64,000 nucleotides of DNA from assembly GCF_058153355.1 (NCBI RefSeq), contig NZ_CM177019.1; one strand, written 5' to 3'. Shown here one piece after another: positions 1-64,000 of the stretch (positions within the stretch are counted from its first letter, which is position 1; the number at the start of each line of letters is the position of its first letter). The translations under genes and the position numbers were made by a program. The notes beneath the pieces are model-generated. The model had not been told where the DNA came from and searched no databases. It worked only from the letters and a program-made list of their open reading frames with translations.

Positions 1-84
1 TGTTTACTCCTGATTAGCTATATGTATTTGGCGATGACTGAAATGCCATCGCAGCAAAACGCGTCCATTGAATATAGCCAATAT

Positions 85-1041
85 TTAAACCACCCGATCC
101 AGCCCCAACATGCCGCGAGCCTGAATGAAACAGAGCAGCAACGTTCCCCATAAGGCCATCGTCAGGTAGGGGCTTATCCCGAGAATATTGAAGCCGCTTT
201 CAATAATTTGCAGAAGAAACAGCGCCAGCACCATACCAATTATCCGCCCGCTGCCGCCGTCCGGATTAACCCCGCCAAGTACTGCCGCGAGGATTGACAC
301 CAGCAAGTACGATTCGCCATAAGAGGCCTTAGCCGAGTTGAGTTTCGACATCATCAAAAATGCCGCTACCGCACAAAGCAAGGCGGAAATGACATAAACC
401 CAAATCAGCACCCGACGAGTGTTAATGCCGGAGTAAAGTGTTGCTCGTTCGTTAGAACCAATCAGATAAATGGCTTTACCGAGCGGCGTTTTCTCCAGCA
501 ATACCCACAGTCCCAGTGCCACTGCGGCAAACAACCACATCGGTAGCGGAATACCGAACCATTGCGCATGATTCAACCACAGCACCCATGAGGGATAATT
601 GGCAATGGCGCTACCGCCTGTCACCAGAATATTTACCCCCTTGAGCAACGTCATCATCCCAAGCGTTGCAAGAATTGGCGACACTCGAATACCAGCAATC
701 AATACGCCGTTACATAAACCGATTATCACCGCCGCGCCAGCGCCCGCCAGCAGCGTAGCGACAACCGTAGCAATACCCGGTGGATACTGAGTCGCCACCC
801 ACGCCATCACCAGTGAACAGGCGTTAGCAGTGGCAATAATTGACAAGTTAATGCCACCGCAAAGCATGGTCACCGCCATAGCCAACGCCAGAATGCCCAG
901 CACGGGCATTTGCGAAGCGACGGACTGGAAATTACTTATCGACCAGAAAATCTCCGGCATAGTAATGCTGAAGGCGGCAACAGTTAGCACCAGCAGGCCG
1001 ATCAAGTAAAACTCAACGTTATTACGCCACGATTTTTTCAT
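85..1041 (-). CDS. Sugar ABC transporter permease (CUT2 ribose/AI-2 type, LsrD/YjfF-like)
   Basis: ORF 85..1071 is hydrophobic and multi-spanning. Likely start is the ATG at 1039-1041 (MKKSWRNN...), overlapping the upstream gene's TGA as ATGA (translational coupling). Fourth gene of a binding-protein/ATPase/permease/permease operon. Confidence 0.8.
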   Translation of the reverse strand: MKKSWRNNVEFYLIGLLVLTVAAFSITMPEIFWSISNFQSVASQMPVLGILALAMAVTMLCGGINLSIIATANACSLVMAWVATQYPPGIATVVATLLAGAGAAVIIGLCNGVLIAGIRVSPILATLGMMTLLKGVNILVTGGSAIANYPSWVLWLNHAQWFGIPLPMWLFAAVALGLWVLLEKTPLGKAIYLIGSNERATLYSGINTRRVLIWVYVISALLCAVAAFLMMSKLNSAKASYGESYLLVSILAAVLGGVNPDGGSGRIIGMVLALFLLQIIESGFNILGISPYLTMALWGTLLLCFIQARGMLGLDRVV

Positions 1042-2009
1042 AGCAGACTCCGGTTCTGATGCTGACTCCACGCCGTGGCGCTAATGCTGGCAACGATGAT
1101 GATGCCTGTGATCAATGTTTGCCAGTAAGACGAGACTCCCAATAAATTTAGCCCGTTTTGCATCACAGCCAACAACACCACGCCGAGCAAAGTACCGGTT
1201 AACGTGCCGCGCCCGCCGAGCAAACTAGTGCCGCCAAGCACCACCGCAGCCAGTACTGTCAGCTCATAACCCAGAAGAGAATCGGGGGCGACAGTCATCA
1301 CCGTCCACGACTGCACTACCCCCGCAGCACCAGACATCAATCCCATATAGCCGTAAACGAAAAGTTGCAGTTTCAGCACGCTAAAGCCGATGCGACTGGC
1401 TGATTCACGGTTCCCGCCAAGGGCATAAATTTTGCGCCCTACACTGGTGAAATTCATGATAAACGCTGTCAGCAGCACCACCGTAATCATGGCGATCAGC
1501 GGCAGACCAAGGCCATAGTCATAGCCGTCAACATCGGTGTACTTGAACAACATTACCCCCTGCTCAAACCACGGCGGAAAGTCGTACAGCCACACACCTT
1601 TACTCAACCATAACAGCAGGCCATAGAAAATATTCAGCGTCGAAATGGTGATGATGATAGAAGGCACCCGTAGGCGATTAACCAGTAAGGCGTTTATTAA
1701 GCCAAGTAAAATGCCGATGCCGCCCGCCAGGGCAAACGCGACAGCAAAGTTGCCACCCATTTTTTGCAGCAACAGCACCATGCCGTATTGCGCAATGATG
1801 GTCATTGCTGGAAACGAAATATCAATTCCACCGGAAATTAACACCACAAACAAACCACAGGCGAGAATAGTCAACATGGCATAGTTATTGGCGAGATCGT
1901 ACAAATTACCGAATGTCAGAAACTCGTCGCTGCGCCAGGCAAGGCCAACAAACAGCACTATAATCAGTAATGCCAGCCAGAATTCATGGCGTTTTTTCAG
2001 TTCAGCCAT
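1038..2009 (-). CDS. Sugar ABC transporter permease (CUT2 type, LsrC/RbsC-like)
   Basis: 323-aa hydrophobic ORF, 8-bp overlap with the upstream ATPase gene; typical RbsC-family composition. Confidence 0.8.
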   Translation of the reverse strand: MAELKKRHEFWLALLIIVLFVGLAWRSDEFLTFGNLYDLANNYAMLTILACGLFVVLISGGIDISFPAMTIIAQYGMVLLLQKMGGNFAVAFALAGGIGILLGLINALLVNRLRVPSIIITISTLNIFYGLLLWLSKGVWLYDFPPWFEQGVMLFKYTDVDGYDYGLGLPLIAMITVVLLTAFIMNFTSVGRKIYALGGNRESASRIGFSVLKLQLFVYGYMGLMSGAAGVVQSWTVMTVAPDSLLGYELTVLAAVVLGGTSLLGGRGTLTGTLLGVVLLAVMQNGLNLLGVSSYWQTLITGIIIVASISATAWSQHQNRSLL

Positions 2010-3501
2010 TTACCACCTCCGCAATCCTGGCCTGAGAACTGCTGTCAGGCAGGAAGCTATGGGTGATCTGACCTTTTTGCATTACCAAAATCCGGTGGCT
2101 TTGATACCACGCTTCTTCAATTTCATCGCAGATCATCAATACCGCAATGCCATGAGCCGCCAGATCGCTGATAATGCCGTATATTCCTGCTTTGTTGGCG
2201 ATATCAACACCGACAGTCGGGCTATCGAGAATCAACAGTCGTGGCCCAATCGCCAGCCATTTGGCGATCGATACTCGCTGCGCGTTACCCCCGGAAAGCG
2301 TATTCACCGGGAGATGTGGGTCAGAGACTTTGATGGTCAATGCCTTAATTAGCCTGTCCACCAGGTCACGCACTTTAGCTTCACTCAGAAAGCCGAAGCG
2401 ATCTTTTACCTTGTGAAAAACAGTGCTAATGATGTTGTCTTCAATAGATTGCGCCATCACCAAACCGCGCGACATGCGATCTTCCGAAACATAACCAATA
2501 CCGTGGCGGATGGCGTCCTGGTTACTATGCAGTGTAACCGGCTGACCGTTGATGAGGATCTCACCAGCATCCGGTCGGGTCATACCAAACAGACTCAGAC
2601 ATAATTCCGTGCGCCCCGCACCAAGCAGGCCAACAATCGACACCACTTCGCCCGCTTCCACCCGCAAGTTAATATTTTGATATTCCCCATGACGACTTAA
2701 ATTACGCACCTCCAGCACTGGGTTGCTGGATTTTCCCTGCCACAACTCTCGCACCTGATATTCAAACTCCTGGCCGGTCATCAGGAAACCGAGTTGTTTT
2801 GTGGTCATCTCTGCAGCCGGAAAGGTCCCGACCAGCTCACCATCTTTCAACACTGAAATACGGTCGGAAACTTCCATCACCTCTTCCAGACGATGACTGA
2901 CGAAGACCACGCAGATCCCGCGTTCCCGCAATTGATGCACCACCTGTAATAACCCTTGCACTTCCTGATGGGTCAGCGAAGCGGTTGGTTCATCCATCAC
3001 GATCAACCGTGCGTCCTGCGCCAGTGCACGGCAAATTGCCACCAGCTGACAGCGGGCAATTGAAAGCTCAGAAACGAGCGTATCCAGTGGCAATGTGACG
3101 TTAATACTGGTCATTGCCGCCTGCGCCACCTCACGCAGACGACGTCGGTTAACAAACAGACCGTGGTGATAGTGATTCACGGCGATATTCTCCCAGACAC
3201 TCAGGTTAGGAAATAAAGAGAGGTCCTGATAAATCACCTGAATCCCCTGCGCCACCGAAGCGGCGGGTGTCAGCTTTGACCAGTTTTTCCCACCAAGCGT
3301 AATTTCCGCCCCCTCATCCGGGCGATAAACACCGGACATAATTTTAATCAACGTCGATTTACCACAGCCGTTTTGCCCGGCAAGGCAGTGCACCTCACCC
3401 GACATAAAGTCGAGAGAAACATCGCGCAGCGCTCGCGTGGCATGAAACGTTTTGTTGATATGACGAAGGGAAAGGAAGGTTTCCATAGCATCCCCTGGCA
3501 A
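2002..3501 (-). CDS. Sugar ABC transporter ATP-binding protein with two nucleotide-binding domains (RbsA/LsrA-like)
   Basis: 499 aa with two Walker A motifs (GQNGCGKST and GLLGAGRTE) and LSGG signature. An alternative start at METFLSL (3486) is possible. Confidence 0.85.
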   Translation of the reverse strand: MPGDAMETFLSLRHINKTFHATRALRDVSLDFMSGEVHCLAGQNGCGKSTLIKIMSGVYRPDEGAEITLGGKNWSKLTPAASVAQGIQVIYQDLSLFPNLSVWENIAVNHYHHGLFVNRRRLREVAQAAMTSINVTLPLDTLVSELSIARCQLVAICRALAQDARLIVMDEPTASLTHQEVQGLLQVVHQLRERGICVVFVSHRLEEVMEVSDRISVLKDGELVGTFPAAEMTTKQLGFLMTGQEFEYQVRELWQGKSSNPVLEVRNLSRHGEYQNINLRVEAGEVVSIVGLLGAGRTELCLSLFGMTRPDAGEILINGQPVTLHSNQDAIRHGIGYVSEDRMSRGLVMAQSIEDNIISTVFHKVKDRFGFLSEAKVRDLVDRLIKALTIKVSDPHLPVNTLSGGNAQRVSIAKWLAIGPRLLILDSPTVGVDIANKAGIYGIISDLAAHGIAVLMICDEIEEAWYQSHRILVMQKGQITHSFLPDSSSQARIAEVVNG

Positions 3502-3534
3502 TAAGAATCGGGGCTTTCGCCCCGAAGAAATGGA

Positions 3535-4521
3535 TTAATAAAGTGAGTCAATATTGTCTTTGTTGACCAGTAATACCTTATGGAAACGGATAATTCGCTT
3601 ATCCATATCTACGTCGGCCTTACCGAGATTCTCCATTTCTAATCCAGGTTTGATCTCTTCACCCTTCAGCAACGTGCTGGCGACGGCCGCGAGTGCGTAA
3701 CCTGCAGAGGCCGGATCGTAAGTAATCCCTTCGGTGATATCACCACTTTTAATCAGTGATGCCGCCTGTGAAGGGATCATCATGCCATAGACTGCGACTT
3801 TATTTTTCGCCCGTTTCTCTTTCACCGCACGTCCCGCGCCAATCGGACCGTTTGAACCAAAGGAGACAACCGCTTTCAAGTCAGGATAGGTTTTCATCAG
3901 GTCCAGTGTGGTACGACGTGAGTCATCCACACTCTCGGCAACCGGCATGCGGCGGGTAACTTCATGCATATCCGGGTAATGCTCTTTCTGGTATTTCACC
4001 AGCAAGTCAGCCCATAAGTTATGCTGCGGCACGGTCAAACTACCCACGTAAATCACATAGCCGCCCTTGCCACCCATGCGTTTCGCCATATGTTCAACAT
4101 ATTCAGCGGCAAATTTTTCGTTATCAATGATTTCGATATCCCAGTTAGCACTTGGCTGACCGGGGGATTCGTTGGTCAGAACCACAATTCCGGCATCTCG
4201 CGCTTTTTTGAATACCGGTTCCAGCACGTTGGCATCGTTTGGTACAATTGTAATTGCATTAACCTTACGGGCGATTAAATCCTCAATGATTTTAACCTGT
4301 TGCGGAGCATCAGTACTTGAAGGCCCCACCGGTGACGCATTAACACCAAAGGCTTTACCCGCCTCGACCACACCTTCGCCCATGCGATTAAACCACGGCA
4401 TACCATCGACTTTCGAGATATTCACCACGACTTTTTCCGCTGCCTGGAGCGGCGCAGAAATTAGCGCAGCGCCTAATAACAGCGAAGACACCATATTGAT
4501 AACAAAACGTTTATTCATCAT
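3535..4521 (-). CDS. Periplasmic sugar-binding protein (LsrB/RbsB-like, PBP type I)
   Basis: 328 aa with N-terminal signal peptide (LLLGAALISAPLQAAEK). Resembles LsrB in my recollection, including the C-terminal NKDNID motif. First gene of the operon on the minus strand. Confidence 0.85.
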   Translation of the reverse strand: MMNKRFVINMVSSLLLGAALISAPLQAAEKVVVNISKVDGMPWFNRMGEGVVEAGKAFGVNASPVGPSSTDAPQQVKIIEDLIARKVNAITIVPNDANVLEPVFKKARDAGIVVLTNESPGQPSANWDIEIIDNEKFAAEYVEHMAKRMGGKGGYVIYVGSLTVPQHNLWADLLVKYQKEHYPDMHEVTRRMPVAESVDDSRRTTLDLMKTYPDLKAVVSFGSNGPIGAGRAVKEKRAKNKVAVYGMMIPSQAASLIKSGDITEGITYDPASAGYALAAVASTLLKGEEIKPGLEMENLGKADVDMDKRIIRFHKVLLVNKDNIDSLY

Positions 4522-4772
4522 TTCAGCCTCATTGCAGGGTAGTCAGGAAGTGTTCGCCCAAATTAGCGCGCTGGAGAGAATAAGAATTTTTGAATATTTT
4601 TATGCAGAATAAACAGCCCTATTTCAGGCAGCTATTAAAAATTTGGTTATAAATATGGACAAAACGGGCAGTAACAATAAGTGATGACAATCATCACGTA
4701 AAAAATAGCAAAATAAACAAAATTAGCGATACTTTATGTTTGTGAGCTTATTTCGCGTAGAAAAATAGTTAT

Positions 4773-4898
4773 CTACACAATGTCAATAAGGGCATATTCT
4801 TCAAAGATAACGTCCATTTCGGGTGAATAGCATCCTTCTGCCTGGAAAAAACGACGGTGTTCATTGCGCCAATATTCAAGACTGAGGTCACCTTCACC
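4773..4898 (-). pseudogene. 3' remnant of an ASCH-like small gene split by the IS66-family insertion
   Basis: Removing the IS and one copy of the 8-bp duplication joins 7368..7660 in frame to this segment (..KEGEG-DLSLEYWRNEHRRFFQAEGCYSPEMDVIFEEYALIDIV, stop at 4773-4775), giving about 130 aa. The ASCH assignment itself is tentative. Confidence 0.6.
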
Positions 4899-4973
4899 GT
4901 AAGCGTCTTATCAGGACCGTCTGGCAAATTCCCGATGCTTTGGACAAAGTATCCACCACTAAATTAATAGTGG

Positions 4974-5402
4974 GTGATAAAAATGTCAGATATACAAAAA
5001 AATGCCTCTCCGGGAAGGCCTAAAGGGTGCCTGAATTATCCTCCTGAATTCAAACAACGACTCATAGAAGCATCATTCCAGCCAGGTGTTTCAATTTCCA
5101 GACTGGCCCTGGACAATGGTATTAATGCCAATCTGTTGTTCAAATGGCGTCAGAAATGGCGGCAGGGGAAGATAAAATTGCCATCATCAGAATCAGGCAG
5201 AGAATCTCAGTTAATTCCTGTCACTATTGATGCCCAACTCCCAACTGCTCCGGCTAATGAGCCACTGACCGCAAGACCGTCAGTAACACCGGAAATACAC
5301 AGCATCTCCTGTGAGATTACGTTCAGAAACGGCACCCTTCGGTTGAACGGGGCAGTGAATGAAAATCTGCTGTCCTTGCTTATACAGGAGCTGAGACGGT
5401 GA
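4974..5402 (+). CDS. IS66-family accessory protein TnpA (orf1)
   Basis: 142 aa, helix-turn-helix-like N-terminus; first ORF of the IS66 triad, 4-bp overlap with orf2. Confidence 0.85.
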   Translation: MIKMSDIQKNASPGRPKGCLNYPPEFKQRLIEASFQPGVSISRLALDNGINANLLFKWRQKWRQGKIKLPSSESGRESQLIPVTIDAQLPTAPANEPLTARPSVTPEIHSISCEITFRNGTLRLNGAVNENLLSLLIQELRR

Positions 5403-5746
5403 TATCTCTCCCTGCAGGTTCGCGTATCTGGCTGGTTGCAGGTATCACCGATATGCGAAATGGCTTTAACGGCCTGGCCTCAAAAGTTCAGAACGTCCTG
5501 AAGGATGACCCGTTCTCCGGGCATCTGTTCATCTTCCGCGGACGCCGGGGTGACCAGATAAAAGTGTTGTGGGCTGACAGTGACGGACTGTGCCTCTTCA
5601 CCAGACGCCTGGAGCGGGGCCGCTTCGTCTGGCCGGTCACCCGTGACGGCAAGGTGCACCTTACTCCGGCCCAGTTATCCATGCTTCTTGAGGGCATCGA
5701 CTGGAAACACCCGAAACGAACGGAACGCGCTGGCATCCGCATATAA
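5399..5746 (+). CDS. IS66-family accessory protein TnpB (orf2)
   Basis: 115 aa, conserved IS66 Orf2 sequence (..LFIFRGRRGDQIKVLWADSDGLCLFTRRLERGRF..). Confidence 0.85.
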   Translation: MISLPAGSRIWLVAGITDMRNGFNGLASKVQNVLKDDPFSGHLFIFRGRRGDQIKVLWADSDGLCLFTRRLERGRFVWPVTRDGKVHLTPAQLSMLLEGIDWKHPKRTERAGIRI

Positions 5747-5765
5747 CCCGTTGTAAAGTGAGGAT

Positions 5766-7337
5766 ATGGACACCTCACTTGCTCATGAGAATGCCCGCCT
5801 GCGGGCACTGTTGCAGACGCAACAGGACACCATCCGCCAGATGGCGAAATACAACCGCCTGCTCTCACAGCGGGTGGCGGCTTATGCTTCCGAAATCAAC
5901 CGGCTGAAGGCGCTGGTTGCAAAACTGCAGCGCATGCAGTTCGGTAAAAGCTCAGAAAAACTTCGTGCAAAAACCGAACGGCAGATACAGGAAGCACAGG
6001 AGCGAATCAGCGCTCTTCAGGAAGAAATGGCGGAAACGCTGGGTGAGCAATATGACCCGGTACTGCCATCTCCCCTGCGCCAGTCTTCAGCCCGTAAACC
6101 GTTACCTGCCTCACTTCCCCGTGAAACCCGGGTCATCCGTCCGGAAGAGGAATGCTGCCCGGCCTGTGGTGGCGAACTCAGTTCTCTGGGATGTGATGTG
6201 TCAGAGCAACTGGAGCTTATCAGCAGCGCCTTTAAGGTTATCGAAACACAACGTCCGAAACTGGCCTGTTGCCGGTGCGACCATATCGTGCAGGCTCCGG
6301 TGCCTTCAAAACCCATTGCACGCAGTTATGCCGGAGCGGGGCTTCTGGCCCATGTTGTCGCTGGAAAATATGCAGACCATCTGCCGTTATACCGCCAGTC
6401 AGAAATATACCGTCGTCAGGGCGTGGAGCTGAGCCGTGCCACACTGGGGCGCTGGACAGGTGCTGTTGCTGAACTGCTGGAACCGCTGTATGACATCCTG
6501 CGCCAGTATGTGCTGATGCCCGGTAAAGTCCATGCCGATGATATCCCCGTTCCGGTCCAGGAGCCGGGCAGCGGTAAAACAAGGACTGCCCGGCTGTGGG
6601 TCTACGTTCGTGATGACCGTAACGCCGGTTCGGAAATGCCTCCGGCGGTCTGGTTCGCGTACAGCCCGGACCGGAAAGGTATCCATCCACAGAATCATCT
6701 GGCCGGTTACAGCGGAGTGCTTCAGGCCGATGCTTACGGTGGTTACCGGGCGTTGTACGAATCCGGCAGAATAACGGAAGCCGCATGTATGGCTCATGCC
6801 CGGAGAAAAATCCACGATGTGCATGCAAGAGTGCCCACCGACATCACCACGGAAGCCCTGCAGCGTATCGGTGAACTGTATGCCATCGAGGCAGAGGTCC
6901 GGGGCTGTTCAGCAGAACAGCGTCTGGCGGCAAGAAAAGCCAGAGCCGCGCCACTGATGCAGTCACTGTATGACTGGATACAGCAACAGATGAAAACACT
7001 GTCGCGTCACTCGGACACGGCAAAAGCGTTCGCATACCTGCTGAAACAGTGGGATGCACTGAACGTGTACTGCAGTAATGGCTGGGTGGAAATCGACAAC
7101 AACATCGCAGAGAACGCCTTACGGGGAGTGGCCGTAGGCCGGAAAAACTGGCTCTTCGCGGGTTCTGACAGCGGTGGTGAACATGCTGCGGTGTTGTACT
7201 CGCTGATCGGCACATGCCGTCTGAACAATGTGGAGCCAGAAAAGTGGCTGCGTTACGTCATTGAACATATCCAGGACTGGCCGGCAAACCGGGTACGCGA
7301 TCTGTTGCCCTGGAAAGTTGATCTGAGCTCTCAGTAA
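5766..7337 (+). CDS. IS66-family transposase TnpC (orf3)
   Basis: 523 aa with N-terminal coiled-coil, CxxC...CxxC zinc-finger-like segment and DDE-type core; ends 30 bp before the right IR. Confidence 0.9.
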
Positions 7338-7367
7338 ATATCAATACGGTTCTGGCGAGCCGCTTAC

Positions 7368-7660
7368 CCTTCACCTTCCTTACGGGCAATCTCTTCGGTG
7401 ACATCAGAAAAGCGCAGTAAATGCAGGCCAATAACTCTGATAACACACACAGGCTCACCACGGCTATTTTCTACAATCTTATACTCACCAATCATCGGAA
7501 ATGCTTTGTCTTCAATACATCCTGCCAGCGAACCACAGGAAGCAGTTTTAACACCAGTTGCAATCAACGTTGCGAGGTAATCGGCCAACGCTGCTGAATC
7601 GCCAAAACTACAAAAGGAAGCATGGGGATATTTTTGTGAGATTTTTTCTTTTATGGTCAT
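7368..7660 (-). pseudogene. 5' portion of the IS66-disrupted ASCH-like gene
   Basis: 98-aa ORF whose stop codon (7364-7366) is supplied by the IS terminal repeat; the reading frame continues into 4773..4898 once the IS is removed. Confidence 0.6.
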
Positions 7661-7957
7661 GAGAATATTTTCGCGATTACGGAAAAAAAATCACATCTTA
7701 ATTACTGTTGATAACCATCAGCAAGAGGATCATTGGTTTTTCTATGTTTAATCTTTTTTATCCGAAGCAGGTCACATTTATGGCTTGATAAATACCTTTG
7801 TTAAAACTCACTTTTGTGTATTTCTCTCAAATAATCCCCTGGAAATTATGCCGGGAGATTATAAAGTTCAGGAGCATTCATTAACAAACCATTCCCGCCC
7901 CACTCCCTGGGGCTTAAATCTCTTACTATTCACCGTTGCAGACGTTTCAAATTCGTA

Positions 7958-8168
7958 TCAACCTGCCACACTTCCCCACACCAGTTGCCCTTTATGGAAC
8001 GTTGCGGTACATGGCGAAATACGCGCCACCGCCTCGGCGGAACAGGAGGCGTCCACCAGCACAAAGCTGGCGTCATCCTGCGCTTTTGGCCAAACACGCT
8101 CGCCTTTTTCATTGAGCGGCAATACATCGCCAGTGGCTAAAAACAGCGAGCGGGATAAATTCTGTTCG
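7958..8168 (-). other. yahJ: Out-of-frame C-terminal coding segment of yahJ (displaced by a +1 frameshift)
   Basis: The +1 frame immediately downstream of the yahJ stop encodes 70 aa (NEQNLSRSLFLATGDVLPLNEKGERVWPKAQDDASFVLVDASCSAEAVARISPCTATFHKGQLVWGSVAG) resembling the C-terminal beta-sandwich of amidohydrolases. 390 + 70 = 460 aa matches my recollection of the K-12 YahJ length. Confidence 0.6.
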
Positions 8169-9341
8169 TTAGGGCGAATTATAGAGCTGCGCGTACAGAT
8201 TGGCTTTTTCCAGCATGTCGCCCAGGCCGTAAGGCGACCAGTGGTCGATAACGCTGTCAGTTCCGGTCATCACTTTTACGCCTTTGTCGTGCAACTGTTT
8301 AAGCGGCATATGCAGCGTGCCAATCGGCACCGTCGAGGCGATCGAGATTTGCTGCGCCGCCATCCGGTTCGCCAGTTCATCTACCTGTTGCTCATTGAGC
8401 GTTGCCAGCGCAAAGGCGTGGCTGATAGTCAGTTTGCCTTTTAATTGCGGCGTTTTTTCCACTGTTTCAACCATATAATTGATGGCCGCCACGCCTGCCG
8501 GAGTGGTTTCATGCAGATGAATATCGACGCCTTTGTCGTAGTCCAGCGCAATCTGGAACATGGTGTCGAGGGATTTTTCCATCGCGCCATCGACACTGGT
8601 TGGGTCCAGCCCGCCAACGTAATGCGCGCCTGCCTGCATTGCTTCACGCATCAAGGGTTCCGATTTCGACAGCAGCAAACCGTGCTGCGGGAAGGCGACG
8701 ATTTCACAATCGAAGCCCGCCTGACGTCGCGCCAGCACCGCCTGCAAATTTTGCAGATTTTTCAGGCCGGAAACCGGTTCGATATTGCAGTGACTGCGGG
8801 CAATGGTGGTGCCTTTCGACTGCAATAGTTCGATCAGTTTTTCCGCCCGCTCCTGCGTGTACGGTTGTAACTCCGGCAGCATTTTCTGCTCGAGTTTGAT
8901 CATGTCCTGGATGGTGGTGCCTGCCGGGCGATTGAGCGAGCGCCAAGGCCCGCCGTAAAAGGTTTTGTCGAGATGAATATGCATGTCGCGGGTGGTGGGC
9001 AGCATCAGCTTACCGCCAGCGTCATAGTGCGGCAGCGTGGCGTCCGGATGCTGCTTGTTCTCGCGCAGGGTAACAATTTTGCCGTTCTGAATCTCTACGG
9101 TCTGGCGCGCCGTGCGGGTCTGCACCGCCATGCCATTTTCATAGTCAAAACCGGTTTCCAGCAGCACGTTATCGAGATAGTAATGCGGGTCAGTGATTTT
9201 CATGGTGTTATTCGCGTCGCAGTGGGTGGTGCCAGAGACTGCCGCATGGGCGAGCGGCACAGAAGTACCAAACAGCGCGGCGGCGGTGACCATCTTACCG
9301 CTCTGGCTCAAAAACTCACGACGGCTATTGTTTTCTTTCAT
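8169..9341 (-). CDS. yahJ: Tat-exported metal-dependent amidohydrolase/deaminase YahJ, truncated to 390 aa by a 3' frameshift
   Basis: Twin-arginine signal (SRREFLSQSG...AHA) and amidohydrolase motifs (HIHLDK, DxHLHE, GTDS). Position next to yahI matches K-12 order. The ORF ends early; see the 7958..8168 segment. Confidence 0.8.
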   Translation of the reverse strand: MKENNSRREFLSQSGKMVTAAALFGTSVPLAHAAVSGTTHCDANNTMKITDPHYYLDNVLLETGFDYENGMAVQTRTARQTVEIQNGKIVTLRENKQHPDATLPHYDAGGKLMLPTTRDMHIHLDKTFYGGPWRSLNRPAGTTIQDMIKLEQKMLPELQPYTQERAEKLIELLQSKGTTIARSHCNIEPVSGLKNLQNLQAVLARRQAGFDCEIVAFPQHGLLLSKSEPLMREAMQAGAHYVGGLDPTSVDGAMEKSLDTMFQIALDYDKGVDIHLHETTPAGVAAINYMVETVEKTPQLKGKLTISHAFALATLNEQQVDELANRMAAQQISIASTVPIGTLHMPLKQLHDKGVKVMTGTDSVIDHWSPYGLGDMLEKANLYAQLYNSP

Positions 9342-9350
9342 CTTACGTCC

Positions 9351-10301
9351 TTACGTTTTAATAATATGGGTGCCCGTTTCACCGCGCAGCGCCGCGGGCA
9401 GGCATTCCGGCGTGGTGATAATCACTTCTTTGCCGCCCTGTTCCAGGAACATCAGGCTGGCGATGATTTTTGGCAACATGCTGCCAGGCGGGAAATGCCC
9501 TTCCTGCATATAGCGGGTCATGGTGGCAACATCCACCCGATCGAGCGCCTGCTGCTGCGGTTTGCCAAAATGAATACAGACTTTTTCGACACCAGTGGTG
9601 ATCACCAGAATGTCGGCGTGAATTTCGCGGGCCAGCAGCGCGGTGGAGAGATCTTTGTCGATAACCGCGTCCACGCTTTGGTAATCTCCCGCGTCAGTAC
9701 GCACCACCGGAATTCCGCCACCGCCCGCACCAATCACCACAAACCCTTGTTGGATCAGCGCTTTAATGGCAGGTGCTTCAACAATACGTTTCGGTTCCGG
9801 CGAGGCGACCACGCGGCGATAGCCGCGTCCGGCATCTTCAACAAAACGCCAGTCAGGATTTGCCTTTTGTAATTCGTCACGCTGGCTGTCACTAAAGAAT
9901 GCGCCGATGGGCTTGGTGGGATGAGCAAATCCCGGATCGTTTTTATCCACTTCCACCTGAGTCACCACGGTGACGGCTTTTTTCTCGCCGTGACGCGCCA
10001 GCCGGTTATTCAGCGCCTGCTGGATCAGATAGCCAATGCCGCCTTGCGTATCCGCCACACAGTTCGCCAGCGGCGTTAAGGGCAGCCCTTCGCGCTCGTG
10101 GGCAATCTCCGCACGGCGTAGATCCAGCCCAACCTGCGGCCCGTTGCCGTGGGTCAGCACAATGTCGTAATCGGAAGCCAGCATTTCCAGCACCGTATCG
10201 GCCACGGCTTTCACCGCCTCCGCCTGATGCTCAATCGACTGGCTGGCGTTATCTTTGATAATGCTGTTGCCACCAATGGCAACGACCACAAGTTCTTTCA
10301 T
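9351..10301 (-). CDS. yahI: Carbamate kinase-like protein YahI
   Basis: 316 aa, N-terminal (V/I)xxGGN amino-acid-kinase motif (VVVAIGGNSI), carbamate kinase family; synteny with the yah cluster. Confidence 0.85.
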   Translation of the reverse strand: MKELVVVAIGGNSIIKDNASQSIEHQAEAVKAVADTVLEMLASDYDIVLTHGNGPQVGLDLRRAEIAHEREGLPLTPLANCVADTQGGIGYLIQQALNNRLARHGEKKAVTVVTQVEVDKNDPGFAHPTKPIGAFFSDSQRDELQKANPDWRFVEDAGRGYRRVVASPEPKRIVEAPAIKALIQQGFVVIGAGGGGIPVVRTDAGDYQSVDAVIDKDLSTALLAREIHADILVITTGVEKVCIHFGKPQQQALDRVDVATMTRYMQEGHFPPGSMLPKIIASLMFLEQGGKEVIITTPECLPAALRGETGTHIIKT

Positions 10302-10351
10302 GTTGTTATGTCCGCTACAGAGGGTGATGGGGTTATGACCAACGCCAAATT

Positions 10352-11600
<1,249 letters not shown>

Positions 11601-11630
11601 CATGCCTGCAATCTGGGAAACCGGGGTAGA

Positions 11631-11900
<270 letters not shown>

Positions 11901-11920
11901 GACAACGCGCACTTTGCAGG

Positions 11921-13339
11921 TCAGACGCCGTAACGTTCGCACCAGCCAAGAATGGCTTTTTCGAAGCAGGCGAAGGGTGGATGCACAATGCCCGCGCCAA
12001 TCATGCCGACGCCCGCATCTTTATGGGCAATGGCGGTGTTGATCACCGGCAGAATGCCACTGCTACCCACGCGGGTGATGTCGATTGCCGTCGGCACACC
12101 CATAAAACCGAGCAGCGGAATGGTCACGTTGGGGTTTTCGCCGAGAGTGATTTCGCGCATCTGACGGGAGAAATCGATAGCCTCTTCCACCGTACCGCCC
12201 ACCAGCGCGACGATTGCAGGCGCGGTCGCCATAGCAAATCCACCAATGCCGTAGGTTTCGGTGATGGCGCTGTCGCCGATATCCAGCCCCGAATCTTCCG
12301 GCTTATAACCGGCAAACATCGGGCCGATGACCTGCTGCGCCGGGCCGGTAAACCACTGCCCCGGTAATCCGCTGACTCGCAGGCCGAACTCGACACCGTT
12401 ACGCGCCATGGTGGTCACCACGGTGCTGTATTCAATGCCGTGCGCCGCATCCATCGCTGCTTTACACATTGCCATCCACGTCGGGCCGGAGAAGTAATCG
12501 CTGCTGGCGACAAACTCAAACACTTCGCGCTGTTGCTCGACAGAATAGCCCGCCTGAATAATCCCCGGCGTCAGCGCCTGAATCAGCAGCGTCGTCCCGG
12601 CGTTATTGCGGTTATGGCATTCATCGCCCATATGCAGCGCCTGCGCCAGCATCAAACGCAGATCAATCTCACCGAGAATTTTCATCGCGTCACGCAGCAT
12701 TGGCCCCTGCACATCGCGCATCCAGTTCAGGCGGTCAATCACGCTCTGATCGTTGGCACCCATACGCAAAATCTTCGCCATCTGCTCGCTCATATTGGTG
12801 TAAGCGATGTTGCCGTAGGTTTTGTTTTTCACGATGTGCATAAACATCGAGGCAGAGGTAACACCCGCCATCGAACCCACGCAGTCATGCTCGTGGCAAG
12901 GCGAGAAGGTGATCTCCCCGGAAGCCGCCAGTTCGGCCGCCTCGTCGAGATCTTTCGCCAGCCCTTCGAACACCAGCGCCCCGGTGACCGCGCCTTTCAT
13001 AGCGCCGCACATTTTTTCCCTGGTCACTGGTGGCCCGGCGTGAAGAATGGTTTTCGCCGTCATGCCTGGCACCACGTTAATCGCCTGATCAAAACCAATC
13101 AGCACCGGATGCGACTGGATAATGCGTTCCAGCGCCTGCTGGTTAGCGGCGGCGATTTTGTCTGCCAGCGGCGAATCGGCAATGTTGTCCAGCGCCTGCA
13201 CCACCTGCATATTGCCCTGCCCCGGCGGCGTCCAGTCGAGTTGGGTCACTTCTACATGCTGCTTTTTCAGGTCATCGCTAAACATGGCGATGCCGACGTT
13301 AATAACGTTCAACGGTTGGCTAAACAGTGACGGACTCAT
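11921..13339 (-). CDS. yahG: DUF1116-family protein YahG
   Basis: Long ORF 11921..13360; likely start MSPSLFSQPLNV (472 aa, as I recall for K-12), overlapping the yahF stop by 1 nt. Synteny. Confidence 0.8.
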   Translation of the reverse strand: MSPSLFSQPLNVINVGIAMFSDDLKKQHVEVTQLDWTPPGQGNMQVVQALDNIADSPLADKIAAANQQALERIIQSHPVLIGFDQAINVVPGMTAKTILHAGPPVTREKMCGAMKGAVTGALVFEGLAKDLDEAAELAASGEITFSPCHEHDCVGSMAGVTSASMFMHIVKNKTYGNIAYTNMSEQMAKILRMGANDQSVIDRLNWMRDVQGPMLRDAMKILGEIDLRLMLAQALHMGDECHNRNNAGTTLLIQALTPGIIQAGYSVEQQREVFEFVASSDYFSGPTWMAMCKAAMDAAHGIEYSTVVTTMARNGVEFGLRVSGLPGQWFTGPAQQVIGPMFAGYKPEDSGLDIGDSAITETYGIGGFAMATAPAIVALVGGTVEEAIDFSRQMREITLGENPNVTIPLLGFMGVPTAIDITRVGSSGILPVINTAIAHKDAGVGMIGAGIVHPPFACFEKAILGWCERYGV

Positions 13340-14886
13340 CAGGCTTCCTCCCCTTTGCAAATAAATTCACGCGCCAGCAATCCGGTATTGGTGCTGCTGC
13401 TGGCCAGAATCACCCCGGCATCAAGCAGCATCTGGCTTTGTTGTGCTAACGATGACGTATCGAGATCGGTACCCAGCACATAGGCGAGAATGATCAACTC
13501 GCGGCCTTCGGCGGCAGCGATCGCTTTCGCTTCTTTGATCGCCTCGATGGTGGAACCGACCGGATCTTCATGCGATCCAAATCCGAGCACAAAATCCATC
13601 ACGATCACCGCCACTTCTGGATCGCGCGCCTCTTCGATCAAGCGACTGATGCGGTTGGTGGGGTCAATCATTGGATGCGGCTTGCCGTTGGTGAAGTCGT
13701 CATCACCAAAGTCGAGGAAGGTATGTTTGATGCTGCGGTTGATATCTTGCAGGCGGAATTCAGGATCGGGCTGAATGTTGCTGTAGACATCGCCGTGTTT
13801 TTCCATCACCGCGAACATGGTTTCGTCGCACAGTGTGCCGCCGCAGAACAGGCCACGAATGTATTTCTGCCGCGGTTGCAGACGCGCCCGCACATCCGCA
13901 ATCAACGGCTGGTTCAGGATATGCAGGTCGAGATGTTCTTGTTTCACGCCGGAGAGCATCACCGCTTTCAATGCCGCCTCTTTACTGCCGCGGGCAAACT
14001 GTAGCCCCTGCTCATCCACTGGCGTTTCGCCACGACCGAGGAAGCAGACTACCACCGGCTTGCGGCAGGCACGTGCGCGTTCCAGCACTTTGCGGGCCAC
14101 CGCAGGCGCAGGCGGTTTGGAGATAAGCACAATGATTTCAGTTTGCGGATCGTTTTCCAGCATCCCGATGGCGTCGAGCATCATCAGGCCGCCGATTTTC
14201 TCGCTCAGGTCGCGCCCGCCGGTACCAATCAGTTGCGAAACGCCGCCGCCAAATTCATGAATACGGACGCTCAGTTCCTGGCTACCGGTGCCGGATGCGC
14301 CAACAATACCGATGTTGCCGCGACGCACAGCGTTACCAAAGCAGAGCGCCGCGCCGTTGATAATCGCCGTGCCGCAGTCTGGCCCCATCATCAGCAGCCC
14401 TTTTTCGTGGGCCAGTTGCTTGAGCGCCAGTTCATCTTCAACCGAGACGTTATCGGAAAACAGCATCACGTTAAGATCGTTTTGCAGCGCCTGACGCGCT
14501 TCGCGAGCGGCAAACAGACCGTTGACCGAAATCACTGCCAGGTTACTTTCCGGGATATGCTTTTTGGCGCTGGCAATAGTGGCATAACGCGCCTCGTGCG
14601 AGCCGCTTTGCGCTTTGCTGTTGAACAGTTCTTCAATCTCCACCAGCAACTGCTCGTTGTCTGCGCCCGCTTTGCCGTTGATGACAATCATCAGGTCGCC
14701 GTTTTTCGCCTGCTCCAGCTCCGGCGTCAGCAGCCCTAAATTCTTCAGCACGCCTTTGTTCATTTCGGTCGCCATCGCCACAAATGCCTGCTCGACGCCG
14801 TCGAGTTTATTTGCACGCGTGGAGATAGACATCAGCGAGACAGAATCAAAATAGGTATTCGGTTTAATGACTATTTTAACTGACAT
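13339..14886 (-). CDS. yahF: FdrA-like protein YahF (CoA-binding / succinyl-CoA synthetase-like fold)
   Basis: 515 aa with glycine-rich nucleotide/CoA-binding-like segments (GIVGASGTG, GGVSQLIGTGG); matches K-12 YahF length and position. Confidence 0.8.
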   Translation of the reverse strand: MSVKIVIKPNTYFDSVSLMSISTRANKLDGVEQAFVAMATEMNKGVLKNLGLLTPELEQAKNGDLMIVINGKAGADNEQLLVEIEELFNSKAQSGSHEARYATIASAKKHIPESNLAVISVNGLFAAREARQALQNDLNVMLFSDNVSVEDELALKQLAHEKGLLMMGPDCGTAIINGAALCFGNAVRRGNIGIVGASGTGSQELSVRIHEFGGGVSQLIGTGGRDLSEKIGGLMMLDAIGMLENDPQTEIIVLISKPPAPAVARKVLERARACRKPVVVCFLGRGETPVDEQGLQFARGSKEAALKAVMLSGVKQEHLDLHILNQPLIADVRARLQPRQKYIRGLFCGGTLCDETMFAVMEKHGDVYSNIQPDPEFRLQDINRSIKHTFLDFGDDDFTNGKPHPMIDPTNRISRLIEEARDPEVAVIVMDFVLGFGSHEDPVGSTIEAIKEAKAIAAAEGRELIILAYVLGTDLDTSSLAQQSQMLLDAGVILASSSTNTGLLAREFICKGEEA

Positions 14887-15739
14887 AATTCCCTCCGTAG
14901 GTTTGGCTCAGCGCACAACCATCGGCCATGCCATACAGCATGTCGCAACCGGAACTGGAGCCAATATGTTTAATTTTTTCTATTGCCTGAGTTGCGTTCC
15001 CAGGTATGTCATAAATAATGTTATGAATAAAACGATGAATATTTTCCCGGCAGCGTTGTTGTAATGCGGCTTCCAGCGTTATGGCACTTAATAACGTGGT
15101 ATTATTTCTGCCGCGTTGCAGACCGAGATAAAATTCCTCTTTGTATTTTTCCGCCGGATGCCCGGGAATAAATAAAATAAGCGCCAGACCTGTTAAATAA
15201 TCGTCGGCTGATGGCGTAAGGCCAATCCCTAACCCCATCATATTAGCAATCGCCAAAGCGATATTTTCTTTATCGTTTACGGCCTGAATAACAGCCCGTC
15301 GTTTAATATGTAATTCTTTTTTTAATGCCTGATAGAACGGGTTATCGCCACAATAATTAAACAGGGTTTCATTTTCCCCCAGGTGTTGATGAATAATGTC
15401 GTGCCACTGTTGCCATGCGATAAGGTGAAAATTTTCAGCGGTCATTTGCAAAGCTGGGGACAGCCAACGCTGGCAATGACTCATCTCTATATGAAGATGT
15501 TGACCAACCGTAATACCTTGATCATCAAACTGAACCTTATCACCATGACGGAACAGACCATCAAAGTGAGTGAGTGCCAACCGACAACTGTTTGGCGCAT
15601 TGTCGTACTCTTCACAAAGCAGCGTTAGCAACTGCTGGCGGGCCGGAAGTGCGATATTTACCGCTCTGGCAAAGACCTGTTCAACCTGTCCTTGCCCCCG
15701 CTGCGCCAGAAAATCAGCATCCGCAGTTAGCGCCCACAC
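14876..15739 (-). CDS. yahE: Uncharacterised protein YahE
   Basis: 287 aa; 11-bp overlap with yahF; synteny with the K-12 yahDEFG operon. Confidence 0.75.
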   Translation of the reverse strand: MWALTADADFLAQRGQGQVEQVFARAVNIALPARQQLLTLLCEEYDNAPNSCRLALTHFDGLFRHGDKVQFDDQGITVGQHLHIEMSHCQRWLSPALQMTAENFHLIAWQQWHDIIHQHLGENETLFNYCGDNPFYQALKKELHIKRRAVIQAVNDKENIALAIANMMGLGIGLTPSADDYLTGLALILFIPGHPAEKYKEEFYLGLQRGRNNTTLLSAITLEAALQQRCRENIHRFIHNIIYDIPGNATQAIEKIKHIGSSSGCDMLYGMADGCALSQTYGGNYVS

Positions 15740-15778
15740 ACACCGTCTTTCTGGTGTGTTGATAGCAAGCCTCCCGGT

Positions 15779-16384
15779 TTATGCACCTGCGGCAATCAGT
15801 AACTGCGCAATCTCTTCAAAGCCTCGTTCCCGCGCCAGTTCCAGCGGCGTTTTACCATATTTATCCGTCATGTGCGGGCTGGCACCGTGTTCCAGCAATA
15901 ACTGGACAATCGCCTGCTGTTTTATCCCGCCATCGTTAAGCACAATCGCTTCCAGGAGTGGCGTCCAGCCAACATGGTTGGTCTGGTTAACGTTAATATC
16001 CGTATGCGTCAAAAGCTCTTTCACAATACTTAAATGACCTTTTTCACAGGCAGGCGTCAGGCCGACACCGCCGAAACGGGTTACACAATTAAGGTCTGGT
16101 TTAGCCGGTAAAATAATTCGTAGTAGCGTTAAATCACCGTTCAGGCAGCTAATTAAAAAAGGATTTTAACATATCTGATCTTGCTTATTAATATCCGCTC
16201 CGGCATCAATTAATGCCTGAACGCAAGCATATTGCTGATATAAACTTGCCAGCGTAATTGCCGTTTTCCCCTGACGATCGCTGGTATTAATATCGACACC
16301 CAGCGCAAGGCAGGTTTTTACTTTATCGATATCACCCTGTTGCGCAGCCAATAAATAGTCGGCAGGTAGATTTTTTATAGTCAT
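15779..16384 (-). pseudogene. yahD: Ankyrin-repeat protein gene yahD interrupted by an in-frame TAA (ochre) codon
   Basis: Two same-frame ORFs (16166..16384, 72 aa; 15779..16024, 81 aa) plus the 47 intervening sense codons total 201 codons, my recollection of K-12 YahD length. Single in-frame stop at 16166-16168 (..KQDQIC*NPFLISCLNGDLTLL..). Ankyrin motifs on both sides. Confidence 0.7.
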
Positions 16385-16642
16385 TCACATTCCCCTGGTT
16401 TTTGTGGCTGTTTTTCGATGAATTGAGAATAGCAACGATAATCTGATAAAAGAACCCGCTTAAATTTAATTCGCCGTATTTCGCCTTTTTGTTGAATGAT
16501 GTTCAACAATCTTTTCGCAGTGTGCGGTAGTGCAATATTTGTTTCTTTGACCCGATACCCTTTCACTCAATCAGGTTTTATTTCTCTATAGTCTGCACAT
16601 GTAAGAGTAGCTTTCGTCAATGTCTAACCAGAGGGGAACAAG

Positions 16643-17140
16643 ATGAACGGACTCACGGCAACGGGTGTCACCGTCGGTATTTGTGCAGGGCTTTGGCAGT
16701 TAGTGTCTTCACATGTTGGGCTTTCTCAGGGATGGGAATTATTAGGAACCATTGGCTTTGTCGCCTTTTGCAGTTTTTATGCCGCAGGCGGCGGTAAATC
16801 GGGGTTTATCAGAAGCCTGGCGGTTAATTATTCCGGGATGGTGTGGGCGTTTTTCGCCGCGCTGGCTGCCGGTTGGCTGGCCTCGGTGAGTGGGATTTCC
16901 GGCTTCTGGGCGAGCGTGATTATGACTGTACCCTTCTCGGCGGTGGTGGTCTGGCAAGGACGTTTCGGTTTACTGTCTTTTATTCCCGGAGGCTTTCTCG
17001 GCATGACGCTGTTTTTTGCCAGCGGGATGAACTGGACGGTGACATTACTGGGTTTTCTGGCGGGTAACTGCATGGGAATAATTTCAGAATATGGCGGACA
17101 AAAATTAAGCGAAGCGACGACTAAACGCGACGGGTATTAA
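16643..17140 (+). CDS. yahC: Inner-membrane protein YahC
   Basis: 165 aa, four predicted hydrophobic helices; divergent from yahD; synteny. Confidence 0.8.
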   Translation: MNGLTATGVTVGICAGLWQLVSSHVGLSQGWELLGTIGFVAFCSFYAAGGGKSGFIRSLAVNYSGMVWAFFAALAAGWLASVSGISGFWASVIMTVPFSAVVVWQGRFGLLSFIPGGFLGMTLFFASGMNWTVTLLGFLAGNCMGIISEYGGQKLSEATTKRDGY

Positions 17141-17231
17141 AAGTTATTCAAAAATGATTATCTATCTTTAACCGATACCTCTACAGTCATAGCTGGAGAA
17201 ATTCATAGTAGATAATGGCGGGAATGGTTTA

Positions 17232-18164
17232 ATGAACTCAATTTTTACCGAAGAGAATCTGTTGGCATTTACTACCGCTGCGCGTTTTAGCAGCTTCAGT
17301 AAAGCGGCAGACGAGTTGGGTTTAACCACTTCCGCCATTAGCTACACCATCAAGCGAATGGAAACGGGGCTGGATGTGGTGCTGTTCACCCGTAACACCC
17401 GCAGTATTGAGTTAACCGAGTCCGGGCGTTATTTTTTCCGCAAAGCTACCGACCTGCTGAATGATTTTCACGCCATCAAACGCAGCATCGATACTATTTC
17501 GCAGGGCATAGAAGCGCGTGTGCGTATTTGTATTAATCAGCTGCTTTATACGCCCAAACACACCGCACGCTTATTACAGGTACTGAAAAAGCAATTTCCA
17601 ACCTGCCAGATTACCGTCACCACCGAAGTGTATAATGGCGTCTGGGATGCGATTATTAATAATCAGGCGAATATCGCTATCGGCGCACCCGACACGCTGC
17701 TGGACGGCGGCGGCATTGATTACACGGAGATTGGCGCGATTCGCTGGGCTTTTGCTATCGCCCCGGATCACCCGTTAGCCTTCGTGCCGGAACCCATCGC
17801 CGAAAGCCAACTGCGTCTCTATCCTAATATCATGGTGGAAGACACCGCGCATACGATTAATAAAAAAGTGGGCTGGTTGCTGCATGGGCAGGAGTCGATT
17901 CTGGTGCCAGATTTCAACACCAAATGTCAGTGCCAGATTTTAGGCGAAGGAATTGGTTTTTTGCCGGATTACATGGTCCGTGAGGCGATGGCGCAATCCC
18001 TGCTGGTTACCCGACAAATCCATAATCCGCGCCAGGATTCACGCATGTTACTGGCGACCCAGCACTCTGCCACCGGTCAGGTGACGCAGTGGATTAAAAA
18101 ACAATTTTCGCCAAATGGCATATTAACGGGGATCTATCAGGATTTACTGCATCGGGAGAATTAA
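17232..18164 (+). CDS. yahB: LysR-family transcriptional regulator YahB
   Basis: 310 aa; N-terminal LysR HTH (FTTAARFSSFSKAADELGLTTSAISYTIKRME). Confidence 0.85.
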   Translation: MNSIFTEENLLAFTTAARFSSFSKAADELGLTTSAISYTIKRMETGLDVVLFTRNTRSIELTESGRYFFRKATDLLNDFHAIKRSIDTISQGIEARVRICINQLLYTPKHTARLLQVLKKQFPTCQITVTTEVYNGVWDAIINNQANIAIGAPDTLLDGGGIDYTEIGAIRWAFAIAPDHPLAFVPEPIAESQLRLYPNIMVEDTAHTINKKVGWLLHGQESILVPDFNTKCQCQILGEGIGFLPDYMVREAMAQSLLVTRQIHNPRQDSRMLLATQHSATGQVTQWIKKQFSPNGILTGIYQDLLHREN

Positions 18165-18205
18165 TCGCTGCCAACCTCCCGATGCGCTGTGAATAGCGGT
18201 TTACA

Positions 18206-19294
18206 TCAACCACCTGCTTTCATTACCCATTCAGAGATAAATTTATTACCCGGTACTGGCGGAGAGTACAAATAGCCCTGCAAAAAGTGAACGCCTTTGC
18301 CGATCATTAAATCCGCCTGCTCCTGGGTTTCTACCCCTTCCGCCACGATACTCAGACCAGGCTTACGCGCCAGTTCGACAATATTGTCCACAATATGACC
18401 GGAAATTTCGTCGACACTCGCCATTTGCACAAACGACTTGTCAATTTTAATAAAATCGACCGGAAACGCCTGCAAATAACGATAGGTCGCATAACCCGTA
18501 CCAAAGTCATCCAGCGCAAAGGTAATGTTGTGCTGATGAAGGCTGTCAAATATCGCTCTGGCTTCTGGCGTTACCGGAATGGGGTTGCGTTCCGTTAGCT
18601 CAAGAACCAGCTTGATTTTATCGTTACCTAATTTCTTGACCAGGTTCAGACACTCTTTTTCAAATCCTGCGGCCAAAAAACATCCTGCCGAGACGTTGAT
18701 GCCAATATGGAAATTATCCGGCAGCAAATGTTTTACTGGCATCAGAATATCCGCAGTCTGTTTCATCAGCTGGCGAGTCATTATGACAATAAGACCGGAT
18801 GACTCCGCCAGAGGAATAAACTGATCCGGTGGGATAATTCCCGTTTGCGGATGTTCCCAGCGGACAAGCACTTCACAGCCCGTCAGTACCCCTGTCTGCG
18901 CGCAGAAAACGGGCTGGATCCACGGTTTGAATTCGTGATTTTCCAACGCCAGACTGATGGCTTCAGGCGTGACGATATGGTGATAGTGATTATCATTAAT
19001 ATATTTGTGACTATTATTACCCGTGGCGGATATGATCTCCGGATTGTACTGAAAGAAAATATCCCGCCAGAAAGTAATATCGCTCTGAATCCCCAGTTTC
19101 TCAAAGAGCTGTTTCTTTTGATGTGAAATGGTCTTTGCACTGCGATTTCTGTACTGTGATATTTCTGTTACAGACATTCCCTGCATCAGCAGCTTGAGTA
19201 GCAGTCGTTCTTTCTCGGATACGCTACCAGGCAATGACAAATGAACCGTTGTACCGAACTCTTGCAGAAAAACACGAAAATCACATGAATTCAT
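18206..19294 (-). CDS. pdeL: c-di-GMP phosphodiesterase PdeL (YahA): LuxR-type HTH plus EAL domain
   Basis: N-terminal LuxR HTH (LLKLLMQGMSVTEISQYRNRSAKTISHQKKQLFEKLG), C-terminal EAL-domain motifs (ELTE, DDFGTGY). Start could be 19300 or 19294. Confidence 0.85.
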   Translation of the reverse strand: MNSCDFRVFLQEFGTTVHLSLPGSVSEKERLLLKLLMQGMSVTEISQYRNRSAKTISHQKKQLFEKLGIQSDITFWRDIFFQYNPEIISATGNNSHKYINDNHYHHIVTPEAISLALENHEFKPWIQPVFCAQTGVLTGCEVLVRWEHPQTGIIPPDQFIPLAESSGLIVIMTRQLMKQTADILMPVKHLLPDNFHIGINVSAGCFLAAGFEKECLNLVKKLGNDKIKLVLELTERNPIPVTPEARAIFDSLHQHNITFALDDFGTGYATYRYLQAFPVDFIKIDKSFVQMASVDEISGHIVDNIVELARKPGLSIVAEGVETQEQADLMIGKGVHFLQGYLYSPPVPGNKFISEWVMKAGG

Positions 19295-20124
19295 GAACAC
19301 ACCTTTTATCTTTTATCGCTGTTCAGTATGAGTGATTACCTGTGGATTCCTGAGCACACATAAGGGGTAACCATAAACATTAGCGATGCCATACGTATAA
19401 CATCCCACATCACTATCAAGAAGATTATCTTTACCTCTGATGCTCGCTCAAAAACAGTTACGCTAAATACCTTAAAAAGGTAATCACAAGTCAAACTCAG
19501 GAGATAATCACGCAAGAATGCAATATTAAAATTCAGATACTCATTTTTGGTAATAAAGAAGTAGTTGGACTATTTCGATATTTATAATTTCCCACTACGT
19601 ATTGACGCCCATTCATGAGTAAAGGCGCATTATATGAATTTAACAATCCAGATCAACTGAAAATACCTCAACCTCATAAACACATAGCGTCAACATTCAA
19701 TGACATAATGAGTAAAGATGTTGGTTATGCATACACGTCATTACTCTATGCCAATCCCTTAACAACCTGCTTTTTAAGACTGAATCCATTCAGCAATAGA
19801 TAGCCAACATTATAACAATGACAATAAAAACAATATTTAAAACAATCAATAAAATATCAGGCACAGACAATTAAACCTTAAACAACAAACAGTTACATTG
19901 ATTTTAGTTGATTTGCGCTACGCGTTCCCCATGAATAAAGCGTCATTTCAAATTAGCACCAATATTTACATTAAATAAGACTAAGCTTATTGAACATTCA
20001 CAACAGTCCAAACGTAGTGTTTGGGCTTCAATAGTTCTTTTCTTTTTTATTATCTGTTGCCTGGCAATCATCAATCGATACTAAGGGCTTAACTGTACAG
20101 ATATAACGTATCAAGAGGTAAGAG

Positions 20125-20156
20125 AAACCGCGCCATATGCAGACATGGCGCGGTTT
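20125..20156 (-). terminator. Hairpin downstream of betT (putative terminator)
   Basis: 12-bp perfect stem aaaccgcgccat / atggcgcggttt with 8-nt loop, 14 bp beyond the betT stop; the following tract on the minus strand is only moderately T-rich. Confidence 0.45.
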
Positions 20157-20169
20157 TATGCAAAAATAA

Positions 20170-22203
20170 TCACACGTCCGGGAACATTACGCTATTACCC
20201 GGCGCTTCACGATGGAGATGGATAAAGTTCAGGTGCCGCTCGTACTGATCGAGAATATCGGTGATCACCTGCTCTTTGCTGTAGTCCATCAGGTCGTTGC
20301 CCTGGCTGCCTTCTAACAGGAAGGTTTCCAGCCGGTAGTAGGTCGATTTACCGCTACGTGCGCGGTAGGTAAAGCCCGGCACCGAATATTGCTGCGGCCA
20401 AATCTGATAGACAAAGTTTTGCTCTTCGCCCATATGCACCAACAAATCCAGATGCCCCAACTGTTGTCCCTCTTCCGGCGGCAGGCTTTTTAGCTCCACG
20501 TACGCACCGCGCAGTCGCAGTTCCTGCGCCACTTCTTCCATTGCCGGATAACAGACGGTTTCCATCATCTGTTTGGTGTAACGCGTTCCTGGGTAGTTCA
20601 TCAGGCGCGAGAGACGCTTTTTCCAGCTCAGGCGATCCTGAAGCCCCAGCGGTCGCGGCGCGGTATCACGGTTGGCACTTTCACGGCGGTAATCTTCTAC
20701 CTTCAGAGATTTATACAATCCCGCCATCACGAAGAAAATCACAAAGCTGAACGGTAGCCCCATGATTACCGTGGTGTTTTGCAGCGCGGATATCCCGTTG
20801 GTCATCAGCATACCGAGCGTCAGCAGACCAATGGCAACCGACCAGAAGACACGCAGCCAGCCCGGCGCGTCGCTGTTGATATCTTTAAGCTGCGAGGTGA
20901 AATTCCCCAGCACCAGCGCGCCGGAGTCCGCCGAGGTCACATAAAACAGCAGGCCAGTAATGGTGGCGACGGAGGCGCTAAAGGTAAACGCCGGATACTG
21001 CGCCAGCAGGCTGTAGAAGCCGCGCTCCGGATGGACCATCGCTTCCTCGGCAAATGCCGCGCCGCCGTGGATGATTTCATACAGCGCGCTATTGCCGAAT
21101 ACCGAGAGCCATAACAGCGTGAAGGTAAACGGAATAATCAACGTGCCCAGCACGAACTGGCGAATGGTGCGCCCACGCGAGATACGCGCCAGGAACAGGC
21201 CGACAAACGGCGACCAGGCTACCCACCATGCCCAGAAAAAGAGCGTCCAGTTATTCATCCACTCAACCGGGCGGTCAAAGGCGAAACTGTTGAGCGTCAT
21301 GCCCATAAAGCGGTTAACGTAATCGCCAACGTTCAGCACCAGCGCATTAAGCAGGAACGAGGTGTCGCCCATAAACAGCACGAACAGGATCAACCCCAGC
21401 GCCAGCGCAACGTTGAGTTCCGATAACACGCGAATGCCCTTATCGACACCGGAGGTGACAGAGATCGTTGCGATGATCACCGACAAGGCGATCAGTGCCG
21501 CTTTCGCCGCCATCGAATCGGGAATATCAAACAGTACGCTCAAGCCATAGTTAAGCTGCACCACACCGATACCGAGCGTAGTGGCAATACCGAAGATGGT
21601 GCCGATTACCGCTGCAATATCCACTGAATGACCAATCGGCCCGTTAATCCGTTTACCGAAGATCGGGTACAGCGCCGAGCGGATGGTGAGCGGCAAATTA
21701 TAACGATAGCTAAAGTATCCGAGCGCCATGCCCATCAGCGCATACATCGACCAGCCGGTTAAGCCGTAGTGAAACAGCGTCCAGACCATCGCCTGACGCG
21801 CGGCCTCAATCGTCTGACCCGCGCCTTCCGGCGGCTGCATATACTGCGTGACCGGCTCAGCAACGGAGAAGAACATCAGATCGATACCAATCCCGGCGGC
21901 GAACAGCATCGCCGCCCAGCTCAGTAAACTGAACTCTGGCTTAGACTGCTCAGGCCCAAGTTTCACCGAACCAAAGCGCGAACAGGCAATGCAGACCACA
22001 AAGACAATATAGAGCGTTGCCGCTAACAGATAGTACCAACCAAAAGTTTTAGAAACCCAGTCCAGCGTGCGGCCAATCCACAGAGCCGAGAAGTCGCGAA
22101 ACAGGATCGTTGTCAGGGAAAACAACAAAATCAGTCCGGCGGAAGTATAAAACACCACCGGATTGATTTTGTCCTTTTCCCTGCTGTGCGAAAGGTCTGT
22201 CAT
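20170..22203 (-). CDS. betT: Choline transporter BetT (BCCT family)
   Basis: 677 aa, 12 hydrophobic segments, BCCT-family composition; divergent from betIBA. Confidence 0.9.
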   Translation of the reverse strand: MTDLSHSREKDKINPVVFYTSAGLILLFSLTTILFRDFSALWIGRTLDWVSKTFGWYYLLAATLYIVFVVCIACSRFGSVKLGPEQSKPEFSLLSWAAMLFAAGIGIDLMFFSVAEPVTQYMQPPEGAGQTIEAARQAMVWTLFHYGLTGWSMYALMGMALGYFSYRYNLPLTIRSALYPIFGKRINGPIGHSVDIAAVIGTIFGIATTLGIGVVQLNYGLSVLFDIPDSMAAKAALIALSVIIATISVTSGVDKGIRVLSELNVALALGLILFVLFMGDTSFLLNALVLNVGDYVNRFMGMTLNSFAFDRPVEWMNNWTLFFWAWWVAWSPFVGLFLARISRGRTIRQFVLGTLIIPFTFTLLWLSVFGNSALYEIIHGGAAFAEEAMVHPERGFYSLLAQYPAFTFSASVATITGLLFYVTSADSGALVLGNFTSQLKDINSDAPGWLRVFWSVAIGLLTLGMLMTNGISALQNTTVIMGLPFSFVIFFVMAGLYKSLKVEDYRRESANRDTAPRPLGLQDRLSWKKRLSRLMNYPGTRYTKQMMETVCYPAMEEVAQELRLRGAYVELKSLPPEEGQQLGHLDLLVHMGEEQNFVYQIWPQQYSVPGFTYRARSGKSTYYRLETFLLEGSQGNDLMDYSKEQVITDILDQYERHLNFIHLHREAPGNSVMFPDV

Positions 22204-22266
22204 CCAGTATCCCCACTGTTATTGTTACCATTTAAAATCAAATTAGTAACAATTAAGACACATTTT

Positions 22267-22288
22267 ATATTGAACGTCCAATCAATAA
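22267..22288. promoter_or_regulatory. Putative BetI operator palindrome in the betT-betI divergent promoter region
   Basis: TATATTGAACGTCCAATCAATA: ends TATTGA...TCAATA are reverse complements; lies between the divergent betT and betI starts. Confidence 0.55.
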
Positions 22289-22331
22289 CGGCTTTAATAG
22301 ATTAACAACGCTGATGAATGGAGTGGCAAAA

Positions 22332-22919
22332 ATGCCCAAATTGGGGATGCAGTCGATCCGGCGCAGACAACTGATCGACGCCACGCTGGAAGCAATAAAT
22401 GAAGTAGGTATGCACGATGCGACGATCGCGCAGATCGCCCGCCGGGCGGGCGTTTCCACCGGGATCATTAGCCACTATTTCAAAGACAAAAATGGTCTGC
22501 TGGAAGCAACCATGCGTGATATCACCAGCCAGCTGCGTGACGCGGTCTTGAACCGCTTACACGCGCTACCGGATGGCAGCCCTGAGCAGCGATTACAGGC
22601 GATTGTTGACGGAAATTTCGATGAGACTCAGGTCAGTAATGCTGCGATGAAAGCCTGGCTGGCGTTTTGGGCCAGCAGTATGCATCAGCCGATGCTTTAC
22701 CGTTTGCAGCAGGTGAGCAGCCGCCGCTTGTTGTCGAATCTGGTGAGCGAATTTCACCGCGAGTTACCGCGCAAAGAGGCACAGGAGGCAGGTTATGGCC
22801 TGGCCGCGCTGATTGACGGTTTATGGCTGCGCGCGGCATTGAGCGGTAAACCGCTGGATAAACCTCTCGCACACTCGCTCACCCGCCACTTTATCACTCA
22901 GCATTTACCCACCGATTAA
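22332..22919 (+). CDS. betI: TetR-family repressor BetI
   Basis: Start at MPKLGMQS gives 195 aa; TetR-type HTH ([21 protein letters not shown]). Confidence 0.9.
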
Positions 22920-22932
22920 CCGAGGAGACGTG

Positions 22933-24405
22933 ATGTCCCGAATGGCAGAACAGCAGCTTTATATACATGGTGGTTATACCTCCGCCACCAGCGGTCGCAC
23001 CTTCGAGACCATTAACCCGGCCAACGGTAACGTGCTGGCGACCGTGCAGGCCGCCGGGCGTGAGGATGTCGATCGCGCCGTGAAGAGCGCCCAGCAGGGG
23101 CAAAAAATCTGGGCGGCGATGACCGCCATGGAACGCTCGCGCATTCTGCGTCGGGCCGTTGATATTCTGCGCGAACGCAATGACGAACTCGCTAAACTGG
23201 AAACCCTCGACACCGGGAAGGCGTATTCAGAAACCTCAACCGTCGATATCGTTACCGGCGCGGACGTACTGGAGTACTACGCCGGGCTGATCCCGGCGCT
23301 GGAAGGCAGCCAGATCCCGCTACGCGAGACGTCGTTTGTTTATACCCGCAGTGAACCGCTGGGCGTGGTCGCCGGAATTGGCGCATGGAACTACCCGATT
23401 CAGATTGCTTTGTGGAAATCCGCTCCGGCACTGGCCGCAGGCAACGCGATGATATTCAAACCGAGCGAAGTTACCCCGCTTACCGCGTTAAAGCTGGCTG
23501 AAATCTACAGCGAAGCGGGCCTGCCGGACGGCGTATTTAACGTGTTGCCGGGCGTAGGTGCGGAAACCGGGCAGTATCTGACCGAGCATCCGGGCATCGC
23601 CAAAGTGTCGTTTACCGGCGGCGTCGCCAGCGGCAAAAAGGTGATGGCTAACGCGGCGGCCTCTTCCCTGAAAGAGGTGACCATGGAGCTGGGCGGTAAA
23701 TCGCCGCTGATCGTTTTCGACGATGCAGACCTCGATCTCGCTGCCGATATCGCCATGATGGCGAACTTCTTTAGCTCCGGTCAGGTGTGTACCAATGGCA
23801 CCCGCGTGTTTATTCCGGCGAAATGCAAAGCCGCGTTTGAGCAGAAAATACTGGCGCGCGTTGAACGCATTCGCGCGGGCGACGTTTTCGATCCGCAAAC
23901 CAACTTTGGCCCGCTGGTCAGCTTCCCGCATCGCGATAATGTGCTGCGCTATATCGCCAAAGGCAAAGAGGAAGGTGCACGCGTGCTCTGCGGCGGCGAT
24001 GTGCTGAAGGGTGATGGCTTCGATAACGGCGCATGGGTTGCTCCGACCGTGTTCACCGATTGCCGCGACGAAATGACTATCGTGCGCGAAGAGATCTTCG
24101 GCCCGGTGATGTCGCTCCTCACGTATGAGTCTGAAGACGAAGTGATTCGCCGCGCCAATGATACCGACTACGGTCTGGCGGCGGGTATCGTCACGGCGGA
24201 TCTGAACCGCGCGCATCGCGTCATTCATCAGCTGGAAGCCGGCATTTGCTGGATCAACACCTGGGGAGAATCCCCGGCGGAGATGCCCGTTGGCGGTTAC
24301 AAACACTCCGGCATTGGCCGCGAGAACGGCGTGATGACGCTCCAGAGTTATACCCAGGTGAAGTCCATCCAGGTTGAGATGGCTAAATTCCAGTCCATAT
24401 TCTAA
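22933..24405 (+). CDS. betB: Betaine-aldehyde dehydrogenase BetB
   Basis: 490 aa; aldehyde dehydrogenase family including catalytic-Cys region [13 protein letters not shown] and ELGGKSP. Confidence 0.9.
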
Positions 24406-24418
24406 CCAGGAGGTTTAT

Positions 24419-26107
24419 TTGCAATTTGACTACATCATTATTGGCGCCGGCTCTGCCGGCAACGTCCTCGCGACACGTCTGACTGAAGATCCGAACACTA
24501 CCGTGCTGCTGCTTGAAGCGGGCGGCCCGGACTATCGCTTTGACTTCCGTACCCAAATGCCCGCTGCGCTGGCGTTCCCGCTACAGGGTAAACGCTACAA
24601 CTGGGCGTATGAGACCGAGCCGGAACCGTTTATGAACAACCGTCGCATGGAGTGCGGACGCGGTAAGGGGCTTGGTGGATCATCACTGATCAACGGCATG
24701 TGTTACATCCGTGGTAACGCACTGGATCTCGATAACTGGGCGAAAGAACCCGGTCTGGAGAACTGGAGCTACCTCGACTGCCTGCCCTACTACCGCAAGG
24801 CCGAGACGCGCGATGTGGGCGAGAACGACTACCACGGCGGTGATGGCCCGGTAAGCGTGACCACCTCAAAACCGGGTGTCAATCCGCTGTTTGAAGCGAT
24901 GATTGAAGCGGGCGTGCAGGCGGGCTACCCGCGCACGGACGATCTCAACGGCTATCAGCAGGAAGGTTTCGGCCCGATGGACCGCACCGTCACGCCACAG
25001 GGCCGTCGCGCCAGCACCGCGAGGGGTTATCTCGATCAGGCCAAATCGCGCCCGAACCTGACGATTCGTACTCACGCTATGACCGATCACATCATTTTTG
25101 ACGGCAAACGCGCGGTGGGCGTCGAGTGGCTGGAAGGCGACAGCACCATTCCGACCCGCGCGGCGGCGAATAAAGAAGTGCTGTTATGTGCAGGCGCGAT
25201 TGCTTCACCGCAGATCCTGCAACGCTCCGGCGTCGGCAACGCTGGACTGCTGGCGGAGTTTGATATTCCGCTGGTGCATGAATTACCTGGCGTCGGCGAA
25301 AATCTTCAGGATCACCTGGAGATGTATCTGCAATATGAGTGCAAAGAACCGGTTTCCCTCTACCCTGCCCTGCAGTGGTGGAACCAGCCGAAAATCGGCG
25401 CGGAGTGGCTGTTTGGCGGCACCGGCGTGGGTGCCAGCAACCACTTTGAAGCAGGCGGATTTATTCGCAGCCGTGAGGAATTTGCGTGGCCGAATATTCA
25501 GTACCATTTCCTGCCAGTGGCGATTAACTATAACGGCTCGAATGCGGTGAAAGAGCACGGCTTCCAGTGCCATGTCGGATCGATGCGCTCGCCAAGCCGT
25601 GGGCATGTGCGGATTAAATCCCGCGACCCGCACCAGCATCCGGCGATTCTGTTTAACTACATGTCGCACGAGCAGGACTGGCAGGAGTTCCGCGACGCGA
25701 TTCACATCACCCGCGAGATCATGCATCAACCCGCGCTGGATCAATACCGTGGCCGCGAAATCAGCCCTGGTGTCGAATACCAGACGGATGAGCAGCTCGA
25801 TGAGTTCGTGCGTAACCACGCCGAAACCGCGTTTCATCCGTGCGGTACCTGCAAAATGGGTTATGACGAGATGGCAGTGGTTGACGCCGAAGGCCACGTA
25901 CACGGGCTGGAAGGCCTGCGCGTGGTGGATGCGTCAATTATGCCGCAAATTATCACCGGCAATTTGAACGCCACGACGATTATGATTGGCGAGAAAATAG
26001 CGGATATGATTCGCGGGCAAGAAGCGTTGCCGAGGAGTCTGGCGGCGTATTTTGTGGCGAATGGGATGCCAGTAAGAGCGAAAAAACTGAATCGCGATTT
26101 GAACTAA
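24419..26107 (+). CDS. betA: Choline dehydrogenase BetA (GMC oxidoreductase)
   Basis: N-terminal FAD-binding GxGxxG ([12 protein letters not shown]). Apparent TTG start at 24419 (ORF track extends to 24374); exact start uncertain. Confidence 0.85.
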
Positions 26108-27215
26108 CGCAGGAACTTATAAGCTTGAGAGTTACCGTTCTACGATGAGGACCGAATCCTTATATAAAAACATAGGTAACTCTCATGCTTCATATCCGCA
26201 GTCCCGCCATCAAACTTTAAGCCGATTCGCTCAATCTGGCGGATGATGGTGCTATGGATACACTGATAAACCACAAGTGTAATGCCACTCAGCTTAAGAA
26301 TCACGCAACCAGTGCTCCTGGCCAGGGTTACTTGTTCTTTCCCACTCCCGGTTAGCAGTGGTCAGCGATCAACTGCGTAAGCCGGGCGTATTTATCCCAA
26401 AGCGTGGAGTAATATCAGGTCTACGCTAAAAAACTCAATTTATTCGGTTATCATGCACGCAAAGGGGGCTTGTGGCGAGTATAAAAATAAGTCAGACCCA
26501 AAAACTACGTGGAGCTTTAAACACGGTTCGTATAATTTATTAGCAGCGATTTATTTCTACCCTTCTTTAATCAGTCATCATGATTAAATATTTTTTATCA
26601 CAAGATTATCGCTTCTCTAACATTTTATTTTTTATTTATTATCAATTGATAAGAAAAAATTGTTAGTACGTTTTTGCAAAAAATTAAAAGTGTTGGAATA
26701 CACTTAAACAAATGAACAAAAACCAAACAAACTGAGATTTGCAATCAGAAAAAATTATTCAAGAGAACATCTCTAATTTATTGGTAGCGTCCATGAACGA
26801 TGATTTCCTCACAACCAAAAAGTAAAGAAAATCTTATGATAAGATATATTTGTAAATTAGTATTATTAACGTCAAAGATCTTTTCTTTTCTGCACCCTTA
26901 CTTTGCAACGCATAAAAAACAAATAAAATCAATAATATATGCAGAAAAAGTTATTTTACGTAAAAATAACATTAAATAAATCAAGACTATTGAACATCAC
27001 TAAAACATTAGACGTAATACACATTCACCCCCGCTCCTTGACTCAGGGTTTTAATATTTTTTGTTTCACATCATTGTAGAAAAAATCGCGCATTAAAAAT
27101 GAGTTGTAGAAAAACCGCACAATAAATATTTCATATTTTATCTATTGCGTAGAACTACTATTCAAAAAATCTTATTAATGAGATAATGAAATTACATCGA
27201 TAACGTTCTGATTGC

Positions 27216-27248
27216 AGGCACACTTATCTGGGTGTGCCTCTTTTTTTT
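27216..27248 (+). terminator. Intrinsic-terminator-like hairpin plus T-run about 20 bp upstream of the recombinase start codon
   Basis: aggcacac-ttatctgg-gtgtgcct followed by c and eight T (27241-27248); plus-strand orientation, ending 20 nt before the ATG at 27269. Confidence 0.5.
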
Positions 27249-27268
27249 ACAACTGTACACGGTGGCGT

Positions 27269-27889
27269 ATGACGAGAAAATATCTCACACAGGATGAAGT
27301 CTACAGGCTGATGGATGCAGCCCAGAGCATGTCCTTTCCTGAAAGAAATCGCTGTCTAATTATGATGGCTTTCATTCACGGTTTTAGGGCCAGTGAACTT
27401 CTTGATTTACATTTATCCGATATTGATGCATCAGGAAAACAACTTAATATTCGGCGTATTAAAAATGGTTTCTCGACAACACATCCTCTTCTTCCTGATG
27501 AATATAATTTGATCAAGTTGTGGCTTAAGCAGAGGAAGTTAATTGAAAATGGAGTTGAAGGAGACAGGCTTTTTCTCTCCCGGAAACGCCGCCCTATCAG
27601 CAGACAACATTTTTTTTCGATCATTCGTGAGGCAGGAAGACGTGCAGGATTAGCTGTAAAAGCACATCCTCATATGTTACGTCATGCCTGTGGATTTGCT
27701 CTGGCTGACAATGGTGTCGATACCCGACTACTTCAGGATTATCTGGGTCATCGAAATATTCAGCATACTGTCAGATACACAGCCAGTAATGCTGCTCGAT
27801 TTAAAGGGGTGTGGAAAAAAAGCCTCGTTAAAACAGTACCTTCTGATTCAAAATGTCAGATTCCTACGTTTGCCTCAATTCTTCCATAA
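27269..27889 (+). CDS. ipuA: FimB/FimE-family tyrosine site-specific recombinase (IpuA-like)
   Basis: 206 aa from MTRKYLT; aligns along its length with FimE as I recall it (CLIMMAFIHGFRASELLDLH, HPHMLRHACGFALA, catalytic Tyr region GHRNIQHTVRYTASNA). The last 15 codons lie inside the adjacent inverted-repeat switch. Confidence 0.8.
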   Translation: MTRKYLTQDEVYRLMDAAQSMSFPERNRCLIMMAFIHGFRASELLDLHLSDIDASGKQLNIRRIKNGFSTTHPLLPDEYNLIKLWLKQRKLIENGVEGDRLFLSRKRRPISRQHFFSIIREAGRRAGLAVKAHPHMLRHACGFALADNGVDTRLLQDYLGHRNIQHTVRYTASNAARFKGVWKKSLVKTVPSDSKCQIPTFASILP

Positions 27890-28121
27890 AAAAACAGCCC
27901 ATTCAATTAAATAAAACACATAACATGTTGATATTTCTCGCTAAAGTAAAATAACCCCATGATTTGAAATGATTAACCATAAAGGTCATACCAGTGGTTA
28001 ACTTTCACCCACTCTGTTAAATAACACAAAATTAAAAACAATAAAAGTAATAAAAATTAGATTTATATTCCAAGAAAATTAAATATTCAGGTAATTAAAC
28101 CAAACCTGACATTTTGAATCA
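27844..28121. promoter_or_regulatory. Invertible DNA switch (ipuS-like) bounded by 16-bp perfect inverted repeats
   Basis: tgattcaaaatgtcag at 27844-27859 and its exact reverse complement ctgacattttgaatca at 28106-28121, enclosing about 246 bp of AT-rich DNA between a fim-type recombinase gene and a LuxR-type regulator gene. Confidence 0.7.
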
Positions 28122-28160
28122 AAATGTCAGGTTTTGTAGCAATGGCGTGGACGAGTCTGA

Positions 28161-28955
28161 ATGAAGAAGCCTCTGGTTATTATCAGTGCCTGTCAGTTCA
28201 CCAGGCTGGCACTGGAGTCTCTCATCCCAACGGACAGGTATCTCGTGCGGGTGTACAGCAACGTCACTACAGAGGTTGAATTCGTTTTAAAGACCTCCTG
28301 TGGCTACCTGTTAGCTGATATCCCTTCGCTTCCTTCAGGGGAGTTGGTTCTTCTGGCTTGTCTTGTCCGCTTGCGGAGTGATGCCGGGCAATGGCAGGTC
28401 TGCCTGACCGGTGACTCCAACTGGTTCGATAATGCTCCTGTTGCAAGTCTGTACTACGGCTTCCCACGCATAAGCACCCTGCTGACAGCGAGTCGTTATC
28501 AGAATCAAATTATCCGCTGGTTACTACGTCCTTTGCCCGGCGATATGAGCGATTTCTGGCTCCTGACTGCACGGGAGTTGAGCGTGCTTAAGATTCTGAT
28601 GCAGGGCATGAGTTTCAGTGAGATTGCCCGTTATGAACAACGCAGTTCAAAGACCCTGCATGCGATTGCCACACGGGCATTAATGAAACTTGGACTGGGA
28701 ACTCTGAGCGATTTCAGGCTGCTCTATACGGGATGCGGTGACAGCAGAGTGAAACGGAATATACGGCTACATGCAAGATATGTCGGACAACATTCCGCTC
28801 ATCGACTCACTCAGTATGTGCAGAACATGGTATCCGGAATTCTTTATCCAGAGAAAGTTGCCGTTGGTGAATCAATAAATTCTGACGCCATATCCGGAAA
28901 AGTACTTTCCGGACTAAGAAAAAATATGCCTAAAAAAAGACCAGGTTTGTTATGA
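28161..28955 (+). CDS. ipuR: LuxR-family transcriptional regulator (IpuR-like)
   Basis: 264 aa with C-terminal LuxR HTH (LTARELSVLKILMQGMSFSEIARYEQRSSKTLHAIATRALMKLGL); immediately downstream of the switch. Confidence 0.7.
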   Translation: MKKPLVIISACQFTRLALESLIPTDRYLVRVYSNVTTEVEFVLKTSCGYLLADIPSLPSGELVLLACLVRLRSDAGQWQVCLTGDSNWFDNAPVASLYYGFPRISTLLTASRYQNQIIRWLLRPLPGDMSDFWLLTARELSVLKILMQGMSFSEIARYEQRSSKTLHAIATRALMKLGLGTLSDFRLLYTGCGDSRVKRNIRLHARYVGQHSAHRLTQYVQNMVSGILYPEKVAVGESINSDAISGKVLSGLRKNMPKKRPGLL

Positions 28956-29108
28956 CACAGCAGCGTTGTTACTACCCCCCACTGCGGCGCATACGGACTC
29001 GCTACAGTGTAGGAGCCAAAATATTTCTACTGCTCTGGGCTGCAGGATTGGGAGGCACGCTGTACAGCCTGTACAGCGTGCTGGCGTACTGACATCTGTG
29101 AGGGAAGG

Positions 29109-29870
29109 ATGCGTTTCGTTCTTTTCTGTCCCTCAGGAATTGTACCAGCGCAGTTCGCAGCTCTATCAACCGGTTCTGTCGGCAATGTTACCTGCATTGG
29201 AACAGAAGAGGAGTTACGCAATAAATTGCGGCACAGGCCACAGAGTGTCGTGATATCGGCAGGGCGACCTGCCGAATGCGCTGAAATGTGGTTCCGATTT
29301 TATCGGGATCACTCATTCGTGGTGGTGTTGTGCGTCGCGCCCTTTTTTCTGCCACCGGATGTGAGTATTTCTGGCGTTCTCAAAAACCTGAGGTTACTGA
29401 AACCAGGAATGTCAGTAGAGCATGTCATCAGTATTGCAAATGCCTCTGGTGGGTTTTCAGGGCTGAAACATGCAGAAATTTTGCCAGTTATGGACAGTTA
29501 CTCTGTCTTTATGAAAGAGGTGAATAACCGCACAAAGACAATCGTCATGTCAGAACGCTTCCCGGAAAAGCAAAAGAAGGTGTTGTCGTTGCTTCTTGCC
29601 GGACACAGCTGGGAATACAGTGCGCAGTTTCTCAAAACGGGGATAAGACAGATATGGCTTGCCGAGCAGTCGCTAAAAAAGCGTTGGGGAATACCGGACA
29701 GCATGTCATTGCGGGAAGCCCTGCTGCTGAGCAGCAATAAATTTCACGGTGATGGAAATGCATTGGAAGAAACGAATGCCATGACATTGCGTGAAAACGG
29801 AAATACCAACAGGTATTCCGTGGTGGTAAATGCAGGGACGCAGGCTTTATCTCTGCATAAATATAAATAA
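29109..29870 (+). CDS. Putative second regulator with a degenerate LuxR-like C-terminal HTH
   Basis: 253-aa ORF; segment EKQKKVLSLLLAGHSWEYSAQFLKTGIRQIWLAEQSLKKRWG resembles a LuxR-type HTH; true start codon uncertain. Confidence 0.5.
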   Translation: MRFVLFCPSGIVPAQFAALSTGSVGNVTCIGTEEELRNKLRHRPQSVVISAGRPAECAEMWFRFYRDHSFVVVLCVAPFFLPPDVSISGVLKNLRLLKPGMSVEHVISIANASGGFSGLKHAEILPVMDSYSVFMKEVNNRTKTIVMSERFPEKQKKVLSLLLAGHSWEYSAQFLKTGIRQIWLAEQSLKKRWGIPDSMSLREALLLSSNKFHGDGNALEETNAMTLRENGNTNRYSVVVNAGTQALSLHKYK

Positions 29871-29911
29871 GTGGGAAATTGAAATTAGTTACCAGAATGG
29901 AGAATTTCTTC

Positions 29912-32209
29912 ATGAAAAACAGTAAGGCATTTTACCGCAGCGCATTAGCGACAGCTATTGTTATGGCTCTTTCTGCACCAGCATTCGCTGCTGATAACGC
30001 GGTATCAACTACACCGGTTAAGTTGGATAAAAATAAGACGATTCTGGATCAAGATGTTGTTATTAACGGTGATAACAAGATTACAGCCGTAACAATTGAA
30101 ACGTCAAATTCAGATAAAGATCTTAATGTTACTTTTGGCGGTCACGATATTACCGCCGCATCAACGGTAGACCAAGGTTTCGTTGAAGGTGTAAAAGTTA
30201 GCGGTGACAAAAATGTTGTGATTAATGCTACAGGCTCCACCATCACAGCTCAAGGCGAAGGCACCTATGTCCGGACTGCAATGGTCATTTCTTCTACTGG
30301 CGATGTTGTTGTTAATGGCGGTAATTTCGTTGCAAAAAATGAAAAAGGTAGTGCGACAGGGATATCTCTGGAAGGGGCCACGGGAAATAATGTCACGCTC
30401 AATGGCACAACCATAAACGCTCAAGGTAATAAGAGTTCCAGCAACGGCTCTACGGCAATTTTTGCTCAAAAGGGTAGCGTATCGAATGGTTTTAACGGTG
30501 ATGCAACCGACAACATTACCCTTGCTGGCTCAAACATTATTAATGGTCGGATTGAAACAATAGTTACTGCCGGGAATAAGACGGGAATTCATACAGTCAA
30601 CCTGAATATTAAGGATGGCTCAGTAATTGGGGCGGCTAATAATAAACAAACAATTTATGCCTCTGCTTCGGCACAAGGCGCAGGTTCAGCAACGCAAAAT
30701 TTAAATTTGTCTGTTGCTGATTCAACCATCTACTCTGATGTCCTGGCCCTTTCTGCAAGCGAGAATTCAGCCGGTACCACAACAAATGTAAATATGAACG
30801 TTGCCCGCTCTTACTGGGAAGGTAATGCTTATACGCTCAATAGCGGCGATAAAGCGGGTAGTGATCTGGATATAAATCTTTCCGATAGTTCAGTCTGGAA
30901 AGGCAAAGTTTCAGGGGCAGGAGATGCCAACGTATCTCTGCAAAACGGGTCTGTCTGGAATGTTACGGGTTCCTCAACTGTTGATGCTCTGGCAGTAAAA
31001 GACAGTACGGTTAATATCACTAAGGCTACAGTCAATACTGGCACGTTTGCTTCTCAAAACGGCACTCTGATTGTTGATGCCTCTTCTGAAAACACTCTGG
31101 ATATCAGCGGTAAAGCGAGCGGTGACTTGCGTGTTTACAGTGCGGGTTCATTGGATCTTATCAATGAACAAACGGCATTTATTTCTACCGGCAAAGACAG
31201 CACTCTAAAAGCCACAGGCACAACGGAAGGTGGTCTGTATCAATATGACCTGACACAGGGAGCTGATGGTAACTTTTATTTCGTAAAAAACACGCATAAA
31301 GCATCCAACGCCAGCTCCGTGATTCAGGCAATGGCAGCTGCTCCGGCTAACGTCGCTAATCTGCAGGCTGACACGCTCTCCGCCCGTCAGGATGCTGTCC
31401 GTCTGAGCGAAAATGACGAGGGTGGCGTATGGATTCAGTACTTTGGCGGTAAACAGAAACATACCACCGCAGGAAATGCATCCTATGACCTGGATGTAAA
31501 CGGTGTAATGCTGGGTGGTGATACCCGCTTCATGACTGAAGATGGTAGCTGGCTGGCCGGTGTGGCGATGTCTTCTGCGAAAGGTGACATGACCACCATG
31601 CAGAGCAAAGGTGACACTGAAGGTTACAGCTTCCACGCTTACCTGAGCCGCCAGTATAACAACGGTATCTTCATTGATACTGCTGCACAGTTTGGTCATT
31701 ACAGCAACACGGCAGATGTTCGCCTGATGAATGGTGGCGGTACCATCAAAGCTGACTTTAACACCAATGGTTTCGGTGCGATGGTTAAAGGTGGTTACAC
31801 CTGGGAAGACGGTAATGGCCTGTTTATTCAGCCATATGCCAAACTGTCTGCTCTGACTCTGGAAGGTGTGGATTATCAGCTCAACGGCGTGGACGTTCAT
31901 TCTGACAGCTATAACTCTGTGCTGGGTGAGGCCGGTACGCGCGTGGGTTATGACTTCGCTGTGGGCAACGCGACCGTTAAACCTTATTTAAATCTGGCCG
32001 CACTGAACGAATTCTCTGATGGCAACAAAGTCCGTCTGAGTGATGAGTCTGTCAATGCCAGCATTGACGGTGCAGCATTCCGCGTGGGTGCAGGTGTACA
32101 GGCTGATATCACCAAAAACATGGGAGCATATGCAAGCCTTGACTACACCAAAGGTGACGACATTGAGAACCCGCTACAGGGTGTAGTTGGTATCAATGTG
32201 ACCTGGTAA
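29912..32209 (+). CDS. upaE: Autotransporter adhesin (type Va secretion; UpaE-like)
   Basis: Signal peptide (MKNSKAFYRSALATAIVMALSAPAFAADN), Thr/Ser/Asn-rich repetitive passenger, C-terminal beta-barrel translocator ending ..GVVGINVTW. The symbol is assigned from locus context. Confidence 0.7.
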   Translation: MKNSKAFYRSALATAIVMALSAPAFAADNAVSTTPVKLDKNKTILDQDVVINGDNKITAVTIETSNSDKDLNVTFGGHDITAASTVDQGFVEGVKVSGDKNVVINATGSTITAQGEGTYVRTAMVISSTGDVVVNGGNFVAKNEKGSATGISLEGATGNNVTLNGTTINAQGNKSSSNGSTAIFAQKGSVSNGFNGDATDNITLAGSNIINGRIETIVTAGNKTGIHTVNLNIKDGSVIGAANNKQTIYASASAQGAGSATQNLNLSVADSTIYSDVLALSASENSAGTTTNVNMNVARSYWEGNAYTLNSGDKAGSDLDINLSDSSVWKGKVSGAGDANVSLQNGSVWNVTGSSTVDALAVKDSTVNITKATVNTGTFASQNGTLIVDASSENTLDISGKASGDLRVYSAGSLDLINEQTAFISTGKDSTLKATGTTEGGLYQYDLTQGADGNFYFVKNTHKASNASSVIQAMAAAPANVANLQADTLSARQDAVRLSENDEGGVWIQYFGGKQKHTTAGNASYDLDVNGVMLGGDTRFMTEDGSWLAGVAMSSAKGDMTTMQSKGDTEGYSFHAYLSRQYNNGIFIDTAAQFGHYSNTADVRLMNGGGTIKADFNTNGFGAMVKGGYTWEDGNGLFIQPYAKLSALTLEGVDYQLNGVDVHSDSYNSVLGEAGTRVGYDFAVGNATVKPYLNLAALNEFSDGNKVRLSDESVNASIDGAAFRVGAGVQADITKNMGAYASLDYTKGDDIENPLQGVVGINVTW

Positions 32210-32247
32210 GAATAAAGCAGTCGGTTCCCCTGTCGACTGTTATACCC

Positions 32248-32276
32248 CCTGCAGGCAGCAGTATGCTGCCTGCAGG
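32248..32276 (+). terminator. Strong hairpin downstream of the autotransporter gene
   Basis: 12-bp perfect stem cctgcaggcagc / gctgcctgcagg with a 5-nt loop, 39 bp after the stop; no clear T-run. Confidence 0.4.
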
Positions 32277-32392
32277 CTATAAATATCCAGTATTCATGAT
32301 GCTGGCTTTTTGCTGATATTTACCCTGAACATTCCTGATACAGACTATTAATACAACCTTATCTGCGACAGATTTCATTTTCTGGATATATT

Positions 32393-33061
32393 ATGAATGA
32401 ACAAATCAAACAGGATATCGATCTGATTGAGATTTTATTTTATCTGAAGAAAAAGATTCGTGTTATCCTTTTTATTATAGCTATCTGTATGGCAATGGTG
32501 CTGTTGTTTCTGTATATCAATAAAGATAATATAAAAGTGAGTTACAGCCTAAAAATAAACCAGACAACACCAGGCATACTTGTTAGCTGTGATAGCAATA
32601 ATAACTTTGCCTGTCAGACCACAATGACTGAAGATGTTATTCAGCGAATTACTACATTTTTTCACACCAGCCCAGATGTCAAGAACAGAGAAATAAAGCT
32701 GGAATGGTCAGGAGATAAGAGAGATTTACCAACTGCTGAAGCAGAAATATCTCGCGTGCAGGCGTCTATTATCAAATGCTATGCGTCAGAATATCATAAT
32801 GGCAGGCAAGTTCTCGATGAGATACAAACACCTTCAGCAATTAACAGTGAGCTTTATACAAAAATGATATACCTGACCAGGAACTGGTCATTGTATCCGA
32901 ACGGTGATGGCTGTGTAACCATAAGCTCACCGGAAATAAAAAGTAAATATCCTGCTGCCATTTGCCTGATTCTGGGATTTTTTCTAAGCATTGTGATTTC
33001 TGTAATGTTTTGCCTTGTCAAAAAAATGGTAGATGAATACAAACAAAACTCTGGGCAGTAA
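32393..33061 (+). CDS. ykgH: Membrane protein YkgH
   Basis: 222 aa with N- and C-terminal transmembrane helices; position between the island and ykgG matches K-12 order. Confidence 0.75.
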   Translation: MNEQIKQDIDLIEILFYLKKKIRVILFIIAICMAMVLLFLYINKDNIKVSYSLKINQTTPGILVSCDSNNNFACQTTMTEDVIQRITTFFHTSPDVKNREIKLEWSGDKRDLPTAEAEISRVQASIIKCYASEYHNGRQVLDEIQTPSAINSELYTKMIYLTRNWSLYPNGDGCVTISSPEIKSKYPAAICLILGFFLSIVISVMFCLVKKMVDEYKQNSGQ

Positions 33062-33301
33062 TAAACAGCATTCTGATAGAGAGTGCCTGTATAAAGCTGA
33101 AGTGACAATGACCGGGAAGGGAGCCCGTCTTCAGGAATGGATGCCTGTCTTTTTCACTGTAAATATCCTGGCATTATTAATGTCAGGATATTTACAGAAG
33201 AGCAGCATAACCATGACGGAACGGGGTTAAGTCAGGTTGTCCTTAACGCTATTCACAACCTCGTACCGCCTTCAAGTTTATGTCCAGACTTCATATCTCT
33301 C

Positions 33302-33997
33302 TCAGCAATCCTCAATAATCAGATACACCGCTTTCACCGGACCATGAACCCCGACGACTTTGATAAGCTCAATGTCCGCCGTTGAACTAGGACCACTGAT
33401 GATGTTAATACATGACGGCATTCGTTCACCGGCCTGCGCTTTCTGATGCAATTTTTCTGCGAGTTGCGCTACACGCGGCAGGATTGTGCTTTTACGCAGG
33501 ATAAAAAGAGAAGATTCCGGGAGCAGGCTCAATGAACGCCCGCGCCCGGCGGCGGAAAAAAGAACCACGCCACCCGATTCGGTTAAACCATATTCAGCAT
33601 ATACGACGCCCACTTTAGCCTGCTCTGCTTGTGATATGTTCTCAATACCTTTCGCCGGATCCCAAACAACGGCATTGCATTCCTGCTGCAAACGTTCGCT
33701 AATCCCCAATTCCTCCAGCCTCGTGTCACCGCTAATCACGACCGACTGCTCTCCCAGCTCTTTACACAGACATATTGCAGCTTCTGCGGCCTGCGCCTCG
33801 CTGGTCAGTTCACAGCGCGTCAACATAACATCGCTGGCAAACTGGATAAACGCGTCACAGCGCTGCTGTTGGTTAAGTTCGGTAAGCCGCTCGTTAGCAT
33901 AGTTGTTAAGCGGCGCATCTTCTGCTTGCGGTTCAAGTCGCTGCGGGCGACCCAGTGCCTGAGCAACGTTATTCAAAAATTCGCTCCGATTATCCAT
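33302..33997 (-). CDS. ykgG: LutC-family protein YkgG
   Basis: Start at MDNRSEFLNNV gives 231 aa; the ORF track extends upstream to 34150 but that would overlap ykgF. Confidence 0.8.
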   Translation of the reverse strand: MDNRSEFLNNVAQALGRPQRLEPQAEDAPLNNYANERLTELNQQQRCDAFIQFASDVMLTRCELTSEAQAAEAAICLCKELGEQSVVISGDTRLEELGISERLQQECNAVVWDPAKGIENISQAEQAKVGVVYAEYGLTESGGVVLFSAAGRGRSLSLLPESSLFILRKSTILPRVAQLAEKLHQKAQAGERMPSCINIISGPSSTADIELIKVVGVHGPVKAVYLIIEDC

Positions 33998-35417
33998 TCT
34001 TTTTCTCCTGCGCCTGATGTTTCTTAAACCAACTACGGAAACTCTCTCCGTCGGCTTCAGGAAGATCGCGTGCTTCCATCCAGTCGCTAATCGCGCCAAA
34101 TTTGAGTGGTGTTTTGCCGCCATTGATAAACCAGCTTGCCGCATGAGCACCAGCCATCATCCCGACTTTCCACAATCCTGGATGACTATTGGCATAAGCG
34201 AACATTTTTATCGCCCGTTGCTCTGCTTTTGCGGTGATCCCTTTTTCAGCCATCACCCGACGATGACGCAAAATCAGTTTTGACAGCGGAATACGCACCG
34301 GACACACGCTGTCACAAGCTGTGCATAAAGAGCAGGCGTAGGGTAAATCTTTAAAATCTTTATAGCCGCCAAGTAACGGGGAAATCACCGCACCAATTGG
34401 CCCTGGATAAATAGAGCCATATCCATGACCGCCAATATGGCGATATGCCGGACAAATATTCATACAAGCCCCGCAGCGAATACAGCGCAGCACATCCCGA
34501 AATTCAGAAGCCAGCACCTCAGAACGCCCGTTATCGACAATAACCAGATGAAACTCTTCAGGACCATCAACGTGCCCCGCTTCGCGCGGTCCTGTCAGCC
34601 AGGTGTTGTATCCCGTCAAACGTGCACCAACGGCACTGCGCGCCAGCATGGTGATCAATACATCTACCTCGGCAAACGTGGGGGCAATACGCTCCATTCC
34701 CATCACTGCAATATGCGTTTTAGGCAGCGTGGTACACATTCGCGCATTACCTTCATTGGTCACCAGGCATACCGAACCGGTCTCTGCCACCGCGAAATTA
34801 CAGCCGGTAATACCTATTTCAGCACTGAGGAAATCTTCGCGGATTTTTTGCCGAATGAATAAGGTCATCGCTTCAGGCGTTTCCGGCCCCTCATAACCCA
34901 GACGTTCGTGTAGCACTCGACGGATCTGATGGCGATCTTTATGAATTGCCGGGACCACAACATGAGAGGGCGGATCTTGATCCAGCTGGAGAATGTATTC
35001 ACCCAGATCGGTTTCAATCACCTGAATACCAGCATCCTGCAACACATGATTGACACCAATCTCTTCGGTCACCATCGATTTAGATTTCACCACCTTCCGG
35101 GCATTTTTGCGTTGGGCGACCTGTAAAATGTAGCGGGTGGCGTCTTCTTTAGTTTTTGCAAAATAGACGTGACCGCCGTTTTGCGTCACTTTTTCAGAGA
35201 GCTGGTACAGATAAGCGTCGAGATTACTCAGAACATGATCACGTATCTGGGCGGCCCGGTCGCGCCACTCCTCCCAGTGCCCTAATTCATCGACCATTTT
35301 TTGCCGATTTGCCCCAATACGCTGCTGCGCGTTTGCCACCGCTTTGCGCATGATCGGATCTTCAATTTGCTGACGGATGCGTGTCTTAAAATCTGTATTA
35401 CTGGTTTTGATCGACAT
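33990..35417 (-). CDS. ykgF: LutB-family iron-sulfur protein YkgF
   Basis: 475 aa with two 4Fe-4S ferredoxin-type Cys clusters (CIRCGACMNICPAY, CSLCTACDSVCP). Confidence 0.85.
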   Translation of the reverse strand: MSIKTSNTDFKTRIRQQIEDPIMRKAVANAQQRIGANRQKMVDELGHWEEWRDRAAQIRDHVLSNLDAYLYQLSEKVTQNGGHVYFAKTKEDATRYILQVAQRKNARKVVKSKSMVTEEIGVNHVLQDAGIQVIETDLGEYILQLDQDPPSHVVVPAIHKDRHQIRRVLHERLGYEGPETPEAMTLFIRQKIREDFLSAEIGITGCNFAVAETGSVCLVTNEGNARMCTTLPKTHIAVMGMERIAPTFAEVDVLITMLARSAVGARLTGYNTWLTGPREAGHVDGPEEFHLVIVDNGRSEVLASEFRDVLRCIRCGACMNICPAYRHIGGHGYGSIYPGPIGAVISPLLGGYKDFKDLPYACSLCTACDSVCPVRIPLSKLILRHRRVMAEKGITAKAEQRAIKMFAYANSHPGLWKVGMMAGAHAASWFINGGKTPLKFGAISDWMEARDLPEADGESFRSWFKKHQAQEKKNG

Positions 35418-35427
35418 CTTTATATCC

Positions 35428-36147
35428 TCAGCGGCTCATCAACACTTCAGCAATATGCATCACTTTGACTTTCTGCCCTTCCCGTTGTAATCGCCCACTG
35501 ATGTTCAGCAGGCAACTCACGTCAGCACCAATTAAATACTCAGGGCGGACTTCCATCAGGTGCACAACCTTTTCTTTCACCATCTCGCCGGATATTTCGG
35601 CCATTTTGACCGAGAACGTGCCGCCAAATCCGCAGCAGGTATCCTGTTCAGCAAAGGTCAACAGCTCCAGTCCACGCACATTTTTCAGCAGCGTAAGTGG
35701 CTCGTCCTTCACCCCCAGCTTACGGGCCAGGCTACAAGATGGGTGATACACCGCTCTCCCTTGCAAACTGGCACCTACATCGACTACCCCTAATGTATTA
35801 ACAATAAAAGAGGTGAGATCCTGCATACGCGCGGCAACCTTTTCGGCACGTGATGCCCATTCAGGCTCATCCGCCAGATACGTTGGGTAACTTTTTACGG
35901 CATAGGTACAGGAGCCAGCCGGTGAAATAATGGGATCGTCGTTATCCTCCAGTGCGGCGATCAGATTTTTCATCCCTGGAATCGCTTCTTTGATATAACC
36001 ACTATTGATCGCAGGCTGACCGCAGCATCCCTGTTTCTCCGGGAAATTTACGCGACAGCCGAGTTTTTCCAGTAGCAGCACGGAGTCTCGTGCCATTCTT
36101 GATTTCAGGGCGTCACCAATACAGGTGACAAAGAAATTGACATTCAC
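35428..36147 (-). CDS. ykgE: LutA-family Cys-rich protein YkgE
   Basis: 239 aa with CCG-type cysteine motifs (GCCGQP, TCCGFGG); first gene of ykgEFG. Confidence 0.85.
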   Translation of the reverse strand: MNVNFFVTCIGDALKSRMARDSVLLLEKLGCRVNFPEKQGCCGQPAINSGYIKEAIPGMKNLIAALEDNDDPIISPAGSCTYAVKSYPTYLADEPEWASRAEKVAARMQDLTSFIVNTLGVVDVGASLQGRAVYHPSCSLARKLGVKDEPLTLLKNVRGLELLTFAEQDTCCGFGGTFSVKMAEISGEMVKEKVVHLMEVRPEYLIGADVSCLLNISGRLQREGQKVKVMHIAEVLMSR

Positions 36148-36672
36148 AACTAATACTCCATTACTTCATGCCCATTTATGCCCGATGGTTCCCCCCACCA
36201 GGGGATCAATCATCAATAAATATGGCGTTCTTTTTTAATTGGCTAGCAACATACCACCCCTCATTTGTATGACAAATGATAATCTTTCATCCAAACTTCA
36301 AATGCAATAACTAATTTTATTTCTTTCGGCATCGCTCACATTTTATAGGGAAATCGACGATCATTTTTGGCATAAGAAATCCATTTAAAAAGGCTACATC
36401 CCTTATACCTATTCAGTGCTACTTATTCAGGGGTTATCGAGATATACACTGATGGTGTACAAACAAAATCACCAACAATAATTACGTATCAAGTAATAGT
36501 CTGGATTTTATTTAATTGAAGCAATTTAGTTTGCATTTTTATTTAAAAACTGAGCTAGAGTCCATCAAAAAAATATATAAAGCCCAAAACCACCGTTGGA
36601 AATATAAATAGCTGAAAGGCTCACAACTCCCGGAATGCGGATTATCTTTGCCCTGATTTCTGGCTGTTTTAT

Positions 36673-37527
36673 TCAGGGTGCAAGCTGTCTCACCCTTTCC
36701 CGATATTCTCCCGGAGTACAACCAAACTCGCGGACAAACGCCTTGTGAAAAGATGATTCGCTGGCATAGCCTACTGACTCAGCGATCACCACAACAGGGA
36801 GCATTTCCCGGGAAAACATCTGGGCCGCTATTTGTAGACGCAACTTTGTTAATACAGCCAGCGGCGTGGTTCCGGAAACATCACGGAAAAGCTGGGCAAA
36901 ACTTGCCCGGGACATATGGGCGATGCTGGCCAGCGATTCGACGGTCCAGGCGTGTCCTGGCATTTCCAGCATTTGCTGTATTACCGCACCAAGACGTGGA
37001 TGCAGAAGCAAACTGAGAATGTTTTTCTCAGTATTAACCTGTGCAATCCACTCACGCACCGCGAGGGTAAAGAATGTAGCGCAGATCTGGCTACACAGTG
37101 CATCCACTCCCGGCATTGCCGATTTGGACTCCTGTTGTAAAAACGGGATCGCCTCCCTCAGCCAGTTATATTCCACGCTGTGGTTAACCGGTGCTAAAAA
37201 CAGCGTTTCCGGCAAAGACGTTAAAAAATAACGCGCCGAATGTTGCAGTCGAAGAGTGCCACAGACAATACAGGTCGATTCATTATCGACATGACTCAGG
37301 CGATGAGCTGAATTTTGTGGTAGCAGGACCACATTTCCCGGGCGTAATGTAAAAATCTCCCCCGTCGGCATTTCCAGCTTCGCCGCTCCTTGCGTTAACG
37401 CATGCCAACGAATAACCGATAATTCCCCGGCACCATGTGGAAGCTGCCAGTCACTTCCTAACACGCAATTCTTATCGATCGTTCCTTGTGGAGCGTTAAG
37501 CATCAACAAACGGCTAAGGGCATCCAT
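36673..37527 (-). CDS. rclR: AraC-family regulator RclR (YkgD)
   Basis: 284 aa, C-terminal AraC HTH; divergent from rclA. Confidence 0.8.
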   Translation of the reverse strand: MDALSRLLMLNAPQGTIDKNCVLGSDWQLPHGAGELSVIRWHALTQGAAKLEMPTGEIFTLRPGNVVLLPQNSAHRLSHVDNESTCIVCGTLRLQHSARYFLTSLPETLFLAPVNHSVEYNWLREAIPFLQQESKSAMPGVDALCSQICATFFTLAVREWIAQVNTEKNILSLLLHPRLGAVIQQMLEMPGHAWTVESLASIAHMSRASFAQLFRDVSGTTPLAVLTKLRLQIAAQMFSREMLPVVVIAESVGYASESSFHKAFVREFGCTPGEYRERVRQLAP

Positions 37528-37752
37528 ATCAGACTCCTGAGTGGTTTTTGATTACAAACACCAACAATCTTAGTCAATAATTAATCTAATACCATCAAAT
37601 GGTTAATCATGATTTTTGTTTTGTGATTCTGATTAAGAAAAAGAAAATACCAGACGATAAGACAAAATATCAAGCGTTGTGAAGAAATGTTATTTGCTCT
37701 TTTGCGTCTATAGTCATGATGTCAAATGAACGCGTTTCGACAGGAAATCATC

Positions 37753-39078
37753 ATGAATAAATATCAGGCAGTTATTATTGGTTTTGGCAAGGCTGGAAAA
37801 ACATTAGCCGTCACGCTGGCAAAAGCAGGTTGGCGTGTGGCTCTCATCGAACAATCAAATGCAATGTATGGCGGGACCTGTATTAATATCGGCTGTATCC
37901 CAACCAAAACATTGGTTCATGACGCACAGCAGCACACAGATTTTGTCCGTGCCATACAGCGTAAAAATGAAGTGGTTAATTTTTTACGTAATAAGAATTT
38001 TCATAATCTTGCGGATATGCCCAATATCGACGTGATCGACGGCCAGGCGGAGTTTATCAATAATCATTGCCTGCGTATTCATCGGCCTGAGGGAAATCTG
38101 GATATTCATGGCGAGAAAATTTTTATTAATACCGGTGCGCAAACTGTGGTCCCGCCAATTCCTGGAATTACCACCACACCAGGTGTATATGACAGCACTG
38201 GATTACTTAATCTAAAAGAATTACCAGGGCATTTAGGTATTTTGGGCGGCGGATATATTGGCGTTGAGTTCGCCTCTATGTTCGCTAATTTTGGCAGCAA
38301 AGTAACCATTTTAGAGGCAGCTTCGCTGTTTTTGCCTCGGGAAGATCGGGATATTGCTGATAATATCGCGACGATTTTACGCGATCAGGGCGTCGATATT
38401 ATCCTCAATACCCATGTGGAGCGAATCAGTCACCATGAAAATCAAGTGCAAGTGCATAGCGAGCACGCCCAACTGGCGGTGGATGCACTGTTAATAGCTT
38501 CCGGTCGTCAACCGGCTACCGCTTCGTTACATCCAGAAAATGCAGGTATCGCAGTAAACGAGCGCGGGGCAATTGTCGTTGACAAGCAATTACATACCAC
38601 CGCAGACAATATTTGGGCGATGGGAGATGTTACCGGCGGGCTGCAATTTACTTACATTTCACTGGATGATTACCGCATTGTGCGTGATGAGTTGCTGGGA
38701 GAAGGCAGACGTAGTACTGATGATCGGAAAAATGTGCCTTATTCCGTATTCATGACACCGCCACTGTCCAGGGTTGGTATGACAGAAGAACAAGCCAGAG
38801 AGAGTGGTGCAGATATTCAGGTGGTGACATTGCCTGTAGCTGCAATTCCGCGTGCCAGAGTGATGAATGATACTCGTGGGGTATTAAAAGCGATTGTTGA
38901 TAATAAAACCCAACGTATATTAGGGGCATCACTGCTGTGTGTTGACTCCCACGAGATGATTAATATAGTGAAAATGGTGATGGATGCCGGGCTGCCTTAT
39001 AGCATATTACGCGATCAGATATTTACTCATCCGTCGATGAGCGAATCACTCAATGATCTATTTTCATTAGTCAAATAA
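37753..39078 (+). CDS. rclA: Pyridine nucleotide-disulfide oxidoreductase RclA (YkgC)
   Basis: Start at MNKYQAV gives 441 aa; FAD-binding GFGKAGK and redox-active CINIGC motif. Confidence 0.85.
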   Translation: MNKYQAVIIGFGKAGKTLAVTLAKAGWRVALIEQSNAMYGGTCINIGCIPTKTLVHDAQQHTDFVRAIQRKNEVVNFLRNKNFHNLADMPNIDVIDGQAEFINNHCLRIHRPEGNLDIHGEKIFINTGAQTVVPPIPGITTTPGVYDSTGLLNLKELPGHLGILGGGYIGVEFASMFANFGSKVTILEAASLFLPREDRDIADNIATILRDQGVDIILNTHVERISHHENQVQVHSEHAQLAVDALLIASGRQPATASLHPENAGIAVNERGAIVVDKQLHTTADNIWAMGDVTGGLQFTYISLDDYRIVRDELLGEGRRSTDDRKNVPYSVFMTPPLSRVGMTEEQARESGADIQVVTLPVAAIPRARVMNDTRGVLKAIVDNKTQRILGASLLCVDSHEMINIVKMVMDAGLPYSILRDQIFTHPSMSESLNDLFSLVK

Positions 39079-39186
39079 ACTCAAAATCAGACGCCAGGAC
39101 AAATATTCTGGCGTCTCAGAGAAAAGAATCTTATTAATTCCTTGTTATTATATAACTTCTTAATCACTTCATTGATGGTATTTTAT

Positions 39187-39429
39187 ATGTTTAAAAAACC
39201 TGTTTTATTTGCAACACTATTATCTGGCGTTATGGCATTTTCCACCAATGCAGATGATAAAATAATTCTGAAACATATCAGCGTCTCGTCAGTATCAGCA
39301 TCAGCATCACCGACAGTTCTGGAGGATGCCATTGCTGATATAGCCAGAAAATATAATGCTTCATCCTGGAAAGTCACATCGATGCGAATTGATAATAATT
39401 CAACCGCAACAGCAGTATTGTATAAATAA
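39187..39429 (+). CDS. rclB: Small periplasmic DUF1471-family protein RclB (YkgI)
   Basis: About 80 aa from MFKKPVLFATLLSGVMAFSTNA (signal peptide); start codon choice uncertain within ORF 39142..39429. Confidence 0.7.
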   Translation: MFKKPVLFATLLSGVMAFSTNADDKIILKHISVSSVSASASPTVLEDAIADIARKYNASSWKVTSMRIDNNSTATAVLYK

Positions 39430-39440
39430 GGATGTTCACA

Positions 39441-40034
39441 ATGGAAAAATACCTGCACCTGTTAAGTCGGGGAGATAAAATTGGCCTGACATTGATTCGT
39501 CTGAGTATTGCGATTGTTTTTATGTGGATTGGGTTATTAAAGTTTGTCCCTTACGAGGCAGACAGCATTACACCATTCGTCGCAAACAGTCCACTAATGT
39601 CGTTCTTTTATGAACACCCGGAAGACTATAAACAGTATCTGACTCACGAAGGCGAATACAAACCAGAAGCAAGGGCATGGCAATCGGCCAATAATACCTA
39701 TGGTTTTTCCAACGGTCTTGGCGTCGTGGAGGTGATTATTGCTCTGCTGGTTTTGGCTAATCCTGTCAATCGCTGGTTAGGTTTATTGGGAGGGCTGATG
39801 GCATTTACCACACCGTTGGTAACACTCTCATTTTTAATCACCACCCCGGAGGCATGGGTACCCGCATTGGGTGACGCTCATCATGGTTTCCCTTATTTAT
39901 CTGGTGCTGGTCGCCTGGTATTGAAAGATACTCTGATGCTGGCAGGTGCTGTCATGATAATGGCAGATTCGGCGCGGGATATTCTTAAACAACGCAGTAA
40001 TGAATCCAGTTCAACGTTAAAAACTGAATATTGA
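39441..40034 (+). CDS. rclC: Inner-membrane DUF417 protein RclC (YkgB)
   Basis: About 197 aa from MEKYLHLL; hydrophobic helices; synteny. Confidence 0.8.
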   Translation: MEKYLHLLSRGDKIGLTLIRLSIAIVFMWIGLLKFVPYEADSITPFVANSPLMSFFYEHPEDYKQYLTHEGEYKPEARAWQSANNTYGFSNGLGVVEVIIALLVLANPVNRWLGLLGGLMAFTTPLVTLSFLITTPEAWVPALGDAHHGFPYLSGAGRLVLKDTLMLAGAVMIMADSARDILKQRSNESSSTLKTEY

Positions 40035-40067
40035 TAATCCGAACACTGTCTGTTGTTCACTTTTTCA

Positions 40068-40105
40068 GGCGTCAGGCTCCCTTTCTGATGATGAAGCCTG
40101 ACGCC
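40068..40105. terminator. Hairpin between convergent rclC and an aldo-keto reductase gene
   Basis: 11-bp stem ggcgtcaggct / agcctgacgcc with a 16-nt loop, preceded by a T5 tract; could be REP-like rather than a terminator. Confidence 0.4.
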
Positions 40106-40193
40106 ATATTACCGGAGATATGACAGAGTGAAGATCAATATCACTCCCCTGTTAAAAGATTCTTGTCGTCTCAGGTAAAATAAGTGATTAATA

Positions 40194-41078
40194 TCAATCA
40201 TGTATTTTTACAGCAAGACAACCACGAACAAACTCAGGATTAAAATGTTTTACCGATTCCCCAACATAACCCAAATCAAGCGAACTAATTTGCGCCATTT
40301 CTTTCTCTGTCAGTGAGAAATCCCAAATAGCAAAATTTTCTTCGATACGCTGTTGATGTGTCGATTTCGGAATAACGACCACTCCCCGTTGAATATTCCA
40401 ACGCAGAATGACCTGAGAAATCGATTTTTGATGGGCATCTGCAATACTCTGAAGCAGATTATTTTCAAAGGGTTTATGTCGTCCACCACCTAACGGAGCC
40501 CATGCTTCAGGCTGTACGTTATAATACTTCATGGTTGCCAGCGCCTCTGGTTGGGCAAAATAGGGATGCAACTCGACCTGGTTGACCATCGGTTTAACTC
40601 TTACCGTTTCACAAAAGTTCGCCAGAACATGAGGATAGAAATTGGAAACCCCAATTGCTTTTAATTTGCCCTCTTCATAGGCATCTTCGAGTGCACGCCA
40701 CGCACTGAAATAATCGCGCATAGCCTGGTGCAATAAATAGAGGTCGAAGTATTCCAGTCCCGATTTTTTTAATGATGCTTCAATACCTGCTGCTGCAATA
40801 TCCTGATTCAACATATCCTGCACCCACAATTTAGACGTTATAAATAACTCTTCTCGGGTACATAAACCTTCAGATATGGCTTCACAAACGGCTTCACCGA
40901 CGGCATCTTCATTACCGTATACCGCTGCAGTGTCGATGAGTCGATAACCCGTGCGGATAGCATTCAACACTGACTGTTTGCACACGTCTTTATCGGTAAC
41001 CTGAAAAACACCAAATCCCATCATCGGCATTTTCAGATTGTTACTTAATACGGAAAATTCCACTGTCAGTCCCTCCAT
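40194..41078 (-). CDS. Aldo-keto reductase (DkgA/YtbE-like)
   Basis: 294 aa with AKR motifs (GFGVFQ, IDTAAVYGNE, LWVQD, IGVSNF); paralogous to the AKR at 47103..47954. Confidence 0.85.
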   Translation of the reverse strand: MEGLTVEFSVLSNNLKMPMMGFGVFQVTDKDVCKQSVLNAIRTGYRLIDTAAVYGNEDAVGEAVCEAISEGLCTREELFITSKLWVQDMLNQDIAAAGIEASLKKSGLEYFDLYLLHQAMRDYFSAWRALEDAYEEGKLKAIGVSNFYPHVLANFCETVRVKPMVNQVELHPYFAQPEALATMKYYNVQPEAWAPLGGGRHKPFENNLLQSIADAHQKSISQVILRWNIQRGVVVIPKSTHQQRIEENFAIWDFSLTEKEMAQISSLDLGYVGESVKHFNPEFVRGCLAVKIHD

Positions 41079-41277
41079 TAGGTATGAACAATGAGTCTAC
41101 GTTAAAACGTAACCTCAAATTAGTATGTGGATTTTGATATCACTTATGCAAAAAATTCATTAATAATGTAGGACTGAAACCTCTCTATTTTTGGGGCAAT
41201 GAAGCAGACGCTATCAGTGCTTTTGCCTTGGGACTTGCTGTTTTTGATACACTTAGGGCCCAGGACATAACGAAAAT

Positions 41278-42168
41278 GTGCGATATGACAAAGAATTAAC
41301 GGAGAATGTGATGATCAGGCAGAAGATTCTACAGCAGCTCCTGGAGTGGATTGAGTGCAATCTTGAGCACCCTATTTCAATCGAAGATATCGCACAGAAA
41401 TCTGGCTACAGCAGACGCAACATCCAGCTTCTGTTCCGAAATTTCATGCATGTACCTTTGGGAGAATACATTCGCAAACGAAGGCTTTGTCGCGCCGCCA
41501 TTCTTGTCCGGCTCACCGCGAAATCTATGCTTGATATTGCACTCTCTTTGCATTTTGATTCACAGCAGTCATTCAGCCGCGAATTTAAAAAGTTATTCGG
41601 CTGCTCTCCCCGTGAATACCGCCACCGTGATTATTGGGATCTCGCAAATATCTTCCCTTCTTTTTTAATACGTCAACAGCAAAAGACGGAGTGTAGATTA
41701 GTCAACTTTCCTGAGACGCCTATTTTTGGCAATTCATTTAAATATGATATTGAAGTGTCGAATAAATCACCGGATGAAGAAGTCAAACTGCGACGTCATC
41801 ATTTAGCCAGATGTATGAAGAATTTTAAGACGGATATCTATTTCGTCTCCACGTTCGAACCGTCAACAAAATCGGTCGATTTGCTCACAGTTGAAACTTT
41901 TGCCGGTACGGTATGCAAACAAACCGATTCAGAGATGTCGAAAGAGTGGACAATTAACCGAGGACTGTATGCCTCTTTCCGCTATGAAGGTGAGTGGGAG
42001 CACTACCCTGAATGGGCGCGAAACCTCTATCTGATGGAATTACCTGCCAGGGGGTTAGCCAGAGTGAACGGCAGTGATATTGAGCGATTTTATTACAATG
42101 AAGATTTCGTAGAAAAGGATAGCAATGATGTTGTTTGCGAAATATTTATCCCTGTTCGTCCGGTTTAG
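41278..42168 (+). CDS. ykgA: AraC-family regulator with GyrI-like effector domain (YkgA-like)
   Basis: AraC-type HTH in the N-terminal half (ISIEDIAQKSGYSRRNIQLLFRNF, FKKLFGCSPREYRH) plus C-terminal domain; start may be the internal MIRQKIL. Confidence 0.7.
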   Translation: MRYDKELTENVMIRQKILQQLLEWIECNLEHPISIEDIAQKSGYSRRNIQLLFRNFMHVPLGEYIRKRRLCRAAILVRLTAKSMLDIALSLHFDSQQSFSREFKKLFGCSPREYRHRDYWDLANIFPSFLIRQQQKTECRLVNFPETPIFGNSFKYDIEVSNKSPDEEVKLRRHHLARCMKNFKTDIYFVSTFEPSTKSVDLLTVETFAGTVCKQTDSEMSKEWTINRGLYASFRYEGEWEHYPEWARNLYLMELPARGLARVNGSDIERFYYNEDFVEKDSNDVVCEIFIPVRPV

Positions 42169-42222
42169 TTATCGCTATGTCTAAATGAATTTATAACAAG
42201 ACTACTGTCAGGCAATTCAATA

Positions 42223-42255
42223 AATAATGGCGTTGAAGATGTCAACGCCATTATT
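42223..42255. terminator. Bidirectional terminator hairpin between ykgA and eaeH
   Basis: 14-bp perfect stem aataatggcgttga / tcaacgccattatt with a 5-nt loop, T-rich on both sides; sits between convergent genes. Confidence 0.55.
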
Positions 42256-42288
42256 GTTTATTAGAATGTTACTTTCATACTCTTAATA

Positions 42289-45200
42289 TTATTTCATCGC
42301 CTCCTCGCCCGTTGCCGTATTGGCATCCACCGCGGTAATGGTCACTGGCTTCATTTCGTACCCGCCATAGGTCAGGGCGTTAAATGTGAACGTATAGACA
42401 CCAGGCTTGCTGGTACTAAATGTACGCGTGATTTTTCCGCTCACGAAATGGTCATTTTTCGACGGCAGGAACTGATAATCCTTCTCCGTCACCCCTTCCG
42501 GCGTCTGAATGTCGACCCACATATTCCCGCCAACGGGGTTATTTGCCGACATCAGGGTCACCTCCAGCTTCGCAGTCGATTTCCCATCCGCCACCAGCGA
42601 AGGCACATTAGATGATGCGGTGAGCTGCGCGTTTTTATCATCCGCGACGAATTTAGCTTCGGCGGTTTTCGTTGATACCTGACCGTTGTTCTGACTCACT
42701 TGCGCCGTGAGTGTATATGTCGCCGCAACAGTCGTGGTGGCGGTGAAAATAGCCTGCCCTTGCTCATTCGTTGTCGCAGTGCCATTCGGTTCCAGGTTTA
42801 ACGAAGCCGGGCTGGCGGTCAGCGTCACTTCGCTATCTTTCACCAAATTCTTATTGGCATCAGTCACCGTAACTTTATACGTTTGTTTGGCTTTGCCGTC
42901 CGCCAGTGCATAGTTGCCAATCACCTCAATACTGGAGACGGTTGCGGTAGCCTTATCGGCTACAAACGTTATAGTCTGCGTATTCGAAGGCTGGCTATTC
43001 CCTGCCGATGCCGTGATCTCATACGTTCCGGCAGTCACTGAAACCACCTGCAACTCTGCTTTCCCCTCATCGTTGGCTTTCACCCAGACATTATCGCCAG
43101 TAAGCGGCTTGACACCCCGGGGCAGATTAAATGTCACCAGAGTTCCTGGAACAGGGTTACCGTTTTTATCCTCAACGGTCGCCGTCAGCGTAAAGGCATC
43201 TTTGCCGTTTGCCACTTTTTGAACGGCGGTGTCTACCTGCAGGTTTGCCTGACCGGTGCTGGCATCCGCGTTGAATTTCACCGTGACCGTCTTCTGAGAG
43301 TTTTTCACCGCGGCCGCGATTTCAAGTTCCCCTGCAACGGTTGATATCAACTCAATATCCGCTTTACCTGCCGCATTGGTTGTTACTGTATTCCCCGTCT
43401 TGCTAGTCACACCCTGCGGTAAAGTCAGCGTAACTTCTTGCCCCTGCAACGGGTTACCATAGCTGTCCACGACGGTCAGGGTTACCTGGTTAGCAGACTG
43501 TCCATTTGCCAGTTGGTTATTCACCTTCACCGCCATATCACTGATCACTGCCCGGGAAGCGTCGCCTGCAACATTCAGCACCAATGGCTGAGCAACGGCA
43601 TTTTGGCCGTTCACGCGTGGCATGACAGACAACTGACCTGCAGCCGATCCCAGCGTTAAGGTCGCCACGTAGACCCCATTACCTTTCTCTGTCCAGTTTC
43701 CTGCTGAAGGACGCTCACTCCCCGTGCTGGCGGCACCGCTAAACACGGGTGCATCGAGTTTCAGGTTACTAACAGGGTTGCCATACGCATCCTTCACGGT
43801 GAAGGTAAGTTCCGTCGTCGTTTTAACCGTTGGAGTCTTATTGTCCGCAACAAGCGTAGAGTTCGCTGATGACATCTCCCCGGCGATGACCGTCAACTGC
43901 GCGGCTTCGGTGGCTGCTGGCTGGCCGTTGAAGAGCGGCATGACACGAAGCTCGCCCGTCTTTCCGCCTGTGGTCAACGTAGCAACATAGGAACCGTCAC
44001 CTTTTTCGGTCCAACTGGAAATAGTCGCCCCTTCAGAGGCGGTCCCCGTCAAACTTGCCGACAACGAAAGACCACTGATAGCGTTGCCATGCGCATCTTT
44101 CGCCACCAGCGTCACGGTTGTGCTTTCGCCTGCTTTTACGCGATCTGCGGCTACAGACACTGTCGACTGGCCTGAAGATAACGCATCAGCCACCACGGTT
44201 ACTTTTGCCGCGTTTGCTGCCGCATCCTGTCCATTTAACTTCGGCATAACTTCTAATTCACCCGCCGTAGAGCCGAGAGTAATCTGCGCAGTCCACGTCC
44301 CATCACCATTATTTGTCCAGCCAGATGCCGTAGAACCTGCAGCGGCTGCGCCCGATAATGACGGCGCTTCCGGCGTGAGGCTGGTCACAGGGTTGTCATA
44401 GGCATCTTTTGCCGACCAGATTGCCGTAACTGTACCGCCAACCACCGGTTTATCCGGATTCAGGGCGATGGTCGAATGTGATGCATCAAGCGGCCCGGCG
44501 ACAAATTTCAGCGTTTGTTGTAATGTGCCCAGCTGATACTGCTCGCTGAAGGCACGCACAACAACGTTTCCGGCACGGGTCGAAGAAACCGTGGCGCTGT
44601 AAACCCCGGGTTTTATTTCCGAAATGGCACCAACGGTAACACCATTAGTGTCTTGCGGAACAAGTCGCAGGCGGCTGGCTTCTCCCGTCACCGGATTACC
44701 CTCGGAGTCCACCGCAGTCAGCGTCAGCGTGTAGGCTTGCTGACCATCAGCAACCACGTCACCTGACGGCTCGTTAGCGCTCAGGGGGGAGTTTGCCACA
44801 TCCATCATCGTGGCCCGCAGTTCTGCAGTGACGGTTTTGCTCATGCCATCAACGCTAACAGTAATCGTTGCCTCACCTGACTGCGTTCCGGTCGTAAAGA
44901 CAGACTGGTACACCCCTGCTTCAGTTTCGGTGAACTCACCCAGTGTGGGTTTTGCCTGTGATTTAGTGGCCTTCAGGGTACGAGTCACAATATTTCCAGC
45001 CGGTTTGAAGGATAGTTCAGTCTTGATCTGATCTTTCATGCCCTTGACTGGCTGGCCCGCTGCGTCGCGCAGAGACAGCACCAGCGGCTTTTGCTCATTA
45101 CCGTTAGCAAGCATTTGAATACGGCTCTGACCGTCAAGCGTTAACGCCGTGCGATCGGCGCTCATACCAGCTCCGGTAATAACCACTTCTGTCTGCACTC

Positions 45201-46537
45201 GTTTCGAGGCATTGCCTTTGTTATCGTAGGCAACTGCTGAAATCGCATAATAATTGTCTTTGCCTGGACGGTAAGCCGGGAGCGTTACTTGCCACTGACT
45301 ACCCTGACCGGTAATTTTGCCACCTTCAGCCAGTAATGACGGCGCTTCCCACTGCACATTTTTCAGTCCGTGAGTTGCTTTGCTGACCACAAGCCCCAGG
45401 GGAAACCGTCTGACAGCCCTTGCCTTCAATACGCTCAGGAAGAGCAATACGGATCACTTCTGATTTGCGGTACTCAAGAATGATATTGTTATTACGCTCA
45501 ACCAGGTCATAGCGGCTGCCGGCCAGTACCCGACGCTCGCGAATGCTATCCGTATCGAGTTGTTTCTCCAGAGGTTCGCCAATTCGGTAGTTAACTTCCA
45601 GGCCAAAGCGAGTGTCATTCTCACCACTCTTGCCCTGCTTATGCCCGGCGCTCAGTGTCAGAAGAGGCACTGGCGTATAGGTTACCTCGGCAGAAATAGC
45701 ATGCGGGTCTTTCTGGCGTTTATCTTTGCCAAACAGCCCGACTTCATCGCCATAATACTGCTCATACATCAGGCTTGCGCCAAGCTGCGGCCAGGCGGGT
45801 AAATAGCCCTCAGCACGAATATCCCAGCCATTCGCCGGGCGTTCCTGATAATCCTCAACATCCGGCGATTTTTTCCAGCCAGAAGCCCGGATATAACCAT
45901 TGGCGCTCAGTTTCAAATAATCACGCCAGTATTCCGCACCAACACCAATGCGGGTATGACTACGGGATAAATCATGATCGATAAAAGTATTCACCCCCGC
46001 CATCCAGTCATTTCCTGAAAAATGACGCCAGCCAAAACCAATATTTGACTGAGTACGATCGTCGGTACGATGTATTGCCCCCTGAGTGAACAACATATTT
46101 GTCGGCGTGTCATAAATCGGATAAAGCATTTCCAGCGAAGAGTCCTTCAGCGAGAAATTTTTATCGACATTCAGTTTGACGCGCGCAGTACCGTATTTCC
46201 CGAGCCACTCCTGTATTTCCTGGTTAGCTTTAACTGCGGCCATTCCGGTAATAAAGTTACGTGTCGCATCGCTATCTGGCTGACTGCTTAAAAATGTCCC
46301 GGCATTTGCGGCAAACGACGCGACATTTTTCTCCACATTATTATCAGCAGCTACCGTGGTATTTTCCATGCTCAGCCGTGGCTGAACCGCATGCTGCGCG
46401 CGTGCTGCCATTACTGGGGTAAAGGTGACAGCGAGTGGAAAAAGAACCTGAACAGAGATATTTGCCCACGCCACGCAGCGGGCCAGAACTGAATAACGAA
46501 ATCGTGGTTGTTTATGACCTGTTTTATAACGTGACAT
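42289..46537 (-). pseudogene. eaeH: Intimin/invasin-family adhesin EaeH (FdeC-like) split by a frameshift into two overlapping ORFs
   Basis: ORF 45326..46537 (403 aa: signal, LysM-like region, outer-membrane beta-barrel) and ORF 42289..45447 (1052 aa of Big/Ig-like repeats) overlap by 122 nt in different frames. The overlap contains C4 and G4 runs at 45394-45402. Confidence 0.75.
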
Positions 46538-47087
46538 TGAGATAATTTCCTGATGAACGAATTAACGAACATAGGCAGACACAAATAATGGCGTCTGCTT
46601 GTCAGAAAAACCGGGGATTTCCCGGTTTCCTTTTCCGCAGAAAAGGAAATACCTTTATGTAAGAAAGTACACCGCCACCTAATATATCCAGTGCCTGTAG
46701 CCACTCATCAGGTGGTTGGGCGCGGGATTATATTTTTATTTATGGGTGAAAATTTAGCTTTTTGTGCAAGTCATTAAATAGATACCTAAGTTATATTTCT
46801 TACTCTGCGGACAGTGAATAATTCATTATTCAGAGTGAATAATAATGACCTGCTTTTAATTTACCACGATTGGAAATACGTCGAAGTAGGTATATACGCC
46901 AGGATAAACCGATATATTTTTTATGGATATTCATTTTCCTTCATCGGACTGTAAATTCCGGGGATATCGAACTTGCACGACTAATCTCAACCCTCAAACA
47001 GATTTATGAATTTTGTTCATAACCCCTGACAAATCCTGCCGTCTAATCGAGCTTTTCCCTTTACGTTATGCTTCTCATGAACGATAA

Positions 47088-49963
<2,876 letters not shown>

Positions 49964-50095
49964 TTAACCACATTATTAGTAACAATGATAATCTGGCTGT
50001 ATCGAAAATAATTCTAAACTTTCAGGAGATTTATTATGAATAAACGTATCCTCACGATTGCGCCATTCTTCTTACCGATATTCTGACACACATCA

Positions 50096-51022
50096 TTAAC
50101 TTTCTATTTTTACTCTTTTCTCCACCATAAAATCAATAAAAGCACGAACTTTAGAGGGCATTCTCACCCGTGATGAAACATAAATATAAAATCCAGGAAA
50201 TGAAACAGCCCAATCCTCAAGAATCGGCTGTAACTTGCCCGCATTGATATGTTCAGCGATTGCAAAATCCAGATGTTGAATGATACCCGTTCCATTCAGC
50301 GCCATTCGTATCATGCTTTCGTCATCATTAGAAATATACTTACCTGAAACCTCTATTTCGAACTCTTCATTACCCCCCACAACATTAGAAAACTCCCATG
50401 CAGAGAGTGCACCGCTACTTTTATGCCGCAACCGAAGGCAATTATGGTTACTCAGTTCCTGAGGCGTTTCAGGAATACCGTGTTCTTTTAAATAATCTGG
50501 CGATGCCACAGTAACCAGTTTAATAAGCGGAGAAACAGGAACGGCAGTCATATGCTCATCCAGTCCTTGCTCAAGACGTATGCCCACATCACAGCCGTCC
50601 GCAATAATGTTAGATAAACCGTCATCCATAATGAGTTCTATCTTTGTTTTGGGGTAACGAGTAAGAAACTCGCCAATATGAGGCTCAACAAGCATCCGTG
50701 CTGCAACACGGGAGGAATTTATTCTCAACAGGCCTGTAGGTTCAAGTTGGGTATCACCAACATCTTTCAAAGCATCATCAATTTGCCCCAAAGCCGACAC
50801 CAGCACTTCATACAGACGCTGTCCTTCCTCAGTAAGCGACATATTGCGGGTCGTACGGTATATCAGCTTGGTGTTAAGACGTTCCTCAAGAGATTTTAAA
50901 TTCTGGGACAATGCGGCCCGCGTAATACCCATTTCAGAAGCGGCTCTGGAAAAACTGCCGGCACGAACAATCAGCGCAAACCAGGCAAGAGAAGGCAAAA
51001 TTGAAGGCTCTATTTTCATCAT
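50096..51022 (-). CDS. LysR-family transcriptional regulator
   Basis: Start likely MMKIEPSIL (about 308 aa); LysR HTH (FALIVRAGSFSRAASEMGITRAALSQNLKSLEERL). Divergent from the hydrolase gene. Confidence 0.8.
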   Translation of the reverse strand: MMKIEPSILPSLAWFALIVRAGSFSRAASEMGITRAALSQNLKSLEERLNTKLIYRTTRNMSLTEEGQRLYEVLVSALGQIDDALKDVGDTQLEPTGLLRINSSRVAARMLVEPHIGEFLTRYPKTKIELIMDDGLSNIIADGCDVGIRLEQGLDEHMTAVPVSPLIKLVTVASPDYLKEHGIPETPQELSNHNCLRLRHKSSGALSAWEFSNVVGGNEEFEIEVSGKYISNDDESMIRMALNGTGIIQHLDFAIAEHINAGKLQPILEDWAVSFPGFYIYVSSRVRMPSKVRAFIDFMVEKRVKIES

Positions 51023-51178
51023 TGTAAACCTTAACTTAACACTGTGATAGATATTAGACCATTGATGATAACCAATACAAGTCATACTATTACGCCGTTC
51101 TCGATATGAACACAAATGCCAGTTGCGGATAATAGAAATGATATTTAAATCTGTTTAGGCAAATCCCTGGAGCTTGAA

Positions 51179-52099
51179 ATGAAAACGGTTTCGATAAAAC
51201 ACACTTACTGGGATATAGCTGCTGATATCTATTTCCCTGACGATTTTAATAGTGAAAAAAAGTATCCTGCCATTATCAGTGCCCATCCAATTGGAAGCTG
51301 CAAAGAACAGACATCGGGTAGTGTGTATGGTGCCGCCCTGGCAAAAGCTGGCTTTATCGTCATTGCTTTTGATGCCAGTTTTCAGGGAAGCAGCGGTGGA
51401 GAACCGCGTTATCTGGAAGATCCAACAATGCGAGTAAAAGACTTCAGCATTGTCGTTGATTACCTTACCACCTTACCTTACGTTGATGCCGGGCGTATTG
51501 GTGTACTGGGTATTTGTGGTGGAGGTGGATATGCCATTAATGCCGCAATGACAGAACGTCGGATTAAAGCCATTGGTACTGTCACGGGTGCTAACTACGG
51601 GCGTCTTATGCGTGAGGGATTTACAGCGTTTAATCCTATCGGAGCACTCGAAGCAATGGCGCAACAAAGAACAGACGAAGCTAACGGCGCAAAACTTCGC
51701 GTAGATGATTTGCTCCCTTCTTCTCCGGAAGCAGCTCTTGAAGCGGGATTAACAGAAATAGACCTTTTTGAAGCAACAGAATATTATCGTTCGCCACGAG
51801 GCTGTGCGCCTAATGGGGTAAATCGTTCGCTATTTTCACATCAGACTGTTGCCGTGGGCTGGGATGCTTTTCATCTTGCAGAAGTCCTGTTAACTCAACC
51901 ACTAATGGTTGTAGTGGGCGATAGAGTGGGCGCTTTTGGTGCCTATCGTGACGGCTGCGAAATTATTGGTCGTGCAGCCTCAAAACATAAAGAGTTGGTC
52001 GTGGTTGAAGGTTATTCACATTACGACCTGTATGATAAGCCAGAACCTGTGAAACAGGCGCTCGATAAATTAATTCCTTTTTACAAAACACATTTGTAA
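51179..52099 (+). CDS. Alpha/beta-hydrolase-fold protein (dienelactone hydrolase-like)
   Basis: 306 aa; nucleophile-elbow-like GxCxG (LGICGGGG) consistent with a Cys/Ser hydrolase. Confidence 0.65.
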   Translation: MKTVSIKHTYWDIAADIYFPDDFNSEKKYPAIISAHPIGSCKEQTSGSVYGAALAKAGFIVIAFDASFQGSSGGEPRYLEDPTMRVKDFSIVVDYLTTLPYVDAGRIGVLGICGGGGYAINAAMTERRIKAIGTVTGANYGRLMREGFTAFNPIGALEAMAQQRTDEANGAKLRVDDLLPSSPEAALEAGLTEIDLFEATEYYRSPRGCAPNGVNRSLFSHQTVAVGWDAFHLAEVLLTQPLMVVVGDRVGAFGAYRDGCEIIGRAASKHKELVVVEGYSHYDLYDKPEPVKQALDKLIPFYKTHL

Positions 52100-52107
52100 T
52101 AACCTTG

Positions 52108-52130
52108 CAGGGAGATTCATTATCTCCCTG
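52108..52130 (+). terminator. Hairpin after the hydrolase gene
   Basis: 9-bp stem cagggagat / atctccctg, 5-nt loop, 9 bp after the stop codon, followed by T-rich sequence. Confidence 0.5.
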
Positions 52131-52271
52131 AGATTTATCCTTTATTGACTACACGACAATAATAAAATTACTCAAAAAGAATTCTATTAAAGGAAAAAAG
52201 CATCAAAAAGTAGCAACTCAACTTATTAAGATTATACGCATTAAAATCAGATAAACATTTGAGGTATTGTT

Positions 52272-53414
52272 ATGATAAATAAACACCCATCATTGTTTTC
52301 TCCTTTTATGCTGACAGAAAAAATAAAGCTACGTAATCGTATCGTTATGGCCCCTATGACGACCTGGTCAGCTAATCCTGATGGAACCATCTCTGAGCAA
52401 GAACTCGAATTTTATAAACGTCGCTCACAAAATGTTGGTTTAGTAATAACAGGATGCACCTATGTCACGCCAAGCGGCATTGGGTTTACTCATGAATTTG
52501 CCGCATATGACGACCGTTTCATTAACAGCCTTGAAAAGTTAGCTGCTGCAGCCAAAAGTGGCGGTGCTCCGGCTATTTTGCAGATTTTCCACGCCGGTAA
52601 TAAAGCCATCCCGGAGCTTGTGCCAAATTACGATGTTATTAGTGCCAGCGCATCAAGCGTAAAATCTGGTGACTTTATGAAGAGAGTGGTACAAAGCAGG
52701 GAAATGACTGAAAACGAAATTCAGGAAACCATTAGAGCATTCGGAGATGTCACAAAAAGGGCGATTAAAGCAGGTTTTGATGGCGTTGAACTTCATGGTG
52801 CGCACGGATTCCTTCTGCAGAATTTCTTCTCCCCTCTATTTAACCAGCGTAATGACCGATGGGGAGGAGATCTTGAAGGACGTATGCGCTTCCCGCTGGC
52901 CGTATTACAGGAAGTAAAAAATGTAGTCTATGAATATGCGAAAAAGCCCTTTGCCATCGGTTACAGAATATCTCCTGAAGAATCTGTAACAGGGGGGCTG
53001 CGGATAGAGGATACTTATAAACTCCTTGATCGGCTCATTTCATCCGGTATTTCGTATATACATACCTCGCTGGTCAGTATTAACGATAGCTACCCTGTTG
53101 AGTCGCCAAATGGCCCCCGAACTATTGAATTGATTTTAAATCATATTGCAGGCAGAGTGCCGGTAATCGCCGCAGGTAAAATACGCACACCGTCTCAGGC
53201 TCAAGAAGCAATTTCCGCTGGCCTGCCACTTGTTGCGATCGGTAAAGGGCTGGTGATAAATCCAGAATGGGTGACTTTAGCTGAATCAGGTAGAAGTCAT
53301 GAAATTCAAACAGCCCTTAATCCACAACGCGTTCCTGAATTAACCATTCCGGATAAACTATGGGATCAAATTCAGGCATCGAAAGGAACTGGCTGGTTTC
53401 CGTTAATGGATTAA
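52272..53414 (+). CDS. Old-yellow-enzyme family NADH:flavin oxidoreductase (NemA-like ene-reductase)
   Basis: 380 aa; OYE motifs (VMAPMTT, GFDGVELHGAHGFLLQNFFSP). Confidence 0.8.
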   Translation: MINKHPSLFSPFMLTEKIKLRNRIVMAPMTTWSANPDGTISEQELEFYKRRSQNVGLVITGCTYVTPSGIGFTHEFAAYDDRFINSLEKLAAAAKSGGAPAILQIFHAGNKAIPELVPNYDVISASASSVKSGDFMKRVVQSREMTENEIQETIRAFGDVTKRAIKAGFDGVELHGAHGFLLQNFFSPLFNQRNDRWGGDLEGRMRFPLAVLQEVKNVVYEYAKKPFAIGYRISPEESVTGGLRIEDTYKLLDRLISSGISYIHTSLVSINDSYPVESPNGPRTIELILNHIAGRVPVIAAGKIRTPSQAQEAISAGLPLVAIGKGLVINPEWVTLAESGRSHEIQTALNPQRVPELTIPDKLWDQIQASKGTGWFPLMD

Positions 53415-53885
53415 ATATCTATTACTCTCCCGAGAGTAAAACTATCAAACCAATGAGTAACCGATACAGCCTCGCAAATTCTTTCAGATAATTAACCCGT
53501 CACTGCGGCACGTTCTCTCATAAGGCGTGCCTGCTGTGTAATCCAGTATGTATCCGGCATACTTGACGGTTTAATAGAACTCAATTCCTTTCCCAGGTTA
53601 CCAACAACGATATCTTGTATAACACCCCAGGAGATACGACATTATGATGAGATGAGGTATGCTCCTCAGCGCCAATCAGCGCCAGGGCTGGGCCAGTTTG
53701 AGATCAGACTCATTCCCGGACTGACTTCAGGCGACATATATCAATGACGTTGGGGCAATAAAAGATAGCCGATGTAATACATCTATTCAAATTTGTGATA
53801 CATGTCAAAAAATTGGTTGACCAAACTCGTTATTTATATAAGGGCACTTACGAAGTGCACTCTTTTTTAAAGCGAGGAAGTACCA

Positions 53886-53987
53886 ATGAAAGAGAATAAA
53901 GTACAGCAAATCAGTCATAAACTGATTAATATCGTTGTTTTTGTCGCAATTGTAGAATACGCCTATTTATTTCTCCATTTCTATTAA
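53886..53987 (+). CDS. ykgR: Small membrane protein YkgR (33 aa)
   Basis: Not in the ORF track (below 60 aa). ATG at 53886 preceded by gaggaag; encodes MKENKVQQISHKLINIVVFVAIVEYAYLFLHFY with one hydrophobic helix; position next to ykgM matches K-12. Confidence 0.65.
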   Translation: MKENKVQQISHKLINIVVFVAIVEYAYLFLHFY

Positions 53988-54321
53988 TAACGGCAATAAA
54001 CTGTTCACTTCAGTGATATTTAAAATATGCATCCTCTCCCTTTTTTTTAAGTAATTATTATATCCGTGGGAGAGGAATACACGCTGTCAGGTAATCAATC
54101 AAACTGCGATAAATCATCGGCCAGTAAAGTGGAGATAGCCTCCATTCTCGAAAAATTCATACTCTCAGCGAAACCATCATCAATCACTCATCCAGGCGTT
54201 TATGGGAGCGTCGCCAATGGCTGCTAACAATGCCAGACTTCCCCGTTGCCGAAATTCCACATACCACAAATGGTCACAGGGATTGGGTGTTGAAATGATC
54301 CGGATGAGCATGTATCTTTAC

Positions 54322-54341
54322 GGTTATGTTATAACATAACA
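54322..54341. promoter_or_regulatory. Zur box upstream of ykgM-ykgO
   Basis: Palindrome GGTTATGTTATAACATAACA about 10-30 bp upstream of the ykgM start; matches the Zur operator consensus core TGTTATA.TATAACA. Confidence 0.7.
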
Positions 54342-54351
54342 GGTAAAAATG

Positions 54352-54615
54352 ATGAAACCCAATATCCATCCTGAGTATCGTACTGTGGTGTTCCATGACA
54401 CCAGTGTTGATGAGTACTTTAAAATCGGCTCGACTATCAAAACAGACCGTGAGATTGAGCTGGATGGCGTAACGTATCCGTACGTGACAATTGATGTCTC
54501 TTCGAAATCGCACCCGTTCTATACAGGGAAGCTGAGAACAGTGGCATCAGAAGGAAATGTTGCACGGTTCACCCAACGTTTTGGTCGTTTTGTTAGCACG
54601 AAAAAGGGGGCGTGA
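54352..54615 (+). CDS. ykgM: Zinc-independent ribosomal protein L31 paralog (type B)
   Basis: 87 aa from [13 protein letters not shown]31 family without the CxxC zinc ribbon. Confidence 0.85.
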
Positions 54616-54755
54616 TGAAAGTCCTTAACTCTCTGCGTACCGCAAAAGAACGCCATCCAGACTGTCAGATTGTGAAGCGAAAAGGACGGCTGTATGTGAT
54701 TTGTAAATCTAATCCACGTTTTAAGGCCGTTCAGGGGCGTAAGAAAAAGCGTTGA
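54615..54755 (+). CDS. ykgO: Ribosomal protein L36 paralog (zinc-independent)
   Basis: Not in the ORF track. ATG at 54615 overlaps the ykgM stop; encodes [46 protein letters not shown] (46 aa), L36 family. Confidence 0.8.
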
Positions 54756-54789
54756 TTCATAATTCGCCGGATTAACGATATTTGTCTGA

Positions 54790-55017
54790 TTAATAATCAG
54801 ACCGGATTAATGTTGGTGTATTGATTACACCAACATTAATTTTCCTGGAAATATATTCTTTAAGTTCATTTAAAGCCAACTGCCTGACGTTTCTCTCCGA
54901 ATATTCCATTATATTAATGTTGATTTGTTGACCAACTTCGCCCCTGTATGCTGGTATCAACTCTCTTTTAGACTGAACAAGCCACTCCGCCCCCTCCCTT
55001 TGCGGAGCAGCCTGCAT
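54790..55017 (-). CDS. ykgL: Hypothetical 75-aa protein (YkgL-like); questionable gene
   Basis: 75-aa ORF at the position I recall for K-12 ykgL, but its C-terminal 12 codons are encoded by the perfect palindrome listed above. Confidence 0.35.
   Translation of the reverse strand: MQAAPQREGAEWLVQSKRELIPAYRGEVGQQININIMEYSERNVRQLALNELKEYISRKINVGVINTPTLIRSDY
54806..54843 (+). terminator. Perfect hairpin downstream of ykgM-ykgO
   Basis: 15-bp perfect stem attaatgttggtgta / tacaccaacattaat with a 5-nt loop followed by TTT; a second small palindrome tctgattaataatcaga lies just upstream at 54785-54801. Confidence 0.5.
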
Positions 55018-55772
55018 TTACACTCAAACTGTTAAGATGATAAATGTGGTAAATCTGTTGGTACTAACATAAAAACGTTTACGCCACAGGAACAGCCTGA
55101 TCCACCGGTAACCCCATCGCCGACGTTCGAGTGCCAGTTAGAGTAACGCGCACAGATGACTGCACGCAGTGCCCTGTCAAAGAGGCCATCGTTCCTGTGA
55201 CAGCTGGCAGCCTTCGTTTAACTTCACTTAATTTGGCTCTTGGGGGGCTTACCGAACAGATGACGTAGTCACACCTATTCAATTTTTCACCACTTATTGG
55301 AGTAAACACCCATAACCATTTTGTGCGGCATGTTAATCCATTAAAACACCTTATTGATTGTCAAATATTCTTTAATGATGACCAACAATAGTTTTATGCT
55401 CTATTTATTATCATTAAAACTTGTTTTTTTACTAGTCGAGCACAAAACGCATTAAGACTATTCCTAACACCTCAGGGCAAAGTTCCTGGCTAATATAAAA
55501 TGCAAGTAAGAATTGAACGTTATATTGCCAATAACCTTATGAAACTGAATGTCTTTTTCTTCTTATCAAAAAAGCAATATTTTCATTTTTAGTAAATATT
55601 GACTTAACCATGGAATTCCTTTTCTGTTCACATATTGACACTCATCAGGAAAAAAACATAAATTTAAGCCCAATCGAAAATAATTAAAACTTAATCTCGT
55701 TTAACCTATATTGATATGTGCTACGTATCTTATTTACTTCCGATTTACTAACAACACTGAATGTACCTGTAA

Positions 55773-56384
<612 letters not shown>

Positions 56385-56458
56385 ACTCCAGGCAAGTTAG
56401 TTTTAAAAAATGACTCACAGGGACATCATGTCCTCAATTTAACTCGGGAAGAAAAGCA

Positions 56459-57046
56459 ATGAAAAAAAAGGTTCTGGCAATAGCTCTGGTAACGGTGTTT
56501 ACCGGCATGGGTGTGGCGCAGGCTGCTGACGTAACAGCTCAGGCTGTAGCGACCTGGTCGGCAACAGCCAAAAAAGACACCACCAGTAAACTGGTGGTGA
56601 CGCCACTCGGTAGCCTGGCGTTCCAGTATGCCGAAGGCATTAAAGGTTTTAACTCACAGAAAGGTCTATTTGACGTGGCTATTGAGGGTGACTCAACGGC
56701 TACCGCCTTTAAACTGACCTCACGTCTTATCACCAACACCTTAACCCAGTTGGATACCTCAGGTTCCACACTGAATGTGGGCGTGGATTATAACGGCGCG
56801 GCAGTCGAAAAAACTGGCGATACCGTGATGATCGATACCGCCAACGGCGTACTGGGCGGCAACCTTAGCCCGCTGGCTAACGGCTACAATGCCAGCAATC
56901 GTACCACCGCACAGGATGGTTTCACCTTCTCCATCATCAGCGGTACCACCAATGGTACCACCGCAGTAACCGATTACAGCACTCTACCGGAAGGCATCTG
57001 GAGCGGCGACGTTAGCGTACAGTTCGACGCTACCTGGACCAGTTGA
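56459..57046 (+). CDS. ecpA: E. coli common pilus major subunit EcpA (MatB)
   Basis: 195 aa, signal peptide (..[10 protein letters not shown]), Thr/Gly-rich pilin. Confidence 0.85.
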
Positions 57047-57103
57047 TCTCTTTGATGTACCAGCAGGGGTAGCCCCCCTGCTTTATTCCTGGACGGAATT
57101 GTT

Positions 57104-57772
57104 ATGAAAAAGCACCTTCTGCCTCTCGCTCTGCTGTTTGCCGGAATATCTCCGGCCCAGGCGCTGGATGTCGGCGATATATCATCGTTTATGAACAGTG
57201 ACAGCAGCTCGCTGAGCAAAACAATCAAAAACAGTACCGACAGTGGTCGCCTCATCAATATCCGTCTCGAACGGCTCTCTTCACCGCTTGACGACGGGCA
57301 GGTTATCGCAATGGACAAGCCGGATGAGTTGCTACTCACTCCCGCCAGCTTGCTGCTACCCGCCCAAGCCAGCGAAGTGATCCGCTTCTTCTATAAGGGA
57401 CCAGCAGATGAAAAAGAGCGCTACTACCGCATTGTCTGGTTTGATCAGGCCCTCAGTGATGCGCAGCGCGATAATGCCAACCGCAGCGCTGTAGCCACAG
57501 CTTCCGCCCGCATCGGCACCATTCTGGTCGTCGCCCCCCGCCAGGCGAACTACCGCTTTCAGTACGCCAACGGCTCCCTGACAAATACAGGAAATGCGAC
57601 GCTGCGGATCCTCGCCTACGGCCCCTGCCTGAAAGCCGCCAATGGTAAGGAGTGTAAAGAGAACTACTACCTGATGCCGGGCAAGTCGCGTCGTTTTAAC
57701 CGCGTGGACACGGCGGATAACAAAGGACGGGTTGCACTTTGGCAGGGTGATAAGTTCATTCCCGTGAAATAG
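57104..57772 (+). CDS. ecpB: Pilus chaperone EcpB
   Basis: 222 aa with signal peptide; operon position. Confidence 0.8.
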
Positions 57773-57797
57773 ATAGCTGTGCAGATGGATAACGACA

Positions 57798-60323
57798 ATG
57801 CCTTTACGACGGTTCTCCCCAGGACTGAAAGCCCAGTTTGCCTTCGGCATGGTCTTTTTGTTCGTTCAGCCCGATGCCAGCGCTGCTGACATAAGCGCGC
57901 AGCAAATAGGTGGGGTGATTATTCCGCAGGCCTTCAGTCAGGCGCTTCAGGACGGCATGAGCGTCCCGCTCTATATTCATCTTGCCGGTAGCCAGGGTCG
58001 CCAGGACGATCAGCGAATCGGCAGCGCTTTTATCTGGTTGGATGATGGACAGTTACGCATCCGGAAAATACAGCTGGAAGAGAGTGAAGATAACGCCAGT
58101 GTCAGCGAACAAACTCGACAGCAGCTGATGGCTCTGGCGAACACCCCGTTCAATGAGGCCCTTACCATCCCCCTGACTGACAACGCGCAGTTGGATCTCA
58201 GCTTGCGCCAACTGCTGCTGCAGCTGGTGGTCAAGCGCGAAGCACTGGGCACCGTACTACGCTCACGTAGCGAAGACATCGGGCAATCCAGTGTTAACAC
58301 CCTCAGCAGTAACCTGAGCTATAACTTCGGCATCTATAACAACCAGTTGCGTAACGGCGGGAACAATACATCCAGCTATCTGTCGCTAAATAACGTGACA
58401 GCACTGCGCGAACATCATGTGGTACTCGACGGCTCGCTGTATGGGATCGGTAGCGGTCAACAGGACAGTGAATTATATAAAGCGATGTATGAACGCGATT
58501 TTGCTGGTCACCGATTTGCCGGTGGAATGCTCGACACCTGGAACTTGCAGTCCTTAGGGCCGATGACCGCCATTTCAGCAGGGAAGATTTACGGCCTTTC
58601 CTGGGGAAACCAGGCCAGCTCCACCATCTTCGACAGCAGCCAGTCGGCCACGCCAGTGATCGCCTTTTTACCTGCAGCGGGCGAAGTACATCTCACCCGT
58701 GATGGGCGGTTACTGAGCGTTCAGAACTTCACCATGGGCAATCATGAAGTGGATACCCGGGGTCTACCGTACGGTATTTACGATGTGGAAGTTGAGGTCA
58801 TCGTTAACGGTCGCGTGATTAGCAAACGCACCCAGCGGGTCAATAAGCTGTTTAGCCGGGGGCGCGGCGTCGGTGCGCCACTGGCGTGGCAAATATGGGG
58901 CGGTAACTTTCATATGGATCGCTGGTCGGAAAACGGGAAAAAGACGCGACCAGCTAAAGATAGCTGGCTAGCAGGTGCCTCGAGCTCCGGCTCACTGAGT
59001 ACGCTTAGCTGGGCGGCAACGGGATATGGATACGATAATCAGGCCGTGGGTGAAACCCGTCTGACGCTGCCGCTTGGGGGGGCGATCAACGTTAACCTGC
59101 AAAATATGCTGGCCAGTGACAGCTCATGGAGCAGCATCGGCAGCATCAGCGCCACTCTACCGGGAGGCTTTAGTTCGCTATGGGTTAATCAGGAAAAAAC
59201 CCGCATTGGCAATCAATTGCGACGTAGCGATGCCGACAACCGTGCAATCGGCGGCACACTCAACCTGAACTCACTGTGGTCGAAGCTGGGCACATTCAGC
59301 ATCAGCTACAATGATGACCGCCGTTACAACAGCCATTATTACACGGCAGATTACTATCAAAATGTCTACAGCGGTACCTTTGGTTCGCTTGGCCTGCGAG
59401 CCGGTATTCAGCGCTATAACAACGGCGACAGCAACGCCAATACAGGGAAATATATCGCTCTCGATCTCTCGCTACCACTGGGCAACTGGTTTAGCGCAGG
59501 GATGACTCATCAAAACGGCTACACCATGGCAAACCTGTCAGCACGCAAGCAGTTTGATGAAGGGACCATTCGCACTGTTGGTGCCAATCTGTCACGAGCC
59601 ATCTCCGGCGATACCGGTGATGACAAAACCCTCAGCGGTGGGGCGTATGCACAGTTCGACGCTCGTTACGCCAGCGGAACGCTGAACGTCAATAGCGCGG
59701 CGGACGGCTACGTCAATACCAACTTAACTGCCAATGGCAGCGTTGGCTGGCAGGGTAAAAACATTGCTGCCAGCGGGCGGACTGATGGCAACGCCGGGGT
59801 GATATTCAATACCGGGCTGGAGGACGACGGTCAGCTCAGCGCCAAAATCAACGGACGGATTTTCCCGCTTAACGGCAAGCGTAACTATCTCCCGCTCTCT
59901 CCGTATGGGAGATATGAGGTGGAGTTGCAGAACAGCAAAAACTCACTCGACAGCTACGATATCGTCAGCGGCCGCAAAAGCCATCTGACCCTCTATCCAG
60001 GCAATGTCGCCGTCATTGAGCCAGAGGTGAAGCAGATGGTTACCGTCTCCGGTCGTATCCGTGCAGAAGACGGCACACTGCTGGCTAACGCACGGATTAA
60101 CAACCATATCGGCCGAACCCGAACCGATGAAAACGGCGAGTTTGTCATGGACGTGGATAAGAAATACCCCACTATCGATTTTCGCTACAGTGGCAATAAA
60201 ACCTGCGAAGTGGCACTTGAACTCGACCAGGCGCGCGGTGCCGTCTGGGTCGGTGATGTGGTCTGCAGCGGCCTCTCATCGTGGGCGGCGGTGACGCAGA
60301 CAGGAGAAGAGAATGAGAGTTAA
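57798..60323 (+). CDS. ecpC: Outer-membrane usher EcpC
   Basis: 841 aa with signal peptide, large beta-rich protein; operon position. Confidence 0.85.
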
Positions 60324-61956
60324 CCTACTGATAGCGATCATAATCTTTGCGCTATTCTGGCCAGCAACCGCGCTCAGAGCTGCAGTGAGCAAAACAATCT
60401 GGGCGGATGCACCGGCACGCGAGTTTGTGTTTGTCGAAAACAACTCAGACGACAACTTTTTCGTCACGCCTGGCGGGGCGCTGGATCCGCGCCTGACCGG
60501 TGCCAACCGCTGGACCGGTTTAAAATACAATGGTTCAGGAACCATCTATCAGCAAAGCCTCGGCTACATTGATAACGGTTACAACACCGGCCTTTATACC
60601 AACTGGAAGTTTGATATGTGGCTGGAAAATTCACCAGTTTCATCTCCTTTAACTGGCTTACGCTGCATCAACTGGTACGCAGGGTGTAATATGACCACCA
60701 GTCTTATCCTGCCGCAAACTACCGACGCCAGTGGATTTTATGGCGCGACGGTGACCAGCGGCGGCGCGAAGTGGATGCACGGCATGTTGTCAGACGCATT
60801 TTACCAGTATATGCAACAAATGCCCGTCGGCAGCAGCTTTACAATGACCATCAATACCTGCCAGACCTCAGTGAACTATGACGCCAGCAGCGGCGCGCGT
60901 TGTAAGGATCAGGCCTCCGGAAACTGGTATGTTCGCAATGTCACCCATACAAAAGCAGCAAATCTGCGGTTGATAAATACCCACTCGCTGGCGGAGGTGT
61001 TTATCAACAGCGACGGGGTGCCGACTCTGGGCGAAGGGAACGCCGACTGCCGGACGCAAACCATCGGCAGCCGTTCAGGATTAAGTTGTAAGATGGTTAA
61101 CTATACCCTGCAAACAAACGGGCTCAGCAACACCTCAATCCATATCTTCCCGGCGATCGCCAACTCGTCGTTGGCCTCGGCCGTCGGGGCGTACGATATG
61201 CAGTTCAGTCTGAATGGCAGTTCATGGAAACCGGTGAGCAATACCGCCTATTACTACACCTTCAACGAGATGAAGAGCGCAGACTCGATCTATGTTTTCT
61301 TCTCGAGCAACTTCTTTAAGCAGATGGTGAACCTGGGGATCAGCGATATCAACACCAAAGATCTATTCAACTTTCGCTTTCAGAACACCACATCACCGGA
61401 GTCTGGCTGGTATGAATTTTCTACCTCCAACACGCTGATTATCAAACCCCGTGATTTCAGCATCAGTATTATCTCCGATGAATATACTCAGACACCGTCG
61501 CGAGAGGGATATGTCGGCAGCGGCGAACCGGCACTCGATTTCGGCTATATCGTAACCACCAGCGGTAAAACAGCTGCCGACGAAGTGCTGATCAAGGTGA
61601 CCGGACCCGCGCAGGTGATTGGCGGACGCTCCTATTGTGTCTTCAGCTCCGATGACGGTAAGGCGAAAGTACCATTCCCGGCGATGCTTTCCTTTATTAC
61701 CCGCAACGGAGCTACAAAAACCTACGATGCCGGGTGCGATGATAGCTGGCGGGATATGACCGATGCGCTGTGGCTAACCACACCGTGGACTGATATCTCT
61801 GGCGAAGTGGGGCAGATGGATAAGACCACTGTCAAATTTTCGATTCCAATGGATAACGCCATTTCGCTGCGTACGATAGATGATAACGGCTGGTTTGGCG
61901 AAGTTAGCGCTTCAGGAGAGATTCATGTTCAGGCGACATGGCGTAACATTAACTAA
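60313..61956 (+). CDS. ecpD: Pilus tip adhesin EcpD
   Basis: 547 aa with signal peptide; overlaps ecpC by 11 nt. Confidence 0.8.
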
Positions 61957-62635
61957 GGCCCTGCTGACAGTGGTCTGTATGCTGGCGACACCTTTGACAC
62001 AGGCGATTTCGGTCGGCAATCTGACATTTTCGCTACCGTCCGAGACTGACTTTGTCAGCAAACGTGTAGTGAATAACAACAAAAGCGCGCGGATATACCG
62101 TATTGCCATCAGTGCTATCGATAGCCCGGGCAGCAGTGAATTGCGCACCCGACCGGTGGATGGTGAACTGCTTTTCGCTCCCCGCCAGCTGGCGTTGCAG
62201 GCTGGTGAGAGCGAGTATTTTAAATTTTACTATCATGGTCCACAGGATAACCGCGAGCGCTACTACCGGGTCTCATTTCGCGAGGTCCCCACTCGCAACC
62301 AGACAAGACGCAGCCCAACCGGCGGCGAGGTCAGCACGGAGCCGGTGGTGGTGATGGATACCATTCTGGTAGTACGACCACGTCAGGTTCAGTTTAAATG
62401 GTCCTTCGACCAGGTGACAGGAACGGTAAGTAACACCGGCAACACGTGGTTTAAGCTACTGATTAAACCAGGATGTGATTCGACCGAAGAGGAAGGCGAC
62501 GCCTGGTATCTACGCCCAGGGGACGTGGTTCATCAGCCTGAGCTACGTCAGCCGGGGAATCATTATCTGGTCTATAACGACAAATTCATTAAGATTAGCG
62601 ATTCCTGTCCGGCTAAGCCCCCTTCGGCAGACTAA
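61925..62635 (+). CDS. ecpE: Pilus chaperone EcpE
   Basis: Start at ATG 61925 ([14 protein letters not shown]) gives 236 aa, overlapping the ecpD 3' end; paralog of EcpB. Confidence 0.75.
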
Positions 62636-62948
62636 GACTTATCCATCGGACGAGGGAAGAATTCCACCTCAGAGACTCAAATAATCGTTTAAATGATGTG
62701 GAAGCGATCGTCAATGTCACCTGTAATGATGGGCTTTCTCATATGTACACCATAGTGTTCAGGAGACACGGAAAAGTGCCAGGCAGCCTGCTAACGAGTG
62801 GTTTCTTCACGAATTAGTACGTAAAATCGGTAACGGCTGGAAATCATTCAATACTCACACTATCGAAAGTTCCCCAGCCAACCGCGGTACGTTCTTACAT
62901 ACGATGTACCGCTGTTCTCTTTACGATTTATAGCTGTACTGGTGAATT

Positions 62949-63278
62949 ATGAGCAATCTGAATCCATGCATGACGTGTGGTGCCTGTTGTGCATTTTTCC
63001 GCGTCTCTTTTTACTGGGCCGAAGCCGACGATGCTGGCGGTACCATTCCCGCCAGGCTCACTGAACAAATATCCCCTTTTCACCGATGCATGAGCGGTAC
63101 CAATCAGAAAAACCCCAGATGTATTGCCCTTGCAGGAACACCGGGCAAAAATGCCTGCTGCACGATATATAAAAATCGATCGTCCACGTGCAGAGAATTC
63201 GCCATGTCTGGTGAGAACGGAGAAGTCAATGAGGCTTGCAATCGTGCAAGAGCTAAATACGGGCTAACACCGTTATAA
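62949..63278 (+). CDS. ykgJ: Cys-rich zinc/iron-chelating (YkgJ/CxxCxxCC) family protein
   Basis: 109 aa with [11 protein letters not shown] and CxxxxC motifs; position matches K-12. Confidence 0.8.
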
Positions 63279-63300
63279 AGATGCAATAATTAATTGCACT

Positions 63301-63334
63301 GCCCCGCCAACTGTAATAGCGGGGCTTCATTTTT
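63301..63334 (+). terminator. Intrinsic terminator after ykgJ
   Basis: Stem gccccgc / gcggggc with an 11-nt loop followed by ttcattttt, 23 bp after the stop. Confidence 0.5.
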
Positions 63335-63488
63335 CAGGGACAACAAAAACCGATTCGTCTTCCATTTTCCAGCAACAATGCCTCTTCTTCTGTAGCGTTC
63401 TCCGGATCTACATCATCTTGAAGTAGCGCGATATGATCTCTGGCTTTCTGCATCAGAATATAAAAGCACGTTTTTATCATTCAATGCA

Positions 63489-64000
63489 TTATCTATTTGA
63501 GCCTAAAGGGATCTCAGGGTCTGGCTCATGGGTAATTCTGTTTCGTAAATCTCTGCGAATAATTTCAATAGACCAGAACCAGACTAAATGTCCAAAAATT
63601 TCAGAGACATTCTCATACCACGGAAGATCAAAGAGAGGTGGCGTAAGTCCCATGAGAGGGAATGAAATCATATGAACAAAAAGTTGTGCTAAAGCACCTG
63701 CCAGTAAGCCCTGCCAGAGTTTAATTTTTGGAAATACTTCAGCGACCACACAATAACCGACAGCAAACACTATCGAAAAGATAATGTGCGTAACACCAAC
63801 CCAGTTAAAGACATGCCCGGCAAAGGTATAAACAGCCGCATTGGGATCTGTCAGCCCCAGCCAGTCTCGAAGAAAAATATACGGAGGATTGAGAAAATTA
63901 CGGGAGCAATCAATTTGCCCAGCAGCCCTGATTAATGATTCCGGGCCACACGCTGCATTAAACATATCCACCGGGCTACGTGGCGGCAATGGAACTTCAG
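63489..64000 (-). CDS. yagU: Inner-membrane DUF1440 protein YagU (5' end beyond window)
   Basis: ORF runs to the window edge; hydrophobic helices; the N-terminus appears to lie beyond position 64000. Confidence 0.7.

Follow-up and report, generated by a model that had tools for sequence, protein, structure and literature searches.

What is the open reading frame of 253 amino acids that lies between a LuxR-type regulator gene and an autotransporter gene in this stretch of 64,000 nucleotides (the window; contig NZ_CM177019.1 of RefSeq assembly GCF_058153355.1)? A first-pass annotation had seen in it a degenerate LuxR-like C-terminal helix-turn-helix (HTH) and had suggested that it may be either an extra regulatory layer or a decayed paralog. 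Its placement at 29109-29870 on the plus strand agrees exactly with the ORF listing, and it does lie between the two genes; it does not fill the whole gap, as a 153-bp spacer (28956-29108) is left on its 5' side and contains a 46-aa ORF. The island comprises the following features:

27269..27889, plus strand: ipbA (fimX/hbiF), tyrosine-type DNA invertase of the FimB type (NCBIfam, 1.6e-72; RefSeq name).
27830..27862, overlapping the 3' end of ipbA: left inverted repeat of hyxS, core TGATTCAAAATGTCAG (inverted-repeat search).
28103..28135: right inverted repeat of hyxS (inverted-repeat search).
28161..28955, plus strand: hyxR, LuxR-family regulator of 264 aa (Pfam GerE, 1.7e-6; RefSeq; hhalign against NarL+RcsB, 94%).
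28952..29092, plus strand: unnamed conserved small ORF of 46 aa (homolog positions, dN/dS).
29109..29870, plus strand: hyxA, 253 aa plus stop, ATG start (ORF listing, RefSeq synteny).
29912..32209, plus strand: hyxB (upaB-type), autotransporter of 765 aa (Pfam Autotransporter, 1.6e-47; TIGR01414, 4.8e-69; RefSeq).

The flagged ORF is hyxA, annotated by RefSeq as "protein HyxA"; it is a real gene and not a new one. The 762-bp ORF carries the label hyxA in strains UTI89, CFT073, S792, SMBL and O157:H7 with the same synteny, annotated hyxA genes have 99.3% DNA identity to the window copy, and along the full 253 aa the encoded protein has 97-98% identity to the HyxA clusters. Immediately 5' of the ATG stands a purine-rich run, GAGGGAAGG, that resembles a Shine-Dalgarno site. 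Gene and neighbours are those of HyxA from Escherichia coli pathogenicity island PAI-X (UTI89, CFT073, EC958; WP_001213047.1, WP_001213046.1; 97-99% protein identity), from which the window differs by a few amino-acid substitutions (five non-synonymous differences to UTI89) and by a 3'-terminal frameshift in the neighbouring ipbA. The locus as a whole is ipbA(fimX)-hyxS-hyxR-hyxA-hyxB of island PAI-X, located between betA and ykgH(-ykgGFE). Megablast found the block 27000-30100 in 1920 of 5426 complete E. coli genomes, and the RefSeq names across the matches are ipbA (= FimX / HbiF), hyxR, hyxA and hyxB. The autotransporter ORF is listed as 29879..32209, and an ATG at 29912 agrees with the annotated start. 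The autotransporter behind hyxA varies among strains, with 765 aa in the window and in HyxB of UTI89 and CFT073 and 858 aa in S792 (L002 5914-8490, corresponding to window 29912-32209), where its RefSeq name is generic only.

A regulator that had escaped description is thus not what the window contains: hyxA has a name, a complemented mutant phenotype (PMC3789825) and a published designation as a putative regulator (PMC11294581), and the CFT073 annotation, which had been suggested for comparison, itself lists hyxA between betA and ykgH. The first-pass annotation had likened the upstream gene to ipuR and assumed a single regulator in the described locus. That statement refers to the ipu locus, which lies elsewhere and is described as a two-gene operon (PMC6083910), and not to PAI-X, whose published description includes hyxA. 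In ipuA/ipuB-ipuS-ipuR-upaE, the adjacent invertase genes ipuA and ipuB accompany a two-gene ipuR-upaE operon (PMC6083910), whereas the window has the single invertase gene ipbA and CFT073 itself names the present genes hyxR, hyxA and hyxB. The IpuR-UpaE locus of CFT073 follows the same logic of FimB-type invertase, invertible promoter, LuxR-type regulator and autotransporter (PMC6083910), but occupies another chromosomal site, consists of other genes and is described without a hyxA-like gene between regulator and autotransporter.

The invertible switch hyxS is described in PMC6083910 and PMC11294581, and the hyxRAB operon together with hyxS in PMC12922286, PMC6083910 and PMC11294581; the operon is reported to be up-regulated in Kapi1 lysogens (PMC12922286). 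In the window, the right arm of hyxS is itself a near-perfect 39-nt palindrome (28099-28137), and the orientation of the switch matches that in UTI89, S792, O157 and SMBL. A simple sigma-70 scan retrieved no promoter inside hyxS, and no terminator-like site was seen between hyxR and hyxA. The ipbA copy of the window has a run of A7 within 27816-27889 instead of A8 as in UTI89 and S792; this 1-nt deletion replaces the last four codons and adds 19 aa at the C-terminus, reading through the left hyxS inverted repeat, and leaves the region of the catalytic Tyr, upstream of the indel, unaffected. An inverted switch was considered as the source of the odd C-terminus and rejected, since four reference strains show the same collinear arrangement here and the A-run deletion is responsible.

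The spacer between hyxR and hyxA is itself coding. The ATG of the small ORF (MTQQRCYYPPLRRIRTRYSVGAKIFLLLWAAGLGGTLYSLYSVLAY) overlaps the hyxR stop (ATGA, 28952) and its end lies 16 nt before the hyxA ATG. In the 46-aa protein, a basic N-terminus is joined by a single hydrophobic helix, and the protein matches no family in Pfam or NCBIfam. It is annotated occasionally, and its database names, from Escherichia and Salmonella only, are limited to "hypothetical protein" and "membrane protein". Homologs of 44-48 aa, all with ATG start and TGA stop, precede HyxA homologs in loci L007, L008, L016 and L017 and in the Salmonella loci L012 and L018; L009/L010 and L013 yielded none. Across the final 30 codons, pS is 0.5-0.7, pN 0.17-0.30 and dN/dS 0.11-0.36. 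Since the small ORF is present in both E. coli and Salmonella, the pair conserved between the two is small ORF plus hyxA and not hyxR plus hyxA. This pair stands directly behind FimB-type switches, before the autotransporter gene in E. coli and before the T1 glycan cluster in Salmonella.

At coverage of at least 80%, hyxA is present in 1853 of the 5426 complete E. coli genomes. Among 40 rows taken evenly down the ranking of hyxA matches, 39 are full-length collinear 762-bp matches that carry the annotation hyxA. Some strains have disrupted copies: hyxA is interrupted by IS1203 in O157 644-PT8 and affected by a deletion in XH989. In O157:H7 FRIK804 (L003 769-4103), hyxA is intact amid annotated pseudogenes, namely ipbA, hyxR (with an internal stop) and the adhesin gene. 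For the more divergent pairs of E. coli sequences, the hyxA dN/dS is 0.26-0.35 (Nei-Gojobori, from roughly 10 synonymous and 10-12 non-synonymous substitutions), and that of hyxR in the same pairs is 0.24-0.27. A word-indexed search for homologs went no further than HyxA of E. coli and translations of frameshifted pseudogenes (P0029-31), whereas exhaustive phmmer searching of 1.84 billion cluster representatives gave 28 matches, including seven true distant homologs with 31-53% identity; the match to P0049, a repeat protein of 1015 aa, was judged spurious and discarded. The nine-member family alignment has identities of 27-52% and 17 invariant columns, 11 of which fall within the HTH region 151-208. 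Conservation ends at about residue 210, and the last ~45 residues are Escherichia-specific.

The genomic contexts of these homologs are recurrent. The order (invertase) - hyxR-like - hyxA-like - autotransporter is found in L007, L008 and L016, and L017 also has a hyxR-like gene upstream of its HyxA homolog. In L009-L011 and one E. coli chromosome, a hyxR-like and a hyxA-like gene precede a CaiF/GrlA-type regulator gene, and the HyxA homolog on that chromosome is named "hypothetical protein" by PGAP. In Salmonella L012 and L018, the HyxA homolog comes next after an invertase and a switch; downstream of it, L012 resembles the published T1 cluster in carrying glf and genes for glycosyltransferases and ABC transporters. 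L013, from another enterobacterial genus (80% DNA identity to E. coli), has a HyxA homolog alone beside ldhA. No HyxR remnant is detectable in the Salmonella loci or in L013. A contig search gave matches only in Escherichia sp. MOD1-EC7003 and S. enterica subsp. diarizonae. From these contexts, surface-structure loci recurrently have a HyxA-type protein encoded at their head, in many cases after a phase switch, and HyxR is not strictly needed; an obligate HyxR-HyxA heterodimer was accordingly down-weighted, given the Salmonella and L013 homologs. The closest described parallel is the head of the Salmonella T1 cluster, STM0716-STM0718, which likewise has a FimX-like invertase, a switch, a homolog of the 46-aa ORF and a HyxA homolog (P0038, 40% identity here; 39% given for STM0718 in PMC11294581). 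It differs in having no hyxR and in being followed by polysaccharide genes (glf, glycosyltransferases, ABC transporter) and not by an autotransporter gene.

Sequence profiles do not recognise a domain in HyxA. Searches of Pfam and NCBIfam gave no GerE, Response_reg or other credible domain at E<=1, none of the nine family members matched GerE or Response_reg in Pfam at E<=10, and a search of all PDB sequences with the family profile brought up nothing beyond a chance match to ribosomal protein eS24. BLASTP found nothing between HyxA and HyxR. By hhalign, the HyxA family was not significantly similar to the HyxR family (probability 0.25%) or to EcpR (0.16%), and against both the sole aligned piece of HyxA sat in the expected HTH register. 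The comparison with NarL+RcsB (reference sequences 100% identical to PDB chains) was weak (E=0.02, probability 2.4%) and collinear over 115 columns, and placed HyxA 157-184 on NarL 161-189, the HTH register expected from the structural model; HyxR, as positive control, reached a probability of 94% against the same references. An ungapped comparison of HyxA 151-208 with RcsB gave 13 of 58 identical positions (z=4.8 against shuffles) in a register chosen beforehand, and is therefore supportive only.

A different picture was obtained from structure prediction. The AF2 model of HyxA, made with the nine-sequence alignment, has a mean pLDDT of 77 and a pTM of 0.72, and four of the five models agree; it divides the protein into four parts:

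29109..29465, plus strand: receiver-like (beta-alpha)5 domain, residues 1-119 (AF2, pLDDT mostly 84-93 from residue 31).
29499..29549, plus strand: interdomain linker helix, residues 131-147 (AF2 and alignment; invariant N139 and T142 of an EVNxRT motif).
29559..29732, plus strand: predicted four-helix LuxR/GerE-type HTH, residues 151-208 (AF2, Foldseek, hhalign register).
29733..29867, plus strand: Escherichia-specific tail, residues 209-253 (unconserved in homologs, low model confidence).

The N-terminal part is predicted to have the (beta-alpha)5 receiver fold of NarL/FixJ regulators, and a four-helix HTH bundle C-terminal to the linker appears in the predicted structure only, with helices at 153-163, 168-175, 179-193 and 201-205 (pLDDT 90-97). 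The loop between the receiver-like domain and helix 131-147 is poorly modelled. Foldseek aligned the model over both domains with full-length FixJ, VraR, StyR, RcsB, DesR and LiaR. The degenerate LuxR-like HTH of the first-pass annotation is thus found in the predicted structure, at residues ~151-208 and not at the extreme C-terminus. The profile search named there as a check (GerE/LuxR HMM on the translation) detects no HTH, and using its outcome as grounds for refutation would have led to wrong rejection. Because no sequence profile recognises the domains, the fold assignment rests on one AF2 model made with the 9-sequence alignment.

According to receiver registers taken from the AF2 strands, the family alignment and hhalign, Ser50 occupies the position of the phospho-acceptor Asp, which is S, F or I across the family and Asp in no member. 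C7-P8-S9 replaces the acidic pair and V76-A77 the Thr-Ala after strand 4; only the Lys-Pro after strand 5 (K98-P99) is kept. The receiver-like domain is therefore predicted to have no phosphorylation site and to be non-phosphorylatable. No histidine kinase gene is present in the 27.2-32.2 kb island, which contains only ipbA, hyxR, the small ORF, hyxA and hyxB, and no kinase gene was found adjoining the HyxA homologs. In the HTH, L159, L163, E169, A172, G178, R180, Q181, E186, L189, R192 and P196 are invariant. Two residues of RcsB contact bases in its structure with DNA (PMC5829831), and one of them, K180, is the counterpart of R180 in the alignment. W183 and Q187 align with the base-contacting NarL K188 and K192, and L184 with RcsB S184; with W183, L184 and Q187 at these base-contact positions, the recognition helix of HyxA is atypical. 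The HTH domain has a net positive charge, and DNA binding via R180 and this charge is plausible.

Among characterised proteins, HyxA is predicted to resemble RcsB and the phosphorylation-independent auxiliary FixJ/NarL-type regulators of enterobacteria (RcsA, BglJ, MatA/EcpR, GadE, RflM) in combining a receiver-like domain with a C-terminal four-helix LuxR-type HTH. Chains of RcsB, which uses auxiliary FixJ/NarL-type partners (PMC5829831), are among the best Foldseek matches, and the ecpR gene, like hyxA, adjoins surface-structure genes. HyxA differs from these proteins in having no significant sequence similarity to them and in its extra 45-residue tail. HyxR, from the same operon, has a similar secondary-structure prediction (alternating beta-alpha N-terminal part plus HTH), and its AF2 model is too poor for fold comparison (pLDDT 52); hyxR-like and hyxA-like genes are found together at most loci outside Salmonella. 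It is recognised by GerE (1.7e-6) and hhalign, whereas HyxA is recognised by neither, and the two sequences are not detectably related; HyxR keeps an invariant Asp, D53, at the end of the third strand, where HyxA has Ser50. Taken together, HyxA is most likely a very divergent orphan regulator of the NarL/FixJ class, predicted to act independently of phosphorylation and made only in the switch-ON phase.

Two further observations were made elsewhere in the window. At 55794-62635 (plus strand), ORF order and sizes look like the ecpR-ecpABCDE common-pilus operon; its first ORF (ecpR, 55794-56384) carries a LuxR-type HTH-like segment and is probably another LuxR-type regulator of a surface structure. 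At 42289-46537 (minus strand), overlapping ORFs of 1052 and 403 aa stand where CFT073 has one fdeC gene of 4251 bp, so that this inverse autotransporter adhesin gene may be frameshifted in the window genome.

Published phenotypes connect hyxA with the cell envelope. Both hyxA and hyxR were found in a transposon screen for serum resistance in the ST131 strain EC958. The EC958 hyxA mutant lost ~3 logs of viability in serum, and its O-antigen was shifted, with short chains (2-6 units) enriched and very long ones reduced; complementation of the phenotype was achieved (PMC3789825). These effects could be partly polar or indirect. A 2024 study of the Salmonella T1 antigen terms hyxA and hyxR "putative transcriptional regulators" and gives 39% identity to HyxA for STM0718, which there follows a FimX-like invertase and an identical-repeat switch; when T1 antigen was produced in an E. 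coli host, no role of STM0718 could be detected (PMC11294581).

The explanation that best covers these data, and that we consider probable, is that hyxA belongs to a hyxS-driven operon and that HyxA is a non-phosphorylatable NarL/FixJ-class regulator that alters transcription of envelope genes. Transcription would start from a promoter on hyxS, which according to the literature is invertible by IpbA/FimX, and hyxA would be cotranscribed with hyxR, the 46-aa small ORF and the autotransporter gene hyxB; because the promoter rides on the invertible element, HyxA would be made only in the switch-ON phase, as the literature indicates. The protein may then dimerise with itself or with a FixJ/NarL-type protein such as RcsB or HyxR, and the helix with the invariant R180-Q181 may bind DNA. 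Its putative targets are cell-envelope genes, including a determinant of O-antigen modal chain length, and regulation of this kind would explain the published serum sensitivity and LPS-ladder phenotype.

The main rival, which we regard as rather unlikely, also has HyxA keep the NarL/FixJ fold, but without DNA binding: the protein would act through a protein partner, as an anti-activator or co-regulator of HyxR, RcsB or another FixJ-type protein, or under the small membrane protein. W183, L184 and Q187 at the base-contact positions of NarL and RcsB speak for it, as do the GerE profile that does not match the domain, the use of auxiliary partners by RcsB (PMC5829831) and the gene neighbourhood, where a partner gene nearly always lies upstream, hyxR-like in L007, L008, L009-11, L016 and L017, with the small ORF upstream of hyxA in E. 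coli and Salmonella. It is weakened by the location of the family's most conserved residues on the predicted recognition helix (G178, R180, Q181, E186, L189, R192), a degree of conservation expected of a DNA or ligand surface and not of a vestigial one, and by the Salmonella and L013 homologs, which have no HyxR remnant. Direct action on O-antigen assembly, for example by binding Wzz or Wzy on the cytoplasmic side with the HTH-like domain as a protein-interaction module, would fit the sole published phenotype, a change in O-antigen chain-length distribution, as well as the Salmonella homolog at the head of a surface-polysaccharide cluster and the small membrane protein encoded just 5' of hyxA. 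We nevertheless hold this very unlikely, as the fold is that of DNA-binding response regulators, Pfam and NCBIfam searches show no similarity of HyxA to polysaccharide-assembly proteins and no membrane segment is present, and HyxA-like genes also precede autotransporter and CaiF/GrlA regulator genes and not glycan genes alone.

Hardly credible is the remaining alternative, in which hyxA would be a functionless leftover of a LuxR-type gene, whether decayed paralog or pseudogene remnant. It could appeal to the missing profile match to any family, to the C-terminal 45 residues that are unconserved and modelled with low confidence, and to the disrupted copies in O157 644-PT8 (IS1203) and XH989 (deletion). 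Against these stand the intact 762 bp in 39 of the 40 sampled genomes, the intact gene of O157:H7 FRIK804 amid pseudogenised neighbours, a dN/dS below 1, invariant motifs common to homologs down to 27% identity, a confidently predicted fold and the complemented mutant phenotype (PMC3789825); similarity to HyxR is undetectable (BLASTP; hhalign, 0.25%), and HyxA has a conserved family of its own. Prevalence, intactness, dN/dS and conserved homologs together exclude a decayed paralog for practical purposes. A further idea concerns the small ORF: its product, as a small inner-membrane protein, and HyxA might form an unrecognised two-part module in which the former controls the orphan pseudo-receiver/HTH regulator and so resets O-antigen chain length each time a phase-variable surface structure is turned ON. 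We offer this as a speculative and improbable idea.

The first-pass annotation is borne out in seeing a regulator-like protein with a LuxR-type HTH, but not in its locus, the novelty of the gene or its decay. With hyxA already known, the idea of a regulator that nobody had described dissolves, and what the analysis adds, a fold assignment and the small ORF, is incremental, modest but useful. The former gives a fold to a protein that is blank in Pfam and NCBIfam and for which the literature offers "no functional prediction", and the predicted atypical NarL/FixJ-type fold supplies residues to mutate, R180 and Q181. The small ORF is to be considered in reading insertion mutants of hyxR or hyxA. 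For the family, the comparison indicates that HyxA homologs travel with FimB-type phase switches before differing surface-structure genes in both Escherichia and Salmonella.

Follow-up and report, generated by a model that had tools for sequence, protein, structure and literature searches.

In the window, the 64-kb stretch of DNA analysed here, we detected the chromosomal gene fdeC (eaeH), which encodes an inverse-autotransporter (type Ve) adhesin of Escherichia coli. The feature matched is annotated as "fdeC: inverse autotransporter adhesin FdeC" (98.2% DNA identity over 100% of the query), and matches were identified in 5078 of the 5426 complete E. coli genomes. The neighbours of the gene are syntenic, with a gene for an AraC-type HTH regulator on one side and aldo/keto reductase genes on the other. 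A preliminary description of this DNA had proposed that fdeC is split by a frameshift into two overlapping open reading frames, and the ORF coordinates confirm this: ORF1 (403 aa) and ORF2 (1052 aa) are read in different frames and overlap by 122 nt (45326-45447; Table 1).

Table 1. Features of the fdeC locus, in window coordinates
Feature	Position	Strand	Details	Basis
ORF1 (5' ORF)	45326..46537	minus	403 aa, ATG start	
ORF2 (3' ORF)	42289..45447	minus	1052 aa, TTG start	
5' part of fdeC, true frame	45401..46537	minus	codons 1-379	ORF, Pfam, structure matches, collinearity
3' part of fdeC, true frame	42289..45399	minus	codons 380-1415 and stop	Pfam, 4e9l match
Frameshift site	45399..45402	minus	C4 (plus-strand GGGG), C3 in intact alleles	alignment
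Out-of-frame tail of ORF1	45326..45400	minus	24 codons, PGACGQQSNSRTEKCAVGSAVITG, and TGA stop at 45326-45328	translation, no FdeC counterpart
5' extension of ORF2	45403..45447	minus	TTG and 14 codons, MLFLSVLKARAVRRF	homology starts only at 45399
In-frame 6-nt deletion near the fdeC 3' end	42341..42351	minus	GTGACG	alignment; junction within these bases

The N-terminal beta-barrel and the Ig-like repeat passenger that had been assigned to the two ORFs are both borne out by Pfam. ORF1 carries the IAT_beta domain (PF11924, aa 76-350, E=4.3e-109), and for its residues 113-357 we obtained matches to the barrel structures of invasin (4e1t, E=4.6e-84) and intimin (4e1s). Its N-terminus, read from the sequence, is basic and continues into a hydrophobic stretch (approximately aa 31-42) followed by AARA; read in the true frame, the 5' part of the gene encodes this hydrophobic leader, the barrel and a post-barrel linker. 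In ORF2 we detected nine Invasin_D3 and five Big_1 stretches, which represent the C-terminal IgSF (Big) passenger; the crystallised fragment of FdeC (4e9l) is matched by residues 216-629 (E=3.8e-241). The LysM domain that the preliminary description placed in the N-terminal part was not recovered, as there was no LysM match to ORF1 in Pfam and none to its first 100 aa at E<=10. In LysM-bearing inverse autotransporters (intimin, YeeJ, IatC and IatD) this domain is periplasmic and lies N-terminal to the barrel, whereas the fdeC locus is without it; among the inverse autotransporters compared previously, LysM was reported only for YeeJ, IatC and IatD (PMC6714894).

Intact fdeC homologues do not share the two-ORF arrangement but are single CDSs of 4254 nt. 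Alignment to intact homologues, which had been suggested for finding the indel, located a single extra C that turns C3 into C4 at 45399-45402. The change from TTTCCCTGGGG in the intact alleles to TTTCCCCTGGGG on the minus strand of the window is the sole frame-breaking difference from the three intact alleles aligned. The C4 and G4 runs described at 45394-45402 are present (on the minus strand, C4 at 45402-45399 and G4 at 45397-45394), and the inserted nucleotide is one of the four bases of the C-run, at codon 379/380. Homology to intact FdeC follows frame -1 as far as 45395 (aa 1-381) and frame -2 from 45399 onwards (aa 380-1417). The frame of homology thus changes exactly at the C-run, and neither the final 24 codons of ORF1 nor the initial 15 codons of ORF2 correspond to any part of FdeC. 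The earlier impression that the overlap reads sensibly in both frames is therefore incorrect. The 5' extension of ORF2 is spurious, with the passenger frame read over the coding sequence of the barrel linker, and its TTG is not a real start. When one C is removed in silico, an ORF of 1415 aa without a stop is obtained that is 98.3% identical to WP_105288406.1. Barrel and passenger are restored to one polypeptide only by this removal; as the frame is broken at 45399-45402, the locus is a pseudogene of an FdeC/EaeH family member and not a functional member. The window allele also has an in-frame deletion that corresponds to one copy of a GTGAC direct repeat and removes two residues (Val-Thr); the 40-mer across its junction is contained in no complete E. 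coli genome.

A 28-mer with C3, used as the control for the C4 search, was identified in 4143 of the 5426 complete E. coli genomes, and the C4 28-mer in none of the 5426. A 71-mer across the site had no match at 100% identity in 4571 complete genomes, where the best matches were 70-nt spans with one gap, and a C4 30-mer had no match in the GTDB species representatives. The exact 403-aa product of ORF1 is present in a public protein collection and is encoded on three Logan contigs. The two places shown are the SRA runs SRR28786219 and SRR31441161, whose assemblies contain an identical gene pair (403 and 1022 aa). C4 is found both on a Logan contig that is identical to the window (100%) over 7818 nt (L007) and on one that differs from it by a single SNP, at window position 44787 (L006). 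The allele was assessed from assemblies, and since the window itself may have been assembled from one of these runs, the number of independent read sets is two and not three. The 90% cluster of the 403-aa product also contains other N-terminal FdeC fragments, which stop at differing positions and carry differing junk tails; these were read directly from the sequences, an identity-threshold script having placed the divergence points too early. Another cluster member of 403 aa (P0005) has wild-type sequence and is a plain partial, so the frameshift is not shared with it.

Three origins had been offered for the split: a real pseudogenising indel, a homopolymer sequencing error or a slipped-strand phase-variable site. 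We favour the first, since the C4 allele is repeated in the assemblies of two independent read sets, which indicates a real insertion that is heritable and stable. A sequencing or assembly error in a genome that is truly C3 with an intact fdeC would fit an indel that lies within a homopolymer and is common to no complete E. coli genome, but we consider it highly unlikely and rejected it. The two SRA runs, assembled independently, give the identical C4 and the identical 403-aa product, and one of these assemblies is one SNP off the window, so its consensus is not the same as that of the window. The run is also only 3-4 nt long, and consensus homopolymer errors are common only at lengths far above this. 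The Logan assemblies likewise repeat another frameshift private to the clone, in yahJ, so that single-base indels in the window assembly can be trusted. Frameshifts were detected only in fdeC and yahJ when 43 conserved CDSs were compared with a relative; the other conserved genes compared across the 64 kb have none, and these 43 CDSs give no sign of a genome-wide pattern of homopolymer errors. Among the same CDSs, one further gene (ASCH domain) is shortened by an IS66 insertion.

In the case of slipped-strand phase variation, the C/G tract would act as a contingency site by which FdeC is switched ON and OFF. Adhesin genes such as this one are often phase variable, and the indel lies in a C-run adjoining a G-run, much as in homopolymer contingency loci (e.g., adhesin genes of Neisseria and Haemophilus) an indel in a mononucleotide run turns off a surface adhesin. 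However, known contingency tracts are about 7 nt or longer, while the fdeC tract has 3-4 nt and the longest homopolymers of the whole gene are A6 and C6. Tract length also shows no polymorphism in the population (C3 in 4143 genomes, C4 in 0) or between the sister isolates, both of which are C4 although they are already one SNP apart, and the other fdeC truncations are at scattered, different positions and not at this tract. On tract length and population data, phase variation was rejected as extremely improbable. The two ORFs could also represent a functional split, comparable to ZirT with ZirS/ZirU, or be joined by a +1 ribosomal slip on CCU-GGG-G that gives some full-length FdeC. Two-partner systems on inverse-autotransporter barrels do exist, in which neighbouring genes code for the barrel protein and the Ig-like protein (PMC4943183), and in this respect ZirT with ZirS/ZirU and SinH/SinI resemble the fdeC arrangement. 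In those systems, however, the split is a conserved one and each partner is an exported protein in its own right (ZirS and ZirU are each exported separately), whereas the fdeC split is a one-base accident found in none of the 4143 or more other genomes, and thus not a conserved design. The downstream ORF is also without a leader: from the gene caller's GTG, the passenger ORF has no signal-peptide-like N-terminus (maximum 12-aa hydropathy 0.37). No Shine-Dalgarno-like context was found upstream of this GTG or of the ORF2 TTG, so that a recognisable ribosome-binding site is missing at both starts.

As for recoding, GGG-G would let tRNA-Gly re-pair in the +1 frame and yield near-wild-type FdeC with the change L380P. 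At +1 sites of the prfB type, a slippery codon is followed by a stop or hungry codon, an upstream stimulator is present and the arrangement is conserved across homologues. Unlike these, the C4/G4 site has no in-frame stop or rare "hungry" codon beside GGG-G and no conserved stimulator, and the extra base is absent from the other genomes searched. Given a non-conserved arrangement and a downstream ORF without leader, ribosome-binding site or slippery-site features, the two-partner and recoding readings were both rejected, and we regard them as having almost no chance of being correct. A leaky C4-T-G4, at which a +1 slip of tRNA-Gly or a rare reversion of C4 to C3 produces near-wild-type FdeC with L380P in a few cells, is just as remote; if true, the apparent pseudogene would be a low-level, stochastic reservoir of the adhesin.

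Inactivation of fdeC by a single-base insertion that is real, vertically inherited in a small clone, evolutionarily recent and not a switch is therefore, in our view, very probable. Replication slippage or a simple insertion error is the most likely cause. Translation from the native ATG would produce the leader, the barrel, the linker and 24 nonsense residues before the stop, and the Ig-like passenger, of roughly 1036 residues, would no longer be attached to the barrel. In inverse autotransporters (type Ve), the passenger is a C-terminal extension of the same chain and is threaded through its own barrel. With the passenger detached and the downstream ORF lacking a signal peptide or a credible start, the passenger part is predicted to be untranslated or not exportable, no adhesin would be displayed at the surface and the function would be lost. 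From the type Ve secretion mechanism, we infer a loss of surface FdeC in this clone; the remainder may be at most a barrel-only outer-membrane stub of about 44 kDa, compared with about 150 kDa for full-length FdeC. In vitro, expression of fdeC is repressed. The mutation is likely to be recent because the rest of fdeC is still fully open.

Intact FdeC (WP_105288406.1 from strain EC42405; ECOK1_0290 of Nesta et al. 2012; PDB 4E9L) occupies the same locus and has the same domain content, and the window allele differs from it by the extra C at codon 379/380 and by the private in-frame 6-nt deletion near the C-terminus. In K-12 (MG1655, W3110 and DH10B), eaeH/fdeC is a pseudogene of which only the N-terminal portion is encoded (PMC3324786), which indicates that the gene can be dispensed with and is decaying in some lineages; a complete fdeC gene was previously reported in only 84 of 126 complete genomes (67%) (PMC6714894). 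The same gene is thus inactivated to its N-terminal portion in K-12 and in the window. The window gene, however, is whole and open apart from one base, which points to an event that is independent of that in K-12 and more recent. Our best reading of the locus is an ordinary pseudogene that is private to the clone, the decay of fdeC as such being already documented.

For annotation, the locus should be treated as one frameshifted fdeC pseudogene and not as two genes, nor as a "barrel-only" protein and an "Ig-domain protein". Its importance beyond annotation is small. FdeC has been put forward as a vaccine antigen with broad conservation (PMC3324786), and clones that are gene-positive in PCR or presence tests but lack surface FdeC therefore bear on estimates of antigen coverage. 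In addition, the C4 allele offers a convenient single-base marker of an E. coli lineage that is otherwise poorly represented.

The E. coli inverse-autotransporter adhesin gene fdeC (eaeH) is present in the window as two overlapping open reading frames, ORF1 and ORF2, an arrangement given in the preliminary description and confirmed here by the ORF coordinates, the Pfam content and the annotation of the region in complete genomes ('fdeC: inverse autotransporter adhesin FdeC'). ORF1 encodes the inverse-autotransporter beta-barrel (PF11924, residues 76-350, E=4.3e-109) and has matches to the invasin and intimin barrel crystal structures; ORF2 encodes nine Invasin_D3 and five Big_1 Ig-like stretches, and this passenger part matches the FdeC fragment 4E9L (E=3.8e-241). 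The region was matched in 5078 of the 5426 complete RefSeq E. coli genomes, at a best identity of 98.2%. The LysM domain previously proposed for the N-terminal part was not detectable in the fdeC product. Goh et al. 2019 (PMC6714894), comparing E. coli inverse autotransporters, reported LysM for YeeJ, IatC and IatD only.

Features of the window discussed in the text
Feature	Coordinates	Strand	Description
ORF1	45326..46537	minus	403 aa, ATG start
ORF2	42289..45447	minus	1052 aa, TTG start
AraC-type regulator gene	41278-42168	+	downstream neighbour of fdeC, divergently oriented
IS66-family element	4898-7368		ORFs of 142, 115 and 523 aa; absent from Z0117EC0005
yahJ (amidohydrolase)	7961-9341	minus	+T near 8180, AATATA to AATTATA
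IS110-family transposase gene	10571-11551		Pfam DEDD_Tnp_IS110, Transposase_20
6-kb island	26197-32283		absent from Z0117EC0005, present in about 1925 complete genomes

The two ORFs share 122 nt (45326-45447), which each reads in its own frame; this overlap contains TTTCCCCTGGGG with the C4 (45402-45399) and G4 (45397-45394) runs noted before. In four intact comparators (EC42405, R32_14_1F, PCN033 and Z0117EC0005) fdeC is a single 4254-nt CDS, so that the split is not shared by intact homologues, and a MAFFT alignment of the window gene to three of them located only two length differences. The first changes TTTCCCTGGGG to TTTCCCCTGGGG by one extra C at 45399-45402. The second is an in-frame 6-nt deletion near 42346 (42341-42351), toward the 3' end of fdeC, which removes GTGACG (one copy of a GTGAC direct repeat) and with it Val-Thr; a 40-mer across its junction had no match in any complete E. 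coli genome, and it is a further private change in fdeC besides the extra C. With intact FdeC as the tblastn query, frame -1 accounts for residues 1-381, as far as 45395, and frame -2 for residues 380-1417, starting at 45399. Homology thus switches frame exactly at the C-run, contrary to the earlier impression that both frames are sensible across the overlap; the final 24 codons of ORF1 (PGACGQQSNSRTEKCAVGSAVITG) and the initial 15 codons of ORF2 (MLFLSVLKARAVRRF), which have no FdeC counterpart, are therefore out-of-frame read-through. Removal of one C in silico gave a single 1415-aa ORF without internal stops and with 98.3% identity to WP_105288406.1, the intact FdeC of EC42405.

A consensus error at such a short run (3-4 nt) would have to recur in separate read sets, which is very unlikely. 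The public protein collection includes the truncated 403-aa product in exactly this form, encoded on three Logan contigs; the two places listed come from the SRA runs SRR28786219 and SRR31441161. Contigs of both runs have C4 and the same called gene pair (403 aa and 1022 aa); the contig from SRR31441161 matches the window at 100% identity for 7818 nt, and the SRR28786219 contig differs by one SNP within the passenger-coding part (window 44787). Independent support for C4 is thus two read sets, judged from their assemblies, one of which may be the window's own source. Comparison of 43 conserved CDSs with the closest complete genome revealed frameshifts in fdeC and yahJ only, with one more gene cut by an IS, and no pattern of homopolymer errors. 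The yahJ frameshift, which leaves a 390-aa ORF and a 73-aa remainder, also argues against error, since it is likewise reproduced in Logan contigs (the exact 390-aa product occurs in SRR28786219 and one similar contig). None of 3178 complete E. coli genomes has its +T (the closest matches were 60-nt spans with one gap), and yahJ is a second clone-private pseudogene in the window.

Phase variation, with the fdeC C-run acting as an on/off switch, is likewise very unlikely. A 30-mer probe, every 28-mer of which spans C4, matched none of the 5426 complete E. coli genomes and was missing from the GTDB species representatives; the same probe with C3, used as a control, matched 4143 genomes, all with at least 99% identity. 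A 71-mer matched 4571 genomes, none identically, the best matches being 70-nt spans with one gap. Both related isolates carry C4, though one SNP apart. Known slipped-strand contingency loci have tracts well above the 3-4 nt of this run, and nowhere does the gene have a homopolymer longer than A6 or C6. The same 90% cluster contains further truncated N-terminal FdeC fragments, whose terminal junk tails differ in sequence and position (...LEY/TVIIGRS..., ...EGGK/LPVRVVSGK, ...TLPA/SRTHPSR, ...TLP/LIVQAK...), the mark of scattered gene decay and not of one switch site. A functional split or recoding appears highly improbable. Two-partner systems with an inverse-autotransporter barrel are known, such as ZirT with ZirS/ZirU (PMC4943183), whereas the fdeC split is a private one-base change, common to no other genome and without a partner leader: no ribosome-binding site is recognisable ahead of the downstream ORF, and its N-terminus from the gene caller's GTG, VQWEAPSLLAEGGK..., is no signal peptide. 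In principle tRNA-Gly could slip by +1 on GGG-G, but no stop or hungry codon adjoins GGG-G, and neither a stimulator nor conservation was found.

The locus is very probably best explained by insertion of one C into the C3 run at codon 379/380, likely by replication slippage, about 29 residues past the end of the barrel domain. The product from the native ATG would consist of leader, barrel, linker and 24 nonsense residues, with the passenger cut off from the barrel chain. In type Ve secretion the passenger follows the barrel C-terminally in one polypeptide and is exported through that barrel via a hairpin (see PMC4943183); since the frameshift detaches the passenger from the chain it must continue, the adhesin would be lost, leaving at most a barrel-only stub in the outer membrane. 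Polarity is no issue, given the orientation of the downstream regulator gene. The event is recent, given that the reading frame is otherwise open across its remaining 1415 codons and that only near-identical isolates carry the allele. Decay of fdeC is on record. According to Nesta et al. 2012 (PMC3324786), many pathogens and commensals have fdeC at full length, while K-12 strains have a shortened and disrupted pseudogene; in Goh et al. 2019 (PMC6714894), only 84 of 126 complete genomes had a complete gene. The window locus adds an independent case of inactivation in this known, dispensable adhesin gene; it is known in kind, with the C4 allele itself private to the clone.

The window is chromosomal E. 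coli DNA, with genes that extend from an AI-2-type sugar ABC transporter via yah, bet, ykg, rcl and fdeC as far as ecp and yagU. Across 17.5 kb (46538-64000), no complete genome exceeds about 98.7% identity to it, and the source lineage is therefore without a representative among them; near-identical sequences were found only in the Logan assemblies of the two SRA runs. Compared with Z0117EC0005, the window additionally contains the IS66- and IS110-family elements, an rclBC segment and the 6-kb island. The 115-aa and 523-aa ORFs of the IS66-family element, the two scanned, have TnpB_IS66 and DDE_Tnp_IS66 domains, and the element interrupts an ASCH-domain gene (98 of 136 aa left, at 7364-7660). 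The IS110-family gene lies within a 1.3-kb insertion (10378-11657) between yahI and yahG, adjoined by repeats of about 93 nt (11657-11900) with staggered multiple BLAST matches to the reference. The segment of about 1 kb at 39138-40155 is absent from Z0117EC0005; the syntenic locus of EC42405 has rclC and rclB there, and the Logan locus one SNP from the window has DUF417 and YdgH/BhsA-like genes. Strains appear to differ in the presence or absence of rclBC. Between a ykgR homologue and a flavin oxidoreductase gene, at 53675-53700, 10 nt are duplicated in tandem, CAGCGCCA(AT)CAGCGCCA. At 54843, ykgL has a 1-nt difference from the reference genome, which is annotated as frameshifted there, so it may be the window that has the intact ykgL.

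The island is the known ipbA(fimX)-hyxR-hyxA-hyxB locus, annotated in complete genomes as ipbA (tyrosine-type DNA invertase), hyxR (LuxR), hyxA and hyxB (autotransporter). An imperfect 33-nt inverted-repeat pair (27830-27862 and 28103-28135, 240 nt apart) spans the 3' end of the ipbA invertase gene and the region upstream of hyxR, which is where the known invertible hyxS switch (mentioned in PMC6083910) would be expected. Phase variation therefore probably does occur in the window, at an element that governs a LuxR regulator and an autotransporter by DNA inversion. This putative element is about 15 kb from fdeC and unrelated to its frameshift; if the repeats are the hyxS switch, the real phase-variable element of the window is there and not at fdeC.

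Follow-up and report, generated by a model that had tools for sequence, protein, structure and literature searches.

The window, a stretch of 64,000 nt of DNA, carries an oxidoreductase gene (ykgP), ykgR, ykgM, ykgO, ykgL and the genes ecpR-ecpA-ecpB-ecpC in this order, an arrangement that is the same in strains H1 and H26 and is mirrored in K-12. The reading frame of interest begins with ATG and encodes a product of 33 aa, MKENKVQQISHKLINIVVFVAIVEYAYLFLHFY. Its position is that of ykgR in K-12, between the ykgP remnant and ykgM-ykgO, co-directional with ykgM-ykgO and near the fdeC/eaeH region. When the two loci were compared, protein, length, Shine-Dalgarno sequence, leader and place upstream of ykgM-ykgO were the same, and no differences were present in the gene itself. 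The loci differ upstream of ykgR, where the window keeps intact genes for an alpha/beta hydrolase and an NADH:flavin oxidoreductase, whereas K-12 keeps only a 90-bp remnant of ykgP. The oxidoreductase gene is also reduced to a remnant, or is absent, in strains H1 and GF4-3 and in the clade of a divergent lineage labelled as E. coli (L004). In E. albertii, the upstream neighbour of ykgR is a divergent gene of 362 aa on the minus strand, about 760 nt away. Coordinates of the features described below are collected in Table 1.

Table 1. Coordinates, in the window, of ykgR and of the elements that accompany it.
Feature	Position	Strand	Basis or remark
Conserved promoter/leader block travelling with ykgR, 115 nt	53771..53885	+	Alignment identity
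Weak sigma-70 candidate TTCAAA-16-AAAAAT, 8/12	53786..53813	+	Scan; implied start near 53820, hairpin mid-leader
CRP-like candidate site TGTGAtacatgTCAAA	53794..53809		One mismatch to TGTGA-N6-TCACA; lead only
Alternative weak sigma-70 candidate TTGGTT-18-TATAAG, 8/12, without T at the last -10 position	53813..53842	+	Scan; implied start at or within the hairpin
Hairpin GCACTT-ACG-AAGTGC, 6-bp stem, 3-nt loop	53844..53858	+	Scan, folds
Tail ACTCTTTTTT; T6 run begins 4 nt past the stem	53859..53868	+	Sequence
Shine-Dalgarno GAGGAA	53874..53879	+	Sequence; GAGG core ends 8 nt upstream of ATG
ykgR coding sequence, 33 codons and stop	53886..53987	+	ORF list, NF041474, K-12 identity, annotation, dN/dS
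Inverted repeat CCTCTCCC...GGGAGAGG, 46 nt past the ykgR stop, T8 run in a 27-nt loop	54033..54075	+	Fold

The first-pass annotation of this sequence had proposed that a 33-codon frame with a good ribosome-binding site encodes a single hydrophobic helix and matches ykgR of K-12, and each part of this proposal was borne out. The frame starts with ATG, 8 nt past the GAGG core (Table 1), and the Shine-Dalgarno sequence is invariant in an alignment of E. coli, E. albertii and the L004 clade. Residues 1-12 of the product are polar and include three Lys (mean Kyte-Doolittle value -1.6), and residues 13-33 are hydrophobic (mean +1.9) and contain the one predicted transmembrane segment. The protein was 100% identical, at 33/33 residues, to YkgR of K-12 (b4671; tblastn, NC_000913.3 313141..313242), and position x of the window corresponds to position 367128 - x of K-12 on the minus strand. 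It also scored 78.1 bits (E = 2.6e-22) against the NCBIfam equivalog model NF041474, 'small membrane protein YkgR', for which the cut-off is 40, and the alignment ran from end to end, covering all 33 residues and all 33 profile positions. A Pfam profile search with the 33-aa protein gave no match; a precomputed label, PF28062:YkgR, exists for YkgR. A 401-nt query around the gene found matches in 5072 of 5426 complete E. coli genomes, where the annotation beneath the match reads ykgR. Identity and gene order thus place the window in E. coli.

A 33-codon frame is no evidence by itself, because the same 3-kb stretch around ykgR has 45 ORFs with 20 aa or more that lie in it or reach into it. The frame is significant because of its identity to the K-12 gene, the family model, the annotation and its conservation. 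Judged by these sequence comparisons, it is ykgR itself, a catalogued gene for a small inner-membrane protein of E. coli, which is said to have been first reported by Hemm et al. in 2008, in Mol Microbiol 70:1487. The gene had been described as unlisted, and this is correct for the ORF list, which was cut at 60 aa, and incorrect for RefSeq, which annotates the frame as 'small membrane protein YkgR'. Since ykgR is a known gene for which annotation and experimental work already exist, the finding, though correct, is an ordinary one; the sequence by itself was enough to recover a real gene shorter than the 60-aa cut-off.

We monitored the distribution of ykgR at 80 loci around ykgM homologues, taken from species-representative genomes and searched by both tblastn and blastn. 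Matches to YkgR by tblastn were seen in E. albertii (88% aa identity) and in the L004 lineage (85%), with 33 codons in both cases. YkgR was absent by tblastn from the other 78 loci, which came from Enterobacterales, Vibrio and others, and blastn with a 217-nt module agreed with this result. A scan of 1.84 billion representative proteins for YkgR returned only E. coli-type fragments and chimeras. One apparent divergent homologue (P0009, 66% identity) was rejected as an artefact, since the assembly is full of single-base indels across the locus and ykgM is also unreadable there.

Variation within the genus was assessed using 104 copies of ykgR, made up of 100 metagenome stretches found by a pattern scan together with the genome loci. 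The 33-codon frame was intact in 101 of the 104, the reference protein was encoded by 89, and the variants seen were conservative (for example V6I, Q8K, H11N, I16V, F19L and I22V). The C-terminal VEYAYLFLHFY segment was invariant in the three lineages aligned. Conservation in related genomes, on which the earlier proposal had been staked, was found in E. albertii and in two other, cryptic, Escherichia lineages (L004 and L111), where the 33 codons are kept and pairwise dN/dS values across Escherichia range from 0.08 to 0.26; none was found outside the genus. On the strength of these substitution ratios, we conclude that ykgR is under purifying selection, and among the loci and proteins searched it is found only in Escherichia. 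The selection lends indirect support to translation of the frame at its native locus.

Alignment also delimited a conserved block of 115 nt immediately upstream of the coding sequence. Identity of this block to E. albertii and two clades was 85-97%, compared to 90-95% for the coding sequence, 57-70% further upstream and 68-76% downstream, and homology of the window to E. albertii and to strain GF4-3 begins abruptly near 53768-53771. No canonical sigma-70 site or -10 hexamer was detected in the block by scanning, and the best candidates matched at 8 of 12 positions (Table 1). E. albertii and the L004 clade have the same TTCAAA and AAAAAT hexamers as the first candidate, which falls below the standard scan threshold. 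No start site for ykgR is entered in the SMRT-Cappable-seq tables or in those of Romero 2014. The half-sites of the CRP-like sequence are invariant across Escherichia and its spacer is variable; matches to the CRP consensus with one mismatch occur in the window at chance level (2 found versus 2.3 expected). Visual inspection of the upstream sequence for sigma-54, sigma-E or sigma-28 promoters gave readings that were discarded, as their spacing was wrong or they were not conserved. The intergenic region of ykgR has been marked as bound by H-NS (PMC3946193).

Within this block lies a small hairpin followed by a run of six T residues. The first-pass annotation had located the two at 53843-53867; hairpin and tail are real, and the coordinates were one base low, the true ones being 53844..53868. 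The hairpin folds with -6.2 kcal/mol (z = -2.7 versus shuffles), has three G-C pairs in its 6-bp stem and lies 16 nt before the Shine-Dalgarno sequence, and the ATG follows the T-run at a distance of 17 nt. A hairpin also forms at this position in E. albertii (-8.3 kcal/mol, with an extended stem that abuts U6) and in the L004 clade (-4.5 kcal/mol). The three Escherichia lineages share CTCTTTTTT without any change, and the GF4-3 and L163 alleles have a shorter tail. An Rfam search gave only noise, far below gathering scores.

Substitutions in the stem were then considered pair by pair. In E. albertii, the pair A46-U56 is replaced by G-C, a compensatory change on both sides, while G44-C58 becomes a G-U wobble, as it does in L163, and U48-A54 becomes a U-G wobble, as it does in L124, so that pairing is kept. 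Pairing is broken at U49-A53 in E. albertii, which has C-A, and at U48-A54 in L004, which has U-C. Overall, E. albertii changes 5 of 15 hairpin positions, four of these being among the 12 arm positions, and across the alignment 95% of cells are paired, with one compensatory pair, four wobble cells and two breaks, a result that 77 of 500 shuffles also reach. The A-U to G-C change and the wobble variants are suggestive, and only suggestive, of pairing at the level of RNA. An inverted repeat of 6+6 nt could also act in DNA, as an operator for a dimeric repressor just downstream of a promoter; operators often lie in such a place, and the adjoining palindrome TTGGT-TG-ACCAA (53813-53824) is also conserved. 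However, the variants that keep pairing use the G-U wobble, which is complementary in RNA and not in DNA, the changes in E. albertii fall largely in the arms, and no known binding-site consensus was matched. We therefore regard an operator as extremely unlikely.

In some alleles the hairpin is damaged or missing. Strain GF4-3 carries G44A and a deletion of CTCT. A deletion of 13 nt (TATATAAG/TGCACTC), which takes out the hairpin, was seen in two contigs from metagenomes and, among complete genomes, in at least five; ykgR is intact in every case, and strain SCU-172 (NZ_CP054353.1) is one carrier of the allele. The hairpin is thus dispensable, since complete genomes with the deletion keep ykgR intact, and it could be neutral. 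It might indeed have no function at all and be a palindrome that arose by chance in the AT-rich leader and persists only through the close kinship of the Escherichia lineages. By chance alone, 53300-54500 should contain one such site, the covariation is not significant, and the L004 clade and GF4-3 have disrupted pairs, which would all be in keeping with such an origin, as would the deletions. On the other hand, three lineages retain the stem at one position even with the changes in E. albertii, which include the double compensatory one and those that preserve pairing by wobble, and the deletion alleles are rare, amounting to at most 9 of about 5070 records. We consider a hairpin of no function unlikely, though far from negligible.

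The hairpin resembles intrinsic terminators and leader attenuators in that a stem-loop is followed by six U residues. It differs from intrinsic terminators in its 6-bp stem, in the ACUC between the stem and U6, and in standing in front of a ribosome-binding site instead of behind a gene. A stem of 6 bp with three G-C pairs and -6.2 kcal/mol clears a lenient scan but is weak for an intrinsic terminator. A working terminator at this site would stop read-through from the upstream hydrolase and oxidoreductase genes and insulate ykgR. It is the sole terminator-like site on the plus strand between the oxidoreductase stop (53414) and ykgM, its T-run is invariant across Escherichia, and the version in E. 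albertii is the stronger one and closer in appearance to a genuine terminator, with the stem placed directly against U6. However, the hairpin does not lie at the end of a co-directional transcription unit, being 430 nt past the nearest upstream stop codon, and in E. albertii no co-directional gene lies upstream. It is kept there all the same, and also in K-12, H1, GF4-3 and the L004 clade, in which the oxidoreductase gene is a remnant or absent. Moreover, it lies downstream of the conserved promoter-like block, so that an efficient terminator would also silence ykgR. A consensus scan of 53300-54500 found one terminator-like site compared to 0.9 +/- 0.8 in shuffles, which is not beyond chance, and the 4-nt gap before the T-run adds to the weakness of the stem. 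No RNA 3' end tagged ykgR, or located at K-12 313240-313299, is present among the Term-seq entries listed (PMC7815308), a negative result of little weight, as the locus may be poorly expressed. We find a terminator of the upstream genes improbable. The word 'terminator-like', as used in the first-pass annotation, holds for the shape of the element; a working terminator for a preceding gene is not supported, the element being weak, no more frequent than chance and situated inside the ykgR block. A terminator reading on the minus strand was dropped, as no T-run follows the hairpin on that strand.

The same elements could form a regulated attenuator in the ykgR leader, in which most transcripts, initiated near 53820, would end at 53868 unless a condition or factor allowed read-through, or they could release a leader RNA of roughly 45-50 nt. 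With the conserved TTCAAA-16-AAAAAT candidate as promoter, the hairpin would span about +24 to +49, conservation of the leader block matches that of the coding sequence, and YkgR has been described as condition-dependent, induced in stationary phase or by stress. Many 5' UTRs of E. coli contain 3' ends (PMC7815308). Against this, the Term-seq entries listed in that study include no 3' end at the site, Rfam finds nothing, the candidate promoter is only an 8/12 match and the terminator is weak. There is also no conserved alternative anti-terminator. The only competing helix pairs CUCUUUU (53860-66) with AAAGAG (codons 2-4) and would enclose the ribosome-binding site; seen in the fold of E. coli, it is missing from the L004 clade, has no covariation behind it and was set aside as a chance pairing. 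Attenuation, or release of a leader RNA, is in our estimation distinctly improbable. A fuller version, in which the block is a regulated and possibly CRP-responsive leader whose hairpin and U6 attenuate transcription or release an RNA of about 45-50 nt, must be counted a long shot; if it were true, a membrane protein confined to Escherichia would be made conditionally on read-through.

We conclude that the hairpin most likely belongs to the conserved leader of ykgR itself, as far as alignments can tell. It is assigned to the ykgR unit because the block is as conserved as the coding sequence and both flanks decay, and because the hairpin is kept in E. albertii despite the divergent upstream neighbour, with the same left boundary in GF4-3. 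With the hairpin inside the block and only 16 nt away from the ribosome-binding site, a transcript specific to ykgR has to begin either upstream of the hairpin or within it. We favour, at close to even odds, a leader stem-loop of ykgR with a modest role, rather than a terminator that ends a gene. The ykgR mRNA would carry a small stem-loop at its 5' end or close to it, the start site and the role of the stem-loop both being deduced, and the invariant U-rich tract would serve as an unstructured spacer ahead of the Shine-Dalgarno sequence. The stem-loop may modestly affect mRNA stability or translation, and would be at most a leaky terminator. Stem-loops at the 5' terminus can stabilise bacterial mRNAs, as in the ompA 5' UTR. 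The ykgR hairpin resembles that type in being a short stem-loop near the presumed 5' end, followed by an unstructured U/A-rich stretch and a Shine-Dalgarno sequence; it is unlike it in that a position within a few nucleotides of the 5' end is, for ykgR, a presumed one. For the account as a whole, that of the known ykgR gene with the hairpin as part of its own leader, we estimate a probability of about 0.85, with the identity of the gene near-certain and the reading of the hairpin only moderately secure.

A second structure is present beyond the gene, where the inverted repeat listed in Table 1 contributes to a fold of -23.6 kcal/mol for 53985-54095 (z = -2.7). E. albertii and the L004 clade retain the arms in altered form. 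No U-run follows the repeat on the plus strand. The repeat is a possible 3'-end structure of the ykgR transcript.

Published work provides an outline of the behaviour of YkgR, which has been termed a stationary-phase-induced small membrane protein (PMC10502375). The protein is detectable after expression from a plasmid and cross-links to SRP in vitro even after release with puromycin, and this cross-link after ribosome release supports post-translational recognition by SRP (PMC7549839). Spontaneous insertion of YkgR was not seen in work with liposomes (PMC12648545). RseP cleaved YkgR in 4/4 assays, including those with chromosomally encoded RseP in vivo and with the purified enzyme in vitro, such cleavage is typical of type II proteins, and RseP substrates are generally N-in/C-out (PMC10470546). 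A review that cites Fontaine et al. 2011 places the N-terminus of YkgR in the cytoplasm and its C-terminus in the periplasm, and mentions its use as a periplasmic fusion tag (PMC7558204).

Together, these reports suggest a path for the protein. The short, positively charged N-terminus would face the cytoplasm and the aromatic C-terminus would lie in the periplasm, in line with the review (PMC7558204). According to published work, translation of a protein of this size ends before SRP is able to catch the nascent chain, so that SRP binds after release from the ribosome. Delivery would presumably be to SecYEG or YidC, by analogy with YohP, which was tracked through the whole pathway in the same study (PMC7549839). 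RseP, an intramembrane protease, removes the protein later.

YkgR shares with YohP, YoaJ, YshB, AcrZ, MgrB and CydX a length of less than 50 aa, a single transmembrane helix and a history of being missed by size cut-offs. It differs from them in having no sequence relationship to any of these proteins and in being found only in Escherichia. Partners are known for AcrZ, MgrB and CydX, and by analogy we infer that YkgR may bind and tune a larger membrane protein through the invariant VEYAYLFLHFY segment, with its buried glutamate. In its handling by the cell, YkgR resembles YohP in post-translational recognition by SRP (PMC7549839), and it resembles YshB, Blr and HokB in being a substrate of RseP (PMC10470546).

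The hairpin ahead of ykgR is subject to natural variation, and one allele lacks it altogether. In this allele 13 nt (GGCACTTACGAAG, window 53843..53855) are missing; the hairpin is lost with them, and ykgR itself is undamaged. The deletion, a rare natural variant, was found in two metagenome contigs (L085 and L180) and in five or more complete E. coli genomes (H38-H42), and it provides material that is ready for testing whether the hairpin matters. In strain GF4-3 (L185) a change in the stem, G44A, is combined with deletion of CTCT, and the tail is reduced to an A and T5. A substitution at the first base after the stem, A59G (window 53859; GTGCACTC to GTGCGCTC), is a common polymorphism, being present in 23 of the 104 sampled copies of ykgR, and E. 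albertii carries the variant base at the same position.

A 34-aa protein that had appeared to be a divergent YkgR (P0009, a hit with 66% identity) was rejected as spurious, as it comes from an assembly (L184, GCA_900603405.1) with pervasive single-base indels. It now stands as the representative of its own cluster in the protein collection.

What lies to the left of ykgR differs between lineages. In the E. albertii locus (L003), ykgR has as its upstream neighbour an unrelated ORF of 362 aa that contains proline-rich repeats (591..1679, minus strand), indicating that the ykgR module lies in a different left-hand context there. The GF4-3 sequence, aligned to window 53726..53968, has an upstream flank that is unrelated to the window beyond ~53768, and this left boundary of homology is common to GF4-3 and E. 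albertii. The arrangement seen in the window, with intact hydrolase and oxidoreductase genes, was present in 2114 of 5426 complete E. coli genomes. In K-12 the oxidoreductase gene is cut to its final 90 bp, annotated as the pseudogene ykgP. As the window carries this gene at full length, ykgP is a remnant left by a deletion.

Features in the neighbourhood of ykgR (window coordinates)
Feature	Position	Remark
Alpha/beta hydrolase gene	51179..52099	intact; upstream of ykgR
NADH:flavin oxidoreductase gene (Pfam PF00724)	52272..53414	intact; upstream of ykgR
CRP-like site TGTGAtacatgTCAAA	53794..53809	within the conserved ykgR upstream block
Inverted repeat CCTCTCCC...GGGAGAGG	54033..54075	begins 46 nt past the ykgR stop
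ykgM promoter TTGAAA-17-TATCTT	54290..54318	hexamers as in PMC3946193 for ykgMO
Perfect palindrome GTTATGTTATAACATAAC	54323..54340	after the ykgM promoter, shortly before the ykgM start (54352)

The promoter hexamers given for ykgMO in PMC3946193 are those of the ykgM promoter in the window. PMC11705850 describes suppressors that gave a ydgH deletion strain back its tolerance of detergent; one of them is a T-to-C change between ykgM and ykgR. The arms of the inverted repeat downstream of ykgR, which enclose a 27-nt loop containing a T8 run, persist with altered bases both in E. albertii and in the divergent E. coli-labelled clade L004. No U-run follows this repeat on the + strand, and a canonical terminator was therefore ruled out. 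The half-sites of the CRP-like site are invariant across Escherichia and its spacer is variable; the match is statistically at chance level within the window. Finally, the palindrome preceding ykgM has the appearance of the Zur operator that serves the operon of L31/L36 paralogues used in zinc starvation.

Follow-up and report, generated by a model that had tools for sequence, protein, structure and literature searches.

The window analysed here, a stretch of 64,000 nucleotides from contig NZ_CM177019.1, carries the E. coli zinc-starvation operon ykgM-ykgO, which is already well known, followed by a palindromic hairpin and the convergent open reading frame ykgL (Table 1). Annotated E. coli genomes share 95-99.8% identity with the locus, although the allele in the window is rare, with at least 99% identity in just 3-5 of 5,426 genomes. 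The first-pass annotation, made from the letters alone, had named the two operon genes as zinc-free L31 and L36 ribosomal-protein paralogs, and both products score above the NCBIfam type B cut-offs (YkgM, 122.9 bits for NF002462, cut-off 86; YkgO, 91 bits for NF002021, cut-off 70). The 87-aa YkgM translation is cysteine-free, i.e. a C- type L31, the ykgO ATG overlaps the ykgM stop codon, and the variants found in ykgO across E. coli alleles are synonymous in six cases out of six.

The Zur-box palindrome reported upstream of these genes is likewise present, though its earlier boundaries of 54322-54341 were one base too wide on each side. It sits between a promoter-like site, TTGAAA-17-TATCTT, which lies directly 5' of it, and the ykgM start at 54352, just past the -10-like hexamer. 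An exact copy of the Zur core TGTTATGTTATAACA occupies 54327-54341 (expected number in the window, 0.05); a TGTTAT..ATAACA-type box precedes ykgM in 60 of 80 related loci, with the exact core of the window in about 50. A near match to the Zur box also occurs elsewhere in the window, at 39143. Published work shows that ykgMO is repressed by Zur in a zinc-dependent manner (PMC9825181) and that ykgM rises approximately 850-fold with calprotectin in E. coli Nissle (PMC12279244). In the mechanism we propose, zinc scarcity would take Zur off the palindromic box overlapping the promoter, and ykgMO would be induced several hundred-fold.

Table 1. Positions of features at the ykgM-ykgO/ykgL locus, numbered from the first letter of the window
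Feature	Position	Strand	Description
Promoter-like site, ykgM	54290-54318	+	TTGAAA-17-TATCTT, 9/12 consensus matches; putative promoter
Zur box GTTATGTTATAACATAAC	54323-54340		Perfect 18-bp palindrome
ykgM	54352-54615	+	Type B (zinc-free) ribosomal protein L31; ORF, PGAP annotation of near-identical genomes
ykgO	54615-54755	+	Type B ribosomal protein L36; ORF, annotation of near-identical genomes
Second hairpin GTCTGATTA A TAATCAGAC	54784-54802		Perfect 9-bp arms; folds on both strands
ykgL ORF	54790-55017	-	75 codons + stop; Escherichia-restricted, doubtful coding status
ykgL-sense RNA 3' end	54804	-	Equivalent of K-12 Term-seq end, MG1655 312325 (+), mapped via alignment to the window
Main hairpin	54806-54840		15-bp perfect stem, 5-nt loop; proposed bidirectional-type terminator / ykgMO 3'-end hairpin
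U-rich tract AUUAAUUUU	54835-54843	+	ykgMO sense; read from sequence, follows core stem
Third ATTAATGTTG copy	54913-54922	+	Equals start of hairpin left arm
Conserved block 5' of ykgL start	55018-55070	-	Candidate promoter region for ykgL-sense RNA; near-invariant in allele alignment

The hairpin downstream of ykgO

The 15-bp perfect-stem hairpin was found as first described: its two 15-nt arms, 54806-54820 and 54826-54840, show 100% complementarity. The stem consists of a 9-bp core, GTTGGTGTA/TACACCAAC, extended by self-complementary outer arms ATTAAT, with G-C at 5 of the 15 pairs in the full stem and 4 of the 9 in the core. As RNA it folds with -23 kcal/mol (z = -6.3), and perfect inverted repeats of at least 12 nt were absent from all 30 Markov simulations of the window, results which together argue that the hairpin is not a chance feature. 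It had been placed immediately downstream of the operon, but 51 nt separate it from the ykgO stop, and a second hairpin intervenes; this second hairpin includes the ykgL stop codon, takes an altered form in the outgroup locus L019 and is not kept in E. albertii.

The tail that follows the core stem is ATTAATTT on the + strand (5/8 T) and ATTAATCC on the - strand (3/8 T). A simple consensus terminator scan did not call the main hairpin, whose full 15-bp stem is followed by only TTT, and a search of Rfam returned no family, a chance mir-15 match falling far below threshold. The window holds three copies of ATTAATGTTG, against 0.29 expected. The same layout recurs at 42223-42255, where AATAATGGCGTTGA..TCAACGCCATTATT separates convergent ORFs. 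We also considered a repeated or mobile palindromic element of the REP or MITE kind and rejected it because the locus is single-copy, with a median of one and a maximum of two copies per E. coli genome.

Coding status of ykgL

As the first-pass annotation had noticed, the convergent 75-aa ykgL ORF reads straight through the hairpin: it runs ..KINVGVINTPTLIRSDY* across both arms, and the main hairpin falls within its last 17 codons. The accompanying argument, that a palindrome inside coding sequence is suspicious in itself, does not survive comparison with Klebsiella, Kluyvera, Enterobacter and others, in which a conserved strong stem-loop 25-75 nt past ykgO lies in the last codons of a convergent and real GNAT gene.

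No YkgL homolog was found beyond Escherichia in protein sets of 5.8 billion and 1.8 billion sequences, and no Pfam or NCBIfam model matched the protein. A cross-species query with the YkgL peptide returned nothing, presumably because the back-translated patterns miss AGR arginine codons and the species representative genome probably carries the divergent allele, and the cross-species locus search was redone with YkgM as the query. The L019 YkgM had no exact protein match on record; at this outgroup locus the ykgL start codon is absent and there is a 40-nt insertion. Within E. coli the ATG is kept in 20 of 20 loci, and the ORF that follows it has 75, 63/64, 35 or 11 codons, departing from 75 in 12 of the 20. 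Indels of 1 nt yield either the 35-codon form, which PGAP labels "frameshifted", or a 63-codon form with a different tail. Across complete E. coli genomes we estimate that approximately 56% carry the intact ORF, 6% the 63-codon form and 38% a frameshifted one, the indel-linked haplotype being present in approximately 44% of 5,048 genomes; since megablast cross-hits alleles around the C-run indel, exact-match identity bands alone were counted. The AlphaFold model of YkgL is a long helix of low confidence (pLDDT 57, pTM 0.29), too weak for a fold search. A proteome supplement (PMC8144880) lacks ykgL, and likewise ykgM and ykgO, and a literature search on "b0295" gave unrelated matches only.

Pairwise diversity in ykgL (0.053) equals the flanking intergenic level (0.036-0.069) and is 3-4 times that of ykgM (0.016) and ykgO (0.014), both of which are clearly constrained under the same codon tests. 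Two alleles from the same species diverge at 16% of YkgL residues, compared with none in YkgM or YkgO. The codon-level check that the first-pass annotation had proposed gave a weak synonymous excess: dN/dS is 0.36 between two intact haplotypes (Fisher p=0.04), and allele polymorphism comprises 13 synonymous changes (8.9 expected), 21 non-synonymous and 2 nonsense (p=0.08). Segregating sites fall at codon positions 1, 2 and 3 in the numbers 9, 10 and 16, and the window and K-12 differ at four places in the hairpin-encoded tail, each of them third-position and synonymous in the ykgL frame. A similar ratio, 0.41, however, comes from the antisense frame with which ykgL has its third positions in common. 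On these comparisons ykgL looks weakly constrained or unconstrained.

These observations bear directly on the alternative that ykgL encodes a genuine small protein, at least for lineages with the 75-codon form (such as phylogroups A/B1 and the window), with the hairpin inside its 3' end. The intact ORF in more than half of complete genomes, the ATG kept throughout E. coli, the synonymous excess, the silent differences in the tail, the predicted helix and the precedent of the GNAT gene, which has its own conserved hairpin in the last ~25 codons beside ykgO, would all fit such a gene, and the excess among intact alleles would be compatible with a young functional YkgL peptide. We nevertheless regard a genuine gene as unlikely: the ORF is frameshifted or given a different tail in ~44% of genomes and nonsense variants exist, its residues diverge within one species, the searches gave no homolog outside Escherichia and no family model, the outgroup lacks the start codon, the structural model is poor, and the antisense frame gives a similar ratio. 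The curated K-12 3' end, moreover, precedes the stop codon, and the corresponding transcript does not cover the whole ORF. Because the ORF is restricted, fast-evolving and cut in ~44% of genomes, and because the K-12 RNA ends before its stop, the ykgL-sense RNA is most probably a non-coding or antisense RNA present at low level, or at the very best a young, dispensable proto-gene; ykgL itself is most likely a lineage-restricted ORF or a non-coding antisense transcript, and we infer that a functional YkgL protein is absent. The earlier doubt about ykgL is thus upheld by its confinement to Escherichia, its frameshifts and 63-aa variant, its intergenic-like diversity and a 3' end that precedes its stop, but the stronger suggestion that it is an annotation artefact is unproven, given the intact majority and the dN/dS.

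In Nissle under zinc chelation, "ykgL" rises 2^9.27 (~600-fold) alongside ykgM (2^9.73) and ykgO (2^9.51), and ecpR/ecpA are missing from the list of significant genes (PMC12279244). The ykgL count of ~16,700 approximates ykgO read density multiplied by the ~54-nt overlap, in a source that gives no strandedness for its reads. Most simply, the induced "ykgL" reads are the 3' end of the ykgMO transcript, which explains the appearance of "ykgL" as a top gene induced by zinc starvation or calprotectin in RNA-seq. Nissle is a phylogroup B2 strain and presumably carries the frameshifted ykgL.

RNA 3' ends and conservation of the hairpin

Term-seq, proposed earlier as a check on the terminator, does place an RNA 3' end at the hairpin, but in the ykgL sense: MG1655 312325(+) (PMC7815308, supplementary file 1) corresponds to the second C past the stem, 2 nt after the hairpin, and to nt 213 of the 228-nt ykgL ORF, 14 nt short of its end. 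This end has a Rho score of 0.91 and is marked as not Rho-dependent (PMC7815308, supplementary file 3), and its signal of 749-865 reads is close to the smallest among the + strand values compared (PMC7815308). A second 3' end at 312466, antisense to ykgO/ykgM, is Rho-dependent (PMC7815308), which implies some read-through of the hairpin on the ykgL-sense strand. The end at the hairpin could also stem from exonuclease trimming. It is the sole experimentally mapped 3' end there, and since ykgMO was repressed in the media used for Term-seq, we infer from the sequence rather than observe that the ykgMO transcript ends at the main hairpin, with its 3' end expected near 54842-54845.

These ends raise the alternative that the hairpin serves mainly the opposite strand, ending or stabilising a ~230-nt ykgL-sense cis-antisense RNA of the excludon type, with ykgMO termination secondary. 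The Rho-independent end on the ykgL strand lies at the base of the stem, a further antisense end lies beyond it, the block 5' of the ykgL start is conserved, and ykgL-ykgO is listed as a convergent excludon (PMC12288877); a consensus promoter scan of 55018-55070 called no promoter. We consider a mainly antisense role improbable, given a Term-seq signal that is low among the + strand values compared, the better U-tract on the ykgMO strand and the conservation of the hairpin. The hairpin is kept in every E. coli allele examined, two haplotypes covering 5,048 of ~5,060 E. coli genomes with the locus (2,833 and 2,215 out of the 5,426 complete genomes; the 46-nt match is exact in ~97% of records). 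It is also kept in E. albertii, where the same structure lies 3' of ykgO with U-A changed to C-G, G-C changed to A-U and one U.G, and where neither ykgL homology nor an ecp-like sequence or ORF turned up in the ~2.3 kb 3' of ykgO, and nothing past the hairpin could be aligned. Taking the two species together, one pair occurs as U-A, U.G and C-G and another as G-C and A-U.

Pairing in these alignments favours the ykgMO sense. Paired cells in the stem alignment amount to 96.2% on the + strand and 93.3% on the - strand; a common E. coli variant has an internal pair that is U.G on the + strand and C.A on the - strand, with folding energies of -24 (+) vs -18.8 (-) kcal/mol, and the E. albertii hairpin folds with -20.3 (+) vs -15.7 (-) kcal/mol. 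The outermost stem pair favours the - strand in two lineages. Support from covariation is modest because independent lineages are very few, 41-61 of 500 shuffles reaching the observed values. Since the hairpin persists in E. albertii without ykgL and with compensatory changes, the selected feature, as far as these alignments can tell, is the hairpin, with G.U wobbles that fit the ykgMO-sense RNA, and its first-pass description as the 3' element of the operon is borne out to that extent.

Two further proposals attract less credence. One is a speculative scenario, to which we give little weight, of ykgL as a polymorphic proto-gene: the ancestral ORF, to judge from the spacing in the outgroup, would have stopped at a TAA within the loop of the terminator (63 codons), a 1-nt insertion in one E. 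coli lineage would have extended it across the entire hairpin to 75, and the ykgL-sense RNA, ending at the shared hairpin, could brake ykgMO as an antisense. A DNA-level role for the palindrome in place of an RNA structure, whether as a site bound by a dimeric ecp-region regulator or as a recombination site, might be suspected from its perfection as DNA, the excess of ATTAATGTTG and an H-NS-bound promoter island listed between ecpR and ykgL (PMC3661553), but it is highly improbable and was rejected as the main reading, because paired positions change together and G.U intermediates are tolerated, which suits RNA pairing better than a fixed protein recognition sequence, while an RNA 3' end lies at the stem base and E. 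albertii keeps the hairpin with no ecp-like sequence in the ~2.3 kb past ykgO.

Discussion

Our preferred reading, which we hold to be probable as a whole, is that of a Zur-repressed ykgMO operon ending at a bidirectional-type hairpin, with an overlapping ykgL that has no likely coding role. The palindrome 51 nt past ykgO would act as an RNA stem-loop that ends and protects the ykgMO transcript. Its ATTAAT hexamer would both extend the stem and double as a U-rich tract, reading AUUAAUUUU in the ykgMO direction and AUUAAUCC, a weaker tract, in the other, and by serving as stem and U-tract in both directions the element would behave like the bidirectional terminators that lie between convergent units. 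The hairpin may also shield the co-directional ecpR region, ~950 nt downstream, from the strongly induced ykgM promoter. On the other strand, ykgL would be an ORF that chances to run into the hairpin. To judge from its layout, the ykgMO terminator is of an ordinary two-way (bidirectional-type) kind.

The practical value of these findings lies chiefly in annotation, as "protein YkgL" is carried through thousands of E. coli genomes yet behaves like fast-evolving non-coding DNA. The ykgM promoter is employed in calprotectin biosensors, for which knowing a natural ykgM transcript stop that would shield the ecp regulatory region may be mildly useful. The findings on ykgMO and ykgL leave the current understanding of Zur regulation and termination unchanged.

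Comparison with known systems

The operon in the window is essentially no different from the Zur-regulated ykgM-ykgO (rpmE2-rpmJ2) of E. coli and other Enterobacterales, with the same genes, gene order and Zur box. The GNAT acetyltransferase gene that adjoins ykgO in other genera encodes a real conserved protein of 232-267 aa (PF13302), unlike ykgL, and its hairpin is G/C-rich, has no U-tract and is unrelated in sequence to the ykgMO hairpin. ykgL itself resembles the orphan, possibly de novo, ORFs of E. coli in being genus-bound, domainless, polymorphic, often frameshifted and of low-confidence structure, and differs from them in the weak synonymous excess of its intact alleles. ykgL-ykgO is among the convergent overlaps that ExcludonFinder detects in 50% or more of the MG1655 RNA-seq samples (PMC12288877). 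Compared with convergent excludons, the overlap may come to only ~40 nt should the hairpin end both RNAs. To our knowledge, no mutual-exclusion phenotype or RNase III dependence has been described for the ykgL-ykgO pair. Ju and colleagues reportedly identified bidirectional intrinsic terminators in E. coli in 2019, using full-length RNA profiling. The ykgMO hairpin departs from these in its A/U-rich stem (5/15 G-C), in its short and asymmetric U-tract, and in its position, which is inside an annotated ORF and not between two stop codons. It resembles them in its single hairpin separating convergent units, in A/T-rich outer arms, which would serve as stem and U-tract both ways, in having a 3' end mapped on one strand, and in the presence of its twin at 42223-42255.

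The ykgM-ykgO-ykgL locus

The region 54200-55100 is the already known E. coli ykgM-ykgO-ykgL locus, matched in 5,062 of 5,426 complete E. coli genomes, most of them near 95% identity to the window allele and only about five at 99%. In matching genomes the PGAP gene order is ykgR, ykgM, ykgO, ykgL (convergent) and, in the same orientation as ykgMO, ecpR-ecpA-ecpB-ecpC; the NCBIfam models for type B L31 and L36 recognise YkgM and YkgO with scores over their curated cut-offs. The window's allele is rare (at least 99% identity in only 3-5 of the 5,426 genomes), and the N-terminal half of its YkgL matches a 64-aa variant from 'Escherichia sp. HH154_1D', a match that hints at recombination.

Features of the locus in window coordinates (+, ykgMO sense; -, ykgL sense)
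Feature	Position	Strand	Remark
YkgR, 33-aa small membrane protein MKENKVQQISHKLINIVVFVAIVEYAYLFLHFY	53886-53987		annotated in matching genomes
ECS017 region	about 54250-54340	-	upstream of ykgM, K-12 ykgMp (PMC3175480)
ykgM	54352-54615	+	ORF call
ykgO	54615-54755	+	ORF call
Second small hairpin	54784-54802		between ykgO and main hairpin; ykgL stop codon inside
ykgL	54790-55017	-	ORF call

The Zur-box palindrome that the first-pass annotation placed ahead of ykgM-ykgO is present as a perfect 18-bp palindrome (54323-54340), directly 3' of a promoter-like TTGAAA-17-TATCTT, and its core TGTTATGTTATAACA has 0.05 chance matches expected in the window; of 80 related loci in other Enterobacterales, 60 have a TGTTAT..ATAACA-type box 5' of ykgM. 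Elsewhere, a Zur-box-like TGTTATTATATAACT with one mismatch (39143-39157), probably a chance match, is flanked by a small secreted-protein-like ORF and, at 37726-39078, a pyridine-nucleotide-disulfide-oxidoreductase-like ORF of 450 aa, a pair that looks like rclA-rclB. Repression of ykgMO by Zur is established (PMC9825181). Deep sequencing yielded a candidate cis-antisense sRNA of 92 nt, ECS017, which lies opposite the ykgM promoter and gives a northern band of ~275 nt (PMC3175480), and ykgR rises 3.5-fold (log2 1.8) in E. coli Nissle with calprotectin (PMC12279244).

A predicted terminator downstream of ykgO

The 15-bp perfect-stem hairpin reported after the operon is confirmed: its arms (54806-54820 and 54826-54840) are 100% complementary around a 5-nt loop, and the RNA folds at -23 kcal/mol (z = -6.3). 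The real window holds six perfect inverted repeats of at least 12 nt, compared with none in simulated sequences, and all six look like terminators. The five further perfect hairpins, of 12-15 bp, are at 42223-42255, 20125, 28102, 29055 and 32248; the first (AATAATGGCGTTGA..TCAACGCCATTATT, with AATAAT...ATTATT arms) lies between convergent long ORFs and shares its A/T-armed architecture with the ykgO hairpin. The 10-mer ATTAATGTTG occurs three times in the window (54806-54815, 54831-54840 and 54913-54922; 0.29 expected), and its third copy, within ykgL and 72 nt from the main hairpin, might form an alternative structure by pairing with one of the hairpin arms.

We best read the ykgO hairpin as a predicted 3' terminator and stabiliser of ykgMO, of the bidirectional type. 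Its outer six pairs form the self-complementary hexamer ATTAAT, and its 9-bp core stem (GTTGGTGTA/TACACCAAC, four G-C pairs) is followed on the ykgMO strand by AUUAAUUUU, with U at five of the first eight positions, and on the opposite strand by AUUAAUCC, with U at three of eight. The core would act as the terminator stem and the ATTAAT outer arms would supply the tail in either direction, which, judging from sequence, is probably the build of a bidirectional terminator. The ykgO hairpin went uncalled in a simple terminator scan, which counts the full stem and so meets only TTT after it.

Two haplotypes make up almost all E. coli genomes with the locus, the K-12 type (2,833 genomes; perfect 14-bp stem, 7-nt loop) and a second (2,215 genomes) whose 15-bp stem carries A-to-G in its right arm, and ~97% of records are exact across 46 nt at the hairpin. 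The A-to-G variant gives a U.G wobble in ykgMO-sense RNA, whereas in opposite-sense RNA it gives a C.A mismatch. In E. albertii, ykgM-ykgO is followed by the same hairpin and by nothing else alignable downstream: ykgL is absent, the ~2.3 kb examined yielded no ecp-like sequence or ORF, and the stem has a U-A (or U.G) pair changed to C-G, a G-C pair changed to A-U and one more U.G. Across seven distinct sequences, paired cells amount to 96.2% on the + strand versus 93.3% on the - strand, a comparison drawn from few independent lineages and with shuffle controls that were not decisive; variant alleles also fold better on the + strand, at -24 versus -18.8 and -20.3 versus -15.7 kcal/mol on the - strand. 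Sequence comparison offers supportive evidence, though not proof, that the hairpin is a conserved, selected element of the locus.

Published transcript data

The published MG1655 Term-seq map, whose coordinates run opposite to the window's, includes among its curated 3' ends one at 312325 on the + strand, which is ykgL sense (Adams et al. 2021; PMC7815308, supplementary file 1; table register verified against the sgrS row). Supported by 865 reads in one condition and 749 in another, this end is flagged as not Rho-dependent and is given with the sequence ...AAAATTAATGTTGGTGTTATAAACACACCAACATTAATCC|GATCTGATTA, which therefore places it 2 nt past the stem, at nt 213 of the 228-nt ORF and 14 nt short of the last stop-codon base. 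A second, Rho-dependent 3' end maps beyond it, antisense to ykgO/ykgM (PMC7815308). Term-seq, to which the first-pass annotation had pointed, accordingly supports an end at the hairpin in the ykgL sense, and the same MG1655 list gives none in the ykgMO sense, as is to be expected of an operon repressed in the media used.

Calprotectin raises ykgM (log2 9.73), ykgO (9.51) and 'ykgL' (9.27) in Nissle, and ecpR and ecpA, ~950 nt downstream on the ykgMO strand, fall outside the significant genes (PMC12279244). As a rough estimate, library strandedness being unstated, the 'ykgL' count of ~16,700 is close to the ykgO density of ~365/nt multiplied by ~54 nt, the ykgL overlap expected from a hairpin-terminated ykgMO transcript. 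ExcludonFinder places ykgL-ykgO among convergent transcript overlaps (PMC12288877), and H-NS binds the ecpR/ykgL intergenic region, a promoter island (PMC3661553). The segment 55018-55070, directly upstream of the ykgL start, varies less between alleles than the ykgL ORF and may be a promoter for ykgL-sense transcription; the promoter scan called no consensus site in it.

Coding status of ykgL

We best read ykgL as a lineage-restricted ORF or a non-coding antisense transcript over the hairpin. YkgL matches no Pfam or NCBIfam model, its homologs in protein sets of 5.8 billion and 1.8 billion are Escherichia variants only, many with changed ends, and AlphaFold models it with low confidence (pLDDT 57). 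In a set of 20 E. coli loci, ORF length is 75 codons in eight, 63/64 in four (with a different tail, ..PGKLMLV), 35 in seven and 11 in one; PGAP labels it frameshifted in NRG 857C, D8, RIVM_C039629 and M172-1 and calls a 63-aa hypothetical protein in O157:H7. From an evenly spaced sample of hits and allele-specific counts, we estimate ~56% intact, 6% 63-codon and 38% frameshifted copies in the population. Pairwise diversity is 0.053 in ykgL, 0.016 in ykgM, 0.014 in ykgO and 0.036-0.069 in flanking non-coding DNA. In a divergent Escherichia lineage (L019) the start codon is gone and 40 nt are inserted; there and in the 63-codon type the hairpin lies 24 nt from a conserved GTTCAT, versus 25 nt in the window and K-12, a spacing that suggests that the frame through the whole hairpin arose via a 1-nt insertion.

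Some constraint on ykgL may nevertheless exist, as dN/dS is 0.36 between two intact haplotypes (8.5 synonymous and 12.5 non-synonymous differences, p=0.04), the variants across 19 alleles are 13 synonymous, where 8.9 are expected (p=0.08; in the same test ykgM p=0.005, ykgO p=0.0006), 21 non-synonymous and 2 nonsense, and all four window-to-K-12 differences in the ykgL tail are synonymous. Codon-level selection, named in the first-pass annotation as evidence for a real gene, appears as a weak synonymous excess in both the haplotype comparison and the polymorphism test, and the evidence for and against ykgL therefore points to relaxed or very weak constraint rather than a conserved protein. A 33-nt block, CTGCCTGACGTTTCTCTCCGAATATTCCATTAT (54881-54913), shows no variation in 19 of 19 distinct E. 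coli alleles and persists in part in L019; ykgL outside it is highly variable. Our reading of ykgL bears on annotation and on the interpretation of 'ykgL' induction in zinc-limitation transcriptomes.

Hairpins in convergent genes of other genera

The ykgL frame does read straight through the hairpin, as K-I-N-V-G-V-I-N-T-P-T-L-I across both arms, and a palindrome inside coding sequence had been held against the gene. Such a palindrome is no ground for suspicion by itself, and the doubt over ykgL survives because of the comparative and Term-seq evidence. The gene downstream of ykgO in Klebsiella, Kluyvera, Enterobacter, Kosakonia and other genera is convergent and encodes a GNAT acetyltransferase (PF13302); its end overlaps the ykgO stop codon (L021-L076, loci of these genera; e.g. 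L076:2901-3599, minus strand). The hairpin of this GNAT gene, G/C-rich, of 13-16 bp (GCTTGCCGTCGGCGG..CCGCCGACGGCAAGC) and without a U-tract, is conserved within coding sequence, in the last ~25 codons (..WLAADNFTADGKQ..).

Follow-up and report, generated by a model that had tools for sequence, protein, structure and literature searches.

The segment at 55080-55320 between ykgL and ecpR (referred to here as the patch) is, with a probability that we put at roughly 80%, a composite relic: a dead fragment of an IS3-family transposase gene, joined to the far, weakly constrained end of the region upstream of the ecp operon. Its left part descends from an IS3-family element, of which about 190 bp of the transposase gene are left; both terminal inverted repeats, together with orfA and the DDE domain, are gone. 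Its right part is the distal end of a stretch of roughly 680 bp that lies upstream of ecp in other genera as well and accompanies the operon there. At the IS fragment, synteny breaks between ykgMO on one side and ecp on the other, and a rearrangement or insertion that joined the two in an Escherichia ancestor is most likely what the fragment records. How large the original insertion was, and in which order the events took place, is extrapolated from the approximately 190 bp that can be assigned to the IS. We infer that the patch needs no function of its own. All positions given below refer to the window, the whole 64-kb stretch of DNA that was analysed.

Locus and base composition

The patch lies in the ykg-ecp locus of an Escherichia coli-type genome, as judged from the list of open reading frames and from how K-12 and the closest genome are annotated. 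The locus is arranged as follows.

53886-53987, ykgR
54349-54615, ykgM
54616-54755, ykgO
54790-55017, minus strand, ykgL
825 bp, the ykgL-ecpR intergenic region
55842-56384, ecpR, with its ATG at 55842; ecpA is next

Neither K-12 nor the other records listed carry any annotation between ykgL and ecpR (matA). The patch is single-copy and is present in 5045 of 5426 complete E. coli genomes (about 93%). In MG1655 (NC_000913.3) it falls at roughly 311,800-312,110. Taken in steps of 100 nt, the G+C content is 0.49-0.58 across 55050-55250 and 0.24-0.34 across 55350-55750; by segment, it is 0.506 for 55080-55320, 0.298 for the proximal ecp upstream region and 0.488 for the whole 64-kb window. The initial annotation had described a GC-rich segment embedded in AT-rich DNA. 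The step in composition is real (0.51 versus 0.30), but a value of 0.51 is close to the window average of 0.49. The patch is therefore average in composition and stands out only against an unusually AT-rich neighbour: it appears GC-rich because near-average DNA adjoins the very AT-rich proximal ecp promoter region. Klebsiella shows the same gradient, with a G+C content of 0.46-0.48 in the distal and 0.33 in the proximal part. A 398-bp H-NS-associated 'promoter island' has been listed between ecpR and ykgL (PMC3661553); with its older K-12 coordinates converted approximately, it probably corresponds to the AT-rich part, at about 55425-55822, and not to the patch.

The left part: a fragment of an IS3-family transposase gene

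Two parts of different origin can be distinguished in and around the patch.

54979-55166, minus strand, left part: internal fragment (about 190 bp) of an IS3-family (ISEhe4-like) transposase gene, from blastn, nhmmer and a translated match
About 55167-55345, no strand, right part: distal end of the ecpR upstream (regulatory/intergenic) region, from nhmmer and a multi-genus alignment

The left part covers 55080-55166 of the segment originally marked out and contains both the left arm of a 9-nt inverted repeat and the start codon of ykgL. In a blastn search against 7.3 Gb of plasmid sequence it matches IS3-family transposase genes at 68-74% identity, the best matches reaching 72-74% over 159-186 nt. 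The plasmids come from Erwinia pyri (73.5% over 159 nt of the IS3 transposase gene, E = 2e-14), Pantoea, Klebsiella, Enterobacter and E. coli, and ISEhe4 is among the matches; the phage collection contained no match to the patch. A profile was built from the alignment of six intact IS copies, in which the element measures 1221 bp and has the ends TGACCTGCTCCCC...GGGGGCAGGTCA. With this profile, nhmmer found a sole match in the 64-kb window, at 55166-54979 on the minus strand (81.9 bits, E = 1.2e-25), and no match in any of 50 shuffles. The profile also matched K-12 (81.7 bits) and the divergent Escherichia locus L003 (69.7 bits) at the orthologous place, and in the window, K-12 and L003 alike the match lies on the strand opposite to ecpR.

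Within the 1221-bp element, the matched stretch spans positions 466-655 and encodes the HTH_21 region in the N-terminus of OrfB. In the translated match, LALERRRWGYRWIRLFLWRK and YQQIYHIYHLNSLSV align with LALERRRFGYRRIWQLLRRE and HKRVYRIYHLNGLSV of the IS relatives, and the OrfB frame can be followed with a single frameshift, reading LALERRRWGYRWIRLFLWRKRFYVSTNR and then YQQIYHIYHLNSLSVNAGCSAKG against LALERRRFGYRRIWQLLRREGLHVNHKRVYRIYHLNGLSVKRRRRRKG. The IS-like stretch of L003 is kept in one frame, interrupted by two stop codons. The reference IS element scores 246.6 bits against NF033516 (transpos_IS3), for which the cut-off is 160, and is by this match a bona fide IS3-family transposase; its HTH_21, OrfB residues 47-100, matches the stretch found in the left part. 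The G+C content of the fragment is 0.505, compared with 0.54-0.57 for the corresponding stretch of intact relatives.

The rest of the element was sought on both sides. Neither of the IS ends, TGACCTGC... and ...GCAGGTCA, was matched, the nhmmer alignment covering only positions 466-655 of the 1221 in the profile, and nhmmer detected neither orfA nor any other part of the IS beyond the approximately 190 bp. In the minus-strand frames of 54600-55450 the Pfam models HTH_Tnp_1, HTH_21 and rve gave no match. An upstream extension was tried with an alignment of 55167-55400 to the 5' 470 nt of the IS, which for the Erwinia copy was equalled by 7-22 of 200-300 shuffles and for the other five copies by 121-200 of 200; this extension, including a resemblance aligned by eye between 'EGCQLSQERW' and 'EATGLSQRRAC' of OrfB, was dropped because the shuffle signal was inconsistent across copies. 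A downstream extension into the body of ykgL, where 54885-54933 resembles the 3' end of the IS (score 43, against a shuffle maximum of 39), was likewise rejected, the resemblance being marginal, confined to one IS copy and without a match in nhmmer. Full-length plasmid matches were F-prime plasmids or chromosome-sized records with the same chromosomal locus and do not speak for mobility. The left part is a relic and not a mobile element, and the suggestion made at the outset, that the patch might be a remnant of an older insertion, is borne out for 54979-55166.

The right part: the distal end of the ecp upstream region

Loci anchored on EcpR were collected in other genera by a genome scan and by exact-protein look-ups. 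Using a profile of three Escherichia sequences, nhmmer recovered the K. pneumoniae-type loci L018, L019 and L023 at 57-74 bits (E = 4e-23 to 5e-18), with homology reaching back to about 55205 and, for one locus, to about 55160. Homology of the Enterobacter mori locus (L021) to the profile of the right part was weak, at 10 bits. Plain blastn of the other genera against the window found homology only from 55450 on and in a 32-nt block at 55311-55342 (90-94% identity), and the multi-genus alignment is collinear from the right part through to ecpR. By these alignments the right part travels with the ecp operon across genera, and since other genera show both profile homology and collinearity, we regard it as the far end of the DNA that moves together with the operon. 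The junction between the two parts lies within 55167-55183 and is placed to about 15 nt.

The Klebsiella loci lack ykgMO and have a phosphonate-type (phn-type) ABC transporter operon next to the ecpR upstream region instead; this IS was not detected in them. A single ancestral cassette, with an IS breakpoint common to E. mori and Escherichia, was also considered and rejected, as the relic in E. mori belongs to a different IS3-family lineage (5.8 bits to the IS profile and about 30% amino-acid identity). The agreement between the E. mori and Escherichia breakpoints was set aside, since local alignments naturally start at the conserved HTH_21 region.

Sequence constraint

Nucleotide diversity was obtained from 13 E. 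coli-type sequences.

54349-54615, ykgM, 0.016
54616-54755, ykgO, 0.014
54790-54978, ykgL body (non-IS), 0.050
54979-55166, left part, 0.046
55167-55345, right part, 0.061
55346-55448, AT-rich spacer, 0.125
55449-55841, proximal region, 0.038
55842-56384, ecpR, 0.022

Compared with the neighbouring genes, the patch evolves at two to four times the rate. One short element at its edge is strictly conserved.

55318-55330, right edge of the patch, invariant 13-nt box ATTTTGTGCGGCA

This box is identical in all 21 aligned Escherichia sequences, in three K. pneumoniae-type loci and in E. mori. It is, as far as these alignments reach, the only strongly constrained element in or next to the patch, and is probably a protein-binding site of the ecp control region. 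Together with the adjoining hypervariable spacer, it may interest students of strain differences in ecp/mat regulation.

Possible distal sites for ecp regulators

MatA/EcpR acts together with RcsB, H-NS represses and IHF also takes part in ecp control (reviewed in PMC5651002). The pentamer TTCCT occurs six times in the 825-bp intergenic region, where about 1.5 copies are expected from the 120 in 64 kb, and is present once in each arm of the 9-nt repeat; moreover, 55183-55197 resembles 55474-55488 at 12 of 15 positions. EcpR is said to bind two distal TTCCT boxes. These observations, together with the homology of the right part across genera and the invariant box in which it ends, are what would be expected of a distal protein-binding module, in which the TTCCT arms would serve as extra EcpR/RcsB-type sites alongside the proximal boxes and would act, for example, via DNA looping or by limiting the spreading of H-NS. 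We consider such a module improbable, as both TTCCT copies of the patch are E. coli-specific. The left-arm copy arose in IS-derived DNA and is absent in L003, and the right-arm copy is altered to TTCCC in L003, to TTCCG in O157 and to TCCCC or TTCCC in Klebsiella and E. mori. L003, Klebsiella and E. mori have neither box, O157 has only one, and the TTCCT boxes of the patch do not follow the ecp operon wherever it occurs. The proximal boxes, in contrast, are kept across genera at about 55461 and 55483 (within about 55453-55490), beside an RcsAB-box-like TAAGACTATTCCTA at 55453-55466. The diversity of the patch relative to its flanking genes also speaks against a conserved module.

More generally, it seems unlikely that the patch has been put to use in Escherichia, whether as a lineage-specific distal ecp module or by supplying a promoter or start codon for ykgL from the IS relic. 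In the former version the TTCCT arms and ATTTTGTGCGGCA would bind EcpR/RcsB or would form the boundary of an H-NS-silenced promoter island.

Inverted repeats and the possibility of an RNA element

The inverted repeats lie at the following positions.

55085-55093, inside the IS fragment, left arm of the 9-nt repeat, CACAGGAAC
55191-55199, in the ecp-upstream DNA of the right part, right arm of the 9-nt repeat, GTTCCTGTG
55174-55179 and 55198-55203, at the junction of the two parts, 6-nt repeat CTGTCA(18 nt)TGACAG

Both repeats exist as reported in the initial annotation, with coordinates corrected here by 1-2 nt (one nucleotide per arm for the 9-nt repeat). The 9-nt repeat is perfect and its arms are 97 nt apart. 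Of 300 dinucleotide shuffles of 55060-55340, 6% contain a perfect inverted repeat of 9 nt or more, which makes the 9-nt repeat unremarkable for a feature picked from 64 kb. At the position of its left arm the intact IS relatives read GGCAGTTATTGCG (transposase strand) and L003 reads CGCCAGAAC; at that of the right arm, L003 reads GTTCCCATG, O157 GTTCCGGTG, the K. pneumoniae locus L018 GTCCCCGTG and E. mori TTTCCCGTG. Because the left arm is IS-derived and the right arm belongs to the ecp-upstream DNA, the 9-nt repeat is a chance juxtaposition, and on this comparison the inverted repeats in general are chance matches between DNA of two origins. The 9-nt repeat may nevertheless have an Escherichia-specific role.

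That the patch encodes a small RNA, or an RNA structure folding via the inverted repeats and acting in cis on ykgL or the ecp operon, is very unlikely. The 9-nt repeat is kept in 20 of 21 aligned Escherichia sequences other than L003, which are close relatives among which invariance says little. Covariation was assessed in an alignment of nine sequences (the window, K-12, six diverse E. coli and the divergent lineage L003). In L003 three of the nine pairs of the 9-nt helix are broken, and an O157 strain breaks one. Of the cells of this alignment that belong to the 6-nt helix, 75.9% are paired; the pair between alignment columns 111 and 134 forms in one of the nine sequences, and that between columns 108 and 137 is broken in four. 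The complete 6-nt stem is found in only three of 13 sequences (the window, L001 and L034). No pair of either repeat is altered on both sides among the nine sequences, whose diversity is limited, and the RNAalifold covariation term is +0.26 kcal/mol. The paired positions are largely unconserved, which is one half of the outcome that had been named beforehand as refuting the proposal.

The folding energy is ordinary on both strands: for 55070-55330 the minimum free energy has z-scores of -0.84 (plus) and -0.87 (minus), and 38-39 of 200 shuffles fold at least as well. A scan of 53500-56500 against Rfam 15, with E values up to 10, gave no match in the patch and only chance-level eukaryotic families elsewhere, the nearest being a eukaryotic lncRNA model with a match ending at 55080. 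No terminator-like site was found in the region. The ecp transcript reportedly begins about 121 nt ahead of ecpR, which is well downstream of the patch. The earlier proposal of a small RNA or regulatory structure thus finds no support in Rfam, folding energy or covariation, and the arms of the 9-nt repeat are of two origins. The one hint of transcription on the minus strand is that ykgL and ykgO have been listed in an RNA-seq analysis as convergently overlapping transcripts, a convergent excludon (PMC12288877); some such transcription may start in or beyond the patch, which would leave room for an RNA on that strand.

ykgL and the 76-codon reading frame

The reported transcription of ykgL, overlapping ykgO, could be held to favour a patch that acts as promoter and 5' leader for ykgL, with the IS relic co-opted for a young small gene. 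The IS fragment contains the start codon of ykgL (55017) and the first 13 codons of the gene, and the patch adjoins ykgL directly on its upstream side, on the same strand. Such a leader is nevertheless very unlikely: the minus strand upstream of ykgL yielded no sigma-70-like promoter, and the gene itself shows no purifying selection, with one synonymous and 16 non-synonymous codon changes relative to K-12. It is annotated as frameshifted in several strains, is called as a gene in five of ten loci and is not conserved in L003.

ykgL evolves without coding constraint. For this reason, and because its start codon lies inside the relic, we regard its status as a real gene as doubtful.

The remaining reading frame of the patch is the following.

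55079-55309, minus strand, 76-aa open reading frame with a GTG start, from the list of open reading frames

That this frame encodes a small protein can be dismissed: although open for 76 codons, it is frameshifted in K-12 and many other strains because the poly-G run at 55243-55248 differs in length (5 to 7 G between strains), is disrupted in L003, has substitutions relative to K-12 that are spread evenly over the codon positions (8, 5 and 6, with 0, 0 and 5 in the control ykgM and 0, 0 and 4 in the control ykgO), matches nothing in Pfam or NCBIfam, and crosses IS-derived DNA in the wrong frame in its 3' part. The first reading of the sequence had already judged it not protein-like, with which these results agree. 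Nothing relevant was found by Pfam or NCBIfam in stop-masked minus-strand frames or in the stitched IS-like peptide. A tblastx similarity of the 76-aa frame to the Klebsiella loci (about 700-865) was rejected, being antisense to an ABC-transporter permease gene and having E values of at least 0.15.

Significance and comparison with known systems

The composite relic adds to the annotation of E. coli a so far unannotated IS3-family relic, found in about 93% of complete genomes, K-12 included. It explains the step in composition and suggests how the ecp operon came to lie beside ykgMO. It also removes a lead, as support for a new RNA element at this place is nil, and it casts doubt on ykgL.

The patch shares with the Rfam intergenic RNAs and small RNAs of the Enterobacteriaceae its intergenic position, a G+C content higher than that of its surroundings and the presence of inverted repeats, but matches no family, folds no more stably than shuffles, and shows neither covariation nor a terminator. 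The experimentally described ecp sites lie, as we take it, within the AT-rich proximal part; compared with them, the patch is the poorly conserved distal end, with no function assigned. ISEhe4-type elements, for which the PGAP name is 'IS3-like element ISEhe4 family transposase', are known as intact 1221-bp copies on pPATH of Pantoea agglomerans and on plasmids of Erwinia pyri, Klebsiella and E. coli. The left part is homologous to these elements at the DNA level and in the reading direction of the transposase, but amounts to about 15% of their length and is without the terminal inverted repeats, orfA, the frameshift site and the DDE (rve) domain, its frame being broken and its composition decayed towards AT. 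The closest counterpart of the remainder is the ecp (mat) upstream region of E. coli and Klebsiella; the sequence from 55167 onwards contains conserved boxes and is collinear with K. pneumoniae-type and E. mori loci.

Conserved elements upstream of ecpR

Three adjacent segments occupy the right edge of the patch (55080-55320 in the ykgL-ecpR intergenic region) and the DNA that follows it:

55318-55330, distal box ATTTTGTGCGGCA, within a wider block at 55311-55342
55346-55448, AT-rich spacer that separates the two boxes
55453-55466, Rcs-like box TAAGACTATTCCTA (Klebsiella form TAAGAATATTCCTA)

The distal box is identical across every Escherichia sequence examined, the K. pneumoniae-type loci and Enterobacter mori. 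It precedes the ecpR ATG by about 515 nt; the DNA around it is otherwise poorly conserved, and comparison of the box with known binding motifs returned no match. The Rcs-like box is kept across genera in the multi-genus alignment and is followed on its 3' side by a second conserved element, TCCTGG, at about 55484-55489. The box is a close likeness of the RcsAB-box consensus, and the two elements are probably the known EcpR/RcsB sites.

The AT-rich spacer is hypervariable within E. coli, with a nucleotide diversity of 0.125 and a maximum pairwise distance of 0.25, whereas the diversity of the flanking genes is 0.014-0.022. When a 1041-bp query comprising ykgL and the intergenic region was used, 5050 of the 5073 matching records showed 90-95% identity to the window and only one reached at least 99%; with the patch alone as the query, 47 records were at least 99% identical. 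This difference suggests mosaic haplotypes. Length variation is also found inside the patch, in the following feature:

55243-55248, poly-G run

The run comprises five to seven G among strains and sometimes reads AGGGGG, and because of this variation the 76-aa minus-strand frame at 55079-55309, judged not to be a gene, is either open or closed.

Status of ykgL and neighbouring palindromes

The left side of the region contains the following features:

54784-54802, 9-nt palindrome
54790-55017, minus strand, ykgL
54806-54840, perfect 15-nt palindrome ATTAATGTTGGTGTA / TACACCAACATTAAT with a 5-nt loop

Relative to K-12, the ykgL ORF carries 16 non-synonymous codon changes and one synonymous change (11, 6 and 4 by codon position). 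It is annotated as frameshifted or as a pseudogene in several E. coli, is called as a gene in only five of ten loci and has no conserved counterpart in L003, the divergent Escherichia locus. Judged by these comparisons, ykgL is unlikely to be a genuine conserved gene. The IS fragment (54979-55166) contains its start codon together with the first 13 codons, in a frame different from that of the transposase. Both palindromes are situated closely 3' of ykgO, within the ykgL ORF, and may form the ykgMO terminator; neither was called in a simple terminator scan.

Comparison with other loci and strains

Transposase DNA is also present directly upstream of ecpR in further ecp loci:

L021 (Enterobacter mori CP071064.1) 1795-2274, strand opposite to ecpR, decayed IS3-family orfB pseudogene
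L019 (one E. coli assembly) 1279-2202, DDE_Tnp_1 transposase gene

The E. mori pseudogene (tblastn E = 8e-12) belongs to an IS3-family lineage different from that of the IS fragment in the window and, like that fragment, is oriented opposite to ecpR. It seems that IS elements insert readily into the DNA on the upstream side of the ecp operon, or that they help the operon to move. A duplicated or second ecp-like cluster is suggested for Klebsiella oxytoca, where contig NZ_BCZK01000002.1 carries, roughly 7.5 kb away from the first EcpR-like gene, a second one with 54% identity.

Gene content also differs upstream of ykgR, where the window carries:

52272-53414, intact gene for a 380-aa NADH-dependent flavin oxidoreductase (Oxidored_FMN)

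At the equivalent site K-12 has only a ykgP pseudogene fragment followed by eaeH, and other strains have an intimin-like gene in place of the oxidoreductase.
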